DNA of 64,000 bases from Planctomycetota bacterium (GCA_045105235.1 JBGCDH010000023.1:21749-85748); one strand, 5' to 3'. Positions 1 through 64,000 are shown, counted from the stretch's first letter. Translations and numbers: made by a program. The notes: generated from the sequence alone by a model not told the origin.

Positions 1-84
1 CGCGAGGTGATCCCGCAGATCCTCGAGGAAGAACGCAACCGCACGCCGCGCAAGAAGGTCAACCCCGGCGCGATCGGTCGCTGA
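1..84 (+). CDS. 3' end of an upstream CDS (partial, unidentified)
   Basis: Frame 1 reads REVIPQILEEERNRTPRKKVNPGAIGR* with high-GC codon usage; TGA at 82-84, 4 nt before the glgB start. Confidence 0.6.
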   Translation, partial: REVIPQILEEERNRTPRKKVNPGAIGR

Positions 85-88
85 GCGC

Positions 89-2344
89 GTGGCCAAGCGC
101 AAACGAACCGTCCGGTCGAAGGCTGACGATGCGACGCCGTCGCCAGCAGAGACGCCGCCGGCTGCCGCTTCGCGAGCCAGGGAGGTCGCCCCCAGCGACC
201 CGCTGGCGCGACGGATCCAGTCAGATCCGCTGCTGCAGCGCTACCGGCCGGCGCTCGAGCGGCGCATGACGGCCACCAAAGCTCTGCGCGAGGTGCTGCG
301 TGCCGACGGACACGGCCGCTTGGCCGAGTTTGCCGATGGCCACCGGCGCTTTGGCGTGGTCCGCGACGGGGCGGGTCAAGACGCCGACTGGCTGGTGCGT
401 GAATGGGCTCCCAACGCGACCGCCGTCTACCTGAAGGGGCCGTTCTCCGACTGGCAGGCGAAGCCGGCGTTCGCGCTGACGAGAATGGCTGCGTCGGGCG
501 TTGCGGGGTCGGGCGTTGCTGGGTCGACGCATGGGTCCGCCGGCAAAACGGGCCTGGCGGCAGCTGACGATGCAGGCGGCATCTTTGAGCTGCGCCTGCC
601 GGCCGAAACGCTCGCGCACGGCACGCCCTACCGACTCGAAGTGCACTGGCCCGACAGCCGCGGCATCACGACCAAGGGCGACCGCATGCCGGCCTACGCG
701 CAGCGCGTCGTGCACCACGAAGACAACTGGGACGCCGAGATCTGGCAGCCGGCGCGGCCCTACGCGTTTCAGCACAAGCCGCCGACGCGCAAGGCGGGTG
801 CGCCGCGCTTCATCTACGAAGCGCACATCGGCATGGCCCAAGAAGCCAAGCGCATCGGCACCTTCGACGAGTTTCGCACCGAGGTGCTGCCGCGCATTCG
901 CGCCGCCGGCTACGACACGGTGCAGCTCATGGGCCTGGCCGAGCATTCGTACTACGGCTCGTTTGGCTACCAGATCTCCAGCTACTTTGCGCCGTCGTCG
1001 CGCTTCGGCACGCCCGACGATCTCAAGCGGCTGATCGACGAAGCGCACGGCATGGGCCTGTGCGTGCTGATGGACCTCGTGCACTCGCACATGGCGCGCA
1101 ACATCGTCGAGGGCATCTCGCGCCAGGACGGCAGCGAAAGCCAGTACACGCTGCCCGGCGAACGCGGCGAGCATCCGGCCTGGGGCTCGCGCTGCTTTGC
1201 CTACCACAAGCGCGAGGTGCTGCGGTTTCTGCTGTCCAACTGCCGCTACTGGCTCGAAGAGTACCGCATCGACGGGTTCCGCTTCGACGGCGTGACCAGC
1301 ATGCTCTACCGCGACCACGGCCTGAACCGAGAGTTTACGAGCTACGACGACTACTTCGCGGCCGGCACAGGCACGGACGAAGACCTCGCCAAGTCCGTCG
1401 ACGAACACGCCTACGCCTACCTGGCACTCGCCAACGAGCTGATCCACGAGGTGCTGCCCGAGGCGGTCACGATCGCCGAAGACGTCTCGGGCATGCCGGG
1501 CCTGGCGCTGCCGGTCGCCGAAGGCGGCTGCGGCTTCGACTACCGGTTTGCGATGGGCGTCGCCGACGAATGGGTTCGGCTCGTCAAGGACGTGCAGGAC
1601 GAGCAGTGGCCGATGGACAAGGTCTGGTTTGAGCTGACCAACCGCCGCCGCGACGAGCGCACGATCAGCTACGTCGAGTCGCACGACCAGGCCATGGTCG
1701 GCGACCAGACGCTGATTTTCCGCATGGCCGGCGAACGCGTCTACGAGCACATGTCGCGCACTAGCGACGACGTGCTCGTCGATCGCGCCATGGCGCTGCA
1801 CAAGCTGCTGCGACTGCTGACGGTGGCGACCGCCGGCGACGGCTACCTCAACTTCATGGGCAACGAGTTTGGCCACCCGGACTGGATCGATTTCCCGCGC
1901 GTGGAAAACGACTGGTCGCACGAATACGCGCGCCGGCAGTGGTCGCTGAGCGATGACGACTCGTTGCGCTACGGGCTGCTGCGCGCATTCGACCGCGAAC
2001 TGCTGCTGCTGTGCCGCACGCACGGCATCCCGGACGGCACCGACCACGAATACCAGCTGCTCAGCAGCGAGCCCGCCAAGGTGCTCGCCTGGCTGCGCGG
2101 CCCGCTGCTGTTCGTCGTCAACCTGCACCCGCAGCAGTCGCTGCCCGCGGCCCGTATCCCGGCGGCGCCCGGCCACTACCGCATCGTGCTCGACAGCGAC
2201 GCGCCCGAGTTTGGCGGCCACGACCGCATCGACCGCAGCCTCGCGCACGAGGCCGATACCGATCGCATCCACCGCCACCATTTGCAGCTGTATCTGCCGG
2301 CGAGGACGGCGCTGGTGTTGGAGCGGACGGCGGCGGCGCCTTAG
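89..2344 (+). CDS. glgB: 1,4-alpha-glucan branching enzyme (GH13, eukaryote/Bacteroidota-like type)
   Basis: REWAPNA CBM48 start, IYEAHIGM, catalytic regions FRFDGVTSM, IAEDVSG, YVESHDQ, and YLNFMGNEFGHP. Confidence 0.95.
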   Translation: MAKRKRTVRSKADDATPSPAETPPAAASRAREVAPSDPLARRIQSDPLLQRYRPALERRMTATKALREVLRADGHGRLAEFADGHRRFGVVRDGAGQDADWLVREWAPNATAVYLKGPFSDWQAKPAFALTRMAASGVAGSGVAGSTHGSAGKTGLAAADDAGGIFELRLPAETLAHGTPYRLEVHWPDSRGITTKGDRMPAYAQRVVHHEDNWDAEIWQPARPYAFQHKPPTRKAGAPRFIYEAHIGMAQEAKRIGTFDEFRTEVLPRIRAAGYDTVQLMGLAEHSYYGSFGYQISSYFAPSSRFGTPDDLKRLIDEAHGMGLCVLMDLVHSHMARNIVEGISRQDGSESQYTLPGERGEHPAWGSRCFAYHKREVLRFLLSNCRYWLEEYRIDGFRFDGVTSMLYRDHGLNREFTSYDDYFAAGTGTDEDLAKSVDEHAYAYLALANELIHEVLPEAVTIAEDVSGMPGLALPVAEGGCGFDYRFAMGVADEWVRLVKDVQDEQWPMDKVWFELTNRRRDERTISYVESHDQAMVGDQTLIFRMAGERVYEHMSRTSDDVLVDRAMALHKLLRLLTVATAGDGYLNFMGNEFGHPDWIDFPRVENDWSHEYARRQWSLSDDDSLRYGLLRAFDRELLLLCRTHGIPDGTDHEYQLLSSEPAKVLAWLRGPLLFVVNLHPQQSLPAARIPAAPGHYRIVLDSDAPEFGGHDRIDRSLAHEADTDRIHRHHLQLYLPARTALVLERTAAAP

Positions 2345-2372
2345 CGCCAAAGCACCGGAGCAGACGAAGCGC

Positions 2373-4169
2373 CTACAGAATCGTCACGTGCACGCTGTTC
2401 GTCAGTTCGACCGGCTGGTTTGCAAGCAGCCGCGCACTCTGGAAGAACAGCTCGGCGCCGTGCAGCGACGCGTCGACGGGCACCGCTAGCTGATACTGCG
2501 GCCCTGGCGTGCCGAGCACGTAGGCGTCGATCGAGATCGTGCCGTTGGGGTCGAGGTGCAGGTTGCGGTTGAAGCCGACCGGCGCGTCACCTTCGGCAAA
2601 AGCCGCAAACAGCCCCGCAATCGAGCCCGCGGGGCCGTCGATGGTCACGTCAATGCTGCCGCCGAGTTCGACGTCGGGCTCGGCCAGCGACAGTCCGTCG
2701 CGGATGCCGAGCACGTCGAAGATCTCGACCAGGTCGGGGCGTCGGCCAATCACGTCGGGCGTGTCCGGGCCGTAGGTGTGCAGCAGGTCCAGGATCTCTT
2801 GGTTGCTGAGCGTCGTGCCAAGCTGTCGCTTGCACGCGCCCTGGATGCACGCGATCACCGATGCGATGTGCGGCGTCGCCGACGACGTGCCGGTCGCCGA
2901 CTGCGTGTAGGCCTGCAGCGGATCCTGCCCCGGAAAGAACAGGTCGCCGTAGCCGCTCGCGATCACGCCATCGCCCCAGCTGTGCGCATCCACTCGCCCA
3001 CCCCAGTTGCTAAACACCGCGCGCTGCAGCGCACCACCCGCCGAGGCGCTGACGATCACGGCGCCCGAATCCCGGAAGCTGCGGCTGAAGCGGCCGAGCA
3101 GCGCCGGATCGTCGAGACTGCGGTTGCCGTTTCCCGACGGCGCGACCAGGTGGATATCCTGCGCGGTCACGGTCGCGACCGCGTCGTAGGCCGACTGGTA
3201 GAACTCGATCGGCAAGAACGTGCCCGGTCCGAGGCCCGGCACCAGCACCATCAGCACCAGCAGCGTGACGTCGCCGGGATCGCCTTCGACCGCGACCAAG
3301 GCCAGCGAGTCCGCGAGCCCGTTGTTGACGTCGATCGACAAGAAGCGGGCGTCGACCAAGTCCGAGATGCCGGTGATGCCAAACGCGTTGCGGTCGGCAA
3401 AGGAGATCGAAGCCCCCGAGAGGCCGTGGTTCGCCGTCGACAGCACCGGCGCCGGGATGACGCCGAGGAAGTTGCTGCTGACCAGCTTGCTGACGTCTTC
3501 GTGCCCGAGAATCCACGTGTTCTCGACCATGTAGAAGCCGACGTCCTGGCCGCGTGCGCCGAGCACGCTGTTGGCCATGCGGACGCCGTGGCCCACGGGA
3601 GATGCCGAATGCGCGAGCTGCTGCGCGACAAACGACGGCGTCGTCGGCGGCGGATCGTTTCCTTGCGGCGGCAGCGCAACGGGCGTCCGGTAAGAAGCCG
3701 GGTAGTAGATTGGCTCGCGGTAGGCGTGCGCCACCAGCGGCTCCTGCTGCAGCTGCTCGAGCAGGGCGTCGGCGGCGGCCGCATCGGCGCAGATCGCGCG
3801 ATACCAAAGGCCCAGGTGGCCGGGTCGGCTGCGCGCCGGCATCACCGCGCAGGCGTGGCGGTGCAGGCGATCGAGTTCGTCCCAGCTGACCGACGCCACC
3901 AGAGGCTGCACAAACGCACCCGCGGCCCGGCAGCGCTCCGTCACGGCGCGCAGGTCAACGCCGGTGCGCGACACAAAGTCGCCGTCCAGCCATTCGCCGC
4001 CCGAGCCCGCACGCAGCTGGAACTCGATTCGGTTGGTGTGGACCGCCGGCAGTTGCGCCGTCGGTTCTTGCGGGGCCGCCTGCGACACCAGCGCCGCGGG
4101 CAGCGCCAGAGACGCCAAGAGCGCCAGCAAACAAACGAACGCTCGGGTCTTCGATCGCATCGATAGCAT
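2373..4169 (-). CDS. Secreted S8 (subtilisin-like) serine peptidase with C-terminal beta domain
   Basis: Signal peptide, prodomain, HED-x, NHG, SGNG oxyanion region, FSNWG, GTSSATP nucleophile; start approximate. Confidence 0.85.
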   Translation of the reverse strand: MLSMRSKTRAFVCLLALLASLALPAALVSQAAPQEPTAQLPAVHTNRIEFQLRAGSGGEWLDGDFVSRTGVDLRAVTERCRAAGAFVQPLVASVSWDELDRLHRHACAVMPARSRPGHLGLWYRAICADAAAADALLEQLQQEPLVAHAYREPIYYPASYRTPVALPPQGNDPPPTTPSFVAQQLAHSASPVGHGVRMANSVLGARGQDVGFYMVENTWILGHEDVSKLVSSNFLGVIPAPVLSTANHGLSGASISFADRNAFGITGISDLVDARFLSIDVNNGLADSLALVAVEGDPGDVTLLVLMVLVPGLGPGTFLPIEFYQSAYDAVATVTAQDIHLVAPSGNGNRSLDDPALLGRFSRSFRDSGAVIVSASAGGALQRAVFSNWGGRVDAHSWGDGVIASGYGDLFFPGQDPLQAYTQSATGTSSATPHIASVIACIQGACKRQLGTTLSNQEILDLLHTYGPDTPDVIGRRPDLVEIFDVLGIRDGLSLAEPDVELGGSIDVTIDGPAGSIAGLFAAFAEGDAPVGFNRNLHLDPNGTISIDAYVLGTPGPQYQLAVPVDASLHGAELFFQSARLLANQPVELTNSVHVTIL

Positions 4170-4334
4170 CGTCGCCCCAGCGTAGCGCAACGGCGCAAGG
4201 ACGGAACCGGCGCCGGCGCCTGTTTCGTTGCTCGCGCAGCGAAGTTTCGTTGCGCGCGTCGCGAAACGGTCGAGCGCACGCCGCCGCCCGCATCCAGCCG
4301 GCGGCGGCGCGTCGGCCGGATGCAGGCGTCGGCG

Positions 4335-7220
4335 TCAGTTGCCGATCGTCGCGCGGCCCGCGTTGGACAGCACCAGGCCCGCCGCGTTGACGGCATCGAG
4401 GATCGCCCACTGGTGAAACAGCTCGGTGCCAATCAGGCCGGTGCTGCTCGGCACCGCGATCGACTGGCTGCCCGTTCCGGTCGCCGACGTGACGACGGCA
4501 TCGAGCACATCCGGCGCAACCAGCAGATCACAGCCAGGTGCACCCGGCAGCGGGGTCGGCAGCGCGCCACCGCTCCAGCTCGTGTCGGAAAGGCCCGACG
4601 CCAGCACCGCAAACGTGTTGGCAAGCGCGTCCGACAGCGTCAAATCGTAGCTAGCGCCGAGAATCGGCTCGCCCGCATTCGAAAGCGCCGGCACCGCAAA
4701 GTTCGGCCCGCCGGTGCACGAGACGCGGTACGACGGCCGCTGCACCAGACCCGACTGGCTCCAGCTGTTGTTGCCCACCGTGCGGAAGTAGCCGGTGCCC
4801 GACTGGCCCGACGACAGGTTGGAAATGATGCCGTCCGGCGAGTTCTCATAGCCAATGTAGAACGTGCCGTTGACCGCCACCGGCGTTGCAAACGTTGCCG
4901 TGTAGAAACCGGGCGTTGTGCCAACCGTCATCGTCACGCTCGCCAGCGGCGTGCTGTCCGGAACGCCGCCAACCTGCGCGTAGATGTGCGCGGGGCGCGT
5001 GATCGACGAACCGTTGTTGGACGCGGTGTAGACCTCAAAGCCCGTCACCTGCGCGCTGCCGATGCTCGGCACTTCGTAGGTGTATTCAAAGCCGTTGGTG
5101 CTGTTGGTGAGCGTGCCGCCGTTGGTGTTGAGCTCCGCGCAGAACGCCGACAGCGGCACCGAGCCGGGGCAACCCTGACCAAACGCAGCGAACGATGCGA
5201 ACGCCGGCGGGATGCCGGGCTGCCCATCGCCACCGACTACGACCAGCGAGTAGTCGGCGTCGACCGCCGCGGTCTCGACGTGGTTGTCGACAACGATCGA
5301 CGTGCCCTTGATGTCGACGTTCCATACACCGCTTTCGGGCGCATCGACAAACACGCACTCAAGCGAGTTGACGCTGTCTTCGCTGCCGCCAACAACCGAC
5401 CAAACGCCGTCTTCGAGGCCGTTGTTGCCCCAGTAGACGACACCGCTCGGCGACGTCACCCGCAGCGACAGGTCGTTGATCAGGTGCGCGGCGGCGGCGG
5501 GATTGGCCGCGGGCTCGAGCCAGTTGAGGCAGATCTTCAGCGACGGTTCGCCAGCCGCCACGGTCACTTCCCAGCGACTCGCCCCACCCTGCGGCAGCAC
5601 GTCGGTCTCGTCGACGATGAAGGTCTCGGCGCGCCGGTCCCACATGTTCTGCAGGTTCGGGAAGCCAAAGCCCTGGTGCTCGCGACGGTTGTCCGAGCTC
5701 GCCGCGGTAAACGCGTACTGGTTCGCGCTGACGACCTGCAGGGCCTTCAGCGTCGGCGCGTGCGGGCGGTTGGCGTGCGCGCCCGAGCCGGGGGCGCGCA
5801 GCACGTTGCCAAACGGACCGACGCCAGGTGTCGCCGAGTCGTCGGTGAACATCTGGATCGCCAACACGTTGTGGCCGGCCACAATCGGCGTCGCACCGGA
5901 CGTGCCGCCAAAGCTGTTGGAGAAGCCGCCGCCGACGGCCGACGTGCCGATGTTGTCGTAGTAGGCGCACAGCGTTGGCTTGAGGCGGCCATCGCTCGCT
6001 GGGCCGATGCTGGCACCACCGTTTTGCCACGAGTCATCGGCGGCGCTGCTGTTGTTGGCGTGGTTGACGCCACCGCACGAGAAGACGTTTTTCGCCCAGG
6101 CCTGCGGCCGCGAGTCCTGGTTGCCGGCGTTGGACTGCGACTGCGTCCAGGTGATGTCGTTATCAAACGTGATGTCGTCCGATTCGGCCGAGATCGACGT
6201 GTAGAAGAACGTGCGCGCGTTGCCCCACGAAGCCGTCGTGTGGCTGCAGTCGTGGATGTTGATCAGGTCGTTGAAGACCTGCCAGCGCGACGTCGTGACG
6301 CTGCCGTTGTTGGTGTAAAATTTGGTCGCATCCGGTGCCATGCCGCGCACGGCCGGGTTGGAGTTGCCGTTGCCAAAGACGATGCCGGCCGTGGCGTGGC
6401 CGTGGCCCGAAGACGCGCCGCCGCTGTTGACGTTGACGGCACCACCGGTGAAGTCTTGGTGCGAGGCCTCAATGCCTTCGTAGATGTGCGCGCCGATGCC
6501 GGTGCCGGTGTAGCCGACCTGCGCTTCGACATAGTTGCCGCCGCCCTGGATGCGGGCGTTGTCCATGTCCAGTTCGGGCGGCGACCAGCGATCGATCCAC
6601 AGCACTTCGTCAAAGCCTGCGACCTTCTGCAGCTGCGGGCCGGTCAGCGACGCTTCCAGCAGCAGACTGCCGGTTTGCTCGTGTTCGATGACGGCGCCCA
6701 TGGCGCGGATCTTGGCCATCAGGCCCGGCTTGTCCGTGTGCTTGTCGGCGACGACCAGGTTGTAGTGCACGGGCTGCGTGCCGCTCAGCACCTCGGCGTG
6801 CTGAAGCGCTGGCTCGAGCCGGTAGGCCGGATGGTAGCTGCCGAGCCAGCGCACCATCGGCAGCGCACGAACAGCCTGCTGCTGCGCCGCCGGCATGCGC
6901 ACGACGTAGGCGTTGTCGGGCAGGTAGCCGACGATCTTGCCGCCGAGTTCTTGCAGCGCGGTCCGGCCGAGTTCGCTCGGCGTGCCGTGGAACTGCACGA
7001 TCTGCAGACTCTGCGCGGCCGTGCTCTGCAGCAGCTCGGGCACCGCAGGCGAGCCCGTCAAAGGATCGAACGTCGCAAAACGCAGCTTCACAAAGCTGCC
7101 GGCTGCGGTCGCGTTCGGAGAAGAACTCGCGGAGGAGCGTGGTGCCTGGCCGATAGCGGCGGCACACGCCAATGCGAGAACACAGGCCGTCGTGAGGGCC
7201 GGCGTGGATGGATTGCGCAT
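4335..7220 (-). CDS. Secreted S8 serine peptidase with P/jelly-roll-like domain and C-terminal beta domain
   Basis: Signal peptide, GYLPDNAY prodomain, GHGHATAG, GPASDGRLKP, GGTSGATP, QGFG, INDLSLRVTSPSG; start approximate. Confidence 0.9.
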   Translation of the reverse strand: MRNPSTPALTTACVLALACAAAIGQAPRSSASSSPNATAAGSFVKLRFATFDPLTGSPAVPELLQSTAAQSLQIVQFHGTPSELGRTALQELGGKIVGYLPDNAYVVRMPAAQQQAVRALPMVRWLGSYHPAYRLEPALQHAEVLSGTQPVHYNLVVADKHTDKPGLMAKIRAMGAVIEHEQTGSLLLEASLTGPQLQKVAGFDEVLWIDRWSPPELDMDNARIQGGGNYVEAQVGYTGTGIGAHIYEGIEASHQDFTGGAVNVNSGGASSGHGHATAGIVFGNGNSNPAVRGMAPDATKFYTNNGSVTTSRWQVFNDLINIHDCSHTTASWGNARTFFYTSISAESDDITFDNDITWTQSQSNAGNQDSRPQAWAKNVFSCGGVNHANNSSAADDSWQNGGASIGPASDGRLKPTLCAYYDNIGTSAVGGGFSNSFGGTSGATPIVAGHNVLAIQMFTDDSATPGVGPFGNVLRAPGSGAHANRPHAPTLKALQVVSANQYAFTAASSDNRREHQGFGFPNLQNMWDRRAETFIVDETDVLPQGGASRWEVTVAAGEPSLKICLNWLEPAANPAAAAHLINDLSLRVTSPSGVVYWGNNGLEDGVWSVVGGSEDSVNSLECVFVDAPESGVWNVDIKGTSIVVDNHVETAAVDADYSLVVVGGDGQPGIPPAFASFAAFGQGCPGSVPLSAFCAELNTNGGTLTNSTNGFEYTYEVPSIGSAQVTGFEVYTASNNGSSITRPAHIYAQVGGVPDSTPLASVTMTVGTTPGFYTATFATPVAVNGTFYIGYENSPDGIISNLSSGQSGTGYFRTVGNNSWSQSGLVQRPSYRVSCTGGPNFAVPALSNAGEPILGASYDLTLSDALANTFAVLASGLSDTSWSGGALPTPLPGAPGCDLLVAPDVLDAVVTSATGTGSQSIAVPSSTGLIGTELFHQWAILDAVNAAGLVLSNAGRATIGN

Positions 7221-7398
7221 GAGAAGCAAGGAGGAGCCGGGGCAGGCTCCCGCGCATTCTAGCAATGTCTGTCCATCCGCGCTGGAAACCGAAAACTGTG
7301 CGGCGCGGAACCTGCCTCACAACGCCAGAACTCCTGCGAGGCTCCCGCGCCCTCTGACCATCCGTCACGAATCAGGCCGATGCCGCGTATCGCGCCCG

Positions 7399-9141
7399 CT
7401 AGCCCACGAGGTCCCAACGCCGCAAGACGTCCGCTACCTGCTTGGCGCGCAGCGGCTTGATGCAGAACATGTCCATGCCGCTCGCCAGGCAGTACTGCTC
7501 ATTGCCCGACGACGCGTCGGCCGTGAGCGCAACGATCGGCGTGCGCGCATCGCCTTGCTGGAGCTCGTGCTTGCGCATGTTCTGAGCCGCCGTGTAGCCG
7601 TCGACGATCGGCATCTGGCAATCCAAGAAGACCAGATCGAAGCTCTCGCGCGCAAACATCTCGGCCGCCTGCTGGCCATCGGCGACCTCCACGACGGCGC
7701 ACCCCATCTGGCGCAGGCGCTCGGCAAGCACGCGTCGATTGATTGGTGAGTCATCGGCGACCAGCACGCTCCGCCCCGAAGCGCGCAGCGCAGCCGGCTC
7801 GGCCGCGTCGCCGCCGTCCTTCGGTTGCGCCGGCGCCATCGCCGCCGCCAAAACCCGGGACAGCTCAGTCGGCCGCACGGGCTGCTGCATGATGCCGACG
7901 ACGCCCAGGCCTTCGTAGGTGTCGTCGTCATGCACGGCGGCCGGCGTCTCGATCAGGACGATCGGGTTGTCGACGTTGGCTGCGCGGATGCTGCGCAGCA
8001 CGGCCTGCGAATCGGTCGAGGCTTCGACAAACAGCAGGTCGCTTGGCTGCAGCCCGCGTAGATCATCCAAGACGACCCGCAGGCCCAGTTCTTCGAGATG
8101 CCCGGACAGCAGCCGCAGCGTGTTGAAGCGCGACGCCAGGATATGGGCGGTGCGCGGCGGCCCCGCGACGTCGGCTGGCGCGGCGCGCGCCGCATCCGCA
8201 CCCGCATCCGCCGCACCCGATGCAACCCGGGCCCGCTTGAGCGGCACCCGTGCGGCAAACACGCTGCCTTCGCCCGGGGTGCTCGAGCATGTGATTTCGC
8301 CTCCCATCAGCTCGACAAATTGCCGGCTGATCGTCAGGCCGAGGCCCGTGCCGCCGTAGCGCCGCGTCGTCGAGGCATCCGCCTGCACAAACGGCTGAAA
8401 CAGCCGTTCGGCCACATCGCGATCAAAGCCGCGGCCCGTGTCGCCGACTTCAAAGATCGTCGAAGCACAGCTCTCTTCCGCACAGCGCGCCGAAAGGCTG
8501 ACAAAGCCGCTGTCGGTAAACTTGACCGCGTTGGCGCCGAGATTGAGCAACACCTGGCGCAGCCGCACGCGATCGCCGAGCACATACCGTGGCAGCGTCG
8601 GGCACAAATCAAACAGCAGCTCAACGCCCTTGTCCTCGGCCTGCACGTGCAGCAGCTGCACCACGGACTCGCACGTCTCCCACAGATCGAACCGCTCGTG
8701 CTCGAGCTCGATGGCCTCGGCCTCGGCCTTGGAGAAGTTCAACACCTGGTTGACGAGGTCCAAGAACGACTCCGCCGTGGTCACCACCGCCCGCACCCGA
8801 TCGCGCTGCTGCTCCGAGAGCTGCCCGGCCATGATCAGCTCGGACATGCCGATGATGCCGCTGATCGGCGTGCGCAGCTCGTGGCTCATGTTGGCGAGAA
8901 AGCGCGACTTCTGCTTCGAAGCCTCTTCTGCCGCTGCCAGCGCGCGCGCGATCTCCTTGTTCTGGACCTCAAGATCGAGCGTGCGTTGCTCGGTCATCTC
9001 AACCAGCTGCATCGCCGCGTGTACGTTCGCCGACACCACCTCGGTCTTCTCGAGCCGCAGGCGCTGGTTCTCCGCGCGCAGCTCTTCGCACTGTTGGCGG
9101 AGCGCCTGGCACTCGTTTTGTTGATCGTCAGAGGAGGTCAT
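7399..9141 (-). CDS. Cytoplasmic hybrid histidine kinase (coiled coil-HisKA-HATPase-pseudoREC-REC)
   Basis: ANMSHELRTP H-box, NLGANAVKFT N-box, DTGRG, GGTGLGL, C-terminal receiver VADD...FLDCQMP...LTA...KP; no TM or PAS domain seen. Confidence 0.93.
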   Translation of the reverse strand: MTSSDDQQNECQALRQQCEELRAENQRLRLEKTEVVSANVHAAMQLVEMTEQRTLDLEVQNKEIARALAAAEEASKQKSRFLANMSHELRTPISGIIGMSELIMAGQLSEQQRDRVRAVVTTAESFLDLVNQVLNFSKAEAEAIELEHERFDLWETCESVVQLLHVQAEDKGVELLFDLCPTLPRYVLGDRVRLRQVLLNLGANAVKFTDSGFVSLSARCAEESCASTIFEVGDTGRGFDRDVAERLFQPFVQADASTTRRYGGTGLGLTISRQFVELMGGEITCSSTPGEGSVFAARVPLKRARVASGAADAGADAARAAPADVAGPPRTAHILASRFNTLRLLSGHLEELGLRVVLDDLRGLQPSDLLFVEASTDSQAVLRSIRAANVDNPIVLIETPAAVHDDDTYEGLGVVGIMQQPVRPTELSRVLAAAMAPAQPKDGGDAAEPAALRASGRSVLVADDSPINRRVLAERLRQMGCAVVEVADGQQAAEMFARESFDLVFLDCQMPIVDGYTAAQNMRKHELQQGDARTPIVALTADASSGNEQYCLASGMDMFCIKPLRAKQVADVLRRWDLVG

Positions 9142-9168
9142 GAGCTTCGTCGCAGCACCGCAGGCCTC

Positions 9169-9612
9169 TCAGAACGTGACCGTCGGCACACCGGCTGCGA
9201 CACCTTCGACAAACTCGGCGAGCCCAGACACCTTCATCGTGGCGCCGATCGTCGCCGCCGAGCCGGGAACGGCCGCCGCCACCGCTCCGTCGGTCAGAGC
9301 GCCGCCGACCGCGTCCAGACGGTCCCAGGCGTTCCCGCAGTGCTCGGTCACGCATGATGAGCAGCATCGAATCACAACGCCCATCGCCTCCAGCTGGTCG
9401 AGCAGGGCATAGACGCGATCTCCAACAGCACGGCGCGGCTCGCACGCCCACTTGGTGGCGTCGAGCACCAAAAAGACCCGAACGCTCAAGCCAGAGGCAG
9501 CTGCCGCGAGCGCCGCCTCGAGTGCCAAGCACGCACGTGGGATATCCGCGGGACCGCTGGTCGCGACGATCTGGATCCGGCGCGGAGCCGCTTCACTTGC
9601 CGAGATTTCCAT
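9169..9612 (-). CDS. DsrE/DsrF-family protein
   Basis: IVATSGP...A...V.VFLVLDA fold pattern, CCSSC motif, ends VTF*. Confidence 0.8.
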   Translation of the reverse strand: MEISASEAAPRRIQIVATSGPADIPRACLALEAALAAAASGLSVRVFLVLDATKWACEPRRAVGDRVYALLDQLEAMGVVIRCCSSCVTEHCGNAWDRLDAVGGALTDGAVAAAVPGSAATIGATMKVSGLAEFVEGVAAGVPTVTF

Positions 9613-10269
9613 TCAGAGCACCATCGCCACTTTGGCATCGCAAGCCGCTTCGAGGCATGCTGCCGCGCCACCGAGCTCCGCCGAGTTGCGCATCTCTTCG
9701 AGTCGAAACCCCATCATCTGCATGGACGCTTCACAGACGACGAGCTCCACGCCAAGGGCTTCGGCCGTCTCGATGTGCTGTTCGAGCGAGGGCATGCCAA
9801 GCCGGCGCATGCGCCACCGAATCAGGCAGCCGCCGAAACCACCAAAGTTCATGCGCGACATGGGCAGCGCGCGGCTGCCAACCGGCACCATCCAGCCAAA
9901 CATGCGCTCGATGAAGCTCTTGCCGCGTCCGCTGCGCCTGCAGCGCAACGCAGAAACACCCCAGAACGCGAAGAACATCCGCGTCTGCAAGCCGCTCGCC
10001 GCCGCTGCGTTGGCGAGCGTGAAAGCGAGCAGGTGCTTATCGAGGTCCCCACTAAAGACAACGAACGTCGAAGCCTTGGATGTTTGCGCGGCGTCTGCGT
10101 CTGCGTCTGCGTCCGCACGGGCCCCCTCGCCGCCAACCGCGCGGCACTCGCGACACTCGCGCAACTTGGCACCAGCTGCCATTTGCGTCACCAACCCGGC
10201 CGGCACTTCTGACCGATCGGATACGCCGTTCGGCGCGGCCAGATCGCGGCTCATCGCGTCGCTGTTCAT
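9613..10269 (-). CDS. DsrE2-type (DsrE/F/DrsH-like) sulfur-relay protein
   Basis: VFSGDLDK, MFFAFWG, LPMSRMNFGGFG, CEASMQMMG; ATG overlaps the tusA stop (ATGA). Confidence 0.88.
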   Translation of the reverse strand: MNSDAMSRDLAAPNGVSDRSEVPAGLVTQMAAGAKLRECRECRAVGGEGARADADADADAAQTSKASTFVVFSGDLDKHLLAFTLANAAAASGLQTRMFFAFWGVSALRCRRSGRGKSFIERMFGWMVPVGSRALPMSRMNFGGFGGCLIRWRMRRLGMPSLEQHIETAEALGVELVVCEASMQMMGFRLEEMRNSAELGGAAACLEAACDAKVAMVL

Positions 10270-10484
10270 TGCGCCTTCCGGATCACGGCTCGCTTCGTCG
10301 CCCCGTCTTCCACATCGACGAGCACGTGCCCAGTCATCCGCGACCAGGCTTCGAGGTCCGGCAAGAACGCGGCGTCGCACGCCTCAATGGCAATCTGATC
10401 CCCGACCGCCACACGACGAATCGCCAGGGACAGCTGAACGATCGGCATGGGACACCGGAGGCTGCGACAGTCGAGCCTTTCCAT
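10266..10484 (-). CDS. TusA/SirA-family sulfur carrier
   Basis: LDCRSLRCPMP motif, D...DLEAW...GH pattern, about 72 aa. Confidence 0.88.
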   Translation of the reverse strand: MERLDCRSLRCPMPIVQLSLAIRRVAVGDQIAIEACDAAFLPDLEAWSRMTGHVLVDVEDGATKRAVIRKAQ

Positions 10485-10491
10485 GCCGGAG

Positions 10492-10499
10492 ATATCGGC
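10492..10499 (-). promoter_or_regulatory. Putative sigma28-like -10 element (GCCGATAT), leaderless promoter of the tusA operon
   Basis: GCCGATAT lies 7 nt upstream of the tusA ATG; weak TACAG -35 candidate; no Shine-Dalgarno. Confidence 0.4.
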
Positions 10500-10725
10500 A
10501 TCCGGAGGTTCTTCCTGTACCAGAGAACGACACAAGCGCTCCGTCCGCGCCGGCAGAAACCTGTCCCGCGCCATCATCCACGCGATGGCATCGCAACTTT
10601 CGGCTCGTCCAAGAGCCGAGCCGGCGCCGCGAGCTGCGCGCCTCATTCTTAAGACAGCGGCCCGCGGGGACCCACTTGGGCCGTGGCCGACCGGCTGCCG
10701 CGCGTCCAGCCGCGGCCTGCCCTAC

Positions 10726-13700
10726 CTACGTAAACCCGACCTGCTCTTCGCCGGCGATGCGCTGCTTCTTGGCCGGATCCTTGCCCTTGCCTTCGCCGGG
10801 CACGCCGCCTTCTTGGATCGAGTCAACTTCGTGCAGGGCAACGGCGATGCGCGAGCTGACGCCACGGCGCTGCATCGTGATGCCGTAGAGCACCTGACAC
10901 TCCGCCATCGTGCGCTTGTGGTGCGTCACGATGCAGAACTGCGTGTCGTCGGTGAAGTCGCGCAGCACGCGCAAGAAGCGTTCGACGTTGGTCTCGTCGA
11001 GCGCGGCGTCGACTTCGTCCAGGATGCAGAACGGGCTCGGGCGCACCTTGAACAGTGCGAACAAGATCGCCACGGCGGTCAGCGACCGTTCGCCGCCGCT
11101 CAGCAGGTTGATCGACTGCAGCTGCTTGCCAGGCGGCTGCGCCACGATCTCGATGCCGGCTTCGAGCATGTCCTCCTCGATGTTGCTGAGGAACATGTCG
11201 GCTTTGCCGCCCTGGAACAGCTTGCGGAAGATCTCTTGGAAGTTCTTGCGCGCCTCGTGGAAGGTGTCTTCGAACAGCGTGCGCGATTCCGCTTCGAGCC
11301 GCTTGAGCGTCTCCATCAGCGTCTTGCGCGCCTCCTTGAGGTCGGTGACTTCCTGCTCGAGCTGCGTGAAGTTGCCTTCTTCGGCGTCCAGCTCTTCGAC
11401 CGCATCGAGGTTGACCGCGCCGAGGCGATCCTTCTGCGACTGCAGCACCTGCACGTCCTTGCGCACGGCCGCGGCGTCGAAATCGTCTTCTTTCCAGAGC
11501 CGCTGCAGGTTGAGCCAGCCATCGACCACATCGGGCGGCAGCGGCGGACCCTGCAGGCATTCGACGACGCCGGCCAGTGGCACCGGCCCGGCCAGCCGCG
11601 TTGGCTCGACCATGCCGACCCCTTCGATCTCGCCGAGGCAGCGCCGCAGCTCGATCCCAGTGTCCTCGCGCAGCCGCTCTTCGAGGCGCTCGAAGCGGTG
11701 CTCGACGTCGGAGACCGCCAGCCGCGACTGCGTCAACGACTCGCTGGCAACCGCGCGACGCTGCTCCCACGACTGGACCTCTTCGACCACCTGCTCGCGC
11801 GCGCTGCGCGCATCGAGCAGCTGCTGCTCCGCGGTTTCCTTGTCGATGGTGCGCTCGGCGAGCGTGTCTTCGAGCGCCATCGCCAGCTCGAGCAGACGCT
11901 CTTGCTCGGCCAGCGCTTCGGCGCGGTCGTCCTCGGCCTGACGGTGACGATCCTCGATCTCCTGACGGGCACGATCCAGGTCGCGCACCGCCTCTTCGTG
12001 CATCGTGATCGAGCGCACTAGGCCTTCGCGCACCTCGCCGGTCTGGACCTGCTGGATGCGGAGGCCCTGCTCCTTGTCCTGCTCTTCGCGCTGCGCATCC
12101 TCGGACGCCCGGATCCGGTCGCCGAAGTCCTGCTCGTTCGAGCCGGCCTGCTGCTCCATGCGGATCAGCAGATGCTGGTTGAGCAGCGACGTGCCGACGT
12201 TGGCCAGAGCCGTTGCCTGCGTGCGGCGCAGCTCGGTGTTTTCGACCGACACCTCGCCCGCTTCGCGTTCGATGTCTGCTTGGCGGGCGACGAGGCGCGA
12301 CTCCTGCGCCTGGCAGGACTGCGCTTCGCGGCGCACGCTCGACAGCGCATCGCCGACGGCCTTCAGCTCGCGCTTGAGCCGGTCGACGCGGCCGCTCGCG
12401 GCTTGCTTGCCTTGCGTAAGCCCATCGAGTTCGGCGCGCAGCACGGCGGCCTGCTCGCCGAGTTCGACAATCTGCGAACGGCGCACGACTAGGCCCTGGT
12501 GGCCGTCGGCTGCGGCACCGCCTTCCATGCGCGGGCCGCAGACGACGGTGCCGTCGGGCGTCACGAAGCAAAGGTCCGCGCGGCTCGAATCGGCAATGTC
12601 AAAGTCGGCGACCACAACACCGCGCAGCAGCCAGCCCATCAGCTTGCGGCTGGCGGCTCCGCCGGTCGCGCTGGCGTCGGGGGCGTCGGGGGCGTCGGGG
12701 GCCTCGCCACCGCCGGCATTGTCCGCATCGGCAAGGCTGCCCGAATCGGCAAGGCTGCCCGCATCGCCAACGCTGCCCACAAGCTCATCGTCCGCAAGCT
12801 CACCGTCCGCCTGCTGCTCCTCGAGCACGTGGCGAACGAGGTCGGTCAGGTAGTCCGCGCCCGCCGGTGGCTTGAGCAGCGAACTGCCCTTCGCGCACGG
12901 CGGTTCATCGCCGAAGGCTTCTTCGACCAGCAGCAGCACGCGGCCGAGTCGCTTGTCGGCCAGATCACGCACGATCTTGGCGGCGTTTTCGCGCGTGTCG
13001 ACGACCAGCGCCTGCACGTAGGGGCCAAGCGCCGCTTCGAGCGCCGGGCCGTGTTCGCTGTCGATTTCGATCAGGTCGAGCAGGCGCCCGCGCAGGCCTG
13101 CCGGCTTCTGCTCGAGCACGTAGCGCGGTCCCTGGTCGAAGCCTTCCATGTGGGCCTCCATCGCCTGCAGCGCCTGTCGGCGGCCTTCGACTTCGGTCAC
13201 CTTGTAGCGCAGCTGCGACTCCTGCTCGGCGAGCTCGGCCGCCGCAACGTCGGCGCCTTCGAGGTCGCCCAGCGCGACCTGCTCGCGCTCTTCGAGCAGT
13301 CGCTCGCGCGTGCCCAGATCGACGAGCTGCGTGCGCCAGTTGCCGAGATCGCCGGCAAGCTGCGCCTGCTCCGTCGCCAACACGCCCGAACGTTCGGCAA
13401 TGCGGCTGAGCCGCCCCCTGGCGGCGTCGACCTTGGCCTTGCCGTCGGCCGCGGCGTTGCGCGCGCGGGTTCGCCGGTGGAGCAGGTCGAGCTGGCGCTC
13501 GCGCACCGCTTCGCGCTCCGCGACCAGCAGCTTGTGGGCGTCGGCCACCGCCTGCGTCGCCAGCCGCTGCTCGTCGAGCGTCTTGGCGAGGTCGATCAGC
13601 TCCGCTTCGCGGCTCGCCAGATCTTCGCGCGCCGAAGCGAGCGTGATCGCGCGTTCGTCGCGCTGCTCGACCAGCCCGCTGACCCGTTCACGGCCGCGCT

Positions 13701-14652
13701 CGAGCTCTTCGAGCCGGTCGGCAGCACGCCGGGAGTGCGATTCGGCACGCTCCTTGTGCTGCATCAATTCGCTCTGGCAGCGGCGCAGTTCGTCCTGAAC
13801 CTGCTCCATCGCCGCCGCGCACGTCGTGATCGCTTCTTCGCGGGCGCCGAGCTCACCGCTCTTTTCTTCGCGGCCGATTTCGGCGGCCTCGAGCTCTTCC
13901 TGCAGCTCGTTGAGGCGCGCAGCGTGGCCGTGCCACTGTTCGCGCAGCTGCTCGCCGTCGATGACGGCAATCGAGGCGCGCAGATCGCAGAGCTGCGCCT
14001 GCAGCTCGCGGAAGCGACGCGCCTTGCCGGCCTGGATGCGCAGGCTGCGGATGCGCCGACCGCGCTCCTCGAGCAGGTCGGTGACCCGCGCCAGGTTTTG
14101 GTCGGTGCGCTCCAGCTTGCGCAGGCACTCTTTCTTTTGCAGCTTGAAGCGTGCGACGCCGGCGGCTTCTTCGAAGATCGCGCGGCGCGCTTCCGGGTTG
14201 GCGGACAGCACCGCGTCGATCCGGCCCTGCTCCATGACCGAGTAGCCGCCCGTGCCGAGCCCGGTATCGAGCAGCACGTCGCGAATGTCCTTGAGGCGCA
14301 CATCCTCGCCGTTGAGCAGGTAGCTCGACTCCTTGTCGAGCGTCAGCCGGCGCGAGATGTCGATCTCGGTGCGGCCGTCGAGCTGACCGTTTGGATCCTC
14401 AAACGTGATCGTGACCTCGGCCATGCCCATGGCCTCGCGGCCCTCGGCACCCTTGAAGATCACGTCGGTCATCGCCGAGCCACGCAGGCTCTTGGCGCGC
14501 TGGTCGCCGAGCACCCACTTGATGGCGTCGACGACGTTGGACTTGCCGCAGCCGTTGGGACCGATGATCCCGGTCAGGCGCGAGTCGAACTCGAACTCCG
14601 TCTTGTCCGCGAACGACTTGAAGCCGCGGGCGACGAGGCGCTTCAGCCGCAC
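10726..14652 (-). CDS. smc: Chromosome segregation protein SMC
   Basis: GFKSF, Walker A GPNGCGKSN, long coiled coils, hinge, LSGGE signature, CILDEVDAALD. Confidence 0.96.
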   Translation of the reverse strand: MRLKRLVARGFKSFADKTEFEFDSRLTGIIGPNGCGKSNVVDAIKWVLGDQRAKSLRGSAMTDVIFKGAEGREAMGMAEVTITFEDPNGQLDGRTEIDISRRLTLDKESSYLLNGEDVRLKDIRDVLLDTGLGTGGYSVMEQGRIDAVLSANPEARRAIFEEAAGVARFKLQKKECLRKLERTDQNLARVTDLLEERGRRIRSLRIQAGKARRFRELQAQLCDLRASIAVIDGEQLREQWHGHAARLNELQEELEAAEIGREEKSGELGAREEAITTCAAAMEQVQDELRRCQSELMQHKERAESHSRRAADRLEELERGRERVSGLVEQRDERAITLASAREDLASREAELIDLAKTLDEQRLATQAVADAHKLLVAEREAVRERQLDLLHRRTRARNAAADGKAKVDAARGRLSRIAERSGVLATEQAQLAGDLGNWRTQLVDLGTRERLLEEREQVALGDLEGADVAAAELAEQESQLRYKVTEVEGRRQALQAMEAHMEGFDQGPRYVLEQKPAGLRGRLLDLIEIDSEHGPALEAALGPYVQALVVDTRENAAKIVRDLADKRLGRVLLLVEEAFGDEPPCAKGSSLLKPPAGADYLTDLVRHVLEEQQADGELADDELVGSVGDAGSLADSGSLADADNAGGGEAPDAPDAPDASATGGAASRKLMGWLLRGVVVADFDIADSSRADLCFVTPDGTVVCGPRMEGGAAADGHQGLVVRRSQIVELGEQAAVLRAELDGLTQGKQAASGRVDRLKRELKAVGDALSSVRREAQSCQAQESRLVARQADIEREAGEVSVENTELRRTQATALANVGTSLLNQHLLIRMEQQAGSNEQDFGDRIRASEDAQREEQDKEQGLRIQQVQTGEVREGLVRSITMHEEAVRDLDRARQEIEDRHRQAEDDRAEALAEQERLLELAMALEDTLAERTIDKETAEQQLLDARSAREQVVEEVQSWEQRRAVASESLTQSRLAVSDVEHRFERLEERLREDTGIELRRCLGEIEGVGMVEPTRLAGPVPLAGVVECLQGPPLPPDVVDGWLNLQRLWKEDDFDAAAVRKDVQVLQSQKDRLGAVNLDAVEELDAEEGNFTQLEQEVTDLKEARKTLMETLKRLEAESRTLFEDTFHEARKNFQEIFRKLFQGGKADMFLSNIEEDMLEAGIEIVAQPPGKQLQSINLLSGGERSLTAVAILFALFKVRPSPFCILDEVDAALDETNVERFLRVLRDFTDDTQFCIVTHHKRTMAECQVLYGITMQRRGVSSRIAVALHEVDSIQEGGVPGEGKGKDPAKKQRIAGEEQVGFT

Positions 14653-14656
14653 GGGG

Positions 14657-15187
14657 CTAGCCCTCTCCCATCATGCGGCCGCCGAGCAAATCGGAGCGCC
14701 GCTGCTCGGCCGCGCTCTGCTTGCTACGCTCGCCTTCGGAAAAGACACCGTCCGCAGACGCCGCATTTGCGGGCGCGGCGTGCCCGCTCCCGACCGGCCC
14801 GCTACCGACCGCCCCACGATCAACGGCCCCCACGGCATTTCCACCCGGCAGGCTGGCCATGGCCGCGCTGCGGCGCGCGCGCTCGGCCTGGACCGCGCCG
14901 TACGAGACCGCCGCCGTCGGCTGGCCGGTGACGACCAGCAGGTGCTGCACCGCATCCGAAATCTCGGACGTCAGCAGCACCACCTTGGCGCCGCGGGCGT
15001 CGCGGTCGCCAACGCGCTTTTCGCGCAGCGCTTCGAGAGTGACCGAAGCCAGTTCCAGGGCACGCCAGTCCTCATCAATGCCAACGGCGACGAGCGCCAG
15101 ATGGATCGACCGAGCTAGCTTCGTCGTACGCAGGAACTCGCGCCGACCGTCGCGCTTTTCAACAAGATGTTCCGTCCGCCGTTTCAT
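14657..15187 (-). CDS. Stand-alone ATP-cone domain protein
   Basis: VEKRDGRREF...KLARSI..A ATP-cone pattern; overlaps the nrdR end and ends 4 nt before smc. Confidence 0.7.
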   Translation of the reverse strand: MKRRTEHLVEKRDGRREFLRTTKLARSIHLALVAVGIDEDWRALELASVTLEALREKRVGDRDARGAKVVLLTSEISDAVQHLLVVTGQPTAAVSYGAVQAERARRSAAMASLPGGNAVGAVDRGAVGSGPVGSGHAAPANAASADGVFSEGERSKQSAAEQRRSDLLGGRMMGEG

Positions 15188-15653
15188 GACCGCCCTCCCG
15201 ACGCTTCTCCAGCATCGGCTTCAGCTCTTCCAGGAACTGGCTGACGTCCTTGAACTCGCGGTATACCGACGCGAAGCGCACGTAGGCAACCTGATCGAGT
15301 TGGCGCAGTTCCTGCATGATGAGGTTGCCGACGACCTTTGACGGCACCTCTTTGTCGAAGGCCTCCATGCACTGCCGTTCGATCCGATCGGTCACGTCCT
15401 CGAGCTGTTCGTTGGACACCGGCCGTTTCTCACAGGCGCGTAGGAGTCCGCCGAGAACCTTGCTGCGATCAAATGCGACGCGCTCACCGTTTTTCTTCAC
15501 GACCCGAAGCGGCGCCATCTCGACGCGCTCATAGGTCGTGTAGCGTCGGCCACAGTCGGCACAGACGCGCCGACGACGAATCGCGAAGCCATCGGCGCTC
15601 GCGCGCGAATCGATGACCCGATCATTGTCGGCCTTGCAGTAGGGACAGCGCAT
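15159..15653 (-). CDS. nrdR: Transcriptional repressor NrdR
   Basis: MRCPYC...VIDSR...IRRRRVC..C..RYTTYE zinc ribbon, ATP cone, VAYVRFASVY. Confidence 0.96.
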   Translation of the reverse strand: MRCPYCKADNDRVIDSRASADGFAIRRRRVCADCGRRYTTYERVEMAPLRVVKKNGERVAFDRSKVLGGLLRACEKRPVSNEQLEDVTDRIERQCMEAFDKEVPSKVVGNLIMQELRQLDQVAYVRFASVYREFKDVSQFLEELKPMLEKRREGGHETADGTSC

Positions 15654-15780
15654 AGCGGTATCGCCCCAGAGGACATCTGCGCTTCGCCACCACAGCGACC
15701 GCATACGCCCGCCTCTGGGAGGCTCAGTTGGCGGACTGGAGCTCGTCTGACCACGAACTCCAGACCTTGCGTTGCGCCAG

Positions 15781-15810
15781 ACTCTACCTCCCCAACCCCT
15801 TGTGTGTCAA
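15781..15810 (-). promoter_or_regulatory. Sigma70-type promoter for nrdR-ATPcone-smc
   Basis: TTGACA-N18-TAGAGT on the minus strand. Confidence 0.55.
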
Positions 15811-15815
15811 AACCA

Positions 15816-17387
15816 TCACTTGCCAAGACAGAAGCGACCGTAGATTCGGTCGAGCAGCTGCTCGGGCGAATGGCTGCCGCCAATGCCGTCCAGGGCCCGC
15901 AATGCCGCCTGCAGCTCGACCGCGGCCAGCTCCGGAGCGATTTTTGCCGCCCGCAGGGATTCGGTGAGCGCTGCATGCGCGGCCTGCAGGGCCGATCGCA
16001 GCGGGGCGCCGGCGTCGACGCCGCCGCTGTTCGTGCCGCCGCCGCCGCCGAGAGCCAAGAAGGCCTCGCGCAGCGCCGGCAGCCCGTCACCAGTGGTCGC
16101 ACTGGTCGCAAACACGCGGCCGCTTGGCGAGGGCAGGCGGGCGCAGGCGGCTGCGGGCAGCCTGTGCTGGAGGGCCGCGCCGTGCGGATGGCCGCCTTCG
16201 CCTGCCCCCGGCAAGAGGTCGCACTTGCTAAAGACCACGCCCCACCACGGCAGCGGCGAGCGGTAGGCAAACTCCGGGATGCGCGGGTTGGTGGCGTCGA
16301 GCACGACCAGCAGGGCCGCCGCCCGCCCGGCCAGACGTTCGCGCAGCGCCAGGGCGCTGCGGTCGGCGGCCCCCGGATCGTCGAGATCGCCCGGGGCATC
16401 CCAGAGCCGCATCGCGCCGCCGGTGCCGTCCGTCGGTCCGGGTTCGCGTGCGGCGGCGTCGGCGGATGTAGCTCCGGCTGCGGCTGGCGGGCCAAGCGGA
16501 ACGCGGATCTGGAGCAGGTCGCGCGTCGTGCCCGCCACGTCGGCGACCAGCGCCTGCTCGCGGCCGGCCAGCGCGTTGGCCAGCGACGACTTGCCGGCGT
16601 TGGCGTGGCCGACCAGCAGCAACTCGCCGCCGGGGCTCGCAATCGGCAGCGACCGCACCAGCTGGTCGAGCTTCTGTTCGAGCGGCAGCAGCGGATCCCG
16701 CCATTGGCCGGTGGGCACCGCGCCGGTGTCGTCTTCGTCAAAGTCGAGGCCGACTTCGAGCAGCGCGAGCTGATCCTGCAGCTGGCGGCGCACGTCGGCG
16801 ACTTCGTCGGACAGGCCGCCGCGCAGCCACTGCACCGCCGCCGCCGCTTCACGCCGATCGGATGCGTGCAGGAGCAGCAGCAGCCCCTCGACTTGCGCCA
16901 GGTCCATGCGGCCGTTGCGGCACGCGCGCGCCGTAAACTCTCCCGGCAGGGCTTCGCGCACGCCCGCCGCGCGGCCGTCGCGCACCAGCTGCTCCTGCAG
17001 CAACCGCACCAGCAACGGGCTGCCCGGCACGTGCAGCTCGACGATGTCTTCGCCGGTGAAGGAACGCGGTCCGGGCATGGTCAGCGCGATCGCTTCGAGT
17101 TCGGCGGACGGCGATTCGACGGGCGAGGATGCGCTAGCCGGCGACCCGGTTTGCGGCGACCCGGTCGCAGGCGAATCCGTCGCAGCAGGCGACTCCTCAG
17201 CAGGCGTCAGCGCACGCGCCACGACCGACAGCCGCACACTGCCGCGCTGCTGGCCGCGTGCGCGGCTGAGCGCCGGCGCAAACACCCGCGCCGCGGCCTC
17301 AAACGCTCGCGGCCCCGACAGACGGATCACGGCGCGTTCGCTCGCGCCTTGGGCGCTGGCCAGGGCCACAATCGTGTCCCCGATCAT
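15816..17387 (-). CDS. mnmE: tRNA modification GTPase MnmE (TrmE)
   Basis: DTIVALAS, IRLSG, PRSFTGED..E, GEFT.RA..NG, GHANAGKSS, GTTRD, C-terminal FCLGK. Confidence 0.93.
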   Translation of the reverse strand: MIGDTIVALASAQGASERAVIRLSGPRAFEAAARVFAPALSRARGQQRGSVRLSVVARALTPAEESPAATDSPATGSPQTGSPASASSPVESPSAELEAIALTMPGPRSFTGEDIVELHVPGSPLLVRLLQEQLVRDGRAAGVREALPGEFTARACRNGRMDLAQVEGLLLLLHASDRREAAAAVQWLRGGLSDEVADVRRQLQDQLALLEVGLDFDEDDTGAVPTGQWRDPLLPLEQKLDQLVRSLPIASPGGELLLVGHANAGKSSLANALAGREQALVADVAGTTRDLLQIRVPLGPPAAAGATSADAAAREPGPTDGTGGAMRLWDAPGDLDDPGAADRSALALRERLAGRAAALLVVLDATNPRIPEFAYRSPLPWWGVVFSKCDLLPGAGEGGHPHGAALQHRLPAAACARLPSPSGRVFATSATTGDGLPALREAFLALGGGGGTNSGGVDAGAPLRSALQAAHAALTESLRAAKIAPELAAVELQAALRALDGIGGSHSPEQLLDRIYGRFCLGK

Positions 17388-17546
17388 GCCAGGAGCCCAT
17401 CCGCGGCGGCGATTTGCATAACGCGACGATGCGGCTCGGCACGCTGCGCGTCAACGCCTGGCATCGTCTGCACGGATGACCGTGCTGCGCGGATGGCTTG
17501 GCGGCACGGGTTGCCTGGCGGAACGGGTTGCCTCGCGGAACGGGCG

Positions 17547-20500
17547 CTAGGACTGCACAAAGCGCCACAGGCCAAACGAGCCGGCGACGTACAGCTCGGG
17601 AAGCTGGGCCGGATCGCCATCCAGATCGGCGACCACGATGCTGTTGTGCATGCCGGCCGCACCCGGCACGTGGCTGCGCCAACGCGTCGCCAGCGTCTCG
17701 GCGTCGAGCACCAGCACGTCGCCCGCCAGCGTCGTCACGATCAGCTCGTCGCGAGCCGGCCCACTCGCTTCGGGCAGCAGATCCGCCACGCACATGCCCA
17801 CGACGCCGTAGCCGCCACGATCGCCACGATCGCCACGATCGCCGAGATCGCCGGCGGCCGCGGCCGCGTCGGGAACAAGCCGCCGCTGCGCTTCGAGGGC
17901 AAAGCTGCCGGCACCGGCCGACGACCAGCGCAGCCGCTGCACGCTGCCCGTCGCAACCTCGAAGTCGCGCAACCTGCCGTTCGACGAACGACCGCCGTAG
18001 GCCCGCGGCAGCGGCGTCGGTCCGTAGACCGTGCCGAACCAGACCATCAGGTCGTCGCCGCGAACCGCGACCGCCAGCGCGCCGCCGCCAAAGCCGTAGT
18101 CCTCGGAGGACGACACCGCACCAAGTGCATGCCCGGCCGACGGCGTACCCATCTGCGGACGCAGCACCCGCACGCGCCCGCCGGGGCAGCCGAGCGCGAG
18201 CACCACTTCGCCCGATGCGAGCTGGCGCGCCGCCAGCGCCTGATGGTTCATGATCGGGACCTGCGTCACGAAGCTGCGCAACGGCAAGAACGGCAAAAAG
18301 CTCGCGGTGGTCGCAGACTCTTCGTGCCCGGTCGACGCCCACAGCCCGGCGACGTCAAACGGTCCCGCAGCGGACGGAAAGCGCACCCCTTCGACGAGGT
18401 TGCCCCACGTATCGCGGCCGATGCCGTCGCTGCGCGCCGACCAATAGTAGACATCGCGCGGCGCAGCGCTGCCGTTCGCCGTTTGCACATCGAGCACATC
18501 ACCGCCCATGCGGTGCGCGACGAAGCCTTCGAAGACGCAGCTCCCGGCGGACCCGCGCCGCCAGTTGTCGGGCAGCGTGTTGGTCTCCGCGTCTTCGTAG
18601 CCAAGGTGGAACACGTCCGTCGGACACCACGGCTTGGTCACGATCTTGGTCGCGCCGGACGGCGCGCGAATCGCGACGCGCTCGCTGCCGTAGCGCGTGC
18701 TGACAATCGGCTGCGTTGCGCCCGACGCGTTGCGGTTGCCGAGGTCTTGCCAGCCGCGGATGCCGGCAAGGGACGGATCGCCGTTGCGGTAGCGGGCGGC
18801 GGCGGCGGCGGAATCGCTGGCGGTCGGCACGCGCCAGTAGCCACCGCGGCGATCGAGCACATGCAGCTGCTGTTCGCCGGCACGGCGCGCGATGGCCCAG
18901 GTCGCGGCCAGAGCTTGGTTGGTGTGCGGCAGGCTGCCGTCTTGATCTCCCGAGCGGCCTTCGCGACCCGATGCGTCTTCGCGACCCCGTGCATCTTCGC
19001 GGCCCCGTGCGTCTTCGCGGCCCGATGCAGCTTCGCCGTCTGGCCGAACCGGAGAGTAGCGAGCCGGCAGAGCGGCCGCCGCGAACGACGCCGCAACCGG
19101 CAGCAGCGCGCCCGGCATCGGAAACTGCAGGACCGGCTGTGCGGTGACCTCAAGCAGATCGTTGATGTGCAGCCACATCAGCGATCCCGACTGGCTCGCG
19201 ACCACCACTTCTTGATCGTAGGGGCCGTCGCTGCCTGCCAGGTTGTTGTCGACCAGCTCACCGACCGCCAGCGCATGCGTCTGCAGACCCGCCGGCTGGT
19301 AGATTGTCGCGCCCGCCGTCAAGAACAGGATCTTCTGCGCGAGCTGGCGGCCGAACTGGTCGTACAGCGACAGGTTGTCGTTGTGCAGCAGGAGCAGGTG
19401 TTCGCCCTTGCGATCGCCGGGGTCGGAAGAACTGTTCGGGCTGGCCGCTGCCGGCTGGCGACAAGTTGCGATGCGCAGGCCCCCGGTGCCGCCGAGGAGC
19501 GGCCTGGCGCCGACGACATAGCTGGTGCCGGCGCGCGCCGGCGGCAGATACGCGCGCACCGCTACGCCGTCTTCGTCGCCTGACCACAGACCGACCAGAG
19601 CGTCGACGTAGCCCTGCCCGGCGATGCGCCAATCGGCCTGCAGGAGCGCCAGATCGTGCGGAGTGCCCTGACACGGTGGATCCGTCATCACGTTGGTGGC
19701 GGCATCCGGGTCGAGCAGGCGCTCGGGAATGGGCCGACTGATCGTGTGCACGCGGGGCGCAAACAGAGCGGGATCCTGCAGCTCCTGCGGTTCAAAGAGA
19801 ACCTCCGCCACCACGCCCCGGCGCGATTGGATCGCGACCTTCTGGCCGCGCACCACAAAGTCAACAATGCCGGGCTCGGGCCATTCGTAGATCGGCGCAA
19901 ACGTCGCGGCGTCGTAGAACACCAGGCCGCCGTGCACCGACGCGAAGACCACCTGCTCGGGGCGGCCGGGCAGCACGCTCGCGACCTTGAGGTGGTGCGG
20001 CCGCGCGCAGGCCCACGGCAGCTCGACGGTCTGCAGGACCTGCAGCGAATCGATCGCCAGGCGATGCAGGTGGCGGCGGGTTGCGACCAGCAGTTCGGAG
20101 CCGCTGCGCCCGCCTGCGAAGACCGCCAGACCGGTCGCCTCGTGGCCGAGTGCGCGCGGCAGCGTGCGGCCCACGGCCGGCAAACTCGGATCGGCGCCGG
20201 GGAGCAAGCCATCGTTGCTGTGGGCAACCTTGACGAGCTGGCCGCCGCGCACCGGCACGCCGGTGTCGTCGGTATCGACCGCAAAGGCACAGACCACGCC
20301 TTCGATCCCCGCGACGTAGACGCGGCCATCGTGGATGAGCATGGCTTCCTTGTGGCCAAGCCACGTGCCCGCTGCCCCCGGCTGGGTCCGCGCAAACCAC
20401 TCGTCGTCGCGACGCAGTGGGGTGCTTGCGCCGGTCGGCGTGCTCGCCGCGGCCGGCATCGAATCGCCGACGCGGCCGAGCGCCCATTCGTGCGGGTTGT

Positions 20501-22103
20501 CGAGCGCCCGCAGCGACGGCCCCGGCGGCTCGCTCGCGACCGGCGGGATCGGCGACAGCTCGCCGCGATCCAGCTGTCGCCGGCGGTTGTCGATGGCCCG
20601 CACGATGACTTCGTGCACCAGCGGATGCAGGTGCCTGACGGGATCGCCGCCGTAGGGACTGTCAAAGCGAGAGCCTTCGCCGTGGCAGGTGTTTTCGGCC
20701 ACCGACCAGGCCAGCTCGCTGCCAACCGGCCACAGGCGCCGCCCCGTCGCGGCGCGCACACCGGCACTCGTGGGGCCGGCGGCTACGGCAGCTCCGGCGG
20801 CCAGCTGCGCCCAATCGGTACCGGTCGACGTGATGTCTTCGTCGCCGACCACGAAGCACGCGGGTCGGTGCACGTCACCACGCTCAAAGCGACGGAGATA
20901 CGACAGGTCGTGGATCCAGCGGTTCTGTCCCCACGTGTACTGGCCCCAATCGAGCAGGTCGTGTTCGTCGACAGTCGCACCGCGATCGGCCGAGCCGCCG
21001 AGCATGCCAAAGGCAAAGCCGAGGTCGTGCTCTCCCAGCAGGCGCTGGATGCTCGGGTGGATCACCGAACAAAACGCGCCGTGGATGCGCTCGGGATAAC
21101 GCATCAGCGCCCAGCTGGTTTGGTGGCCGCCGTTGCTGCCGCCGGCAAACACCGTGACGACGTCGCGCTCGACGCTGCGCCCCGGACCTTGCGCCGACAG
21201 CCGGTGCTGGGCGCCGATCGGGTTGCGCGCGCTGTTGTCCTGCAGCAGCAGTTCGACGGCAGTCAGCAGCTGCATACTGCGCTGTTCGTTGCAGGTCGTC
21301 TGGCGCCGCGCCACCGTCGGCACGGCGTAGGCGATGATCGGGTAGTAGCTCGCATCGGGCGCGGGGGCCGCCAACAGGTCGGCGTAGCCGGTCGGCCGTC
21401 GGACCGTGCTTGCGCCGACGTTGTCGCGGAAGCCATCGGCGGACCGCGACAGCTCGGGACGCGTCAGCCCATCGGGGCTGAAGTAGCCCTGGTAGATCTG
21501 GAACCACGACAGCACCCGGCCCTGGTGGTCGCGCGGAAACGCCGTGGTCTCCCAGTTGAACACCACGATCACGACCTTGTCGTGCACCGCCGGGTCGTAG
21601 TCCTGCTGCGGCCGGAACAGCTCAAAGGCCGCCTGGTCGACATAGGCGCCCACCGCGCCGTAGAGCGGGTGTGCGGTCGGCAGCGACACGCCCGCGGGCC
21701 GCAGGTAGCCGACCAACCGCTGCATCGGCACACCGGGCGGAACCGGACCAAACGGCTCGTTCCAGAGATACGGCTGCCAGCCGGCCGGCGCGTGCACGTC
21801 CGAGAGGGTCACATCCCGCCCATCATCCGATGAAAACCAACCGCCATAGTCGATGTCCGATTGGCCCGCCGGCGCAAAGCCCTCGCCGTGGTTCCAGCGA
21901 GGCAGTGGCTCTGCATACTGAACGCGCGGCGCGGAGCCGTTGCGCAATGCCCCAGGGGCTGGCTCGGCAATGCCGGGGTGCACGCGGCGGGAGCCGCCGG
22001 TGGCGGGAGCTGGAACCTGCGCGGGCGCGGTGGCTGTCAGCGCTAGGGCAGCAGCGAGCGAAAGCGCGAAGGCGCGAGACATGACGAGGGAGGCATGGCG
22101 CAC
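17547..22103 (-). CDS. Large secreted hypothetical protein (alpha/beta-hydrolase-like N-half, beta-propeller-like C-half)
   Basis: Signal peptide; FAGGSNGG nucleophile-elbow motif; VADL/DLDGD...EL repeats near the C-terminus. Confidence 0.7.
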   Translation of the reverse strand: MRHASLVMSRAFALSLAAALALTATAPAQVPAPATGGSRRVHPGIAEPAPGALRNGSAPRVQYAEPLPRWNHGEGFAPAGQSDIDYGGWFSSDDGRDVTLSDVHAPAGWQPYLWNEPFGPVPPGVPMQRLVGYLRPAGVSLPTAHPLYGAVGAYVDQAAFELFRPQQDYDPAVHDKVVIVVFNWETTAFPRDHQGRVLSWFQIYQGYFSPDGLTRPELSRSADGFRDNVGASTVRRPTGYADLLAAPAPDASYYPIIAYAVPTVARRQTTCNEQRSMQLLTAVELLLQDNSARNPIGAQHRLSAQGPGRSVERDVVTVFAGGSNGGHQTSWALMRYPERIHGAFCSVIHPSIQRLLGEHDLGFAFGMLGGSADRGATVDEHDLLDWGQYTWGQNRWIHDLSYLRRFERGDVHRPACFVVGDEDITSTGTDWAQLAAGAAVAAGPTSAGVRAATGRRLWPVGSELAWSVAENTCHGEGSRFDSPYGGDPVRHLHPLVHEVIVRAIDNRRRQLDRGELSPIPPVASEPPGPSLRALDNPHEWALGRVGDSMPAAASTPTGASTPLRRDDEWFARTQPGAAGTWLGHKEAMLIHDGRVYVAGIEGVVCAFAVDTDDTGVPVRGGQLVKVAHSNDGLLPGADPSLPAVGRTLPRALGHEATGLAVFAGGRSGSELLVATRRHLHRLAIDSLQVLQTVELPWACARPHHLKVASVLPGRPEQVVFASVHGGLVFYDAATFAPIYEWPEPGIVDFVVRGQKVAIQSRRGVVAEVLFEPQELQDPALFAPRVHTISRPIPERLLDPDAATNVMTDPPCQGTPHDLALLQADWRIAGQGYVDALVGLWSGDEDGVAVRAYLPPARAGTSYVVGARPLLGGTGGLRIATCRQPAAASPNSSSDPGDRKGEHLLLLHNDNLSLYDQFGRQLAQKILFLTAGATIYQPAGLQTHALAVGELVDNNLAGSDGPYDQEVVVASQSGSLMWLHINDLLEVTAQPVLQFPMPGALLPVAASFAAAALPARYSPVRPDGEAASGREDARGREDARGREDASGREGRSGDQDGSLPHTNQALAATWAIARRAGEQQLHVLDRRGGYWRVPTASDSAAAAARYRNGDPSLAGIRGWQDLGNRNASGATQPIVSTRYGSERVAIRAPSGATKIVTKPWCPTDVFHLGYEDAETNTLPDNWRRGSAGSCVFEGFVAHRMGGDVLDVQTANGSAAPRDVYYWSARSDGIGRDTWGNLVEGVRFPSAAGPFDVAGLWASTGHEESATTASFLPFLPLRSFVTQVPIMNHQALAARQLASGEVVLALGCPGGRVRVLRPQMGTPSAGHALGAVSSSEDYGFGGGALAVAVRGDDLMVWFGTVYGPTPLPRAYGGRSSNGRLRDFEVATGSVQRLRWSSAGAGSFALEAQRRLVPDAAAAAGDLGDRGDRGDRGGYGVVGMCVADLLPEASGPARDELIVTTLAGDVLVLDAETLATRWRSHVPGAAGMHNSIVVADLDGDPAQLPELYVAGSFGLWRFVQS

Positions 22104-22109
22104 CGCGTC

Positions 22110-22115
22110 ACGTTA
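22110..22115 (-). promoter_or_regulatory. -10 element of a putative leaderless promoter
   Basis: TAACGT-N6-GTG start at 22103. Confidence 0.4.
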
Positions 22116-22204
22116 GACGATTGAGGCGCGTTCGGTAGGCGGATGGTGTGCGGGCTGCTGCGCGTGCCGAATCGTCAACGGAAGGAGTGACGGTGTGCCA
22201 GTTC

Positions 22205-22257
22205 AGAGTCACGGCCTTAAGAGTCACCATCCTTAAGAATCACCGCCTAAGAGTCAC
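22205..22257. repeat. Four direct repeats AGA(G/A)TCAC at 14-16 bp spacing
   Basis: agagtcac at 22205, 22220 and 22250; agaatcac at 22236. Confidence 0.7.
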
Positions 22258-22506
22258 AAGATCGACCGCCTCACAAATGCCCCATGTCGGCATCGCTGCT
22301 TTCGTTGTCCCTGCAATTTATGAATTCTCGATGCATAGCCGTTTCACACAATTTCGATTTCGTAGCCTCGGCCAATCCGTCACGCCCGAAACCACCTACA
22401 CACCCCACCAAGACGCTCACGCACCAGATCCGATAGCGGCACGGCAAAACTCCAACACCTACGCCGGCAGCACTCGAAACGCCCCTCCGACCAGGCCCAC
22501 AACCCC

Positions 22507-23754
22507 CTACGCAAACAGCCCCGCCAACCGCCCCGTTGCGAAGGCTGCCTGGAAGTTGAAGCCGCCGATCGGGCCGTCGATATCGAGTAGCTCTCCGCAC
22601 AGAAAGAGACCCGGCTGGAGCTTGGACTGCATGGTCTTGGCGTCGACCTCGTCGAGCACCACGCCACCGCGGGTCACCTCGGCTGCGCCGTAGCCGAGGC
22701 TGTTGGGCGACGGCACGCGCAGGTCCTTGACGGCCCGCAGCAGCGCGCGGCGCTCGTCCTTGGGCCAGCTCGCCAGGGTGCGGTCGGCGGCGGAACCGGC
22801 GCGCTCGACCAGTGCGTGGCGCACGCGTTCGGGGACCTGGCGCGGCAATACCGACTCGACCCGGCGTGAGCCGTTTTGCTTGGCGGCCGACAGCCAGCGC
22901 TGCTCGAGATCTTGCTCTGGGACCTCGGGCAAGAAGTCGAAGCGAACCTGTGCTTTGCCAACGAGCTCTTCGATGTCGCCGGCCAGATCCATCGGTGCTG
23001 GCCCCGACAGGCCCTTGTGCGTGAACAGGATCGGGCGCCGCCGCCGCAGCGTCTCCTTGCCGTCGGCGCCGACGCACGCGATGTCGACGTCCTTGAGCAC
23101 AATGCCCTGCAGGGCCCGCACCCACGGCGCATCGACGCGCAGCGGCGCCAGCGCCGGATAGGTGCTGGTGATGGTGTGGCCAAACGCGCGGCACCAGGCG
23201 TAGCCATCGCCCGTCGCGCCGGTCTTGGGGTAGCTGAGGCCGCCCGTCGCGAGCACGACCGATTGGGCGCGCACTTCGCCGCTCGGCGTCGACAGCACGA
23301 AGCCACGCTCTCCGCCGCCATCGCCGTCCACCCGCCACACATCGGCAACCGGCGCATCGCGCACCAGCTCCACGCCCGAACGCTCGACCAAAGCCAGCAG
23401 CGCATCGACGACGTCGCCGGCCTTTTGGCTGATGGGGAAGAGCTTTTCGAGGTCCTCTTCGCGCAGCGGCACGCCGGCCGCCTCGATGAACTCGCGCAGC
23501 GCCGTCGGCGGAAACGACCGCAGCGCGTGGCGCAAGAAGCGCCCGCGGCGTTTGCCGTACTGCAGCTCGAGGTCCTTGCCCGAACGCGTCGTGGTCAGGT
23601 TGCAGCGCCCGCCGCCGCTGATCAGGATCTTGAGGCCCGGCTTGCGGTTCTTTTCGATCAGAACCGTGCGGCGGCCACGTTGCGCGGCCTGCACCGCGGC
23701 CATCAGGCCTGCGGCGCCGCCGCCGACGACCGCGACGTCTACGTCGCGGTCCAT
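22507..23754 (-). CDS. HI0933/BaiN-family flavoprotein
   Basis: GGGAAG, KILISGGGRCNLT, ATGG.SYP.TG.TGDGY, FTH.GLSGP, VTRGGV, GGFNFQAA. Confidence 0.93.
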   Translation of the reverse strand: MDRDVDVAVVGGGAAGLMAAVQAAQRGRRTVLIEKNRKPGLKILISGGGRCNLTTTRSGKDLELQYGKRRGRFLRHALRSFPPTALREFIEAAGVPLREEDLEKLFPISQKAGDVVDALLALVERSGVELVRDAPVADVWRVDGDGGGERGFVLSTPSGEVRAQSVVLATGGLSYPKTGATGDGYAWCRAFGHTITSTYPALAPLRVDAPWVRALQGIVLKDVDIACVGADGKETLRRRRPILFTHKGLSGPAPMDLAGDIEELVGKAQVRFDFLPEVPEQDLEQRWLSAAKQNGSRRVESVLPRQVPERVRHALVERAGSAADRTLASWPKDERRALLRAVKDLRVPSPNSLGYGAAEVTRGGVVLDEVDAKTMQSKLQPGLFLCGELLDIDGPIGGFNFQAAFATGRLAGLFA

Positions 23755-23919
23755 CAGCGATCGCCCTCGAACGCGCGCCAGATCGGCCAAGCGGCCGAAT
23801 CAGCCCATTGGACTTCGCGCGCCTTCATAGGGTTGGGTGGGCCCGCCGACACGCGACGGGCCGCTCACGAAACGGTGAACCTATTCGCCGCTTCAAGTGC
23901 TTGGGGCTTGCTGGACGCC

Positions 23920-24105
23920 TCAGCCCTTCTGCTCGGTCTTGCTCTCTTCCGACTTGCCCTTCTCGTCTTCGTCCGGCTCCGTGATGCGAAGCACGGGACG
24001 GTTGCCGATCGGGGTCTTGCGGTTGGTGGAGTAGCCCTTGCCCATCTTCTTGGGCTTGAACCTGCCGGCGGTCGCGCCGCCGGCCTTGGTGCGTGAACGT
24101 GCCAT
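23920..24105 (-). CDS. Small basic hypothetical protein (61 aa) downstream of rplC
   Basis: AAAGGA ribosome-binding site before the ATG, codon style like rplC, GC hairpin downstream. Confidence 0.7.
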   Translation of the reverse strand: MARSRTKAGGATAGRFKPKKMGKGYSTNRKTPIGNRPVLRITEPDEDEKGKSEESKTEQKG

Positions 24106-24160
24106 GGTCGTAGTTCCTTTGCGTGTTGTAGTGTTGGTAATGCTCGACAGCGGTATGCCG

Positions 24161-24967
24161 CTATCGACCCTTCGCGAGCATCGCCTTGGCGGCGGCGTTC
24201 GCGACCTGCATGCCCGGCTTGTCGCTCAGGTCACGCTCGTTCTTGACGGTCTGCGTCAGCACGAGGTAGCTGTTGACGTGACCAGGAACCGCGCCCTTCA
24301 GGAAGACCAGGTTGCGCTCCTTGTCGACCTTGACGACCTCGAGGCGCTGGATCGTGACCTGCTCGACGCCGTACTGACCGGCCATCTTCTTGCCCTTGGG
24401 GACACCGTGGCTGGTCGAGTATTGACGACCGATACCACCCGCACGACGGTGGTTGATCGAGTTGCCGTGCGTGGCATCCTGCGTGGCAAAGTTCCATCGC
24501 TTGATGGTGCCGGTCCAGCCGCGACCTTTGGTCGTGCCGGTGACGTCGACGTAGCGGACGTCTTCGAGCAGGTCGGCCGAGATGTCCTCACCGGGCTTCT
24601 GCGTCGGCGCCTGCTCGAGGCGGAACTCCTTGACGAAGCGCTTGCCGGCGTCGAGGCCCGACTTCTTGGCGTGGCCGAGCTCAGCCTTGTTGCAGACGCG
24701 CGCTGGCTTGTCGTCGAAGCCCAGCTGCACGGCGTAGTAGCCGTCGCCGGCACGAGCGCGCTCTTGGCGACCGCTCTTCTTGCCGCGGTTGTTGCTGGCG
24801 GTGCGGTGCTCTTCCGGATGTTCCGCTGCGGTCATCATCTTGACCTGCATGACCCGGCATGGGCCCGCTTGCACAACCGTTACCGGCACGACGTTGCCGT
24901 CCTCGAGGAACACTTGGGTCATCCCGAGCTTCTTGCCCAGAATGCCGAGGGTATTTCTGCCCGTCAT
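24161..24967 (-). CDS. rplC: 50S ribosomal protein L3 (orphan location)
   Basis: GKKLGMTQVF, PVTVV, DGY.AVQLG, DVTGTTKG.G..G.IKRWNF..QDATHGNS, KGKKMAG, KGAVPG. Confidence 0.95.
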   Translation of the reverse strand: MTGRNTLGILGKKLGMTQVFLEDGNVVPVTVVQAGPCRVMQVKMMTAAEHPEEHRTASNNRGKKSGRQERARAGDGYYAVQLGFDDKPARVCNKAELGHAKKSGLDAGKRFVKEFRLEQAPTQKPGEDISADLLEDVRYVDVTGTTKGRGWTGTIKRWNFATQDATHGNSINHRRAGGIGRQYSTSHGVPKGKKMAGQYGVEQVTIQRLEVVKVDKERNLVFLKGAVPGHVNSYLVLTQTVKNERDLSDKPGMQVANAAAKAMLAKGR

Positions 24968-25168
24968 CTTGTTTCGATCTCCACAGGCCATGGCGGCCCA
25001 GGTCAGGTGCGAAGAGGTCTCCGTCCGCCACGATGGCAGTTGGGTACATACGCTGTCAGGGCCGAACAGATTAGAAGCGGACGCAGCGGATGCAAGCGCG
25101 GACCGGATCGAGCCGCATTTGCATCCGCAGCGCGGTTGGCGCAGCTGGCGACGCGGCCGGGCGAATCA

Positions 25169-27178
25169 TCAACGAAACCAGGCCCGTAGACCCAATGCGA
25201 TCAGGCCCGCGAGCACGAACCAGCGGGCCAGAGGGCGTGGCGGCTGGGCAAAGGGGCCGAGCGGGGGCGGCTCCAGGACGGAGGTCGCGCCGGCCGCAGC
25301 CGGGCGGGAGCGGGCGCGTAGGTCGCGTTCGCCGCGTGGCGGGACGGCATTGGCAACAGATCCGGATCGTACAGCCGGCAGGACAGCTCCCGCCTCGCCG
25401 TAGGACGCAACAAACGCCCGCCGCAGCAGCTGCGGAAAGGCCGCCAGCAGCGGCAGGTTGCCGTCCTGCAGGCGGAAGGCGAAGTGCACCGAAGCGACGC
25501 CGCGCGGCCCACGCACCAGACACGCCAGCGGCAGGCTCGCGCCAGCACCAACGTCGGCCCACAAAAAGGGCTCGACGCCCGGCCCTGCCGGCGGCAGCAA
25601 GCCGAGCCAGGCACGCTCCAGGCGGAGCTCGGAAAGGTCGAGGCCGCGGGTCAGCGGCGAGGTGCGCGACCACTCGATCGGCTGCGGCGCCGGCCACGGT
25701 TCGGGGGCAGGATTCTCGCTGGCTGGGTTGCCGGTAGCTGGGTTGCCGGTAGCTGGGTTGCGGGTGGCTGGGTTGCGGGTGGCTGGGTCACCCTCCCCCG
25801 GGTTGCCGACGGCTCGGCGGCCCGCTCCGGAATCGCCAGCCGCCGCAGGCACAGCCATCAGGCGGCTGCCAAACGTCAGCGCCCGCACGGAGCCCGGCAC
25901 CATCGGGATCGCGCCGCCGTCGACCAGCAGCAACCCTACGGCTTGGCCCGCGGCAACTTCGGGTGCGATCACTTCCCCCGCCACTTCGTCCGCCAGGGCT
26001 TCGGCCGCGACCGCCGCAAACGGACCCGCGTCGCCTTCTGCAAAGACCGCGATGCGCGGCGCGGGCAGCGGCGGCAGCTCAAAGCGGCGCACGTCGTCCG
26101 TCGGCAGGCGGTCGCCGGGCATGCGCAGCTGCACCACCAACGCGCCGCCGGCGGCCGTGCGCTCGATGTCGAGCCCGGCCGTCGTCGCCACAGCTCCTGC
26201 CAACACGCGAACGCGACGACGAACCTCGTCGCCAAGCAGCCCGCTGCCGGCAACGCGCAGCTCGAGTTCGACCTCTTGCTCGTCGCGCTCCGCGCCGTCT
26301 CTCGGTTCGGCAGGTTCTTGCGCCGCTTGATCCGCACCAAACGCAACCAGTCGAACCGTCAGGTGCAGCGACGCGAGCGGCCAGCGGTCCTCGATGGCAA
26401 CGTCCACGAGCGCGGCGTTGGCGCCGCGGCCGTCCAGCCACGTCGTCGGCAGGCTCGCCGCAGGCTCGGCCGAGCCCTGGCCATCGGTCAGCGTCCAGAC
26501 TTCTGTCTGCGCATCGGCCAAGCCTTCGGCCAGCTCGCGCAGGTCGACACCGAGCGGACCGGCGGGCGCTCCGAGGTCGGTCAGCGCCCGCGCCGCGGCG
26601 CCGTGCCGGCGGCGCAGATCGCCACCGCAGCGCAGCACCGTGACGTCGACGTGCGGCGGCACCGCTGCCAAGGTCTCGCGCGCGAGCGCCACCGCCTGCT
26701 CAAAGCAGGTTGGGGACGGCGCCTCGCCCGCGTTCTCGCCACCGCTGCTCAAGGCCTCGCTGCCCGCGGCCCTACTGCCCGAGGCCCTGCTGCCCGAGGC
26801 CACTCTTTCCGATGCTTTGCCTTCCGATGCTCTGCCTTCCGATGCTTTGCCTTCCGATGCCGTGCCCGCAGACGCCATGCTGGCCGAGGCATCGAGCAGC
26901 ACCACCAGCCGCTGCTTGCCGGGCGCCGCTGTGGTAACGGGCCCGCTGGCGGCCACCGTGGCGGCAACCGCGGCGCACGCAAGCAGCGCAAAGCGCAGCC
27001 ACGAGCCGCGTGGAGGCCGGCGCCGCAGCGCCTTCATCGCCTGCTGCCACTGCGGCAAATGCGCCGTCCACAGCGTGCGCTTGGGCTTGGGCGGCTGCGA
27101 CAGCCACCACAGCAGCGGCAGCAGCGCAACCAGCAGCCAAAGCATGTTGGGATGAAGCAAGTGCATCAGCGAGAACAC
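25169..27178 (-). CDS. BatA-like N-terminus / vWA-domain membrane protein
   Basis: N-terminal hydrophobic HP..LWLL segment, VVLLDASASM MIDAS, LTDG, C-terminal TM. Confidence 0.8.
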   Translation of the reverse strand: MFSLMHLLHPNMLWLLVALLPLLWWLSQPPKPKRTLWTAHLPQWQQAMKALRRRPPRGSWLRFALLACAAVAATVAASGPVTTAAPGKQRLVVLLDASASMASAGTASEGKASEGRASEGKASERVASGSRASGSRAAGSEALSSGGENAGEAPSPTCFEQAVALARETLAAVPPHVDVTVLRCGGDLRRRHGAAARALTDLGAPAGPLGVDLRELAEGLADAQTEVWTLTDGQGSAEPAASLPTTWLDGRGANAALVDVAIEDRWPLASLHLTVRLVAFGADQAAQEPAEPRDGAERDEQEVELELRVAGSGLLGDEVRRRVRVLAGAVATTAGLDIERTAAGGALVVQLRMPGDRLPTDDVRRFELPPLPAPRIAVFAEGDAGPFAAVAAEALADEVAGEVIAPEVAAGQAVGLLLVDGGAIPMVPGSVRALTFGSRLMAVPAAAGDSGAGRRAVGNPGEGDPATRNPATRNPATGNPATGNPASENPAPEPWPAPQPIEWSRTSPLTRGLDLSELRLERAWLGLLPPAGPGVEPFLWADVGAGASLPLACLVRGPRGVASVHFAFRLQDGNLPLLAAFPQLLRRAFVASYGEAGAVLPAVRSGSVANAVPPRGERDLRARSRPAAAGATSVLEPPPLGPFAQPPRPLARWFVLAGLIALGLRAWFR

Positions 27179-28104
27179 GCCGCAACGATCGGCAAGTGGT
27201 CCTGCAAACGAGGCTGGGCGACGACATCGGCGCCGCCGCGGATCGCCGCGGATTCGGCAAACGGCCAGCGGCGCAGCAGCGCGCCGGTCTCGGCAAACAT
27301 GCGATCCTGCTGACGACGCAAACGCTGCAGCTGCCGCCGCAACTCGCTGCGAAGCTCGGCGTCGATCGGCACCGACAGCGCTTCTCCGCTTACCGGATCG
27401 GCGACCTGCAGATAGCCGCTGGCGGGCGGTTCGTCGTCATCCACGATGCTCGGCACCCAGCCGGTGACCTTGATGCCGCGGCGACGAAGCTGCAGCAGCG
27501 GCAGGACAAACTCCGTCGGCCGGGCAAAGTCAGAGATCCAGTGCACGCGCTGGATCGCGTCGCCGTGCATGGCCAGCGCGGCGGCCTGGGCCGGCTGCGA
27601 CTCCGCAAACGGCAGCGCCTCGAGGTGCTGCAGGAGCCGCCCGAGCTGCGACTGGCCGGTGAAGCGTGCGTTCGCCAGCCCGGTGTGTGGCGCAACAATC
27701 GCCACGCCATCGAGACGCGTCAGCGCGAGCGAGCCAATGACCGCGGCCAGCCGCAGCATGCCGAGGCGGCGCGGGGGATCGCCGCACAGAAGCCGCGGCG
27801 ACAGGTCGAGCACCACGGTGACGGCCCGACGGTCTTCTTCCTGCAGCTGCTTGATGTAGAGCTCGCCGGTGCGCGCATACGCGGCCCAGTCCAAGTGGCG
27901 CAGGTCGTCGCCACGCTCATACGGACGGTGGCCGACAAACGTGCCGCTCTGGCTGAGCAGGGCCCGGCGCGCGCGCAGGTGTTCGGCGCGGCCCGCGTCG
28001 ATGGTGCCACGCGTCGCACACAGCCGCGGCAACAGCGCCCGGAACCCGTCCGTGAACGGGCGCGGGGAATCTGGCGGCTGCAGCGTACGCCGAGAGACCG
28101 CCAC
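27166..28104 (-). CDS. DUF58 domain protein
   Basis: FVGHRPYERGDDLRHLDWAAYARTGELYIKQ, VVLDLS, WISDF; GTG start 1 nt after the upstream stop. Confidence 0.88.
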   Translation of the reverse strand: MAVSRRTLQPPDSPRPFTDGFRALLPRLCATRGTIDAGRAEHLRARRALLSQSGTFVGHRPYERGDDLRHLDWAAYARTGELYIKQLQEEDRRAVTVVLDLSPRLLCGDPPRRLGMLRLAAVIGSLALTRLDGVAIVAPHTGLANARFTGQSQLGRLLQHLEALPFAESQPAQAAALAMHGDAIQRVHWISDFARPTEFVLPLLQLRRRGIKVTGWVPSIVDDDEPPASGYLQVADPVSGEALSVPIDAELRSELRRQLQRLRRQQDRMFAETGALLRRWPFAESAAIRGGADVVAQPRLQDHLPIVAACSR

Positions 28105-28105
28105 G

Positions 28106-29413
28106 TCAGCGCCCCCCGCCGGTCTTGTCGGTCTTGCCGGTCTTGGCTTCGAGCTTTTGCTCTGGCGCGTTCTCCTGCCCGTCTCCGGCTGGCGCAGAAA
28201 CCTGCTTGGCGCGCTGCCGCAGACGGTCGAAGAACCGGCGCACGATCCCCCGCTCGGCCTCGGGCACGTGACGGGAGCGAACCGCGCGCTCGGCCGCTCG
28301 TTCGAAATCGGGCGGCGGCGGCGGCGCCGCTGCGCCTCCGCCCGCTGCACCTCCGCCGGCTGCCCCGCCTTGCCGAGACTCGGTTCGCGCTTGGGCCATT
28401 TGTGGGCCGGACGACGGGGCAGAGGAACCGCCCGAAAGCCGCGCGCGCTCCATCTCCGCGACATGCATGCGCGCGCGCCGCGTGGGCCCATCGCCAACAA
28501 AGTCCGGCAGGACAAAGTGACGATCGTCGTCGACTTCGAGCAGGGGCGGCACTTCGGGCGGCGTCGCCTCGTCGCCTGCCGCGGGGTCTGGCTGCGGTGG
28601 ATTCGACGGCGGTGCATCGACGGGCTGCCCCTGCTCCGGTGGACCATCCGGCTGGCTGTCGCCGCTGCCATCGCCTTCCGAACCATCGCCTTCGGAGGTA
28701 TCGCTCGCACCCGCCCCCGCCTGCGAAGACCCACTGCCGCCGCCCGCACGCGGCTGGTCTGCGCGGCCGCCGAGCGCACCGTCCCACCATGGCGCGAGCA
28801 GCGTTGCCAGCAGCCACGCCAATAGCAGCATCAGCAGGACCGGCACGAGCCATCGCCAACGGCCGAGCGTCGGCCGCGCGGACTGGGCGAGTGCCCGGCG
28901 CACCTCGGGGCCGAGGCGGTCGTGCAGGTCGCGCTCCAGCCAGTGAAGCATGCCGCGCTGGGACGCGGTCACCGACCGCGCATCGGCATCGAGTTCGGCC
29001 CACGTGCGCAGCTCGTCGGCAACCAGCGTAGCGCCAGGAGAAGCCGCAGCCTCGGTGCCGTCTTTCGCTTTTGCCGCCGCATCCCGCAGCGACGCGTGCT
29101 CAAACGTGTGCAGCGCGCGCCGGCTTTGCCACAGCGCACGGACTGCGGAGTAGGCGGAAACACCGGCGAGCGCCGCGAGGCATGCGGTCGTCAGGGTCGA
29201 GCGATACCACGGCAGCCACCAAGCGACCAGCACCCACGGCAGCGCGAGCAGCAGCCCCCAGCGCAGAACCGCGGCGACAACCGATTGGGCGATGTGGCGA
29301 CGACGCACGCCGCGAGCAAAGCGCCGCAGCGCCGGCGCACGCGACACAGCGCTGCGCTCCGGATCAGGCAAGCGACCCGGCGACGGGTCGAGCGTCGCAG
29401 AAACACCACTCAC
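28106..29413 (-). CDS. Hypothetical membrane protein with low-complexity linker
   Basis: Three hydrophobic segments; C-terminal AERAV...VP..ER.IVRRFF motif typical of DUF58/vWA clusters; start uncertain. Confidence 0.65.
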   Translation of the reverse strand: MSGVSATLDPSPGRLPDPERSAVSRAPALRRFARGVRRRHIAQSVVAAVLRWGLLLALPWVLVAWWLPWYRSTLTTACLAALAGVSAYSAVRALWQSRRALHTFEHASLRDAAAKAKDGTEAAASPGATLVADELRTWAELDADARSVTASQRGMLHWLERDLHDRLGPEVRRALAQSARPTLGRWRWLVPVLLMLLLAWLLATLLAPWWDGALGGRADQPRAGGGSGSSQAGAGASDTSEGDGSEGDGSGDSQPDGPPEQGQPVDAPPSNPPQPDPAAGDEATPPEVPPLLEVDDDRHFVLPDFVGDGPTRRARMHVAEMERARLSGGSSAPSSGPQMAQARTESRQGGAAGGGAAGGGAAAPPPPPDFERAAERAVRSRHVPEAERGIVRRFFDRLRQRAKQVSAPAGDGQENAPEQKLEAKTGKTDKTGGGR

Positions 29414-29678
29414 AGCCCAATCATGGGCCTTCGCCGCCGCGAAGAAAACGGTCGGGGCGGGAGCAACGCACCCCCGCCCCAACCAACTCAGAAGGAGGAG
29501 AGGCTGGAATCTTCGGCTGCGCGCTTTGCTTGCCACGGCGATGACGCCGCACGGCCGGCCAAAGGCGCGGATCGGAGCGGCCGCGAATGCGCTGCCAGGG
29601 CTCCTTGGCGCACGTTCTCGGGACGAGACGGCTGTAGCGATTCCCTACAGCCTCCATCTCGCCACCTCAGCCGGGCCG

Positions 29679-30815
29679 TTACTTCTTCGGGTCGAACAGC
29701 CGCTGCGCCGTGTCGAGCTCAAACTGCGTGACGATGGCCGGCGACAGCGTCAGCAAAAACTCTGACTCGCTGCAGCTCGCGTAGAACTCGTTGCGGCCGG
29801 CGACGCGGCGGCCGATGTGCAGCTGGATCTTGCGGATCTCGCCGCTGCCGTTCTCGCCGGATGCGACGTCGAGCTCGATGGCGACCTGGGGCGGAAACAG
29901 GCCCAGCGCCGACATGTCGCCGGCACGCGCCAGCGGACGTTCGTAGGCCTGCACGGCCAGATAGCGAAAGCGCTGCACAAGTCCTTCGATCTCGGTTTGC
30001 CGCAGCGCACCCAGATCGTCGGCGCCAGACTCCGCCTCGAAGCTCGCCCGGTTGAGGCCGCGCGCAAAAACGAAGGTCTTGCTGCCGCTCGCGGCGTTGC
30101 GGATCGACAGGCGCCGCACGCGATCGGGCTCGACCCGCAGCAGCGTGCGGTCGAGCCAGCGGGTCACGTCGATGTCGCGCCGCCAGGGCTTCTGCCACTC
30201 GTAGAGCACGACGTCGCGGCTTTGGCGCTGGCGCACAAAGACGCCACGCACGGCTTCGGTGCCGACCTGGCCGGTGCCCGCGTCGCTGCCGACCAGGATC
30301 TCGGCGACGATGCCACGGCCGCCCTTGTCCGTGGTCCGGATCAACATCGCGTGCGCGTCGTCGAGCCCATACTGCGCGAGCTGCTCGTCGGTCGCGTTGG
30401 GCTGCACGAGCGTCTCTGGATCGCTGCGGATCGTGCGCAGATGTTCAAACACGTCGTTGTCGACGCGCGACGTCATCACCGGAGCACCGGCAAGTTCGTT
30501 GGGTGCATCGCCAAGCTGACCGATGCGCCAGCCGCCATCGAAACGCTGCAGCACCAGCTGGTCGTAGGCGATCTGGCCGGCTGCGCTACCGGCTGCGCCA
30601 GCTGCTGCGTCGGGCGCCGGCTGCTCGGGCTGGTCGGCCTTCGGCACCGCCAGCAACACGGCGCCAACGTTGTCGGTCGTAAAGCCCTCAAACATGCGCG
30701 GCACGCGCGCGAGGTCGACAAACGTATCCGCGTCCGCATTCAGCTGCAGCCAGGTAGGCACAGCCAGCACGGCGGCGAGCGCCGCGAGGGCGACATTGCG
30801 AGACGTCATGTTCAT
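29679..30815 (-). CDS. DUF4340-like exported protein
   Basis: N-terminal TM, repeated L..YGL/LGL.PP motifs, located after a GldG-like gene. Confidence 0.7.
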   Translation of the reverse strand: MNMTSRNVALAALAAVLAVPTWLQLNADADTFVDLARVPRMFEGFTTDNVGAVLLAVPKADQPEQPAPDAAAGAAGSAAGQIAYDQLVLQRFDGGWRIGQLGDAPNELAGAPVMTSRVDNDVFEHLRTIRSDPETLVQPNATDEQLAQYGLDDAHAMLIRTTDKGGRGIVAEILVGSDAGTGQVGTEAVRGVFVRQRQSRDVVLYEWQKPWRRDIDVTRWLDRTLLRVEPDRVRRLSIRNAASGSKTFVFARGLNRASFEAESGADDLGALRQTEIEGLVQRFRYLAVQAYERPLARAGDMSALGLFPPQVAIELDVASGENGSGEIRKIQLHIGRRVAGRNEFYASCSESEFLLTLSPAIVTQFELDTAQRLFDPKK

Positions 30816-30859
30816 GGCGATCCGACTTGCTGGCGAACGGTTTGCTGGCGAGGGGGTAA

Positions 30860-33037
30860 CTAGGACAGCGACGAAAGGAAGGCGCGCTTTTGCGAACGCC
30901 GCACGGCGAAGACCAGCAAACCAAACGCGAGCAGCACGAGCACCGGCACAAGCACGTTGCCGAACACCAGCCAGCCGGTCTTGCTGCGCAGCCGCTGCTC
31001 GTATTCCCGCGGATCCCGGCCGCTGCGCGCCTCGGGATCGACGAGCGTCATCGAACGATCGGTCGCAACCCGCGACTGCAGTTCGACCAGGTCGCGGTCC
31101 TCATTGAGCCAGTCGAGCAGCTGCAGGAAGAACGGCACCGCGCGGCCTCCGGAAACCGGGCCGCCCTGCTGCTGGTAGGCTCCGCGCACGACATCGTCGC
31201 GTAAGAACGTCGCGTCGCCGACGACGACGATGCGCGCAGGAGATGCGGCTTCGGTGAGGGTCGCGCGCTCCTGCGGCGATGCGTCGGCCGATTCGCTTGC
31301 GGCTTGCGGCGAGGACGCCGTCGGCGCCGGCGGGCCAAACTCCTCGGGCGCGGCCTCCTCGGCACCTTCTCCACCCGACTCGATCTTGCCCGGTTCGTCC
31401 GGATTGGCTTGCTGCGGCCCGTCGCCTTCGCGGGCTTCTCGCGCCTCCTTGGCCTTGGCCTGCGAGGGCCGCAGCGGTCGCTCGCGCGTCGCAAAGAACG
31501 ACGTCAGCGGCCCGTTGACCTCGACCATGAGCGGAACCTGCACGCGGGCTTCGGCGCGCAGGCGATCCTGCAGCTTGCGCAAGAAGGTCTCGTACTGGAC
31601 GCGCTGCTGGCGTGGATCGCGACCGATCGGGTTGACGGACTGCGGCGGATCTTCCAGCAGCGCCAGCGGCGACGAGCGCAGCAAAACGCGGCCTTCGACG
31701 CCGTCCGGAAGATCGAGCGCGCCTCCGGTGCGGGTGCGCAGCCCGACCGACGTCGGCCAGTAGAAGCCCGGCGAGCGGCCCAGCAGCTTGAACGCCTGGA
31801 ACAAGAAGTCGTCGCTCGGCATGCCGGGCTTCAGCAGCGCGCGGTACTGGTCGGCCTTGCGCGCATCGACGTTGCCGTCGCGGTCCTTGGCGAGCTGGTC
31901 GGCCACCGTCGACCAGTCGGCCGCCACGGCGTGGAAGAAATACGGGTAGCCCACGCCCTGGTAGCGGTTCTGCCCGGAGCGCTGCGCGACCGGCACCGCA
32001 AAGTATTCGACGGCCTGGCCCATGCGCGTGCCGTAGGCCTGCTGCGCCATGTCGCAGACGAGCTTTTGCTGCCAATCGATGCCGTAGTGGCGCAGCTGAT
32101 CGGCAAACGAAACGGCGCTGCCCTTTTGATCGATCGACAGCGGCATGCGCGTCATCAGTCGCTGCGGCCCGATCGCGTATTCCGCGGCGTCGGCAAACAG
32201 CACCAGCGTGCCGCCCCCCATCAAGAACTGGTCGATGACATACTTCTGCCGGTCGCTGAGCTCCTTGGGACGGAACAAAAACAGCGTATCGACATCAGCG
32301 GGCAGCAGAGCACCGTCCTCATCCTTGAGGTTTTGGAACTCGTAGCGCTTCTTGATGTTTTCTTGGGTGCGCACAAACGACCAGCCAACACCGCCTGGCT
32401 GGCGCCCGCCCACCAGCTGCGCCGGCCATTCGATATAGCCAAACTTGCGCTTCTCGTCCGTCAGCACCTCTTTGATCTTGGGCGTCAGCAGCGCCTCCGC
32501 CAAAAAGGAGCTGCCGGGCACGAAGGACGGAATGACCTCCTGTCGGCCGCCGCCGTAGACGAGCCGCAGCCCCTGCCAGTGCTGGTCGATCGACAGCGAC
32601 GTCGCCGAACGCGACTGCAGGCTGAGCGGCTCGATGCCGAGCCGCGTCGCCTTGTCGGCAATGCCCTTGTCTGAGTTGGGATCGAAGCGCTGCACGACGA
32701 TGCGGCCGTCGCCACGCTGCACAAGTTCGTCGAGGAAGTTGTCGGCCCAGGCGCGGTAGGTGCGATTCTGCACCGGCAGCTGCGCCTTCGGACTGAAGTA
32801 CGCCTCCACCACCAGGCGCTTGTCGAGCTTGTCGAGCACGCGCTGGGTGGACTCCGTCGACGTCCACAGCTGATCCGACGTCAGATCGACGCGGGCGCGG
32901 TAGCGCGACGCCAGGTAGACGACCTGTGCGAGCACGAGCAGCAGCAAGAACGCGTGCAGCAGCGCGCCGAGGGCGGAGCCGCGCTCGTTGGTACGGCTGG
33001 CGAATCGAGTGGATGGCCTGTTGTCTCGCTCGGTCAT
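30860..33037 (-). CDS. GldG-like ABC transporter auxiliary component
   Basis: RVDLT.D..., AYFS, IDQFLM.GG, RIVVVGD..F, LDWL..D..L..L.SR, C-terminal TM. Confidence 0.85.
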   Translation of the reverse strand: MTERDNRPSTRFASRTNERGSALGALLHAFLLLLVLAQVVYLASRYRARVDLTSDQLWTSTESTQRVLDKLDKRLVVEAYFSPKAQLPVQNRTYRAWADNFLDELVQRGDGRIVVQRFDPNSDKGIADKATRLGIEPLSLQSRSATSLSIDQHWQGLRLVYGGGRQEVIPSFVPGSSFLAEALLTPKIKEVLTDEKRKFGYIEWPAQLVGGRQPGGVGWSFVRTQENIKKRYEFQNLKDEDGALLPADVDTLFLFRPKELSDRQKYVIDQFLMGGGTLVLFADAAEYAIGPQRLMTRMPLSIDQKGSAVSFADQLRHYGIDWQQKLVCDMAQQAYGTRMGQAVEYFAVPVAQRSGQNRYQGVGYPYFFHAVAADWSTVADQLAKDRDGNVDARKADQYRALLKPGMPSDDFLFQAFKLLGRSPGFYWPTSVGLRTRTGGALDLPDGVEGRVLLRSSPLALLEDPPQSVNPIGRDPRQQRVQYETFLRKLQDRLRAEARVQVPLMVEVNGPLTSFFATRERPLRPSQAKAKEAREAREGDGPQQANPDEPGKIESGGEGAEEAAPEEFGPPAPTASSPQAASESADASPQERATLTEAASPARIVVVGDATFLRDDVVRGAYQQQGGPVSGGRAVPFFLQLLDWLNEDRDLVELQSRVATDRSMTLVDPEARSGRDPREYEQRLRSKTGWLVFGNVLVPVLVLLAFGLLVFAVRRSQKRAFLSSLS

Positions 33038-33041
33038 CGCA

Positions 33042-33797
33042 TCACCCCTTCGACTGGCGCCGCACTTCGAGCACCAGCACGTTCGCATACAGAAAGAACC
33101 CGCAGAAGCAGGCGAAGTAGACAAAGTCACGCGTGTCGAGCACGCCGCGCTGGATGCTCAGGAAATACTTGTACGGGCTCAGACCATTGAGCACGTCGAC
33201 CAGCACCACCGGCGCCGACGCGGCGACAAATTCTAAGAACGCCGGGTAGCCGAGCAAGAACAGCACCGCAAGCGACACGACCGAGGCGAGCAGCGCCACG
33301 ATCTGATCGCGCGTCATCGACGACCAAAACATGCCGACCGCGACGAAGCTGCCGGCAAACAGCAGCGACGCCAGGTAGCCGGCCAGCACCGGCGGCCAGT
33401 CGAGTGCGCCGTAGGCGCCGAGCGTCATCGGCAGGCCAAGCGTCAGCACCAGCACAAACGCCAAGTAGACGAGCACGGCGGCAAACTTGCCGAGCACCAC
33501 CTGCGAAGGCCGCACCGGAAACGTCAGCAGCAGCTCGATGGTGCCGAGCTTGCGCTCTTCGGCCCACAGCCTCATCGTCAGACCCGGCAAGAACAGCAGG
33601 CACAGCCACGGCAGGTTGGCGAAGAACGGGTCCATGCGCGCCGGCGCGCCGTGGGCGATGCCCGACTGCGCCGACAGGTAGAGCAACACGCCGAGGAACA
33701 AGCCGCCGAACACGTAGGCGATCGGCGACAAAAAGTAGCTCTTCAGCTCGCGGCGAAAGACCACCCGCGACGAGCGGCCGAATAGGGCACTAAGCAT
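33042..33797 (-). CDS. ABC-2 permease (GldF-like)
   Basis: RRELKSYF.SPIAYV, TMRLWAEERKLGTIELLLT.P, GKF. Confidence 0.9.
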   Translation of the reverse strand: MLSALFGRSSRVVFRRELKSYFLSPIAYVFGGLFLGVLLYLSAQSGIAHGAPARMDPFFANLPWLCLLFLPGLTMRLWAEERKLGTIELLLTFPVRPSQVVLGKFAAVLVYLAFVLVLTLGLPMTLGAYGALDWPPVLAGYLASLLFAGSFVAVGMFWSSMTRDQIVALLASVVSLAVLFLLGYPAFLEFVAASAPVVLVDVLNGLSPYKYFLSIQRGVLDTRDFVYFACFCGFFLYANVLVLEVRRQSKG

Positions 33798-34839
33798 CGT
33801 GGGCCTCCTCGGCCTCCCCGGCAGATTTCGCTGCAGATTTCGCGGGCCGATTCATGGGCGCCGCCGCATCCGTCGTCAGCGTCAGCTCGCGAAACACATC
33901 TTCGAGCGTGGCCGCCTCGCGCTGCAGCGACAGCAGGTCCCAGCCGTTTTTGACGACCAGTCGCGCCACCGATTCGTCGACCGCGGCCGGCAGCCGCGCC
34001 GCGTCGATGCGGAACAGCAGGCCCTCTTCGCTGGCCGTGTTGCGGCCGCCGGCGCCAGCGGGCGCGGCAACCGGCGTGGACTCAATCGTCACGTCCCCCG
34101 GCAGCAGCTCGCGCAGCTGACCGAGCACCGCCGCCTCGGGGCCGCGCACGCGCGCAAACAGGCCGCGGCTCGGCTGGCGCGCCACCAGCTGGTCGTGCGT
34201 GCCGTCGGCCACGATCTCTCCCTGCCGCACGATGATGACGCGCGAGCAGGTCTTTTCGACTTCCTGCAGGTAGTGCGTGCTGAGCACGACCGTGTGCTCT
34301 TCGCCGAGACGTTCGATGAGCCTGCGCACCTCGACGATCTGGTTGGGATCGAGGCCGGACGTCGGCTCGTCGAGGATCAAAACCGGCGGCTCGTGCACGA
34401 TCGCCTGCGCCAGGCCGACGCGCTGTTTGAACCCTTTGGACAGCTCGACGATGTTTTTGCCGGTGACGCGTCCGAGCCCGCACAGCGAGACGGCGCGCGC
34501 AATCGCCGACGCGCGATCACGGCGAGCGACGCCGCGAATGTCGGCGACAAACGCCAGGTAGTCGTCGACGCGCATGTCGGTGTAGAGCGGCGTGCTCTCC
34601 GGCAAGTAGCCGACGCGCGCCCGCACCTGCAGCGAATCGTGCACGCAGTCGAGTCCATCGACGCGCGCAGCTCCCGATGTTGGCATGAGGTAGCCGGTCA
34701 GGATCTTCATGGTCGTGGACTTCCCGGCCCCGTTGGGCCCGAGAAAACCAACCACTTCACCCTTCTGCACCCCAAACGAAACGCCCTTGAGCGCTCGTGC
34801 CAACCCATAGCTCTTGGTGAGCTGTTCGACTTCGATCAT
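33790..34839 (-). CDS. ABC transporter ATP-binding protein (GldA-like)
   Basis: GPNGAGKST, LSKGFKQRVGLAQA, ILDEPT, STH. Confidence 0.93.
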   Translation of the reverse strand: MIEVEQLTKSYGLARALKGVSFGVQKGEVVGFLGPNGAGKSTTMKILTGYLMPTSGAARVDGLDCVHDSLQVRARVGYLPESTPLYTDMRVDDYLAFVADIRGVARRDRASAIARAVSLCGLGRVTGKNIVELSKGFKQRVGLAQAIVHEPPVLILDEPTSGLDPNQIVEVRRLIERLGEEHTVVLSTHYLQEVEKTCSRVIIVRQGEIVADGTHDQLVARQPSRGLFARVRGPEAAVLGQLRELLPGDVTIESTPVAAPAGAGGRNTASEEGLLFRIDAARLPAAVDESVARLVVKNGWDLLSLQREAATLEDVFRELTLTTDAAAPMNRPAKSAAKSAGEAEEAHDA

Positions 34840-35033
34840 GTCAACGGCTGCCGTTCGTCGGAGACGCTAGCCAAGCTACGCCGGCAGGCAACGGCGAAGA
34901 ACCGTCGCTGTCGGCCATGGAAGAGGCCCCGCGAAGAAGAGGCCCCGCGGAAGAGACCTGTGAGCGGCCTCTACGCCACGCCACGCCAGTCGTCCGGGGC
35001 GGACAAAACCAGCGAAGGCCGCAAGAGGACCAC

Positions 35034-36389
35034 CTACTCTTCGAGGCGGAAGCTGTCGAGAAACTCCTGATTCGTATCCGTCCTCATCAGGCGGTCGATC
35101 AGCAGCGGCATCGCGTCTAGCGCGTTCATCCGGCCAAGCACGCGCCGCAACGTGTAGAGGCGCTTGGTGACATCGTCGCCGAGCAGCAGCTCTTCCTTGC
35201 GGGTGCCCGACATCTCGATATCGATCGCCGGGTAGATGCGGCGCTCGGCGAGCTGACGGTTGAGCACGAGCTCCTGGTTGCCGGTGCCTTTGAACTCTTC
35301 AAAGATCACCTGGTCCATGCGCGAGCCGGTGTCGACCAGCGTCGTGCCGAGGATCGTCAGCGAGCCCCCCTCCTCACAGTTGCGCGCCGCACCGAAGAAC
35401 TTCTTCGGAATCTCGAGCACCTTGGCGCCGATACCGCCCGACATCGTGCTGCCACCGCGGCCGCCGAGGGACGAGTTGTAGGCACGCGTCATGCGCGTGA
35501 TCGAGTCGAGCAGGATGACGACATCCTTGCCGGTCTCGACGAGGCGCTGCGCGCGCTTCATGCAGATCTCGGAAACGGCAACGTGGTTTTTCGGGCCCTC
35601 GTCGAGCGTCGAGACCAGCACTTCGCGGTTTTCGCCCGAGACGCTGCGCTTCCAGCCGGTCGCCTCTTCGGGCCGCTCGTCGATGAGCAGCACGATCAGG
35701 TGCACGTCGGGATAGTGTTCGCTGATCGCGCCGCAAATCTGCTGCATCAGCACGGTCTTGCCCGAGCGCGGCGGCGCGACCACGAGGCCGCGCGTGCCAT
35801 AGCCGATCGGGCAAAGCAGGTCCACGATGCGCAGCGAGACGTTTTCGTCGTTGCCCGGAGCGAGCACAAACTGCGGCTCCGGATCGACGACCGTCATGTG
35901 CCGGAACTGCGGTAGCTCGCGGCGCTCCGCCGGATCCATGCCATCGACTTTTTCGACCTCGGCGAGCGTATGGCGCTGCGGACCGCGGCTCGGCAGGCCG
36001 GCTTGGCCCGCGATCTCGCTGCCTTCCTGCAGGCGATGCAGCCGAATCAATGCCGACGGGACGAAGACGTCGCCGTTCGGGATCGAGTCGGGCATGTAGC
36101 TGTTGATGCGCTGCCGCAGCCAGCCGTTGCCCTCCTTGGTGTATTCGAGAACGCCGGAGGCTGCTTCGGTCGGTCCGTCGACGGGGTAACTGCCGCCGCC
36201 GCCGCCGCCGCCGCCATTGCCGCCGCCGCCTCCGCCGCCTCCGCCTCCGCCGTTTTCACCGCCGCCGCCGCCGCCGCCGCCGCCGCGACGACGACGCCGC
36301 CGCCGGCCACCACGCCGCCACTTGCGATCCTGGCCGCCCCCTTGGTCAGGGTCAGCTCCACTACCGAACTCGTTATCGGACATCGTCAT
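35034..36389 (-). CDS. rho: Transcription termination factor Rho with Arg/Gly-rich N-terminal tail
   Basis: OB domain G.LE...G.G.LR, PPRSGKT, LLIDERPEE, LDSITR, FEEFKGTGN, SGTRKEELL. Confidence 0.95.
   Translation of the reverse strand: MTMSDNEFGSGADPDQGGGQDRKWRRGGRRRRRRRGGGGGGGGGENGGGGGGGGGGGNGGGGGGGGSYPVDGPTEAASGVLEYTKEGNGWLRQRINSYMPDSIPNGDVFVPSALIRLHRLQEGSEIAGQAGLPSRGPQRHTLAEVEKVDGMDPAERRELPQFRHMTVVDPEPQFVLAPGNDENVSLRIVDLLCPIGYGTRGLVVAPPRSGKTVLMQQICGAISEHYPDVHLIVLLIDERPEEATGWKRSVSGENREVLVSTLDEGPKNHVAVSEICMKRAQRLVETGKDVVILLDSITRMTRAYNSSLGGRGGSTMSGGIGAKVLEIPKKFFGAARNCEEGGSLTILGTTLVDTGSRMDQVIFEEFKGTGNQELVLNRQLAERRIYPAIDIEMSGTRKEELLLGDDVTKRLYTLRRVLGRMNALDAMPLLIDRLMRTDTNQEFLDSFRLEE
36191..36315. 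repeat. (GCC)n trinucleotide tracts encoding poly-Gly/poly-Arg of Rho
   Basis: Runs of gccgccgcc in the rho 5' region. Confidence 0.85.
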
Positions 36390-37249
36390 GCGCTGCACGC
36401 GAGGGATGCGCCGGCGCACCCGAAGAGGGCGCCTGGCTGGCTAAATTTCCGACGGTTTTCGTCGGACGGAAGTCGTTGGGCTTCGATCCGCATCTCAATG
36501 TGATCGACGTGCTGGGCACGCCACGGATTCCTGCCAAGACCACGATCGCCAGGGACATCCCCAGCCGTGTCTCGGTCAGGTGTACCGCCCCCGCGAAGCC
36601 TCCAAAGACGGAGCCTGCGCAGCAAACGGTAGGATTCGGAACGGGGTCCTCGGAATCCGGGATCCTCGAGCGTCCACGTCATCGGAGAGAGCCGACGAGC
36701 TACAACGCGCGGGAACCTAGGGTTCCGACCGCGCTCACCTCAAATCTGCAGAACATGCAGCGAGCAGGCTCGATGCGGTGCAGGTCGGGATGGGCCGTTC
36801 CGAAGGCTCTTCCCAGAGGCGAGGTCCGGCAGCCATGTTGCGAGACAAGGCTCCTGGACGGGCGCGGACCGTAGCGGCCCACAACAACGAGCGCAAGCCA
36901 CCAAATCGGATTTCTAGACGGCGCCGACGGACAGATCCCGCGCGATCCGGAGCCATTGCAGCCAGTTCCTCGCGAAAGAAGCTCTATTCCTCGCGAGTAT
37001 TTCACCGCGGATGGGAGATCGAGAAGAGGCATTTTCCGCCCCTATTCGGGACCTTCGCCAGCCCACAAGGCGCTTCTCAGCCTAGGCTTCTTGCACGGTG
37101 AGGAGGATGCTGCATTGCCCTGCACCGTTCGGTGCGCTATCCACCGTGCCCTGCGATCGGCCGTTCGCATTCAACCTTGCGGCCACCGAACACCGAAGAG
37201 ACACGCAGTGGGCACCAGGTCGCCCGCCGCTTTCGAACCGACCGCGAAG

Positions 37250-37885
37250 ATGCAGACTACATCCGACTTCGATCCCCGCCGCCTCCGTCTCGAAGACGCC
37301 GACGACGACAATGAAAACCAGAAGGGCGACGGCATGCCGAACCCCTTCGAGAAGGCCCTGTTCGAATCGCGCACGCTGCTGATCAGCGGCCCGGTTGACG
37401 ACAAGATGCTCAAGGAGGCCACCGTCCGCACGATGGCCATGGAGCAGAAGGACCCCGACGCGCCCATCACGGTCATGATCAACTCGCCAGGCGGCAGCGC
37501 CGACGCGGGCTTTGCGATCTACGACATGCTGCGCTTCGTGTCCTGCCCGATCCGCACCATCGTCAACGGCCTGTCGGCATCGGCCGGCATCCTGATCCAC
37601 CTAGCTGGCGACAACGGCACGCGCTACTGCATGCCCGAGAGCCGTTTCATGATCCATCAGCCGTCGACCGGCGGTCGCGGCCAGGCCAGCGACCTCGAGA
37701 TCACGGCTAGGGAAGTCATCAAGCTGCGCGATCGCTACAACCGGATCATCGCCGAGGCCTGCGGCAAGAAGCCCGAGGATGTCTTTGAAGCGGCTCGCCG
37801 TGACTTCTGGCTCGATGCCGGCCAAGCGCTGGAATACAAGCTCGTCGACAAGGTCCTGCGCACGCGCAAAGACCTCGACGGCTGA
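37250..37885 (+). CDS. clpP: ATP-dependent Clp protease proteolytic subunit
   Basis: INSPGGS, GLSASAG (Ser), FMIHQP (His), RDFWL (Asp). Confidence 0.93.
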   Translation: MQTTSDFDPRRLRLEDADDDNENQKGDGMPNPFEKALFESRTLLISGPVDDKMLKEATVRTMAMEQKDPDAPITVMINSPGGSADAGFAIYDMLRFVSCPIRTIVNGLSASAGILIHLAGDNGTRYCMPESRFMIHQPSTGGRGQASDLEITAREVIKLRDRYNRIIAEACGKKPEDVFEAARRDFWLDAGQALEYKLVDKVLRTRKDLDG

Positions 37886-37971
37886 GCGAGCGGAGACTCC
37901 TGACGCGGCCGATTCTGCGCCGTGCGGATCCCAGCAAGGGGCTGAACCAGGCGGCATGCGCTATCGTTGCC

Positions 37972-39876
37972 ATGCCCGCTGTGATGCTGACCGATGCCGC
38001 AACCACACGCTTGAGCCCGAACCGCCACGCCGCGAAGACTCGCGATGGCGGCGCAGCGATATGGGCACGATTCTCCGCGATGCTGCGGTTCGCGATGCCG
38101 CGGGCGACCCTGCTTTTCGCCGTCGGACTGCTCGCCGGCGCGGACTTTGCGCGGCCCGCGCACGCCCAAAGCCAGCGGCCACACCCGCCGACCGCGCTGC
38201 TCTACGATCCGTCGGGCGCGCCGGTCGCCGACGCCCAAGGCTGGCTGCGGCCGACGCCCGATTGGCAGCTGCGCGCGCTGGCTGCGACGGCCTTGCCGAC
38301 GTTTCTGAGGCCGGGAGGCCCTGGCAAGATTGCCGGCGAAGACAGCGCCCTGGCGGCGCGCAGCGACCGCCGGGGCATCCTTCGCTTTGACGGCGGCGGG
38401 CGAGACGGGCGCAACCGCACGGCGGCCGGCAGTGGCTTGGTCCGCACGGCCGAAGGCCTCGGCGCGCTGCTCTTCGACCTGCGTGCCGGGCGCGCGCAGC
38501 GCTGTTCGCTGCAGCCCATGGGACTCGTCACCACCAGCAGCGGCAGCGAGCCGTTCACGCTGGCGGCGCGCGCTCGCGCTCCGAATGGGCGCACGTTCGA
38601 CCTACCGCTGCTGCGCGGAACCGAGGTGCGACTACCGGCAGGCGACTACGAGGTGTGGGCACGCTCGGCCGACGGCATCCTCTGGCAGCGCCTGCAGCTC
38701 GCCGCCAACAGCCGCGAGGTGCTTGTCTTCACGAAGCCAGCGCAGCGGCTGCAGATCGGCGCCAGCGCCCACATCCAGCCCGTCGGCTGGCCGAGCTTCG
38801 CGCTGTCGCCGGCGGCGGACGCCACCGATCGCAAGCAGACGACGACGCGCAAGCAAACGATCGTCACGCTACGAGGAGCCGCGATCCAAGCTCCGCTGCT
38901 GCGCTTCGCCGACGGAATCGTGGATGGCCCGCGGGTCTTGTCGCAGCCGCCAGGCGTGCGCAGCCGTGCGCCGCTGATCTGGCCGCGGTCGACCATCGAC
39001 CAAACCCAAGGCGCGCGAAGCACCCCCGAACGCGAGCGCGCCGAGGACACTTCGACGTGGCGCCAGCCCGAGCGGGCCGCGAGCGCCTGGCCGGCAAAGC
39101 ATGCACCACCCGGCACGCGGCTCTTCGGCCTGCTGCGCGACGCCCGCGGCACCTATGCCGTCAAAGCGTGGGCGACGCCCAACAGCGGCCGCATCCGCAT
39201 GCCTGCAGCGCCGCCAGGCGATGCTTGGCTGCTGCTGACCGCGCCCGGCAAAGCGACGACCGCACGGCCGTGGCCACGAGGTCCGATCACGAGCTGGGCG
39301 CCGCCCAGTGGAGTCGAGCTCGCGGTGCGCGTCGCGGGCAGCGGAGCGTCGCTGCCCGCCGTCGACGTTGCGCTCGAATACATCCCCGACGATCAGTCTG
39401 CGGCGACGGTCCTGGCCCGCAGCGATGCGCGGGGCATCGCGCGCTTCGGCCCGGTCGTCGCACCGGGCCTGCTGCGCTGCAGCGACCCCAACCACCGCAA
39501 CCAGACGATCGAACTCGACCGCATCCCGGCCAAGCCCTTGCCCATGACCATCGAGCGAGGCGAACGCTGCCTCGTCCGCGCTCGCTTCGACGACGGCAGC
39601 ACCAACGGCACGATCGTCGTGACGCTGCGCGACCCGACCGGCACGCTGCGCCCGGCGACCCGCACGCAGGTGCTGGCTCCCGGCGAGACGGCGACATTCG
39701 TCGGACTGCCTGCCCATGGCAGCGTCGTGCTGTTCGCCACCGCCCGGCGCAGCGGCCACACGTTCTCCGCGCGCCAGCGCGTGCGGCTCGAGCCCGCCGC
39801 CGCCGCCGCCGCCGAGGAAGCGCTTCAGACGCCCATCGAGCTGGTGCTGCGCGACGAAGACCCGCGCCTCAGGTAG
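37972..39876 (+). CDS. Hypothetical exported protein with beta-sandwich (carboxypeptidase-regulatory-like) segments
   Basis: Signal-like LLFAVGLLAG...AHAQ; repeated ARSD.RG..RF motifs; true start probably near 38080. Confidence 0.55.
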   Translation: MPAVMLTDAATTRLSPNRHAAKTRDGGAAIWARFSAMLRFAMPRATLLFAVGLLAGADFARPAHAQSQRPHPPTALLYDPSGAPVADAQGWLRPTPDWQLRALAATALPTFLRPGGPGKIAGEDSALAARSDRRGILRFDGGGRDGRNRTAAGSGLVRTAEGLGALLFDLRAGRAQRCSLQPMGLVTTSSGSEPFTLAARARAPNGRTFDLPLLRGTEVRLPAGDYEVWARSADGILWQRLQLAANSREVLVFTKPAQRLQIGASAHIQPVGWPSFALSPAADATDRKQTTTRKQTIVTLRGAAIQAPLLRFADGIVDGPRVLSQPPGVRSRAPLIWPRSTIDQTQGARSTPERERAEDTSTWRQPERAASAWPAKHAPPGTRLFGLLRDARGTYAVKAWATPNSGRIRMPAAPPGDAWLLLTAPGKATTARPWPRGPITSWAPPSGVELAVRVAGSGASLPAVDVALEYIPDDQSAATVLARSDARGIARFGPVVAPGLLRCSDPNHRNQTIELDRIPAKPLPMTIERGERCLVRARFDDGSTNGTIVVTLRDPTGTLRPATRTQVLAPGETATFVGLPAHGSVVLFATARRSGHTFSARQRVRLEPAAAAAAEEALQTPIELVLRDEDPRLR

Positions 39877-40870
39877 CAGCAGCAGCAGCGCGGCGGCATC
39901 GCGCAACCAGCCACTGCGAGATCTGCGAGAGAGGCAGCTGGATGGCCACGCCGCCCTTTTCGAAGGCGGCCCTCGGCATGCCATAGATCTCGGACGATGC
40001 TTCGTCTTGGCCAACCGTCGCCCAGCCGGCCTGACGCAACGCCAGCATGCCGTCGGCGCCGTCACGCCCCATCCCCGTGAGTATGAGCGCAATGCCCTTG
40101 CGACGCAGCGGCACACACGAGCCAAACAGCACTTCGGCAGATGGAGAATGCCCGCGGACCGGCGCCTGATCGTCGTGCCGAATCGAAAGCGAATTTCCCG
40201 ATTCGACAACGCGCACGTGCACGTGGCCCGGCGCGACATAGGCATTGCCAGATCGCATCACCAGCCCTTCCTCGGCGACCGCAACCGGGTAGCTCGAGTG
40301 CAGCGTCAGCCGCTGACACAGCTCGGCAACGTAGCGATTCGGAATATGCTGCACGATCAGCATCGGCGGCAGATCGCGCGCAGCCGACAGCCCCGTCAGC
40401 AGCCGGCGAAGCGCCGACGGTCCGCCGGTAGACACTCCCACGGCAATGATCGCAGGATCGAAGGGGCGCGACGGCTGCGGGCCAACCGGGTCGCTTCGCC
40501 GTGGTTCGAAGGACGCGGCTGGTAACGCGTCGCAGTGACGGCGCAACGTGGCATTGAGCAAATTCGACCACCGAATCAGGCTCCGCGCATCGTCGCGATC
40601 CGGCAATTCGATCAGCTCCGCATCGCGCCCGGCTGCCGCTTGGAGGTCAGCGCCTGGCTCATACAGAACGATGAGCGGTGCCGGCAAAACGGCCAGCTCT
40701 GCCGGCGTCGCTGGCAACACGGCCAACGATGGCAGACCGGCCCCAGCACAGTGGGGCTCACCCCCGGGTGAACACGCGCAAAAGCCGGCAGCCCGCAGCC
40801 AGTCCGCCAGGAACTTGCGCGCGTCCCCGCTCGCGACCAGCGGGATCTGAATCGGGTTCGCCAAGGGCAC
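39869..40870 (-). CDS. cheB: Chemotaxis methylesterase CheB with degenerate N-terminal domain
   Basis: GVSTGG, VQHIP, LTGMGRDGA, QDEASS..YGMP; GTG overlaps the cheD stop. Confidence 0.88.
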   Translation of the reverse strand: MPLANPIQIPLVASGDARKFLADWLRAAGFCACSPGGEPHCAGAGLPSLAVLPATPAELAVLPAPLIVLYEPGADLQAAAGRDAELIELPDRDDARSLIRWSNLLNATLRRHCDALPAASFEPRRSDPVGPQPSRPFDPAIIAVGVSTGGPSALRRLLTGLSAARDLPPMLIVQHIPNRYVAELCQRLTLHSSYPVAVAEEGLVMRSGNAYVAPGHVHVRVVESGNSLSIRHDDQAPVRGHSPSAEVLFGSCVPLRRKGIALILTGMGRDGADGMLALRQAGWATVGQDEASSEIYGMPRAAFEKGGVAIQLPLSQISQWLVARCRRAAAAAT

Positions 40871-41391
40871 TACCGCATCATCTCCGTCAACAGCGCACGC
40901 CACCCGGACTCGTTGATTGCGTCGTCCTGCAGGCGCCGAACCTGCGCTTTGCCGCGCGCGGGGTCGACGACCAGCAGGCATCCACCGGCCCGTTCCGCCT
41001 TGCCATCGAGTTGCCCTCCGTAGGCCATGCCAAGCGCGTAGGTAGCGTCTTTGAGCGCCGCCAGGTTTTCCGCACCGATCTTGCCGCCATTGCCGAGCAT
41101 GCAGCCGCCGCCCGCCAGACGAACGACCAGCTGACGTGGATCGGCACCGTTCTGAATTGCGAGATCGCGCGCGTGTGGCGCCGCTCGATCGGCGAAGTAG
41201 CCGAGCCCCATGCCAGCGCCGTGGCCCGTCGGTCGCACGACGTGAGCCAAGACAGCCACCTGGTTGCGCAGGTCCTGAACAATCATGCCGACGCAGGACC
41301 CCAGCAGGGTCGTCAGGACCTGCGGCGGCCCGGCGGCAGCAACGCCTCCCATCGGAACCTGAATCAAGCGCGGTTCATCAATGACGTTCAT
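40870..41391 (-). CDS. cheD: Chemoreceptor glutamine deamidase CheD
   Basis: TLLGSCVG, LAHV, FAD, AGGG.M, IG.EN. Confidence 0.88.
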   Translation of the reverse strand: MNVIDEPRLIQVPMGGVAAAGPPQVLTTLLGSCVGMIVQDLRNQVAVLAHVVRPTGHGAGMGLGYFADRAAPHARDLAIQNGADPRQLVVRLAGGGCMLGNGGKIGAENLAALKDATYALGMAYGGQLDGKAERAGGCLLVVDPARGKAQVRRLQDDAINESGWRALLTEMMR

Positions 41392-41395
41392 ATCC

Positions 41396-43306
41396 TCACA
41401 CCAGCGCCGGCGGATTCGTCGCCATGCTGCTCATGCCCTGCCGCTTCATCGCAAAGTCCGCAAAGCCATTGGGGTCCAGAATCAGCGTGACCTTGCCATC
41501 GCCGCGAATCGCCATACCGGCGAGGCCCGCGATCCCCGTCAGCTCGGCACAGAGCGGCTTGATCACGAGGTCCTCCTTGCCAACGATTCGATCGACGCCA
41601 AGAGCGACTTCCTCTCCTTGGTTGCCAAACACAATGGCATGCTCTGGTTCGCGCACGTCCCCAGGATCTGCCTGCTGCGCAAACCGATACGTCATGGGGA
41701 GCTGGACGAACGGCATGGGCTGTTCGCGCACGACGACCACGGGGCGCGATTGCACGGAGCGAACGCACACCTTGCGCAACTCGACAATTTCGCGCACCTC
41801 CGTTAGCGGCAGCGCAAACATGGTGCCGCGCACCTCAAGCAACAGGCTCGCCAGAATCGACATACTCGGCGGCAACTGAACCGTAAAACGGCTGCCGCTC
41901 CCCACCCTGGAATCCAGCTCGAGGCTGCCACGCAGCCCTTTGATGGTCGCGGCAACGATGTCCATTCCCATGCCGCGACCGGAGACCTCGGTGACCTCTG
42001 CCGCCGTCGAAAACCCAGGGTGAAAGATCTGCTTTTGCGCCTCGCGGTCGGGCAACTGCGCCGCATCGCTTTCGCTCATCAACTCAAGTTCGACCACCTT
42101 GCGGCGCATGCGCTCCGGGTCGATGCCGCCGCCGTCGTCCTCGAGGTCGATGACCACGGTGCTGCCACGCTGCGAGCCACAAACACGCACAACACCACGA
42201 GCCGGCTTGCCGGCGGCTTCGCGAGCCGCCTCGCCCTCGATGCCATGGTCGATCGAGTTGCGCAGCATGTGCACAAGTGGATTGATCAGCTCGTCGGCAA
42301 CCCGCTTGTCGATCTGCGTCTCTCCGCCTTGCACCTCAAAGTCGACCGGCTTGCCAAGCGACTCTGCCGTATCGCGAGCCACGCGCTGCAGTCGCTTGAA
42401 CACGCTGTCCAGCGGCACCATGCGCAGCTGGAGCACGGCTTCATGGATGCCGCCGGCAACGCTATCCAGATCGTAGGCGACGTCATCTAGGTCCCGCATC
42501 GAGCGACCGACTCCGACCAGCTCTTCGAAGCAGTTCTGAACCCGCAGGAGCGCGCCTTCAAGGCGTGCCACGACGCTGTTGAGCTTTTCCCCGCCGGGCC
42601 GGCTTGCCGAACTTTCGTCGCTGCACTCTACTTCGCGCAGATCTGCGAGCCCCGCTTCGACGTCGCGCCAGTGACGCGAGACATCGTCGAGCTGCGCCAG
42701 CGGCGCCAGCTGCCGTGCGACCAGCTGAAAGCGCGACCGAGCGATGACCAGCTCGCCCGTAAGGTTGACCATTCGATCGAGGCGCTCCATGCGCACCCGC
42801 ACCGTTTCGTTGGCCTCAGACATTGCCGGCTGGTTGCCAGCGGGGCGCGGCGCCCCCTTCGCAACACCGGCGCCTTTCGCCCCATCTTCGGCGTTGGCGC
42901 CACTCGCGAGCTGGCCCGAGCACGCCCGCTCAAGATCTGCGAGCACCAGCTCACTCGACGCCACCTCCTGCCCACCCGCTGCGACCTCAGCGGTCAAGCT
43001 GCTGATCAGGTCGATCGCATCAAACATCGTGCGGCAGACGGGCGTCGTCGGCCGCAGTTCACCATCGCGAATCTTGCAGAGCAAGCTCTCGAGATGGTGC
43101 GTGACGCGATTGGTTGTTTCAAACCCGAAGCACGCCGACAGCCCCTTGAGCGAATGCGCGCTACGGAACAGCTCATTGACCTGCTCTGCGGGCCACGCGA
43201 CTTCGCCTTCGGCCAGCTCCATCAGGATGCCGTTGAGCTGTTCGAGATAGTCGTGCGCTTCGCCGAGATAGTCGGCGATCAGATCTTCATTGCCATCGAC
43301 GGTCAT
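41396..43306 (-). CDS. cheA: Chemotaxis histidine kinase CheA (no P2 domain evident)
   Basis: FRSAHSLKG Hpt, TVRV..ERLD, HMLRNSIDHGIE, DDGGG, SGRGMGMD, C-terminal CheW domain. Confidence 0.95.
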   Translation of the reverse strand: MTVDGNEDLIADYLGEAHDYLEQLNGILMELAEGEVAWPAEQVNELFRSAHSLKGLSACFGFETTNRVTHHLESLLCKIRDGELRPTTPVCRTMFDAIDLISSLTAEVAAGGQEVASSELVLADLERACSGQLASGANAEDGAKGAGVAKGAPRPAGNQPAMSEANETVRVRMERLDRMVNLTGELVIARSRFQLVARQLAPLAQLDDVSRHWRDVEAGLADLREVECSDESSASRPGGEKLNSVVARLEGALLRVQNCFEELVGVGRSMRDLDDVAYDLDSVAGGIHEAVLQLRMVPLDSVFKRLQRVARDTAESLGKPVDFEVQGGETQIDKRVADELINPLVHMLRNSIDHGIEGEAAREAAGKPARGVVRVCGSQRGSTVVIDLEDDGGGIDPERMRRKVVELELMSESDAAQLPDREAQKQIFHPGFSTAAEVTEVSGRGMGMDIVAATIKGLRGSLELDSRVGSGSRFTVQLPPSMSILASLLLEVRGTMFALPLTEVREIVELRKVCVRSVQSRPVVVVREQPMPFVQLPMTYRFAQQADPGDVREPEHAIVFGNQGEEVALGVDRIVGKEDLVIKPLCAELTGIAGLAGMAIRGDGKVTLILDPNGFADFAMKRQGMSSMATNPPALV

Positions 43307-43385
43307 CAGCAGCTCCCTGTTTCCCCCGTTTCATCTCACCGCTGCAACGCCGCGCCGCTCCGCGCCACGCCGCGCCGGCTCGCCA

Positions 43386-45083
43386 TCAGATCTTGAAGCG
43401 CCGCACGAGCTCTTTCATCGCGATAGCCTGAGCCGACAGCTCTTCGGCCGACGCAGCCATATCCGTCGCGTTGCCGGAGTTGTTCTCCGTCATGCGCGCG
43501 ACGTTTTGGATCGCTCGACCGACTTCCTCCGCCGTCGCCGACTGCTCATCGGTCGTGCTGGCGATTTCTGAAATCGACTTCGCCGTATTGGTGACGCCAT
43601 CGATGATTTGCTTGAGCGCCTGACCGGTCTCTTCCGAGAGCTTGGTGCCTTCGACAACGCGGTGGGTCGATTCCTTGATCAGGCCGGTGATCTGCTTGGC
43701 GGCCTCACTCGACCGCTCGGCCAGTTTGCGCACCTCATCGGCGACAACCGCAAACCCCAAGCCATGCTCACCGGCGCGCGCAGCTTCAATCGCAGCGTTG
43801 AGCGCCAACAGGTTCGTCTGGCTCGCGATTTCACTGATGACCTGGATGATCTCACTGATCTGCTCACTCGATCGATTGATTTCCTTCATCGCCGTGATCG
43901 AGCGGTCGACCGCCTCGCCGCCGGCGGTAGCGCGGTTGCTGGTTTCGCCCGCCAACGCATTCGCATCCCCCGCATTGCGAGCGATCATCCGGATGCTCTC
44001 GGTCAACTGATCGACCGACGCCGTCATCTCCTCCACCGTCGCAGCACTGGTTTGCGACGACTCCGACAAGCTCGACGAGGCATTGGAGATCGTGCCAGCG
44101 CTGGCACTAAACTGATCCGCTCCTTCCTTGATCTGCACGATGATCGAGCGCAGATCGGCGATCATGCGCCGCAGGCCTTGGCCGAGCTGACCGACTGGAT
44201 CTGGGCCATCGATGGAGTGCTCTTGCGTCAGGTCGCCGCTCGCGGCTTGCTCGACGACCGACAGGAGCGAAGCCACCTTGTCGCCGAGTTCTTTGGCGGA
44301 CCTCGTGGAGGCTTCCGCATGCTCCTTGCTCTCGCGCTCCAGTCGCTTCTGGTCCGTCACCACCTCCCAGTTGACGATCGCTCCCGTAAACTCGCCAGCC
44401 TCGTCATACAAGCCACCGGCGCTCAGTCGCACGGCGTGCTCGCCAAGCTGGAACTCGGCGGTGTGGTTGCGGCCGCGCAGCGACTTCAAGAGCTGACGTT
44501 GATGCGATGGATCCTTGTGAAAGCGATCGATCGAAATGCCGAGGACGTCATCCGCTTTGACGCCGAACATCTGCTGCAACACCGGCTCCAGCATGCGCAG
44601 CGTTGCATCGGACTTTCGGTTGCCGTAGATGACTCGGAACTCGGCATCGCAAATCAGGATGTTCGTTGCGACCGCATCCATGGCCTGCGACGAACGATTG
44701 GCGCTCGCCTCGCGCTCCAGGCGCTCGGTCACGACTTCGAACGTGACCACCGCCCCCTCAAATGCACCGTCATCCGCCCAGAGTGAGCGGGCCGAGAGAT
44801 CCAGCCAATCGCTGCCGAGCTGGGCACGATGCTGCCAGGCCTCTCCTTTCAGCGATCGCAAGGCCACCGCGGCCGAGCCGGCGATGGCCTGCAGGTCCGC
44901 CCCCTGCAGGCCGACGATCCCAAGCGCCCGCAAGCCGTCTTCCAGACCGCGAAAGGCACGTTCGGCCGCCGCGTTGACGAAATCGATCTTCAGATCGGAG
45001 TCGACGACGAACACGTTTGTCGTCACTTCTTCGATTGCCTTCGCAGCGAGGGCAGCAGGCACGTTGTTTTCGGTAATGCTCAT
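43386..45083 (-). CDS. Soluble methyl-accepting chemotaxis protein, PAS-PAS-HAMP-MA (Aer2-like)
   Basis: Two PAS repeats, GDLT HAMP, QTNLLALNAAIEAARAGEHGLGFAVVADEVRKLAER; no TM. Confidence 0.92.
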   Translation of the reverse strand: MSITENNVPAALAAKAIEEVTTNVFVVDSDLKIDFVNAAAERAFRGLEDGLRALGIVGLQGADLQAIAGSAAVALRSLKGEAWQHRAQLGSDWLDLSARSLWADDGAFEGAVVTFEVVTERLEREASANRSSQAMDAVATNILICDAEFRVIYGNRKSDATLRMLEPVLQQMFGVKADDVLGISIDRFHKDPSHQRQLLKSLRGRNHTAEFQLGEHAVRLSAGGLYDEAGEFTGAIVNWEVVTDQKRLERESKEHAEASTRSAKELGDKVASLLSVVEQAASGDLTQEHSIDGPDPVGQLGQGLRRMIADLRSIIVQIKEGADQFSASAGTISNASSSLSESSQTSAATVEEMTASVDQLTESIRMIARNAGDANALAGETSNRATAGGEAVDRSITAMKEINRSSEQISEIIQVISEIASQTNLLALNAAIEAARAGEHGLGFAVVADEVRKLAERSSEAAKQITGLIKESTHRVVEGTKLSEETGQALKQIIDGVTNTAKSISEIASTTDEQSATAEEVGRAIQNVARMTENNSGNATDMAASAEELSAQAIAMKELVRRFKI

Positions 45084-45661
45084 TTCGACTCTCCTTTCGT
45101 TTCTCTCTCGCTGTCTTCGGGCAGGCTGCATCCAAGCAGTCGCTCCATGTCGAGCAGGATCAGCAGCCGCTCGCCGCGGCGTGCAAGCCCAGTGATGTAT
45201 TCCTTCCCGGGGCCGGACAGGGAAGCCGGCGCGCTGGATAGGTCTTCCTCGTGCAGCCGCAAAACTTCGCTGACGCCGTCGACGACCACTCCGACGGTCC
45301 TGCCGCTGACGTTGGAGACCACGATCCGGGTCTCGTCGTCTGCCTCGCGATCCTTCATGCCGAAGCGGCGACGAAGATTCAGGATGGGGATGACGTTGCC
45401 GCGGAGGTTGATGACTCCGAGCACGTGCTCCGGCACCTCAGGAACCTGCGTGATGCAGCCGAGCAAGATGATCTCCTGCACGGTCATGATGTCGACGCCG
45501 TATTCCTCGCCGCCCAGCCGAAAGCTCACAACCTGCGCTGTTTTGCCATCGCGCTGCGACCTGCTGGCCAAGCCGCTGCCCGATTCAGCTGTCGTATTCT
45601 CACTCGCGGCGCCGTCTTCGATCGCGGCGTGAAGCAGCGTTTGCGTTCCTGTCGTACTCAT
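45080..45661 (-). CDS. cheW: Chemotaxis adaptor CheW
   Basis: VSFRLGGEEYGVDI..VQEI, GVINLRG.VIP, VG.VVD.VSEV. Confidence 0.95.
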   Translation of the reverse strand: MSTTGTQTLLHAAIEDGAASENTTAESGSGLASRSQRDGKTAQVVSFRLGGEEYGVDIMTVQEIILLGCITQVPEVPEHVLGVINLRGNVIPILNLRRRFGMKDREADDETRIVVSNVSGRTVGVVVDGVSEVLRLHEEDLSSAPASLSGPGKEYITGLARRGERLLILLDMERLLGCSLPEDSERETKGESK

Positions 45662-45770
45662 CCCACATGACCCAGGCCGACCGAAGCTGCAAAGCGCATA
45701 GCTTCTCGCGACTGACTGACATTCGGATCACGTGCGAGCGTGAGGCAACCGGATTTTCCTCTACGAACTA

Positions 45771-45797
45771 GCGCGGCGAGGCAGTTCCTCGCTGCGT
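45771..45797. terminator. GC-rich hairpin between the guaA end and cheW
   Basis: gcgcggcgagg-cagtt-cctcgctgcgt inverted repeat; no clear U-tract. Confidence 0.3.
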
Positions 45798-45882
45798 TCC
45801 CTGACGGCGGCGCTCGCGACAAGCCCTAGGTTGCTGAGGGCATACCCCAACAAGTCATGGGGCGGTGCCTAAGGCTACGCGC

Positions 45883-47507
<1,625 letters not shown>

Positions 47508-47511
<4 letters not shown>

Positions 47512-48971
47512 TCGCCGGAATAGTTCGGCGCCTCCTTGGTGATCTGGATGTCGTGCGGATGCGATTCGCGCAGGGTGGCCGCGCTGACCCGCAAGAACTT
47601 TGCTTTCGCCGTAAGCTCCGACAGCGTGCGCGCGCCACAGTAGCCCATGCCCGAGCGCACGCCGCCGACGAGCTGGTAGACGTAGTCGGAGACGGCGCCC
47701 TTGTAGGGGACCATGCCCTCGACGCCTTCCGGCACGAACTTCATCTTCTCTTTGACGTCGCCCTGCGCGTAGCGATCGGCCGAGCCGCGCTCCATAGCGC
47801 CGAGCGAGCCCATGCCGCGCACCGTTTTGAACTGGCGGCCTTTGTAGAGGATGGTCTCGCCGGGCGATTCTTCGAGGCCGGCCAGCAGCGAGCCGAGCAT
47901 GACGGTCGAAGCGCCGGCTGCGAGCGCCTTGACGATGTCGCCCGACTGCCGGATGCCGCCGTCGGCGATCACGGAAACGCCGGCAGGATCACACGCCTTG
48001 ACGGCATCGAGAACCGCCGTCAGCTGCGGCACACCACAGCCGGTTACGACGCGGGTCGTGCAGATCGAACCGGGCCCGATGCCGACCTTGACGCCGTCGG
48101 CGCCGGCGTCGACAAGCGCCTTGGCGCCGTCGTAGCTGCCGACGTTGCCGGCGACGACCGGGATCTCACGCTGGCGATCGAGCTTCTTGATGGCGCGCAC
48201 GGTCTCGAGCACGTTTTGACTGTGTCCGTGTGCCGTGTCGACGACGACGACGTCGCAGTCGGCATCGACCAGCCGCCCCACGCGATCAAGATCGTGCACG
48301 CCCACGGCCGCCCCCACCAGCAGACGGCCGCGCGCATCGCGAGCGGCGAGCGGGTACTCCTCGGTGCCGCGGATGTCGCGCATCGTAATCAAGCCGGCCA
48401 GCGACCCGTCGTCGCGCACCAGGATCAGCTTTTCGACCTTGTTGGATCGAAGAATCTCGCGGGCCTGGTCGAGATCGGTGCTCGGCGGCGCCGTGACGAG
48501 GTTTTGCGACGTCATCACCTCGCCGACCCGCGCGTCGCGATCCTCGACGAAGCGCAGATCGCGGTTGGTCAAGATGCCGACCACAATGCGCCCGCCGTCG
48601 ACAACCGGCAGGCCGCTGATCTTGTGGCTGCGCATCAAGTCTTTGGCGCGGCCGACGCGATCATCCGGCGACAGCGCCACCGGGTCGAGGATGACGCCGT
48701 TGGCCGAGCGTTTGACCTTGTCGACCTCGGCCACCTGTTCGTCCACCGACAGGTTTTTGTGCACGATGCCGATGCCGCCCTGCTGCGCCAGCGCCACCGC
48801 CATGCGCGATTCGGTCACGGTATCCATGGCCGCGGCAACGATCGGAACTTGCACCGTGACCCCGCGGCAAAAGCGGGTCTCGGTCACAACGTCGCGAGGC
48901 AGGGCCGAAGCCATCTGCGGCACCAGCAGGACGTCGTCGTAAGTCAGGCCTTCGCCGAGGAACTCGGGCAC
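47508..48971 (-). CDS. guaB: IMP dehydrogenase
   Basis: [19 protein letters not shown] pair, [23 protein letters not shown]. Confidence 0.97.
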
Positions 48972-49082
48972 AGTCGCTTTCTCCAGAGGTTGGACGGGAA
49001 AGCGTTACGACTGTAGCGGATCGCGGCGCCAAAGCCAACGCTGGAACCGGCGGCGGCCGCGACGGCGCGGCCGCCGCATGGG

Positions 49083-49472
49083 CTACGGCAGCCGCCAGAC
49101 CCGAGCAGGCTGCCCCGCCGCAACGCGCGCGGCCAGCTGATGGCGAACGCCGGCAACGATCAGTTCCAGCCCAATCGGCCCCGGCGGCAACTCGGTCTCG
49201 ATACCCAAGACGACATCGTCAAACTGCCACTGCCGACCTGCCTCATGCGTCACGATCAGGATGCCCGGCGATGCCAGCGGCGGCTCCAGCTCAAGCACGA
49301 ACGCGATGCCAGCCGGCTCGACCGTCATGGGTATCTGCTGGGATATCTGCTGGGGTACCGGCCGAGCCTCCTGCCGGCTCGCCGGCCCGCGCAACGGCTT
49401 GGCTCCGCGACAGCAGGGCGTTGCCGCAAAGGCCAGGGCGACAACAGCAAGGACGCTCTGCGCGGAGCGCAT
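49083..49472 (-). CDS. Small hypothetical exported protein
   Basis: Signal-like N-terminus; ATG overlaps the pgi stop (TGATG). Confidence 0.5.
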   Translation of the reverse strand: MRSAQSVLAVVALAFAATPCCRGAKPLRGPASRQEARPVPQQISQQIPMTVEPAGIAFVLELEPPLASPGILIVTHEAGRQWQFDDVVLGIETELPPGPIGLELIVAGVRHQLAARVAAGQPARVWRLP

Positions 49473-51097
49473 CAACGCAGGAAAAACGTGGCCGCCGCCG
49501 GGTCGTGCCCGTGCACGACGGCGATCTCCTCGCGGTTCGCGGCCAGGTGCTGCAGCACCGGCCAGCAGTCGGCAGGGTCCGCCGTCACCGCGGCCGCCAG
49601 CGCCGCCACGTCCCGCGGCTCCGTGCCCAGGGCCGCCACCAGTCGATGCTGCAGGTCGAGAACTTCGCCCGCGGCCTTCTTGCCGGCTTCGACGCCGGGC
49701 TGGTGATAGGCATTGGTGTCGATGAGCTCGGCGTAGATCGAGACCGTGCGCTCAAACAGGGCCACCAAGCTGCCGAGCACACGCTCGTCGAGATGGTCCA
49801 CGGCGATGGTTGCCGAGCGCCGCCCCTTGTCGAACAGCGCCCGCCGCGTGCCCTGGAAGAACCCGTCGAGGTAGTCCCCCGCCGTGACGCCCGGCTCGAC
49901 CTCAAAGCGTTGCGCAGCCGGCTCCGCCGCGCCCGGACGGTCCTGCAGCACCCGCACAAACGTCGCAAAGAAGTCGTGCCGACCATCGCGAAGCTGCTGC
50001 ACGTAGGCGTGCTGGTCCGTTGAGCCCTTGTTGCCGTAGACCGCGAGTCCCTGCTCGACGACGTGGCCGCTGCGGTCGTTCTCCTTGCCAAGGGACTCCA
50101 TCACCAGCTGCTGCAGGTAGCGGGACAGCAGGACCAGCCGGTCCTTGTAGGGCAGCACGACCATGGCCCGCTCGCCCTTGCACGCGCCGCTGGCGTCGCG
50201 CCCCTCGTGATGCCAGAACGCCGCCAGCATCGCCGCGGGGTTTGCGAGAATCTCGGTGCGGCGCGTGGCATCGTCCATCGCGGCAGCCCCCGCCAAAAAG
50301 GCGCGGATGTCCATACCGAGCAGCGCGCCGGGCAGCAGCCCCACGGCCGACGTGATCGAGGTGCGGCCCCCGACCCAGTCCCACATCGGCACGGTCTTGA
50401 GCCAGCCTTCGCCCGTCGCCAGCTGGTGAAGCTTGCTGCCATCCATCGTGATCGCGATCGCGCGCGGGGCGAATGACAGCCCCTGCGCTTCGACCGCGCG
50501 GCGCACCTCGAGCATGCCGTTGCGCGTCTCCGGCGTGCCGCCCGACTTGCTGATGACGATCACCAGCGCATCCTGCAGGCCGCCCACGCGCTGGATCTTC
50601 TCATCGATGCCTTCGGGATCGGTGTTGTCGAGCACCGTCAAAGCCATGGGCGCCTCGATGCTGCCAGCGGCCCCCATCGTCGCACCGCCAAAGGCATCCG
50701 CCAACAGCATCGGGCCAAGCGCCGAGCCGCCGATCCCGCACAAAACGACCTTGGCGAAGGCGCCGCCCTCAGGCGGCGATATCCGGCCCGAATGAACGTC
50801 GGCCGCAAACGCCTGCAGGTCATCGATGACGCTTCGAATCGACTCTTGCACGCCCTCATCCGGGGCCATGCCGGGCGCCCGCAGCCAGTAGTGGCCAACT
50901 TGTCGTCCTTCGTCCGGGTTGGCGATGGCGCCCGCTTCGAGATCCGTCATCGCCGCCAGCGCACGGCCGAGCGCCGGGCTGAGCGCCTCGATGTCCGCCA
51001 GCTGCAGAGCAGAATGCGACAGGTCGAGTTCGACGAACGGATCGTCGACGACGCTGCGGAAGTGGAGATAGCGCGCAAAGCGAGCGGAGGTATCCAT
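49472..51097 (-). CDS. pgi: Glucose-6-phosphate isomerase
   Basis: GIGGSALGP, ISKSGGTPET, VGGRTS, QQLVMESLGKE, DQHAYVQQL, YHQPGVEAGK. Confidence 0.95.
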   Translation of the reverse strand: MDTSARFARYLHFRSVVDDPFVELDLSHSALQLADIEALSPALGRALAAMTDLEAGAIANPDEGRQVGHYWLRAPGMAPDEGVQESIRSVIDDLQAFAADVHSGRISPPEGGAFAKVVLCGIGGSALGPMLLADAFGGATMGAAGSIEAPMALTVLDNTDPEGIDEKIQRVGGLQDALVIVISKSGGTPETRNGMLEVRRAVEAQGLSFAPRAIAITMDGSKLHQLATGEGWLKTVPMWDWVGGRTSITSAVGLLPGALLGMDIRAFLAGAAAMDDATRRTEILANPAAMLAAFWHHEGRDASGACKGERAMVVLPYKDRLVLLSRYLQQLVMESLGKENDRSGHVVEQGLAVYGNKGSTDQHAYVQQLRDGRHDFFATFVRVLQDRPGAAEPAAQRFEVEPGVTAGDYLDGFFQGTRRALFDKGRRSATIAVDHLDERVLGSLVALFERTVSIYAELIDTNAYHQPGVEAGKKAAGEVLDLQHRLVAALGTEPRDVAALAAAVTADPADCWPVLQHLAANREEIAVVHGHDPAAATFFLR

Positions 51098-51127
51098 GTG
51101 TGGGTCGAGTGCGGGTCGCTGGGATGG

Positions 51128-51133
51128 TAGTGT
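51128..51133 (+). promoter_or_regulatory. -10 element of a putative leaderless promoter
   Basis: TAGTGT-N6-ATG at 51140. Confidence 0.4.
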
Positions 51134-51139
51134 GCGGGC

Positions 51140-52567
51140 ATGGAACGCTCCACGGCGATCCTCATCGCACTGATCGCCTTTCTCGTCGGGCTGCTGCTCG
51201 TCGGGTTGCATGCAAGCCGCCGAACCCGCGACTCGGACGGCTTCTACCTTGGTGGCCGCAGCCTCGGTCCATGGGTCGCGGCGCTGGCGGCGAACGCCAG
51301 CTCTTCGTCGGCGTGGAGCATCGTCGGCGCCAGCGGCTTCGCCTACCGCTTTGGCCTGACCGCGCTGTGGCTGATCCCGGGTTGCATCGGCGGCTTCCTG
51401 CTCAACTGGTTTGTAGTCGCGCCGCGGCTGCGGGACCAGACCGGCAGCGCCATCACGCTGACCGAGTTCTTGGCCGGCCCCGAAGGCGCACCCGGGCGAC
51501 GGCGCATCGCCGTCTTCGGCGCCCTGCTGACGCTGGCGTCGCTGCTGATGTATGTGGCCGCGCAGATCCAGGCTGCCGGCGCCGCGTTTGCGCACGCCTT
51601 CCCCGATACCTTCGGCAGCGACGCCAGTGCCGGCATCGTCATCGGCGCGGTCGTCACCGTCGCCTACACGCTGCTCGGCGGCTACCTGGCGGCGAGCATC
51701 ACCGACACGCTGCAAGGACTGCTGATGGTCGGCGTCGCGATCCTCGTGCCCACCGCCTGCATCGCCCACGCGGGCGGCATCGGCCCGTTTGCCGACGTTG
51801 TCGCCGGTGTCGACGCGCCCAACTGGACCAGCCTAGGCGGCCCCTTCGACGGGCCCGCCGCCTTCGCCTTCGCGTTCGGCTTGATCGGCATCGGCCTTGG
51901 CTATCCAGGCCAGCCGCACGCCGTCAACAAGTTCATGGGCATGGCTCCCGATGCGTCCATGACCGTCGCGCGCGTCGTTGGCATCAGCTGGGCCGTCATT
52001 CTCTACACCGGCATGCTGGTGCTGGGCTGGGCCGTGCGCGCGTATTGGCCCGGCGGCCTCTATGAGGATGCCATCTATGACGCCTCCAAGAACCTGCTGC
52101 CGACCGTCGTCGACGGCATCGTCGTCGCGAGCGTGCTGGCTGCCATCATGTCGACCGTCGACAGCCAGCTGCTGGTTTGCGCCAGCTCGGTGACCCACGA
52201 CCTAGGCGTCGCCAAGCGCTTCCCCGACAAGATGCTGATCATCGCGCGCGCAACCGTGCTCGGCATTGGCGCCGGCGCACTGGTGGCGGCGCTGCTGCTC
52301 CCCAACACGGTCTTTGACAATGTCATGTTCGCCTGGGCCGCACTCGGCTCCGCATTTGGCCCGCTGCTGCTGGTCCGACTCCTACGCGGCCACGTCGCAC
52401 CCAACTGGGCGTTTGCGTCCATGCTCACCGGCGGCCTCGGCGCCGTGCTCGGCTACTACGTGCCGCGTTTTGCAACAGACTTGCCGAGTGGCTTTGTCGA
52501 CCGCGTGGGCAGCTGGGTGCTGGCTCTCGCCATCGCCCTTGTGGGCAGTCGCCGCAACAACCGATAA
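51140..52567 (+). CDS. Sodium/solute (proline-type) symporter, SSS family
   Basis: FYLGGRSLGPWVAAL, YT..GGY.A...TD..QG, GYPGQPH, LAAIMST.DSQLL. Confidence 0.9.
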   Translation: MERSTAILIALIAFLVGLLLVGLHASRRTRDSDGFYLGGRSLGPWVAALAANASSSSAWSIVGASGFAYRFGLTALWLIPGCIGGFLLNWFVVAPRLRDQTGSAITLTEFLAGPEGAPGRRRIAVFGALLTLASLLMYVAAQIQAAGAAFAHAFPDTFGSDASAGIVIGAVVTVAYTLLGGYLAASITDTLQGLLMVGVAILVPTACIAHAGGIGPFADVVAGVDAPNWTSLGGPFDGPAAFAFAFGLIGIGLGYPGQPHAVNKFMGMAPDASMTVARVVGISWAVILYTGMLVLGWAVRAYWPGGLYEDAIYDASKNLLPTVVDGIVVASVLAAIMSTVDSQLLVCASSVTHDLGVAKRFPDKMLIIARATVLGIGAGALVAALLLPNTVFDNVMFAWAALGSAFGPLLLVRLLRGHVAPNWAFASMLTGGLGAVLGYYVPRFATDLPSGFVDRVGSWVLALAIALVGSRRNNR

Positions 52568-52576
52568 GGCCACAAC

Positions 52577-53728
52577 ATGAGGGAGTCCTATCTGGTCTTC
52601 GGTCAACCACGGATCGAGCAAGCGGAAATCGACGAGGTCGTCGCCAGCATGAAAAGTGCGTGGCTCGGCACCGGTCCCAAGGCCGCGGAGTTCGAACGCC
52701 GGGTCGCAGCCTACAAAGACGTGCCGCACGCGGTCGGGCTCAACTCGTGCACAGCGGGCCTGCACCTTGCCTGCGTCGTGCTCGGGCTCGAGCCCGGTGA
52801 CGAGATCATCACGCCGGCGCTGACGTTCTGCGCCAGCGTCAACGCGATCGTGCACGCCGGCGCAACGCCCGTGCTCGCCGACGTCGACCCGCACACGATG
52901 ACGCTCGATCCCGCGTCCGTGCGGCAGGCCATTACGCCGCGCACGCGCGCGATCATGCCCGTGCACTTTGCCGGCCGCGCCTGCGCCATGGACGAGCTCA
53001 TGGCCATCGCCAAAGAGCACGACTTGAAGGTCATCGAAGACTGCGCCCACGCCTTCGAAACCGAGTATCGCGGCCAGAAGGCCGGCACGATCGGCGACCT
53101 CGGCGTGCTGTCGTTCTATTCGACCAAGAACCTCGTCACCGGCGAAGGCGGCATGGTGCTGACCCGCGACGCCGCGCTGGCGCGACGCGTCAAGACGATG
53201 GGTCTGCACGGCATGTCGCACGATGCCTGGCGCCGCTTCAGCGACGATGGCTACCGCCACTACGACGTCGAAGAGATCGGCTTCAAATACAACATGATCG
53301 ACCTGCAGGCCGCGATCGGCATGCACCAGATCGAACGCATCGACGGCTGGTGGCACCGCCGCCACGAAATCTGGCAGCGCTACCTCGCGGCATTCGCCGA
53401 CCTGCCGATCGAACTGCCGGCAGCGCTGCCTGCCGACGAACGCCACGCACTGCACCTGTTCACGCTGCTCGTCGACAAACAGCACGCCGGCATCTCACGC
53501 GACGACATGCTGGTCGCGATGCACGAGCAGAAGATCGGCACCGGCGTGCACTATCGGTCGATCCCGTCGCTGACGGTCTATCGCAAACGGTTTGGCTGGC
53601 GGCCAGAAGACTTCCCGTGCGCCCAGCGCATTGGCGACCAGACGCTCTCCCTGCCGCTGTCTGCCAAGCTCGAAGACGCCGACGTCGAAGACGTCATCGC
53701 CGCAGTCCACGGCGCGCTTGGCCACTGA
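52577..53728 (+). CDS. DegT/DnrJ/EryC1/StrS-family PLP aminotransferase
   Basis: WLGTGP, NSCTAGLHL, PVHFAG, IEDCAHA, SFYSTKNL.TGEGG, GFKYNM. Confidence 0.93.
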   Translation: MRESYLVFGQPRIEQAEIDEVVASMKSAWLGTGPKAAEFERRVAAYKDVPHAVGLNSCTAGLHLACVVLGLEPGDEIITPALTFCASVNAIVHAGATPVLADVDPHTMTLDPASVRQAITPRTRAIMPVHFAGRACAMDELMAIAKEHDLKVIEDCAHAFETEYRGQKAGTIGDLGVLSFYSTKNLVTGEGGMVLTRDAALARRVKTMGLHGMSHDAWRRFSDDGYRHYDVEEIGFKYNMIDLQAAIGMHQIERIDGWWHRRHEIWQRYLAAFADLPIELPAALPADERHALHLFTLLVDKQHAGISRDDMLVAMHEQKIGTGVHYRSIPSLTVYRKRFGWRPEDFPCAQRIGDQTLSLPLSAKLEDADVEDVIAAVHGALGH

Positions 53729-53837
53729 TTGCGGCTTGCTAGTGCGGATCGCGGCTCGCCTGCCAGCAGCCATGCGCCCGTAGCACCGGCAGCTCACGTT
53801 GATTGTGCGGCTGGCCTCGGGCATCTGCCTACGAACA

Positions 53838-53845
53838 GCCGATAA
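53838..53845 (+). promoter_or_regulatory. Putative sigma28-like -10 element (GCCGATAA), leaderless
   Basis: Perfect GCCGATAA 7 nt before an in-frame GTG at 53853; no convincing -35. Confidence 0.4.
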
Positions 53846-53852
53846 CCTGCAG

Positions 53853-55730
53853 GTGCCCCGCGAAAGCTCGCAAACCGAGGGGCGGCACGATCTCGAGAGC
53901 TGCGTCATCTCGTTCGCATCGGCCGTCAAGAACCTCACGATATATCCGGCCACGCACCCGCGTGTGGCCGCGTGCGTCGCAGCCTTCGTCGATTCGTATC
54001 GTCGCGTCGTCAGGCGCTCGTGCGAACTCGCGTTCGTGCGCGACACGATGCTCGTCAACAAGCAGGCCGTCGAGACCGATCACCTGGCGGTTCACTGGCT
54101 CATCCAGCGAGCGCGAGACACGGGCCTGCGCGGCGTCGCCATCTCCGAGCGCTGCCACCCCGACGACGTCGTCGCGTTTGCCCAGGCACTGATCTCGTGC
54201 CGCCCCGGTTCGAAGACCAGCTTGGCCGACCAGTGGGAAGATGATCTCGCAAGCGTGCGGCCGCTGGCCATGCTGATCGCGGACAGCCACAACCCAAACG
54301 CCAAAGCGGCCGAGACGGCCCCCACGCAAGGCGACGGCGAACTCCTGGACAATCTGTCGGCGGGGCTCGCCGACAAGCTTCGCGAAGTCGCGTTGTGCCC
54401 GGAAATCCAGGCTCTGACCAACAGCATCGACGAGGTCCGTCGTGGCGACGGCGACGATGACGAGCAGGAGTTCCAACGGGATACAGACCTAGTCGGCATG
54501 ATCGGCGAACTGCTGCCGGCCGAGATGCCCAACGACATCGAGTCGCTGCAGGCAACCGTGACGAGAGTGCTGGAGTCCGTGCGCGCCGGCCTGATGCAGA
54601 TGATGCAGGGCGGCCAGGAGATCCGCGACGCCGACCTGATGGACAACGCCATCGGCATCGCGCGCAAGTTCTTCCGCCGGGAATCGATCGAGATCGAAGC
54701 TCCAACCAGCCTGCCGACGGGCAGGCCCGGCGACGAAAAATACCAGGCGAGCCTCGAAGACCTGCTTGAAGAGCACAAGGCACTCCCGCGAGCGGGAGGC
54801 CTGCGGCTACCCGACGCCGAGTACTTCGAGCCCGATGGCCCACTCGCCGCCATGGAGCGCGCCGGCGTCTGCCTGCACGCCCTGCAAAGCAACGAAGCCG
54901 ACGAACGCAGTGGTGCCCGGCTCGCCATGCTGTCGGCGCTGGTCGAAGCGCACCCGGGCGAACTCGACGAGATGTTCGATGCCTACCTCGCTCCCGGCGT
55001 CGCCACCACGTCCCGCTCCCTGCGGCTGACCCTGCTGCGCATGCTCACCAAGACGGCGCAGGGCACCACAATGGTGCGCGATCGCGACTACCTGAGCGAA
55101 GACCTGATCCGACGCGGCTTCCCAGAGATCTTGCCAATGGTTGCCCGGGTTTTCGAACAGCCGCACCAGTTTGACCGCATGCGCCGTGCGCTCGAAAAGC
55201 TCAAGACGATCTTGGCGAACGGCGGCATCGAAACGGCCCGTTCGTCCGGCGCCCTCGCCGACCCGCGCGTCGTCGAACTGCTGGCACGCACCGATAGCCC
55301 CATCGCGCACCAGCTGCTGAAAAGGAGCGACGTCGAGCACGACGAGGCGCGCGCGGCTCTGCACGCCATCGTCAGCGAATGCGATCTGCCGCGCGCCGAG
55401 CGCGCGGCTCTGGCTCTGTTGCCGCCGACCTCGTTGCCCGGCGCCTATCTGCGCGACCTGCTCGACATGGCAGGACGCCGCCGCGTCGACCAGCTGGTTC
55501 GGCGCACCACGGGCGAGCTACTCCGCGGGCACCTGCTGAAAGTCCGCCGCGAAGGCGATCTCAGCAACGCGTGCGAAACCGTCCTTGCGCTTGCTCTGGT
55601 GCCGAGCGCGCTGACGCTGCACACCGTGCAGCAGATCGCGACGCACCGCTGGTGGAGTCCACTGCCGCGCACCCGCGCCCTGCGGCGCACCGCGCGGACC
55701 ACCCTGGCGAAGCTCCACAAAAAATCATGA
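53853..55730 (+). CDS. Hypothetical helical (HEAT-like C-terminus) partner of the HD-GYP protein
   Basis: N-terminal IYPATHPRV domain, helical C-half; stop overlaps the next ATG (ATGA); start 53853 (GTG) or 53799 (TTG). Confidence 0.7.
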   Translation: MPRESSQTEGRHDLESCVISFASAVKNLTIYPATHPRVAACVAAFVDSYRRVVRRSCELAFVRDTMLVNKQAVETDHLAVHWLIQRARDTGLRGVAISERCHPDDVVAFAQALISCRPGSKTSLADQWEDDLASVRPLAMLIADSHNPNAKAAETAPTQGDGELLDNLSAGLADKLREVALCPEIQALTNSIDEVRRGDGDDDEQEFQRDTDLVGMIGELLPAEMPNDIESLQATVTRVLESVRAGLMQMMQGGQEIRDADLMDNAIGIARKFFRRESIEIEAPTSLPTGRPGDEKYQASLEDLLEEHKALPRAGGLRLPDAEYFEPDGPLAAMERAGVCLHALQSNEADERSGARLAMLSALVEAHPGELDEMFDAYLAPGVATTSRSLRLTLLRMLTKTAQGTTMVRDRDYLSEDLIRRGFPEILPMVARVFEQPHQFDRMRRALEKLKTILANGGIETARSSGALADPRVVELLARTDSPIAHQLLKRSDVEHDEARAALHAIVSECDLPRAERAALALLPPTSLPGAYLRDLLDMAGRRRVDQLVRRTTGELLRGHLLKVRREGDLSNACETVLALALVPSALTLHTVQQIATHRWWSPLPRTRALRRTARTTLAKLHKKS

Positions 55731-57211
55731 CACGCGACCTCGACGACGTCCCGGTATTCAACGAGACGACGGAAGCATCGCTGCTGGCCGAAGCGCTCGT
55801 CGCGGCCATGATCAACAGCCGCATCTACGCCATCAGCCACCCCCGGGTGACCGACACGATGCGCGACGTGCGAGGCCAGATCCAGCGGCTGTGCGACCAC
55901 TCCGGAGACCAGACGCTGCGGCTCGGCTCCTTCGACCGGATGCTGGTCTTTGCGCGACGCCCGCTGCTCGGCGCCAGCCTCAGCATCTCGCGTCTGCTCG
56001 ACCGACTCGACGCGCTCTCTTCCGGCGGCCTCGAGTTCGACCGCGCCATCGACGACGCGGCGCTGCTGACGTTCTTCACAACCCTTGTCGCCCGCGACGG
56101 CGACATCCAAACCTATCAGCAGCTCAACGAACGGCTGATCGAACGCGACTGCCGAACCGTGCGGCTGCTCGCGCCCTACACCGATGGCGTCGAGGGCGAA
56201 TTTGGCGAGCCGCTGCGCATGGGTTTGTCCATGCACCAGAAGGTCATGGATCTGCTGCAGAACGTGACGGTCTCGCTTTGTCGCGGCGGCAAGATCGAGT
56301 TTGAGCCGGTGCAAGAGCAGGTCGAAATGATGCTGCAGCGGCTTGAGACGCACGACGACCTGCAGATCGGTCTCTCGCGACAGGACCAGTATGACGCGTT
56401 TACGTTTGGCCACTCGCTACGCGTTGCGATCCTCGCCATGCACTTCGCACGCAGCCTGACGAAGGACCGCGTGCTCGTGCTGCGCGTCGGCACGGCGGCC
56501 CTGCTGCACGACGTAGGCAAGTCCCTGATCCCGTTCGAGATCCTGCACTCCAACGACAAGCTCTCGGACGAAGAGCGGCGCGAGATGAGCCGTCACGCCG
56601 AACTCGGCGGGGAATGCCTGCTCGACCACACGGAGTCCGACCCGCTGGCTATCGCGTCTGCGTTTGGCCACCACCGCACGGCCCAGGGCGGCGGCTACCC
56701 AAAGACCACGCACGACCACCCGGTCACGATGGTCACGTCGATCGTCAAGATCTGCGACATCTTCGAGGCGCTGACGGCCGCTCGGCCCTACAAACTGCCG
56801 ATGTCGCCGATCCGCGCCTACCGCGTGATGATTTCGATGGGCGACTCGCTCGACCAGCGGCTGCTGCGCAAGTTTATCGAGTGCAACGGCGTCTACCCGG
56901 TCGGCCAGCACGTCGAGCTATTCGACGGCCGCGTTGCCGTGGTGCGCGAGCAAACCAACGACATGCTGTCGCCCAAAGTCGAGCCCGTCAGCCTCGAGTC
57001 CTTTGAAGAGATGTTTGACGAAGGCCCCCAGCCCTTGATCGACCTGAGTCAAATCGAATGCGGCTGCGCTCGCGCCGTGCTGCAGGAGCTCACGCCATCG
57101 GAAGCCGCCGAGAAAGCGACGTTCCCGGACAAACTTGAGCACGGCCCGCCAAGCCCGAACGGCCGGCGCAAGATCGACAAGAACTTCGATCCGTTCGCGA
57201 ATCCGCTCTAG
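55727..57211 (+). CDS. HD-GYP domain cyclic-dinucleotide phosphodiesterase
   Basis: FGHS.RV, LLHDVGK, HH...[26 protein letters not shown]. Confidence 0.9.
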
Positions 57212-57243
57212 GGCTGGCCTGCGCGCCGGTCTCTCCCCGAACA

Positions 57244-57317
57244 CGGCGGAGGTGTGCGGCGGAGGTGTGTCGGCGGAGGTGTGTCGGCGGAGGTGTGTCG
57301 GCGGAGGTGTGTCGGCG
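57244..57317. repeat. 14-bp tandem repeat (CGGCGGAGGTGTGT) x5 plus a partial unit
   Basis: Directly visible between the convergent HD-GYP and murA genes; first unit is 13 bp. Confidence 0.92.
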
Positions 57318-57335
57318 CACATCGAGCCGCAGCGA

Positions 57336-58607
57336 TCAGCCTTCGCTGATGCGCTCGATGTCGGCCCCGATCCCCTGCAGCTTGTTCTCGATGCGCTCGT
57401 AGCCGCGGTCGATGTGGTAGACCCGGCGCACGTCGGTGGCCCCCCGTGCGACCAGGCCGGCGAGCACCAGACTCGCCGAGGCCCGCAGGTCGCTCGCCAT
57501 GACGGGCGCGCCCTGCAGTTCTTCGGTACCCTCGATGATCGCGCTGGGGCCCTCGCGCCGAATGCGCGCGCCGAGGCGCTGCAGCTCGGCTGCGTGGATG
57601 AAGCGTTCAGGGTAGATCTTCTCGGTGATGACCGAGACGCCCTGCGCCCGCGTCATCAGCGCCATGAACTGCGCCTGCAGATCGGTTGGGAACCCCGGAT
57701 AGGCCATCGTCGTCACGTCGACCGCGCGCAGCTGGCCGGACGCCGTCGGCACGATCCGAATCGACTCTTTGCCGACTTCAAGCTGGGCGCCGGCGGCGCG
57801 CAGCCGATCGATCACCGCCAGCAGGTGCATCGGATTGCACTTCTCCACGGTGACGTCGCTGTTGAGCATCACGGCGCCGCACAGGAACGTGCCGGCCTCG
57901 ATGCGGTCAGGAATCATGTCCCACTCACAGCCGTGCAGCGTGTCGACACCTTCGACCGTCAGCAGGTGGCTGCCGATGCCCGAGATGCGGGCGCCGCACG
58001 CGTTGAGGAAGTTGCACAGATCCTCGATCTCCGGCTCCATCGCGGCGCACTCGAGCTGCGTCGTGCCGGTGCCGAGCGTCGCCGCCATCAACACGTTGGC
58101 CGTGCCGAGCACGGTCGAGCCCATGTTGCCGCCGAGGAAGCAGACGCCACCGGTCGCCCGACCGCTGAGCGTGACGTAGCCATCCGAGACCTCGACGTGA
58201 CCGCCAATGTCGCGCAGGCCCTTGAGGTGCAGATCAACGGGCCGGTGGCCAAATACGCAGCCGCCCGGGTAGCTGACCCGCGCAACGCCGCGACGAGCCC
58301 ACAGCGGACCGAGCACAACAAAACTCGCCCGCATGGTGCGGACCAGGTCGTAGGGAGCGACGTAGACCGTCTTGTCCTTGGCCTCCAGCTCGAGCGCGCC
58401 GTCGGGGCGCCAGCTGTGCACGACGCCAAGCTTGCCAAGGATGCGCAGCATGTTCTCGACGTCTTTGAGACGCGGCATGTTGCGCAGCAGGATGGGGCCA
58501 TCGACCAGCAAGGACGCGGCCAGGATCGGCAGCGCGCCATTCTTGCTGCCGGAAACTCGGACGGCGCCGCGCAGACCGCGGCCACCCCGGATACGGATTC
58601 GATCCAA
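57336..58607 (-). CDS. murA: UDP-N-acetylglucosamine 1-carboxyvinyltransferase
   Basis: [50 protein letters not shown]; TTG start with GGAGG RBS. Confidence 0.96.
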
Positions 58608-58931
58608 AGACCCCCTCCAATGCAGCCGACGCAGAGGAATGCGGCAGCTACGGAACACAAGTGAGAACGAGACGTCGTCGCCGTGCGTGCTTCGCATCCC
58701 GATCGAACAAACCCGGACCTGCAGGCTTCGGGCCAGCGCGGAAGCGCAGCCAAAAGAGCAGGAGCAGGGTTCGCAAAAGACCGGCTGACCGATACGAACC
58801 AACGCCGCGGCGGACGTGTGGAGAGAGTGTGTAGTCCCGATGGCAACGGCGCAAGCACGCAACGCGCATTCGCCGAACAATCGCCGCAAACGGCCGTCTG
58901 GAGCCCTACGTAGAATCCCTAGGTAGAGTCC

Positions 58932-59148
58932 CTAGTGTCGTGCCTCGGATACCAGGGGCCTTCTGCGGGCGCGAAGACGCCCGTCACGGCGTTGCTGCTC
59001 CTCGGCAGGAAGGCTGCTCCTCGGCAGAACGGCCCCTCAGCAGAAAGGCCCCTCACAGAAAATAGGGAACATGCATTCGTCGCAGCGCCTTGCCACGAAA
59101 GCCTTCGCATCCCGGATCCTGCCCCGTCTACCAGATGCTCGACACGAA
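58932..59148. mobile_element. Palindromic MITE-like element, copy 1 (degenerate, with tandem expansion in the loop)
   Basis: Aligns end to end with 61178-61344; imperfect terminal inverted repeats starting CTAGTGT. Confidence 0.7.
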
Positions 59149-59179
59149 GGCTGGCGCGCGCCGCCCGCTCGTCCTGCGG

Positions 59180-60205
59180 TTATCCCGGCGCATCGCGATC
59201 GTGCTCCGCCAGATCGAGCAAGATCTCCGGCCCGCCGCCAGCGCCGGCTTCGTTCGCGCCCGCATCATCCGCGCGAGCTGGTTTGGCGCCGTCGGCCACG
59301 CCATCGGCGGCCACGGCATCGGCGGCACCGCTCGCTTCGCACGAACCGCCAACCGCATGCTCGTCTCCCCCAAGTGAGCCGCGCACCACCCGTTCGCCGT
59401 CGCGATCGAGCACGTAGATGCGGTCGCGCTCATCGACGGCCAGCGCCAGCGGATCCGCGCAAAACGCACCGAGAGCCCCCAACGCACGCGGCCTGCCGTC
59501 CGAGCCCATGGCGACCAGCTGCGACTGCACACCGCTGTGTTCGACGACAACGCAGGTGCGGTCGCTGAGCCGCACGACCGACCCCGGGCGGGCCCGCGAG
59601 TCGCCGCGCAGGACGTCGTCTTCGGCGGGGGTTGCGGCCGGCACCGCCAGCGACTCCCGAAACGCCCCGCGGCGATCGTAGCAGCACAGCCTGCCACGCA
59701 GCGTATCGGCGACCACCAGTCCGCGCGCATCCGCCCAGATGCCGCGAGGCGCGCCCCATTTGCGCTCGGGGTCGCCTTCGACCGGCAGATGCTGCGGCGC
59801 ACTGCCGTCGATGCGGAACCGCTGCACCGAACGTCGACGCTCGCGCTCGCCCGCCGCGACGTAGACCTGATCGCCAACAACGCAGACTGCGTGAGGACGC
59901 TCGAGCACGCCGTTGCGGTCAAAGCCGCGGTCGCCGGTCGCCGGCGGCGGTGCGCCGAGATCGCCCAGGTGCTGGCCGAACGCGTTGTAGCGCCGCACGC
60001 AGTGGTTGTGCGGGTCGGCCACAAAGATGCGAAAGCGTGCATCGACGGCCACGCCGGCGGCATCGGAGTAGCCAGACGGCCCCACCGGCGTCATCCACGA
60101 AGAAACGCGCTGACGTTCTTCGAGGTCGTAAAGAAAAACGTGCCCGCGGCCCGCCGACCAAGTCACACAAAGCAGGTTGCCTCGCACCGCCAGCCCGCCG
60201 ATCAT
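59180..60205 (-). CDS. NHL-repeat beta-propeller protein
   Basis: GVAVD...IFVAD..NH.V, P.GI.....VADT, P..LAVD..D.IYVLD repeats; TATCAT-N7-ATG favours the start at 60205. Confidence 0.8.
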   Translation of the reverse strand: MIGGLAVRGNLLCVTWSAGRGHVFLYDLEERQRVSSWMTPVGPSGYSDAAGVAVDARFRIFVADPHNHCVRRYNAFGQHLGDLGAPPPATGDRGFDRNGVLERPHAVCVVGDQVYVAAGERERRRSVQRFRIDGSAPQHLPVEGDPERKWGAPRGIWADARGLVVADTLRGRLCCYDRRGAFRESLAVPAATPAEDDVLRGDSRARPGSVVRLSDRTCVVVEHSGVQSQLVAMGSDGRPRALGALGAFCADPLALAVDERDRIYVLDRDGERVVRGSLGGDEHAVGGSCEASGAADAVAADGVADGAKPARADDAGANEAGAGGGPEILLDLAEHDRDAPG

Positions 60206-60260
60206 GGCGAACATGATAGGTGCGAACGCTCTCGATTTCGCCGGTGCTTGCCCACCTGTT

Positions 60261-60659
60261 TTGGCGCGGCCGACGAAGTTCGCGAAGTTCGCTCCGGCGG
60301 CAAAGAACCGTGCGGCGACGGCGGCACTGCTGGCGGCACTCGCCTCGTGCTCGTCGCTGCCCGACCGCCAGCGGCCGGATCACACCGACTGGACGTTCCG
60401 GGCCAATCTGACTGCCGACGCCGAGGGCCGCATAGCGTTTCCCAGCACCACCGCCGCGTTGGTCGTCGAGCAGGTCGAGCTGCTGCCCGCCCCCGAAGGC
60501 GAGCTGCTGCTGGGCGGCGAGCGCTGGTTTCTCTATCCGGCCGGCACTCGCGTCGACATCCATGCCAGCCTGCGCGTCTACGCCAACAGCGACGGCAGCC
60601 AGCCGACGCTGGAACAGCTGCTCCCCGGCGCAACGGTGATCGCACGCACGCCCCAATAG
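60261..60659 (+). CDS. Hypothetical lipoprotein
   Basis: Lipobox LLAALASC; start uncertain. Confidence 0.55.
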   Translation: MARPTKFAKFAPAAKNRAATAALLAALASCSSLPDRQRPDHTDWTFRANLTADAEGRIAFPSTTAALVVEQVELLPAPEGELLLGGERWFLYPAGTRVDIHASLRVYANSDGSQPTLEQLLPGATVIARTPQ

Positions 60660-60674
60660 GGCTACCTTGCCGCC

Positions 60675-61181
60675 ATGATTGCGCTCCGAATCCGCCCCCG
60701 GATGTTGCTGCGGCCGCTGCCGCTGTTGCTTGCACCGGCGTTGGCCGCCGTGATCGTCGCGACAGGCTGCCAAAACGCGCCGCCGGATCCGAGCGGCAAC
60801 AAGCAGCCAAAAGCCGTCGACGCGTCCGCCAGCAGGGCGCTACAGCTCGCGGCCCACTGGCAGCAGTCGATGGACGAACTCGGCAGCATTTCGACGCAGC
60901 TCGACCGCTGGCTGCTGCGGCGCCCACGCGGCAGCCTGCAGGACGTTGCCGCGCAGGCCCGCCGCGCCGCGGAGCTGGTCCGCGAAGGCTACGGTGCCTA
61001 CGAAGTGGCGCAGGTCGAGCGCTTCGCCGACTACGCCCGCGACGCCGAGCGCTGGCTGCTGCAGATCGCCGTCGAAGCCAAGCAGGGCCACGCCGACATC
61101 GCCGCTGAGCAGCTGCGCAGCGGCCGCGAGCGGCACTGTGTTGCCTGCCACGACGCCGTCGAACGCGCCAGCCGCCGCTAG
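60675..61181 (+). CDS. Lipoprotein with C-terminal CxxCH (cytochrome c'-like four-helix bundle)
   Basis: Lipobox ATGC, helical body, CVACH near the C-terminus; TACCTT-N6-ATG. Confidence 0.75.
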   Translation: MIALRIRPRMLLRPLPLLLAPALAAVIVATGCQNAPPDPSGNKQPKAVDASASRALQLAAHWQQSMDELGSISTQLDRWLLRRPRGSLQDVAAQARRAAELVREGYGAYEVAQVERFADYARDAERWLLQIAVEAKQGHADIAAEQLRSGRERHCVACHDAVERASRR

Positions 61182-61344
61182 TGTAGTGCGTCTGATATAA
61201 GGGGCATTCTGCGGGCACGAAGACGCCCGTCGCGGCGTTGCTGCTCCTCGGCAGGACGTCTGGAACATGCATTCGTCGCAGCGCCTTGCGACGAACGCCC
61301 TCGCATCCCGGATCATACCCCGTCTACCAGATGCACTACACTAG
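61178..61344. mobile_element. Palindromic MITE-like element, copy 2 (167 bp)
   Basis: Terminal inverted repeat CTAGTGTAGTGC(G/A)TCTG, 17 bp with 1 mismatch, extending as an imperfect stem of about 65 bp. Confidence 0.75.
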
Positions 61345-61458
61345 GCAGTGCCCAGCGCCCCCAGCGCCCCCGGGCCGCCGCCGCCGCCGGCCGCCATTCC
61401 ACGAGCGATCCGACCACGAACGATCCGACGACGAGACGGAACCGACCCAGCGAAGCCG

Positions 61459-62421
61459 ATGAGCGACCCAAACCACGCCCCGTCGCCGCGAACCGTTGTC
61501 GATACGACCACCGGGCGCCCGATCCTGATGGCGCCCAAGCGGCAGGGACGGCCCATGCACACCGGCAGCAAGAAGAGCGCCGCGCGCTGCCCGTTTTGTG
61601 CCGGGCATGAGCAAGACACGCCGCCGCAGCTCGATCGAGAGCCCGCGGAGATCTCTCTGCCGCCAGCCCCGAGCTGGCGCGCGCGCGCCTTCGCCAATAA
61701 GTATCCGGCCACCGATTGGCACGACGTCATCGCCGAAGGTGCCGGGCACGCCGAACACCCCTGCGATCTGTCGCTCGACGAAATGCGGGCGGCGGTGCAG
61801 GTCTGGCAGCGCCGGGTCGCCGCCATCGAGCGCGCTCCGGGCGTGGCCACCGCGTTTCTGTTCAAAAACGTCGGCGCCCGGGCCGGGGCTTCGATTGCCC
61901 ACAACCACAGCCAGGTGATCGGCCTCGACCGACTGCCGCCGCGCCTCGAACTCGAGCGGGAACAGCAGCGGCTGGCCAAGAGTTGCTTGATCTGCGCCGC
62001 CCGTGGCCGCGCGGAGCAAGGCGAGCACGTCATCTTCCGCAACGATGCGTTTTGCATCTTTGCGCCCGATCCGCCCAAGCTGCCGTTCGAGAGCTGGCTG
62101 GTGCCCGTTGCCTGTCCAGGCGCCAGCGCCGGCCAGGATTTTCTCACCTGCGACCCCACCGAGCTTGCCGACGCGCTGTGCGCCTGGTTCGCCGGCCTGC
62201 ACGCCGCGCTCGACCGGCCGCCGCTCAATCTGTGGCTGCACCGCATCCCGGCGACACAGCTGGCGGCCGGTGAGACCTTCCACTGGCACTTCGAACTGCA
62301 GCCGCGCACCGGCCAGCTCGCCGGGCTCGAACTCGGCGGCGACATGTATATCAATTCCGTATCGGCAGCCGAAACGGCGCAGCGCCTACGCCACGCCGCT
62401 GGCGGCCGACGCCGAGACTGA
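61459..62421 (+). CDS. GalT-like (HIT superfamily) nucleotidyltransferase
   Basis: AP.R..RP, CPFC.G.E, ANKYP, FKN.G..AGAS..HNHSQ, FHWH.E..PR, AG.ELG. Confidence 0.88.
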   Translation: MSDPNHAPSPRTVVDTTTGRPILMAPKRQGRPMHTGSKKSAARCPFCAGHEQDTPPQLDREPAEISLPPAPSWRARAFANKYPATDWHDVIAEGAGHAEHPCDLSLDEMRAAVQVWQRRVAAIERAPGVATAFLFKNVGARAGASIAHNHSQVIGLDRLPPRLELEREQQRLAKSCLICAARGRAEQGEHVIFRNDAFCIFAPDPPKLPFESWLVPVACPGASAGQDFLTCDPTELADALCAWFAGLHAALDRPPLNLWLHRIPATQLAAGETFHWHFELQPRTGQLAGLELGGDMYINSVSAAETAQRLRHAAGGRRRD

Positions 62422-62508
62422 ATCCCTTTTGCCCGCCGCGGGTTGCATCGCATCGCCAGCTCGCCGACATTCCGGCGCAGCTGAACGCCCTCTCTCTCGC
62501 GTGAAGGA

Positions 62509-64000
62509 ATGACGAACCAACCAAAGCAGCAGTGGGGTTCACGCCTCGGTGTGATCCTCGCAGTGTCCGGCTCCGCAGTCGGTCTCGGCAATTTCCTCCG
62601 CTTCCCCGGGCAGGCGGCCGCCAACGGTGGCGGCGCGTTCATGATCCCCTACATCCTGGCGCTGCTGCTGCTGGGCATCCCTATTGGCTGGGCCGAATGG
62701 ACGATGGGCCGGTACGGCGGCCGCAAGGGCTTCCACTCGGCGCCGGCCATCATCGGCATCTGGTGCAAGGGCGCGATCGGCCGCTTCCTCGGTGGCTTCG
62801 GCGTGCTGATCCCGCTCGGGGTCTACTTCTGGTACGTGCTGGTTGAGACGTGGTGCCTCTACTACGTGCTCGGCTACCTCGGCCTGGTCGACGGCGTCGC
62901 CATCGACCCGACAACCTCGACCGCCGAGCAGAGCGCCGCGTCCAACGGGTTCTTCTCGGACATCCCCGGGGACGCCGCCAACGGCATCCTGTTTACCGGC
63001 GAAGGTGGCATCCACCCGATCGTCTGGACGTTCTTTTGCGTCGCCGCGCTGAACATCTTCTTTGTGTTCCGCGGCATCAGCAAAGGCATCGAAACGGTCT
63101 GCAAGGCGGCGATGCCGATCATGGCCGTGCTCGGCGTGATCATGCTCGTGCGCGTGCTGACGCTCGATGCCAACACGCCCGAAGGCTACACCGAAGAGGT
63201 CACGGTCGGCCACGGCCTCGGCTTCATCTGGAACCCACAGCTCGAAGCCCTCGGCGACTTCAAGACCTGGCTGGCGGCGGCCGGCCAGATCTTCTTCAGC
63301 CTGTCGGTCGGCTTTGGTGTGATCATCAACTACGCCAGCTACATGAAGAAGAGCGACGACGTGGTGCTGTCCGGCATCACCGCGTCGGCGACCAACGAGT
63401 TCTTCGAAGTGGTGCTCGGCGGCCTGATCACGATCACCGCGTCGGTGGTCTTTGTCGGCGTGATGGCGACGATGGAAGGCGCTTCGGGTGGCTCGGTCAG
63501 CCTCGGCTTCAAGACGCTGCCGATGGTCTTCGCCCAGATGCCGGGCGGCACGATCTTCGGGGCGGCGTTCTTCCTGATCCTGTTCTTGGCCGCAATCACC
63601 AGCTCGCTGTCGATGCTGCAGCCGACCAAGGCGTTCTTCGAAGAGAGCCTCGGCATCTCGCGCATGGCGTCGACCACGATGGTCACGCTATGGGGCCTGG
63701 TCGGCAACTTCTTCGTGCTGTGGTACAGCAAGGGCCTGGTCGCACTCGGCACGATCGACTTCTGGGTCGGCACGTTCTTCATCCTGGTCGTCGCCGCCGT
63801 GCAGATCATTGCCTTTGGCTGGATCTTCGGCGTCGACAAGGGCCTCGCCGAAGCCCATGAGGGAGCCAACATGCGCATCCCGCGCATCTTCCGCTTCATC
63901 ATCAAGTATGTGTCGCCGCTGTTCCTGCTGATCGTCATCGTCGGCTTCTGCATCAACAACGTGCCGGAGTATGTCGAGACCCTCTTCGCCGACACCGAAG
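62509..64000 (+). CDS. Sodium-dependent transporter, NSS/SNF family (runs off the window end)
   Basis: MTNQPKQQWGSRLGVILAVSGSAVGLGNFLRFP...GGGAFMIPY...AAGQIFFSLSVGFG; missing from the ORF track because no stop lies in the window. Confidence 0.93.
   Translation, partial: MTNQPKQQWGSRLGVILAVSGSAVGLGNFLRFPGQAAANGGGAFMIPYILALLLLGIPIGWAEWTMGRYGGRKGFHSAPAIIGIWCKGAIGRFLGGFGVLIPLGVYFWYVLVETWCLYYVLGYLGLVDGVAIDPTTSTAEQSAASNGFFSDIPGDAANGILFTGEGGIHPIVWTFFCVAALNIFFVFRGISKGIETVCKAAMPIMAVLGVIMLVRVLTLDANTPEGYTEEVTVGHGLGFIWNPQLEALGDFKTWLAAAGQIFFSLSVGFGVIINYASYMKKSDDVVLSGITASATNEFFEVVLGGLITITASVVFVGVMATMEGASGGSVSLGFKTLPMVFAQMPGGTIFGAAFFLILFLAAITSSLSMLQPTKAFFEESLGISRMASTTMVTLWGLVGNFFVLWYSKGLVALGTIDFWVGTFFILVVAAVQIIAFGWIFGVDKGLAEAHEGANMRIPRIFRFIIKYVSPLFLLIVIVGFCINNVPEYVETLFADTE

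Follow-up and report, generated by a model that had tools for sequence, protein, structure and literature searches.

The occurrence of three genes for cysteine-based sulfur carriers beside a hybrid histidine kinase with no recognizable input domain, in a Planctomycetota bacterium, raises the question of whether the carriers serve sulfur metabolism or the kinase. The window, that is the whole stretch of 64,000 nucleotides that was analysed, carries all four ORFs on its minus strand according to the ORF map: tusA, dsrE2, a DsrE3A-like gene and the gene of a soluble hybrid histidine kinase. The features of the locus are the following.

10485..10725, minus strand: spacer of 241 nt from the SMC stop to the tusA start, candidate promoter region of the four-gene unit
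10266..10484, minus strand: tusA, 72 aa, starting MERLDC (Pfam TusA, 5.2e-15)
9613..10269, minus strand: dsrE2 (DsrE2B/3pnx-like), 218 aa (PF13686, 2e-34)
9169..9612, minus strand: DsrE3A-like gene, 147 aa (PF02635, 9.4e-10)
7399..9141, minus strand: soluble hybrid histidine kinase, 580 aa (Pfam, AlphaFold model, alignments A2 and A7)
8914..9141, minus strand: N-terminal helical extension of the kinase, residues 1-76, without known input domain
8998..9030, minus strand: conserved helix motif ANVHAAMQLVE, kinase residues 38-48
7837..8151, minus strand: putative pseudo-receiver, kinase residues 331-435, (beta-alpha)5 in the model
7426..7767, minus strand: receiver domain, kinase residues 459-572 (Pfam Response_reg, 6.6e-23)

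A first-pass annotation of the sequence had described four tightly coupled genes, and the ORF map bears out each of the junctions: the tusA stop and the dsrE2 start overlap in ATGA (10266-10269), the dsrE2 stop abuts the start of the DsrE3A-like gene in TGAATG (9610-9615) and a gap of 27 nt (9142-9168) separates the latter from the kinase ATG. The terminator scan, with three terminator-like sites against 2.0 expected, is uninformative; the promoter scan found no sigma-70-like site, so that a promoter in 10485..10725 is only putative.

The tusA product carries its active-site Cys11 in CPMP and a second cysteine, Cys6, in DC. It scores 55.5 bits against the PF01206 gathering cut-off of 28.6, with the CPxP cysteine in place, and 31 bits against the cut-off of 78 of the E. 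coli TusA equivalog (NCBIfam NF001423); judged by these profiles, it is a member of the TusA family and not an orthologue of the E. coli type. Cys11 is invariant in all 13 aligned sequences, within CP(M/L)P except for one variant (CLAP in genome G398), and Cys6 is kept in 12 of them. The N-terminal tail of the DsrE2 protein varies; the one conserved cysteine of the protein lies in VVCEAS (VVCEASM in the window protein) and is invariant in 11/11 sequences. Its match to PF13686 (DrsE_2), for which the cut-off is 25 bits, reaches 119 bits and includes the cysteine of the C-x-x-S loop, while the DsrE2 equivalog (NCBIfam NF047629) gives 48.4 bits against a cut-off of 210. The nearest solved relatives in the profile comparison are 3pnx (1.2e-37) and 2qs7 (1.1e-23).

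The third carrier has cysteines at positions 57, 83, 84, 87 and 92, with a CCSSC motif and a core consisting of C84-S-x-C87 plus C92. Its AlphaFold model (pLDDT 82) is matched best in Foldseek by YchN (1jx7), 3mc3, DsrE (2hy5_A) and TusD (2d1p_A). Profile alignment places C84 on the active cysteine of TusD/DsrE, and C84 and C92 align with the Cx7C of 3mc3 (3.9e-8), so that the protein combines the DsrE fold with the two cysteines eight residues apart that characterize DsrE3A, which is reported to be a homotrimer that transfers thiosulfonate to TusA (PMC11094781). C84 and C87 are invariant in 14/14 sequences, and C92 is kept in 13 of them. A metal or Fe-S site was considered for this multi-cysteine protein and set aside, only C84 and C87 being invariant, at the position of the DsrE/YchN active site. 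Only five members of this family were found in a set of 5.8 billion proteins, and a first metagenome scan with the DsrE3A-like alignment gave no matches.

The first-pass annotation had found no rhodanese, Hdr/Dsr or CoA-persulfide reductase in the window, and the Pfam search agrees: none of these families has a match among 38 window ORFs, a set from which small ORFs may be missing since it was picked by a GC3 filter. In the genome that holds the window (G000, assembly 89.5% complete), DsrC, SoxY and YeeE were not found, the window TusA and DsrE2 are the sole TusA and PF13686 matches, and three rhodanese domains lie on other contigs. No metabolic acceptor for the relay is evident in this genome. 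A link to tRNA thiolation was also considered, MnmE being encoded in the window and MnmA near the kinase of G384, and was dropped because this linkage is not conserved across loci.

The kinase is arranged as N-terminal helix, DHp domain (His87), CA domain, pseudo-receiver and receiver (Asp507, in FLDCQMP). Pfam delimits HisKA (77-142), HATPase_c (189-302) and Response_reg (459-572), and the residues expected of a hybrid histidine kinase could all be located (H87, NLGANA, DTGRG, GGTGLG, D507), His87 being invariant in 14 kinases. Among the named hybrid kinases of NCBIfam that were compared (BarA, TorS, NahK/ErcS and others), all score below their cut-offs, BarA coming best with 358 bits against 890, and near_NosP_CTERM reaching 139 against 400. 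Residues 331-435 have no Pfam match and correspond to an alignment gap in the shorter kinases that G410, G398 and G384 encode; we infer from the modelled fold, with Glu373 at the position of the acceptor Asp, that they form a pseudo-receiver.

In agreement with the first-pass annotation, Pfam gives no TM, PAS or GAF match in this cytoplasmic kinase, and what precedes HisKA is a coil with two cysteines. In the AlphaFold model it is a single helix, residues 3-104, continuous with DHp helix 1; the N-terminus contains C11, C18 and, at residues 36-49, VSANVHAAMQLVEM. In kinases without an extra domain HisKA begins at residues 71-79. The helix motif has the general form A-x-[VA]-[HNYR]-[AS]-[AT]-x-x-[LMI]-x-x-[LM] (alignment A10); across the 14 kinases, A38 is always present and A42 nearly always. 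It could be aligned by pattern in 13 of 15 proteins; the other two (L020, L023) have ANVHAA and fail at the last pattern position.

The same helix had been proposed to be either bound or persulfidated by the carriers. Persulfidation is not supported: C11 and C18 are not conserved among eight orthologues and no cysteine is invariant in the 14 kinases, which makes sulfur transfer onto the kinase itself unlikely, so that a non-covalent coupling has to be assumed. The complex prediction of kinase residues 1-145, in two copies, with the DsrE3A-like protein, which is an optional partner (see below), gave a score of 0.00 without a verdict and counts neither for nor against binding.

The helix is a narrowly distributed element. 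A single-sequence search with kinase residues 1-76 returned the query itself as its only match, and a profile of the N-terminal part finds orthologous kinases only. The AN..AA.L.E segment is specific to these kinases: helix profile A3 had three strong matches in 41 related genomes, each with about 17-48 kinase matches, and the four marginal matches of the profile have neither carrier nor kinase nearby. In the set of 5.8 billion proteins, 20 of the 21 helix-profile matches are kinases of 555-592 aa or their fragments, and all nine named matches with a taxon are from Planctomycetota. Five weaker matches of profile A8 (E 1e-4 to 0.01) were left out of the examination of loci.

We found 16 loci at which tusA adjoins the gene of a signalling protein that has this helix motif at its N-terminus, 15 of which also have an intact dsrE2, all of them within one phylum (Planctomycetota) and the related ones not independent. 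The unit recurs there amid unrelated flanking genes. Retrieval through the DsrE3A-like protein yielded six distinct genome loci, every one with the order tusA-dsrE2-dsrE-kinase unchanged, in five different flanking contexts. Retrieval through nothing but the kinase helix led to two metagenome contigs and to genome G024, each with all four genes, and to G410 and G398, which also hold carriers. In a new genome, G057, from which nothing had entered the motif profile, tusA lies 4 nt upstream of the kinase; of DsrE2, only a similar remnant of 65 aa without Pfam match was recognised there by eye. Its recurrence amid different flanks in other genomes puts the four-gene arrangement far beyond chance. 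The first-pass annotation had staked its reading on the kinase being kept beside tusA and dsrE in relatives, and these recurrent linked loci show that it is.

In more distant variants, from other families, tusA and dsrE2 still accompany a motif-bearing protein, though in other layouts. The arrangement is divergent in G384 and in G166, where the kinase has an Hpt domain; the order in G081 is dsrE2-tusA-kinase and the kinase is without receiver; and the third DsrE gene is absent from G398. In G319, the gene that begins 14 nt after dsrE2 encodes a PAS-GGDEF-EAL protein of 930 aa with AQADAIVHSAEIIDELE in its N-terminus, and the only TusA of the genome is encoded about 380 nt past the stop of that gene. 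The signalling partner is thus usually a hybrid kinase, with a receiver-less kinase at one locus and a PAS-GGDEF-EAL protein at another, and the helix is portable between kinase and GGDEF-EAL outputs. The survey of motif and carriers suggested in the first-pass annotation comes out in the same way, the segment accompanying tusA and dsrE2 whatever the output domain.

Two motif-bearing kinases cannot be scored for linkage because their contigs end just upstream, at 190 nt in G007 and 71 nt in G396. No PF13686 match was obtained in either assembly (84% and 88% complete, respectively); TusA has no match in G007 and one below the cut-off in G396, and no DsrE-like gene is seen to end within the 190 nt that precede the G007 kinase. 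Both kinases may be true exceptions to the carrier linkage.

Such linkage could also arise with no contact between the proteins, from co-expression under one stress or from co-inheritance as a mobile cassette. The sporadic distribution, with the kinase in 2 of 15 genomes of the genus and the unit in about 2% of the phylum sample, fits a block that is moved or lost. Shared inheritance alone is nevertheless hard-pressed as an explanation, as the helix motif and the carriers persist together while order, orientation (same strand, divergent or convergent, depending on the lineage) and output domain change, and we hold an association devoid of direct coupling to be improbable. In the DsrE2 tree the signalling-linked proteins cluster, those of G319 and G081 being sisters (support 99/97); a single origin is not demonstrated, since the tree needs three changes and a single change occurs in 0% of the bootstrap trees.

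The comparison of loci also separates the constant from the dispensable carriers. Whereas TusA and DsrE2 are the constant members of the trio that the first-pass annotation had treated as a unit, the DsrE3A-like gene with its CCSSC motif is absent from 5 of the 16 loci (G398, G384, G081, G319 and G057) and is an optional part. This bears on what is sensed. Instead of sulfane sulfur, the carriers might respond to thiol-disulfide redox state or to oxidants, with disulfide switches formed by C6/C11 of TusA and by the CSxC motif of the third carrier; an invariant CxxC at the DsrE active-site position, a spacing of five residues between two TusA cysteines, kept in 12 of 13 sequences, and the lack of sulfur-oxidation markers in G000 would all suit such a function. 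We consider it unlikely, given that the CSxC protein is the one that can be lost, that the second TusA cysteine is also present in the TusA of L070, which lies beside a cysteine desulfurase and has no kinase, and that the single conserved cysteine of DsrE2 is better suited to carrying a persulfide than to a disulfide switch.

Taken together, the probable role of TusA and DsrE2, with or without the DsrE3A-like protein, is that of a detachable sensor of sulfur or redox state, since these carriers recur beside signalling enzymes that lack sensors of their own and that all start with the same helix. It is on this comparative genomics that the detachable sensory module of the first-pass annotation now stands, separated from the persulfidation of the coil. 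Going one step further, we see an even chance that the locus encodes a cytoplasmic signalling unit of three or four components, in which the state of the carriers would be read by the N-terminal helix of the sensor-less enzyme. TusA, DsrE2 and, in many lineages, the DsrE3A-like protein (CSxC) retain their sulfur-carrying cysteines and would sample cytoplasmic sulfane sulfur as persulfide, polysulfide or thiosulfonate. The state read, loaded or unloaded, oxidised or reduced, would be that of DsrE2 or TusA most likely, through protein-protein contact with the short helix motif. As the helix of the window protein passes without a break into DHp helix 1, a docked carrier could switch the autophosphorylation of His87; the phosphoryl group would then move to Asp507 and from there to an Hpt protein and a response regulator encoded elsewhere. 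That a carrier binds, which of them does so, what the signal consists of and that it acts as input and not as output are inferences.

The direction could be the reverse: a kinase fed by some other signal would control the TusA/DsrE2 relay, in its activity or its expression, and the relay genes would just share a transcript with their regulator. Two-component genes often adjoin the genes under their control, and most loci have no adjacent response regulator or Hpt, so that the output could be local. This scheme leaves the source of the signal still missing, the kinases having no input domain of their own; moreover, what the kinases and the GGDEF-EAL protein have in common is the conserved helix at the N-terminus, on the usual input side, and G000 has no evident acceptor pathway for a regulated relay. 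We therefore give this arrangement little credence. With the carriers as input, a more specific version can be put forward tentatively, with somewhat less than even expectation: the A-x-V-H-[AS]-A-x-x-L-x-E-L helix may be a portable receiver on which persulfide-loaded DsrE2 or TusA docks, so that the sulfane-sulfur status of the cytoplasm would enter phosphorelay and c-di-GMP signalling alike without an intermediate. If so, the carrier proteins would be the receptor, rather than a ligand-binding domain or a cysteine of the regulator.

To our knowledge, persulfide and sulfane sulfur are sensed in the known cases by transcription factors whose own cysteines become modified. It is largely open how the sulfur status of the cytoplasm could be read by two-component and c-di-GMP networks, and the unit offers a concrete, testable case, with three small soluble proteins of defined cysteines, a soluble kinase whose sole candidate input is a helix of 76 residues, and natural variants that exchange the output domain or lose the third carrier. 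It also suggests a likely function for the TusA/DsrE2 pairs of bacteria showing no sulfur-oxidation pathway.

No published description of such a unit was found in the literature searched, and the systems closest to it each share some of its parts. In Bacillus licheniformis, YrkD and NreBC likewise place a kinase responding to sulfur species inside a cluster with TusA/DsrE-type genes; NreB, however, senses sulfide through its own PAS [2Fe-2S] domain and the cluster encodes SQR and PDO (PMC9918477), whereas the present kinase lacks a sensor domain and oxidising enzymes are absent. The TusA-DsrE2-DsrE3 sets of sHdr/rDsr oxidisers, including archaeal DsrE3A (3mc3) and DsrE2B (2qs7), belong to the same families and have the same active-site cysteines, but they adjoin genes for sHdr, Dsr or rhodanese and supply an enzyme of sulfur oxidation; no such genes are nearby here, and the DsrE3A-like protein of the unit adds a CxxC of the YchN kind (PMC11094781).

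A TusA-type carrier that signals to a regulator has been proposed in Hyphomicrobium denitrificans, as here, where TusA of the SoxT1B-TusA-SoxR/sHdrR system would hand on a sulfur signal, although loading by TusA is, as the authors state, not yet shown (PMC11582611). The receiver in that case is an ArsR-type repressor, in which a sulfur bridge forms between two cysteines, and a YeeE-like channel feeds the signal (PMC11582611), while the receiver here is a kinase or GGDEF-EAL protein without conserved cysteine, DsrE2 is constant and no YeeE was found in G000. A precedent for the design is that of the stand-alone H-NOX and NosP sensors, which partner kinases (HnoX-HnoK, NosP-NahK) or GGDEF/EAL enzymes (PMC8846402). 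In both cases a cytoplasmic kinase lacking its own sensor is encoded together with a small separate one, in our case a candidate sensor seen at the gene level, and one sensor type is combined with either a kinase or a c-di-GMP partner, here hybrid kinases and one PAS-GGDEF-EAL protein. The differences are that two or three cysteine-based sulfur carriers take the place of a haem or FIST protein, that the signal is proposed to be sulfane sulfur or redox state and not NO, and that the candidate docking element is a short N-terminal helix. By its gene content the unit would thus belong to the kind that joins an accessory sensor to a sensor-less kinase, with sulfur carriers as the candidate sensors.

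Four genes on the minus strand of the window, whose G+C content is about 62-73%, make up the unit, as defined by the ORF map and Pfam:

10266-10484, minus strand: tusA (Pfam TusA)
9613-10269, minus strand: dsrE2 (Pfam DrsE_2)
9169-9612, minus strand: DsrE-family gene (Pfam DsrE)
7399-9141, minus strand: hybrid histidine kinase of 580 aa (Pfam HisKA-HATPase_c-Response_reg)

Pfam bears out the four identities given in the first-pass annotation, and the junctions are as described there, with an ATGA overlap of tusA and dsrE2, abutting TGA/ATG between dsrE2 and dsrE, and a 27-nt gap before the kinase. The kinase had also been described as devoid of an input domain, and its Pfam search returned none. 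In the AlphaFold model (pLDDT 78), residues 3-104 form one unbroken helix, so that the first 76 residues prolong DHp helix 1; beyond it the model has the catalytic domain, then residues 331-435 folded as (beta-alpha)5, and then the true receiver. Residues 331-435 have no Pfam match; with Glu373 in the acceptor position, they are read from the model as a pseudo-receiver.

The 147-aa product of the DsrE-family gene adopts a predicted DsrE/YchN/TusD fold (model pLDDT 82; Foldseek 1jx7, 3mc3, 2hy5_A, 2d1p_A) and is termed DsrE3A-like, its family profile matching the archaeal DsrE3A structure 3mc3 at 3.9e-8. In profile alignment, C84 lines up with the active cysteine of TusD and DsrE, C84 and C92 with the Cx7C of 3mc3, and the C84-x-x-C87 pair has its counterpart in YchN. 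Among 14 members, C84 and C87 are invariant, while C92 (13/14), C57 (12/14) and C83 (10/14) are less constant. The family is tiny, with five proteins in a 5.8-billion-protein set. DsrE2 matches 3pnx at 1.2e-37 and the DsrE2B structure 2qs7 at 1.1e-23, and has one invariant cysteine; in TusA, the CPxP cysteine is present in 13/13 proteins and a second, five residues before it, in 12/13, one TusA without kinase linkage included. According to PMC11094781, sulfur oxidisers of the sHdr and rDsr types have sulfur-transferase sets composed of TusA, DsrE2 and DsrE3; the window set has the same composition and occurs without the sHdr or rDsr enzymes.

Of the window ORFs scanned, none matched a rhodanese, Hdr, Dsr, SQR-like or CoA-persulfide-reductase family, in agreement with the earlier claim that the window lacks the usual neighbours of TusA and DsrE genes. 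The whole planctomycete assembly (G000, 89.5% complete) has TusA in the window copy only, one DsrE2, one clear and one weak DsrE match, and three rhodanese domains, all on other contigs; YeeE, DsrC and SoxY were not found in it. Hpt matches number eleven, one lying within the CheA of the window. The unit is preceded by SMC, NrdR and MnmE and followed by two S8 peptidases, with housekeeping genes and a chemotaxis cluster farther along. The S8 subtilase genes directly downstream of the kinase (2373-4190, 605 aa, and 4335-7265, 976 aa, minus strand) are large and secreted-looking, the longer with a weak DUF4082 match; their adjacency to the unit is not kept at other loci. The chemotaxis cluster (40873-45661, minus) comprises a CheD-like gene, CheA (41399-43306), an MCP that contains PAS, and CheW; the CheA protein has Hpt, dimerisation, ATPase and CheW domains. 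In a further ORF, of about 1480-1518 aa (17547-22103, minus), the G+C signal by codon position is good, and Pfam gave no family at E<=1e-4. In E. coli, TusA supplies the MnmA thiolation pathway; two of the units have a tRNA-modification gene close by, namely MnmE in the window (15816-17387) and MnmA two genes past the kinase of G384, another planctomycete genome (L067 10159-11208), a proximity not kept in other loci.

Searching the genome collection with the DsrE3A-like alignment yielded six loci, all labelled Planctomycetota or uncultured, whose genes were then placed by tblastn. That the kinase belongs beside tusA and dsrE, as first proposed, holds in these relatives: the four genes stand in identical order at 6/6 loci (one kinase being truncated by the contig end, and one locus being the same contig as genome G024) and are all present on both metagenome contigs retrieved with the kinase N-terminus alone. 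Among 41 relatives, kinase orthologues occur only in G007 (53% identity) and G024 (46%), the latter having the complete unit. Flanking genes vary: fumarase, Band 7 and methyltransferases at three related loci; elsewhere ECF sigma factors, UPF0167 with a Ser/Thr kinase, or volactin with a TonB receptor; all differ from the SMC and S8 peptidases of the window. Upstream of the unit on the G024 contig, a gene for a TonB-dependent receptor is broken by a short masked run (L014, about 9230-9260; X in translation).

The N-terminal helix is specific to these kinases. A profile of kinase residues 1-61 gave three strong matches (G000, G007, G024) in 41 genomes with 10-48 kinase matches apiece; four marginal ones (E 0.003-0.009) have neither carrier nor kinase nearby. 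In the 5.8-billion-protein set it retrieved 21 proteins, 20 being kinases of 555-592 aa or fragments thereof and one a ZapB coiled coil (E 8e-4). Among 401 genomes sampled from the phylum, matches were strong in G000, G410, G398 and G396, with five weaker ones besides.

More distant variants were sought in the same sample. The DsrE3A-like query matched five of the 401 genomes: G410 and G166 hold units, and neither G273 nor G083, both weak matches, does. PF13686 matched 55. Many matches among its 30 best loci are domains of long ORFs (about 600-860 aa) that probably encode multidomain fusion proteins for persulfide handling; several of the long frames at L037-L047, from several genomes of the phylum, carry a TusA-like stretch just before the DsrE2 domain. 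A stand-alone dsrE2 lies beside a kinase in G000, G410, G398, G384, G166 and G081, in all of which HisKA starts at residue 71-79. The third DsrE gene is missing in G398; tusA-dsrE2 is divergent from the kinase in G384 and G166, the kinase of the latter (L034 8557-10794) having its own C-terminal Hpt domain; the order in G081 is dsrE2-tusA-kinase, with a receiver-less kinase (L068 7462-8388). The G081 unit neighbours a HAMP kinase and a receiver-ATPase protein. In G398, tusA is divergent from the gene of a 1008-aa sigma-54 activator (L066 755-3778), which has at least three PAS domains and lacks a receiver; a single-domain receiver lies beyond that gene. This activator could be an output partner, an arrangement not kept in the sister genome G410.

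When lined up, the kinases of all six genomes have a motif in common, A-x-[VA]-[HNYR]-[AS]-[AT]-x-x-[LMI]-x-x-[LM], lying three heptads farther from DHp in the window's clade than in G166, G384 and G081. The partner is not always a kinase: in G319, a 930-aa PAS-GGDEF-EAL protein begins 14 nt after dsrE2 and has in its N-terminal region AQADAIVHSAEIIDELE, which closely resembles the motif of the G081 kinase. The sole TusA of G319 is encoded on the opposite strand, about 380 nt beyond the stop of the PAS-GGDEF-EAL gene. On the DsrE2 tree, the proteins of G319 and G081 pair as sisters (99/97). A profile of four distant motifs found one genome outside its building set, G057 (E 2.5e-7), where a 772-aa hybrid kinase has the motif followed by an extra, unannotated stretch of about 170 residues ahead of HisKA; tusA lies upstream, ending 4 nt before this kinase. 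Preceding tusA, a 65-aa frame (L086 4739-4933), DsrE2-like by eye only, starts LIVFSGELDK and stops short, suggesting decay of dsrE2 or an error in the assembly; PF13686 has no match anywhere in that genome.

Overall, a motif-bearing signalling protein and tusA share one cluster at 16 loci (window, G024, L020, L021, L022, L023, L025, L035, L036, G410, G398, G166, G384, G081, G319, G057), 15 with an intact dsrE2 and 11 with the DsrE3A-like gene; the unit occurs in about 2% of sampled planctomycete genomes. G007 and G396 may be exceptions to carrier linkage. Their contigs end 190 nt and 71 nt, respectively, upstream of the motif-bearing kinase, no end of a DsrE-like gene being seen in the 190 nt; in these fragmented assemblies (84% and 88% complete) PF13686 has no match, and TusA has none in G007 and one below cut-off in G396. 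Stand-alone dsrE2 is also found away from signalling proteins, in ordinary sulfur settings: a rhodanese-metallo-beta-lactamase protein together with a TusA-DsrE2 fusion (G407), as cysteine desulfurase-dsrE2-tusA (G140, G090), or with a flavoprotein and DsrC (G227). On a DsrE2 tree of 31 rows, omitting duplicate loci (L048, L051, L052, L054, L055, L057, L069) and partial or weak matches (L060-L065), the 14 signalling-linked proteins fall within one weakly supported group of 18, its other four members being stand-alone genes from ordinary sulfur contexts. The signalling label needs three changes, equalled by 0/500 shuffles; the tree does not demonstrate a single origin.

The first-pass annotation took the carriers for a sensory module of the kinase, possibly acting by binding or persulfidating its coil. 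The module finds support in the conservation of the unit and of the input-side helix motif, but coil persulfidation is rejected, as eight orthologues do not keep C11 and C18 and 14 kinases share no invariant cysteine. The conserved features are the carrier cysteines and, at the input end of the signalling proteins, the helix motif. The most parsimonious reading is thus an accessory-sensor system of carriers and a sensor-less kinase. The carriers would acquire sulfane sulfur, and the helix motif would read, by contact, the state of a single carrier, most likely DsrE2 or TusA because both are constant. Binding, signal and signal direction are what we infer for the unit, which is small in distribution, yet well defined and directly testable.

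Sulfur carriers as kinase partners are not described in the open full-text literature searched. According to PMC8846402, H-NOX and NosP have either kinases or GGDEF/EAL enzymes as partners, as does the unit with its kinases and GGDEF-EAL protein, where binding would be presumed. Similarly, TusA has been proposed, and is still only proposed (PMC11582611), to pass sulfur to the regulator SoxR/sHdrR, much as carrier state would be passed to a regulator here. The nearest described case (PMC9918477, PMC13478379) is NreB of Bacillus licheniformis, which senses sulfide via its own PAS [2Fe-2S] domain, whereas the kinase of the unit has no sensor domain of its own.
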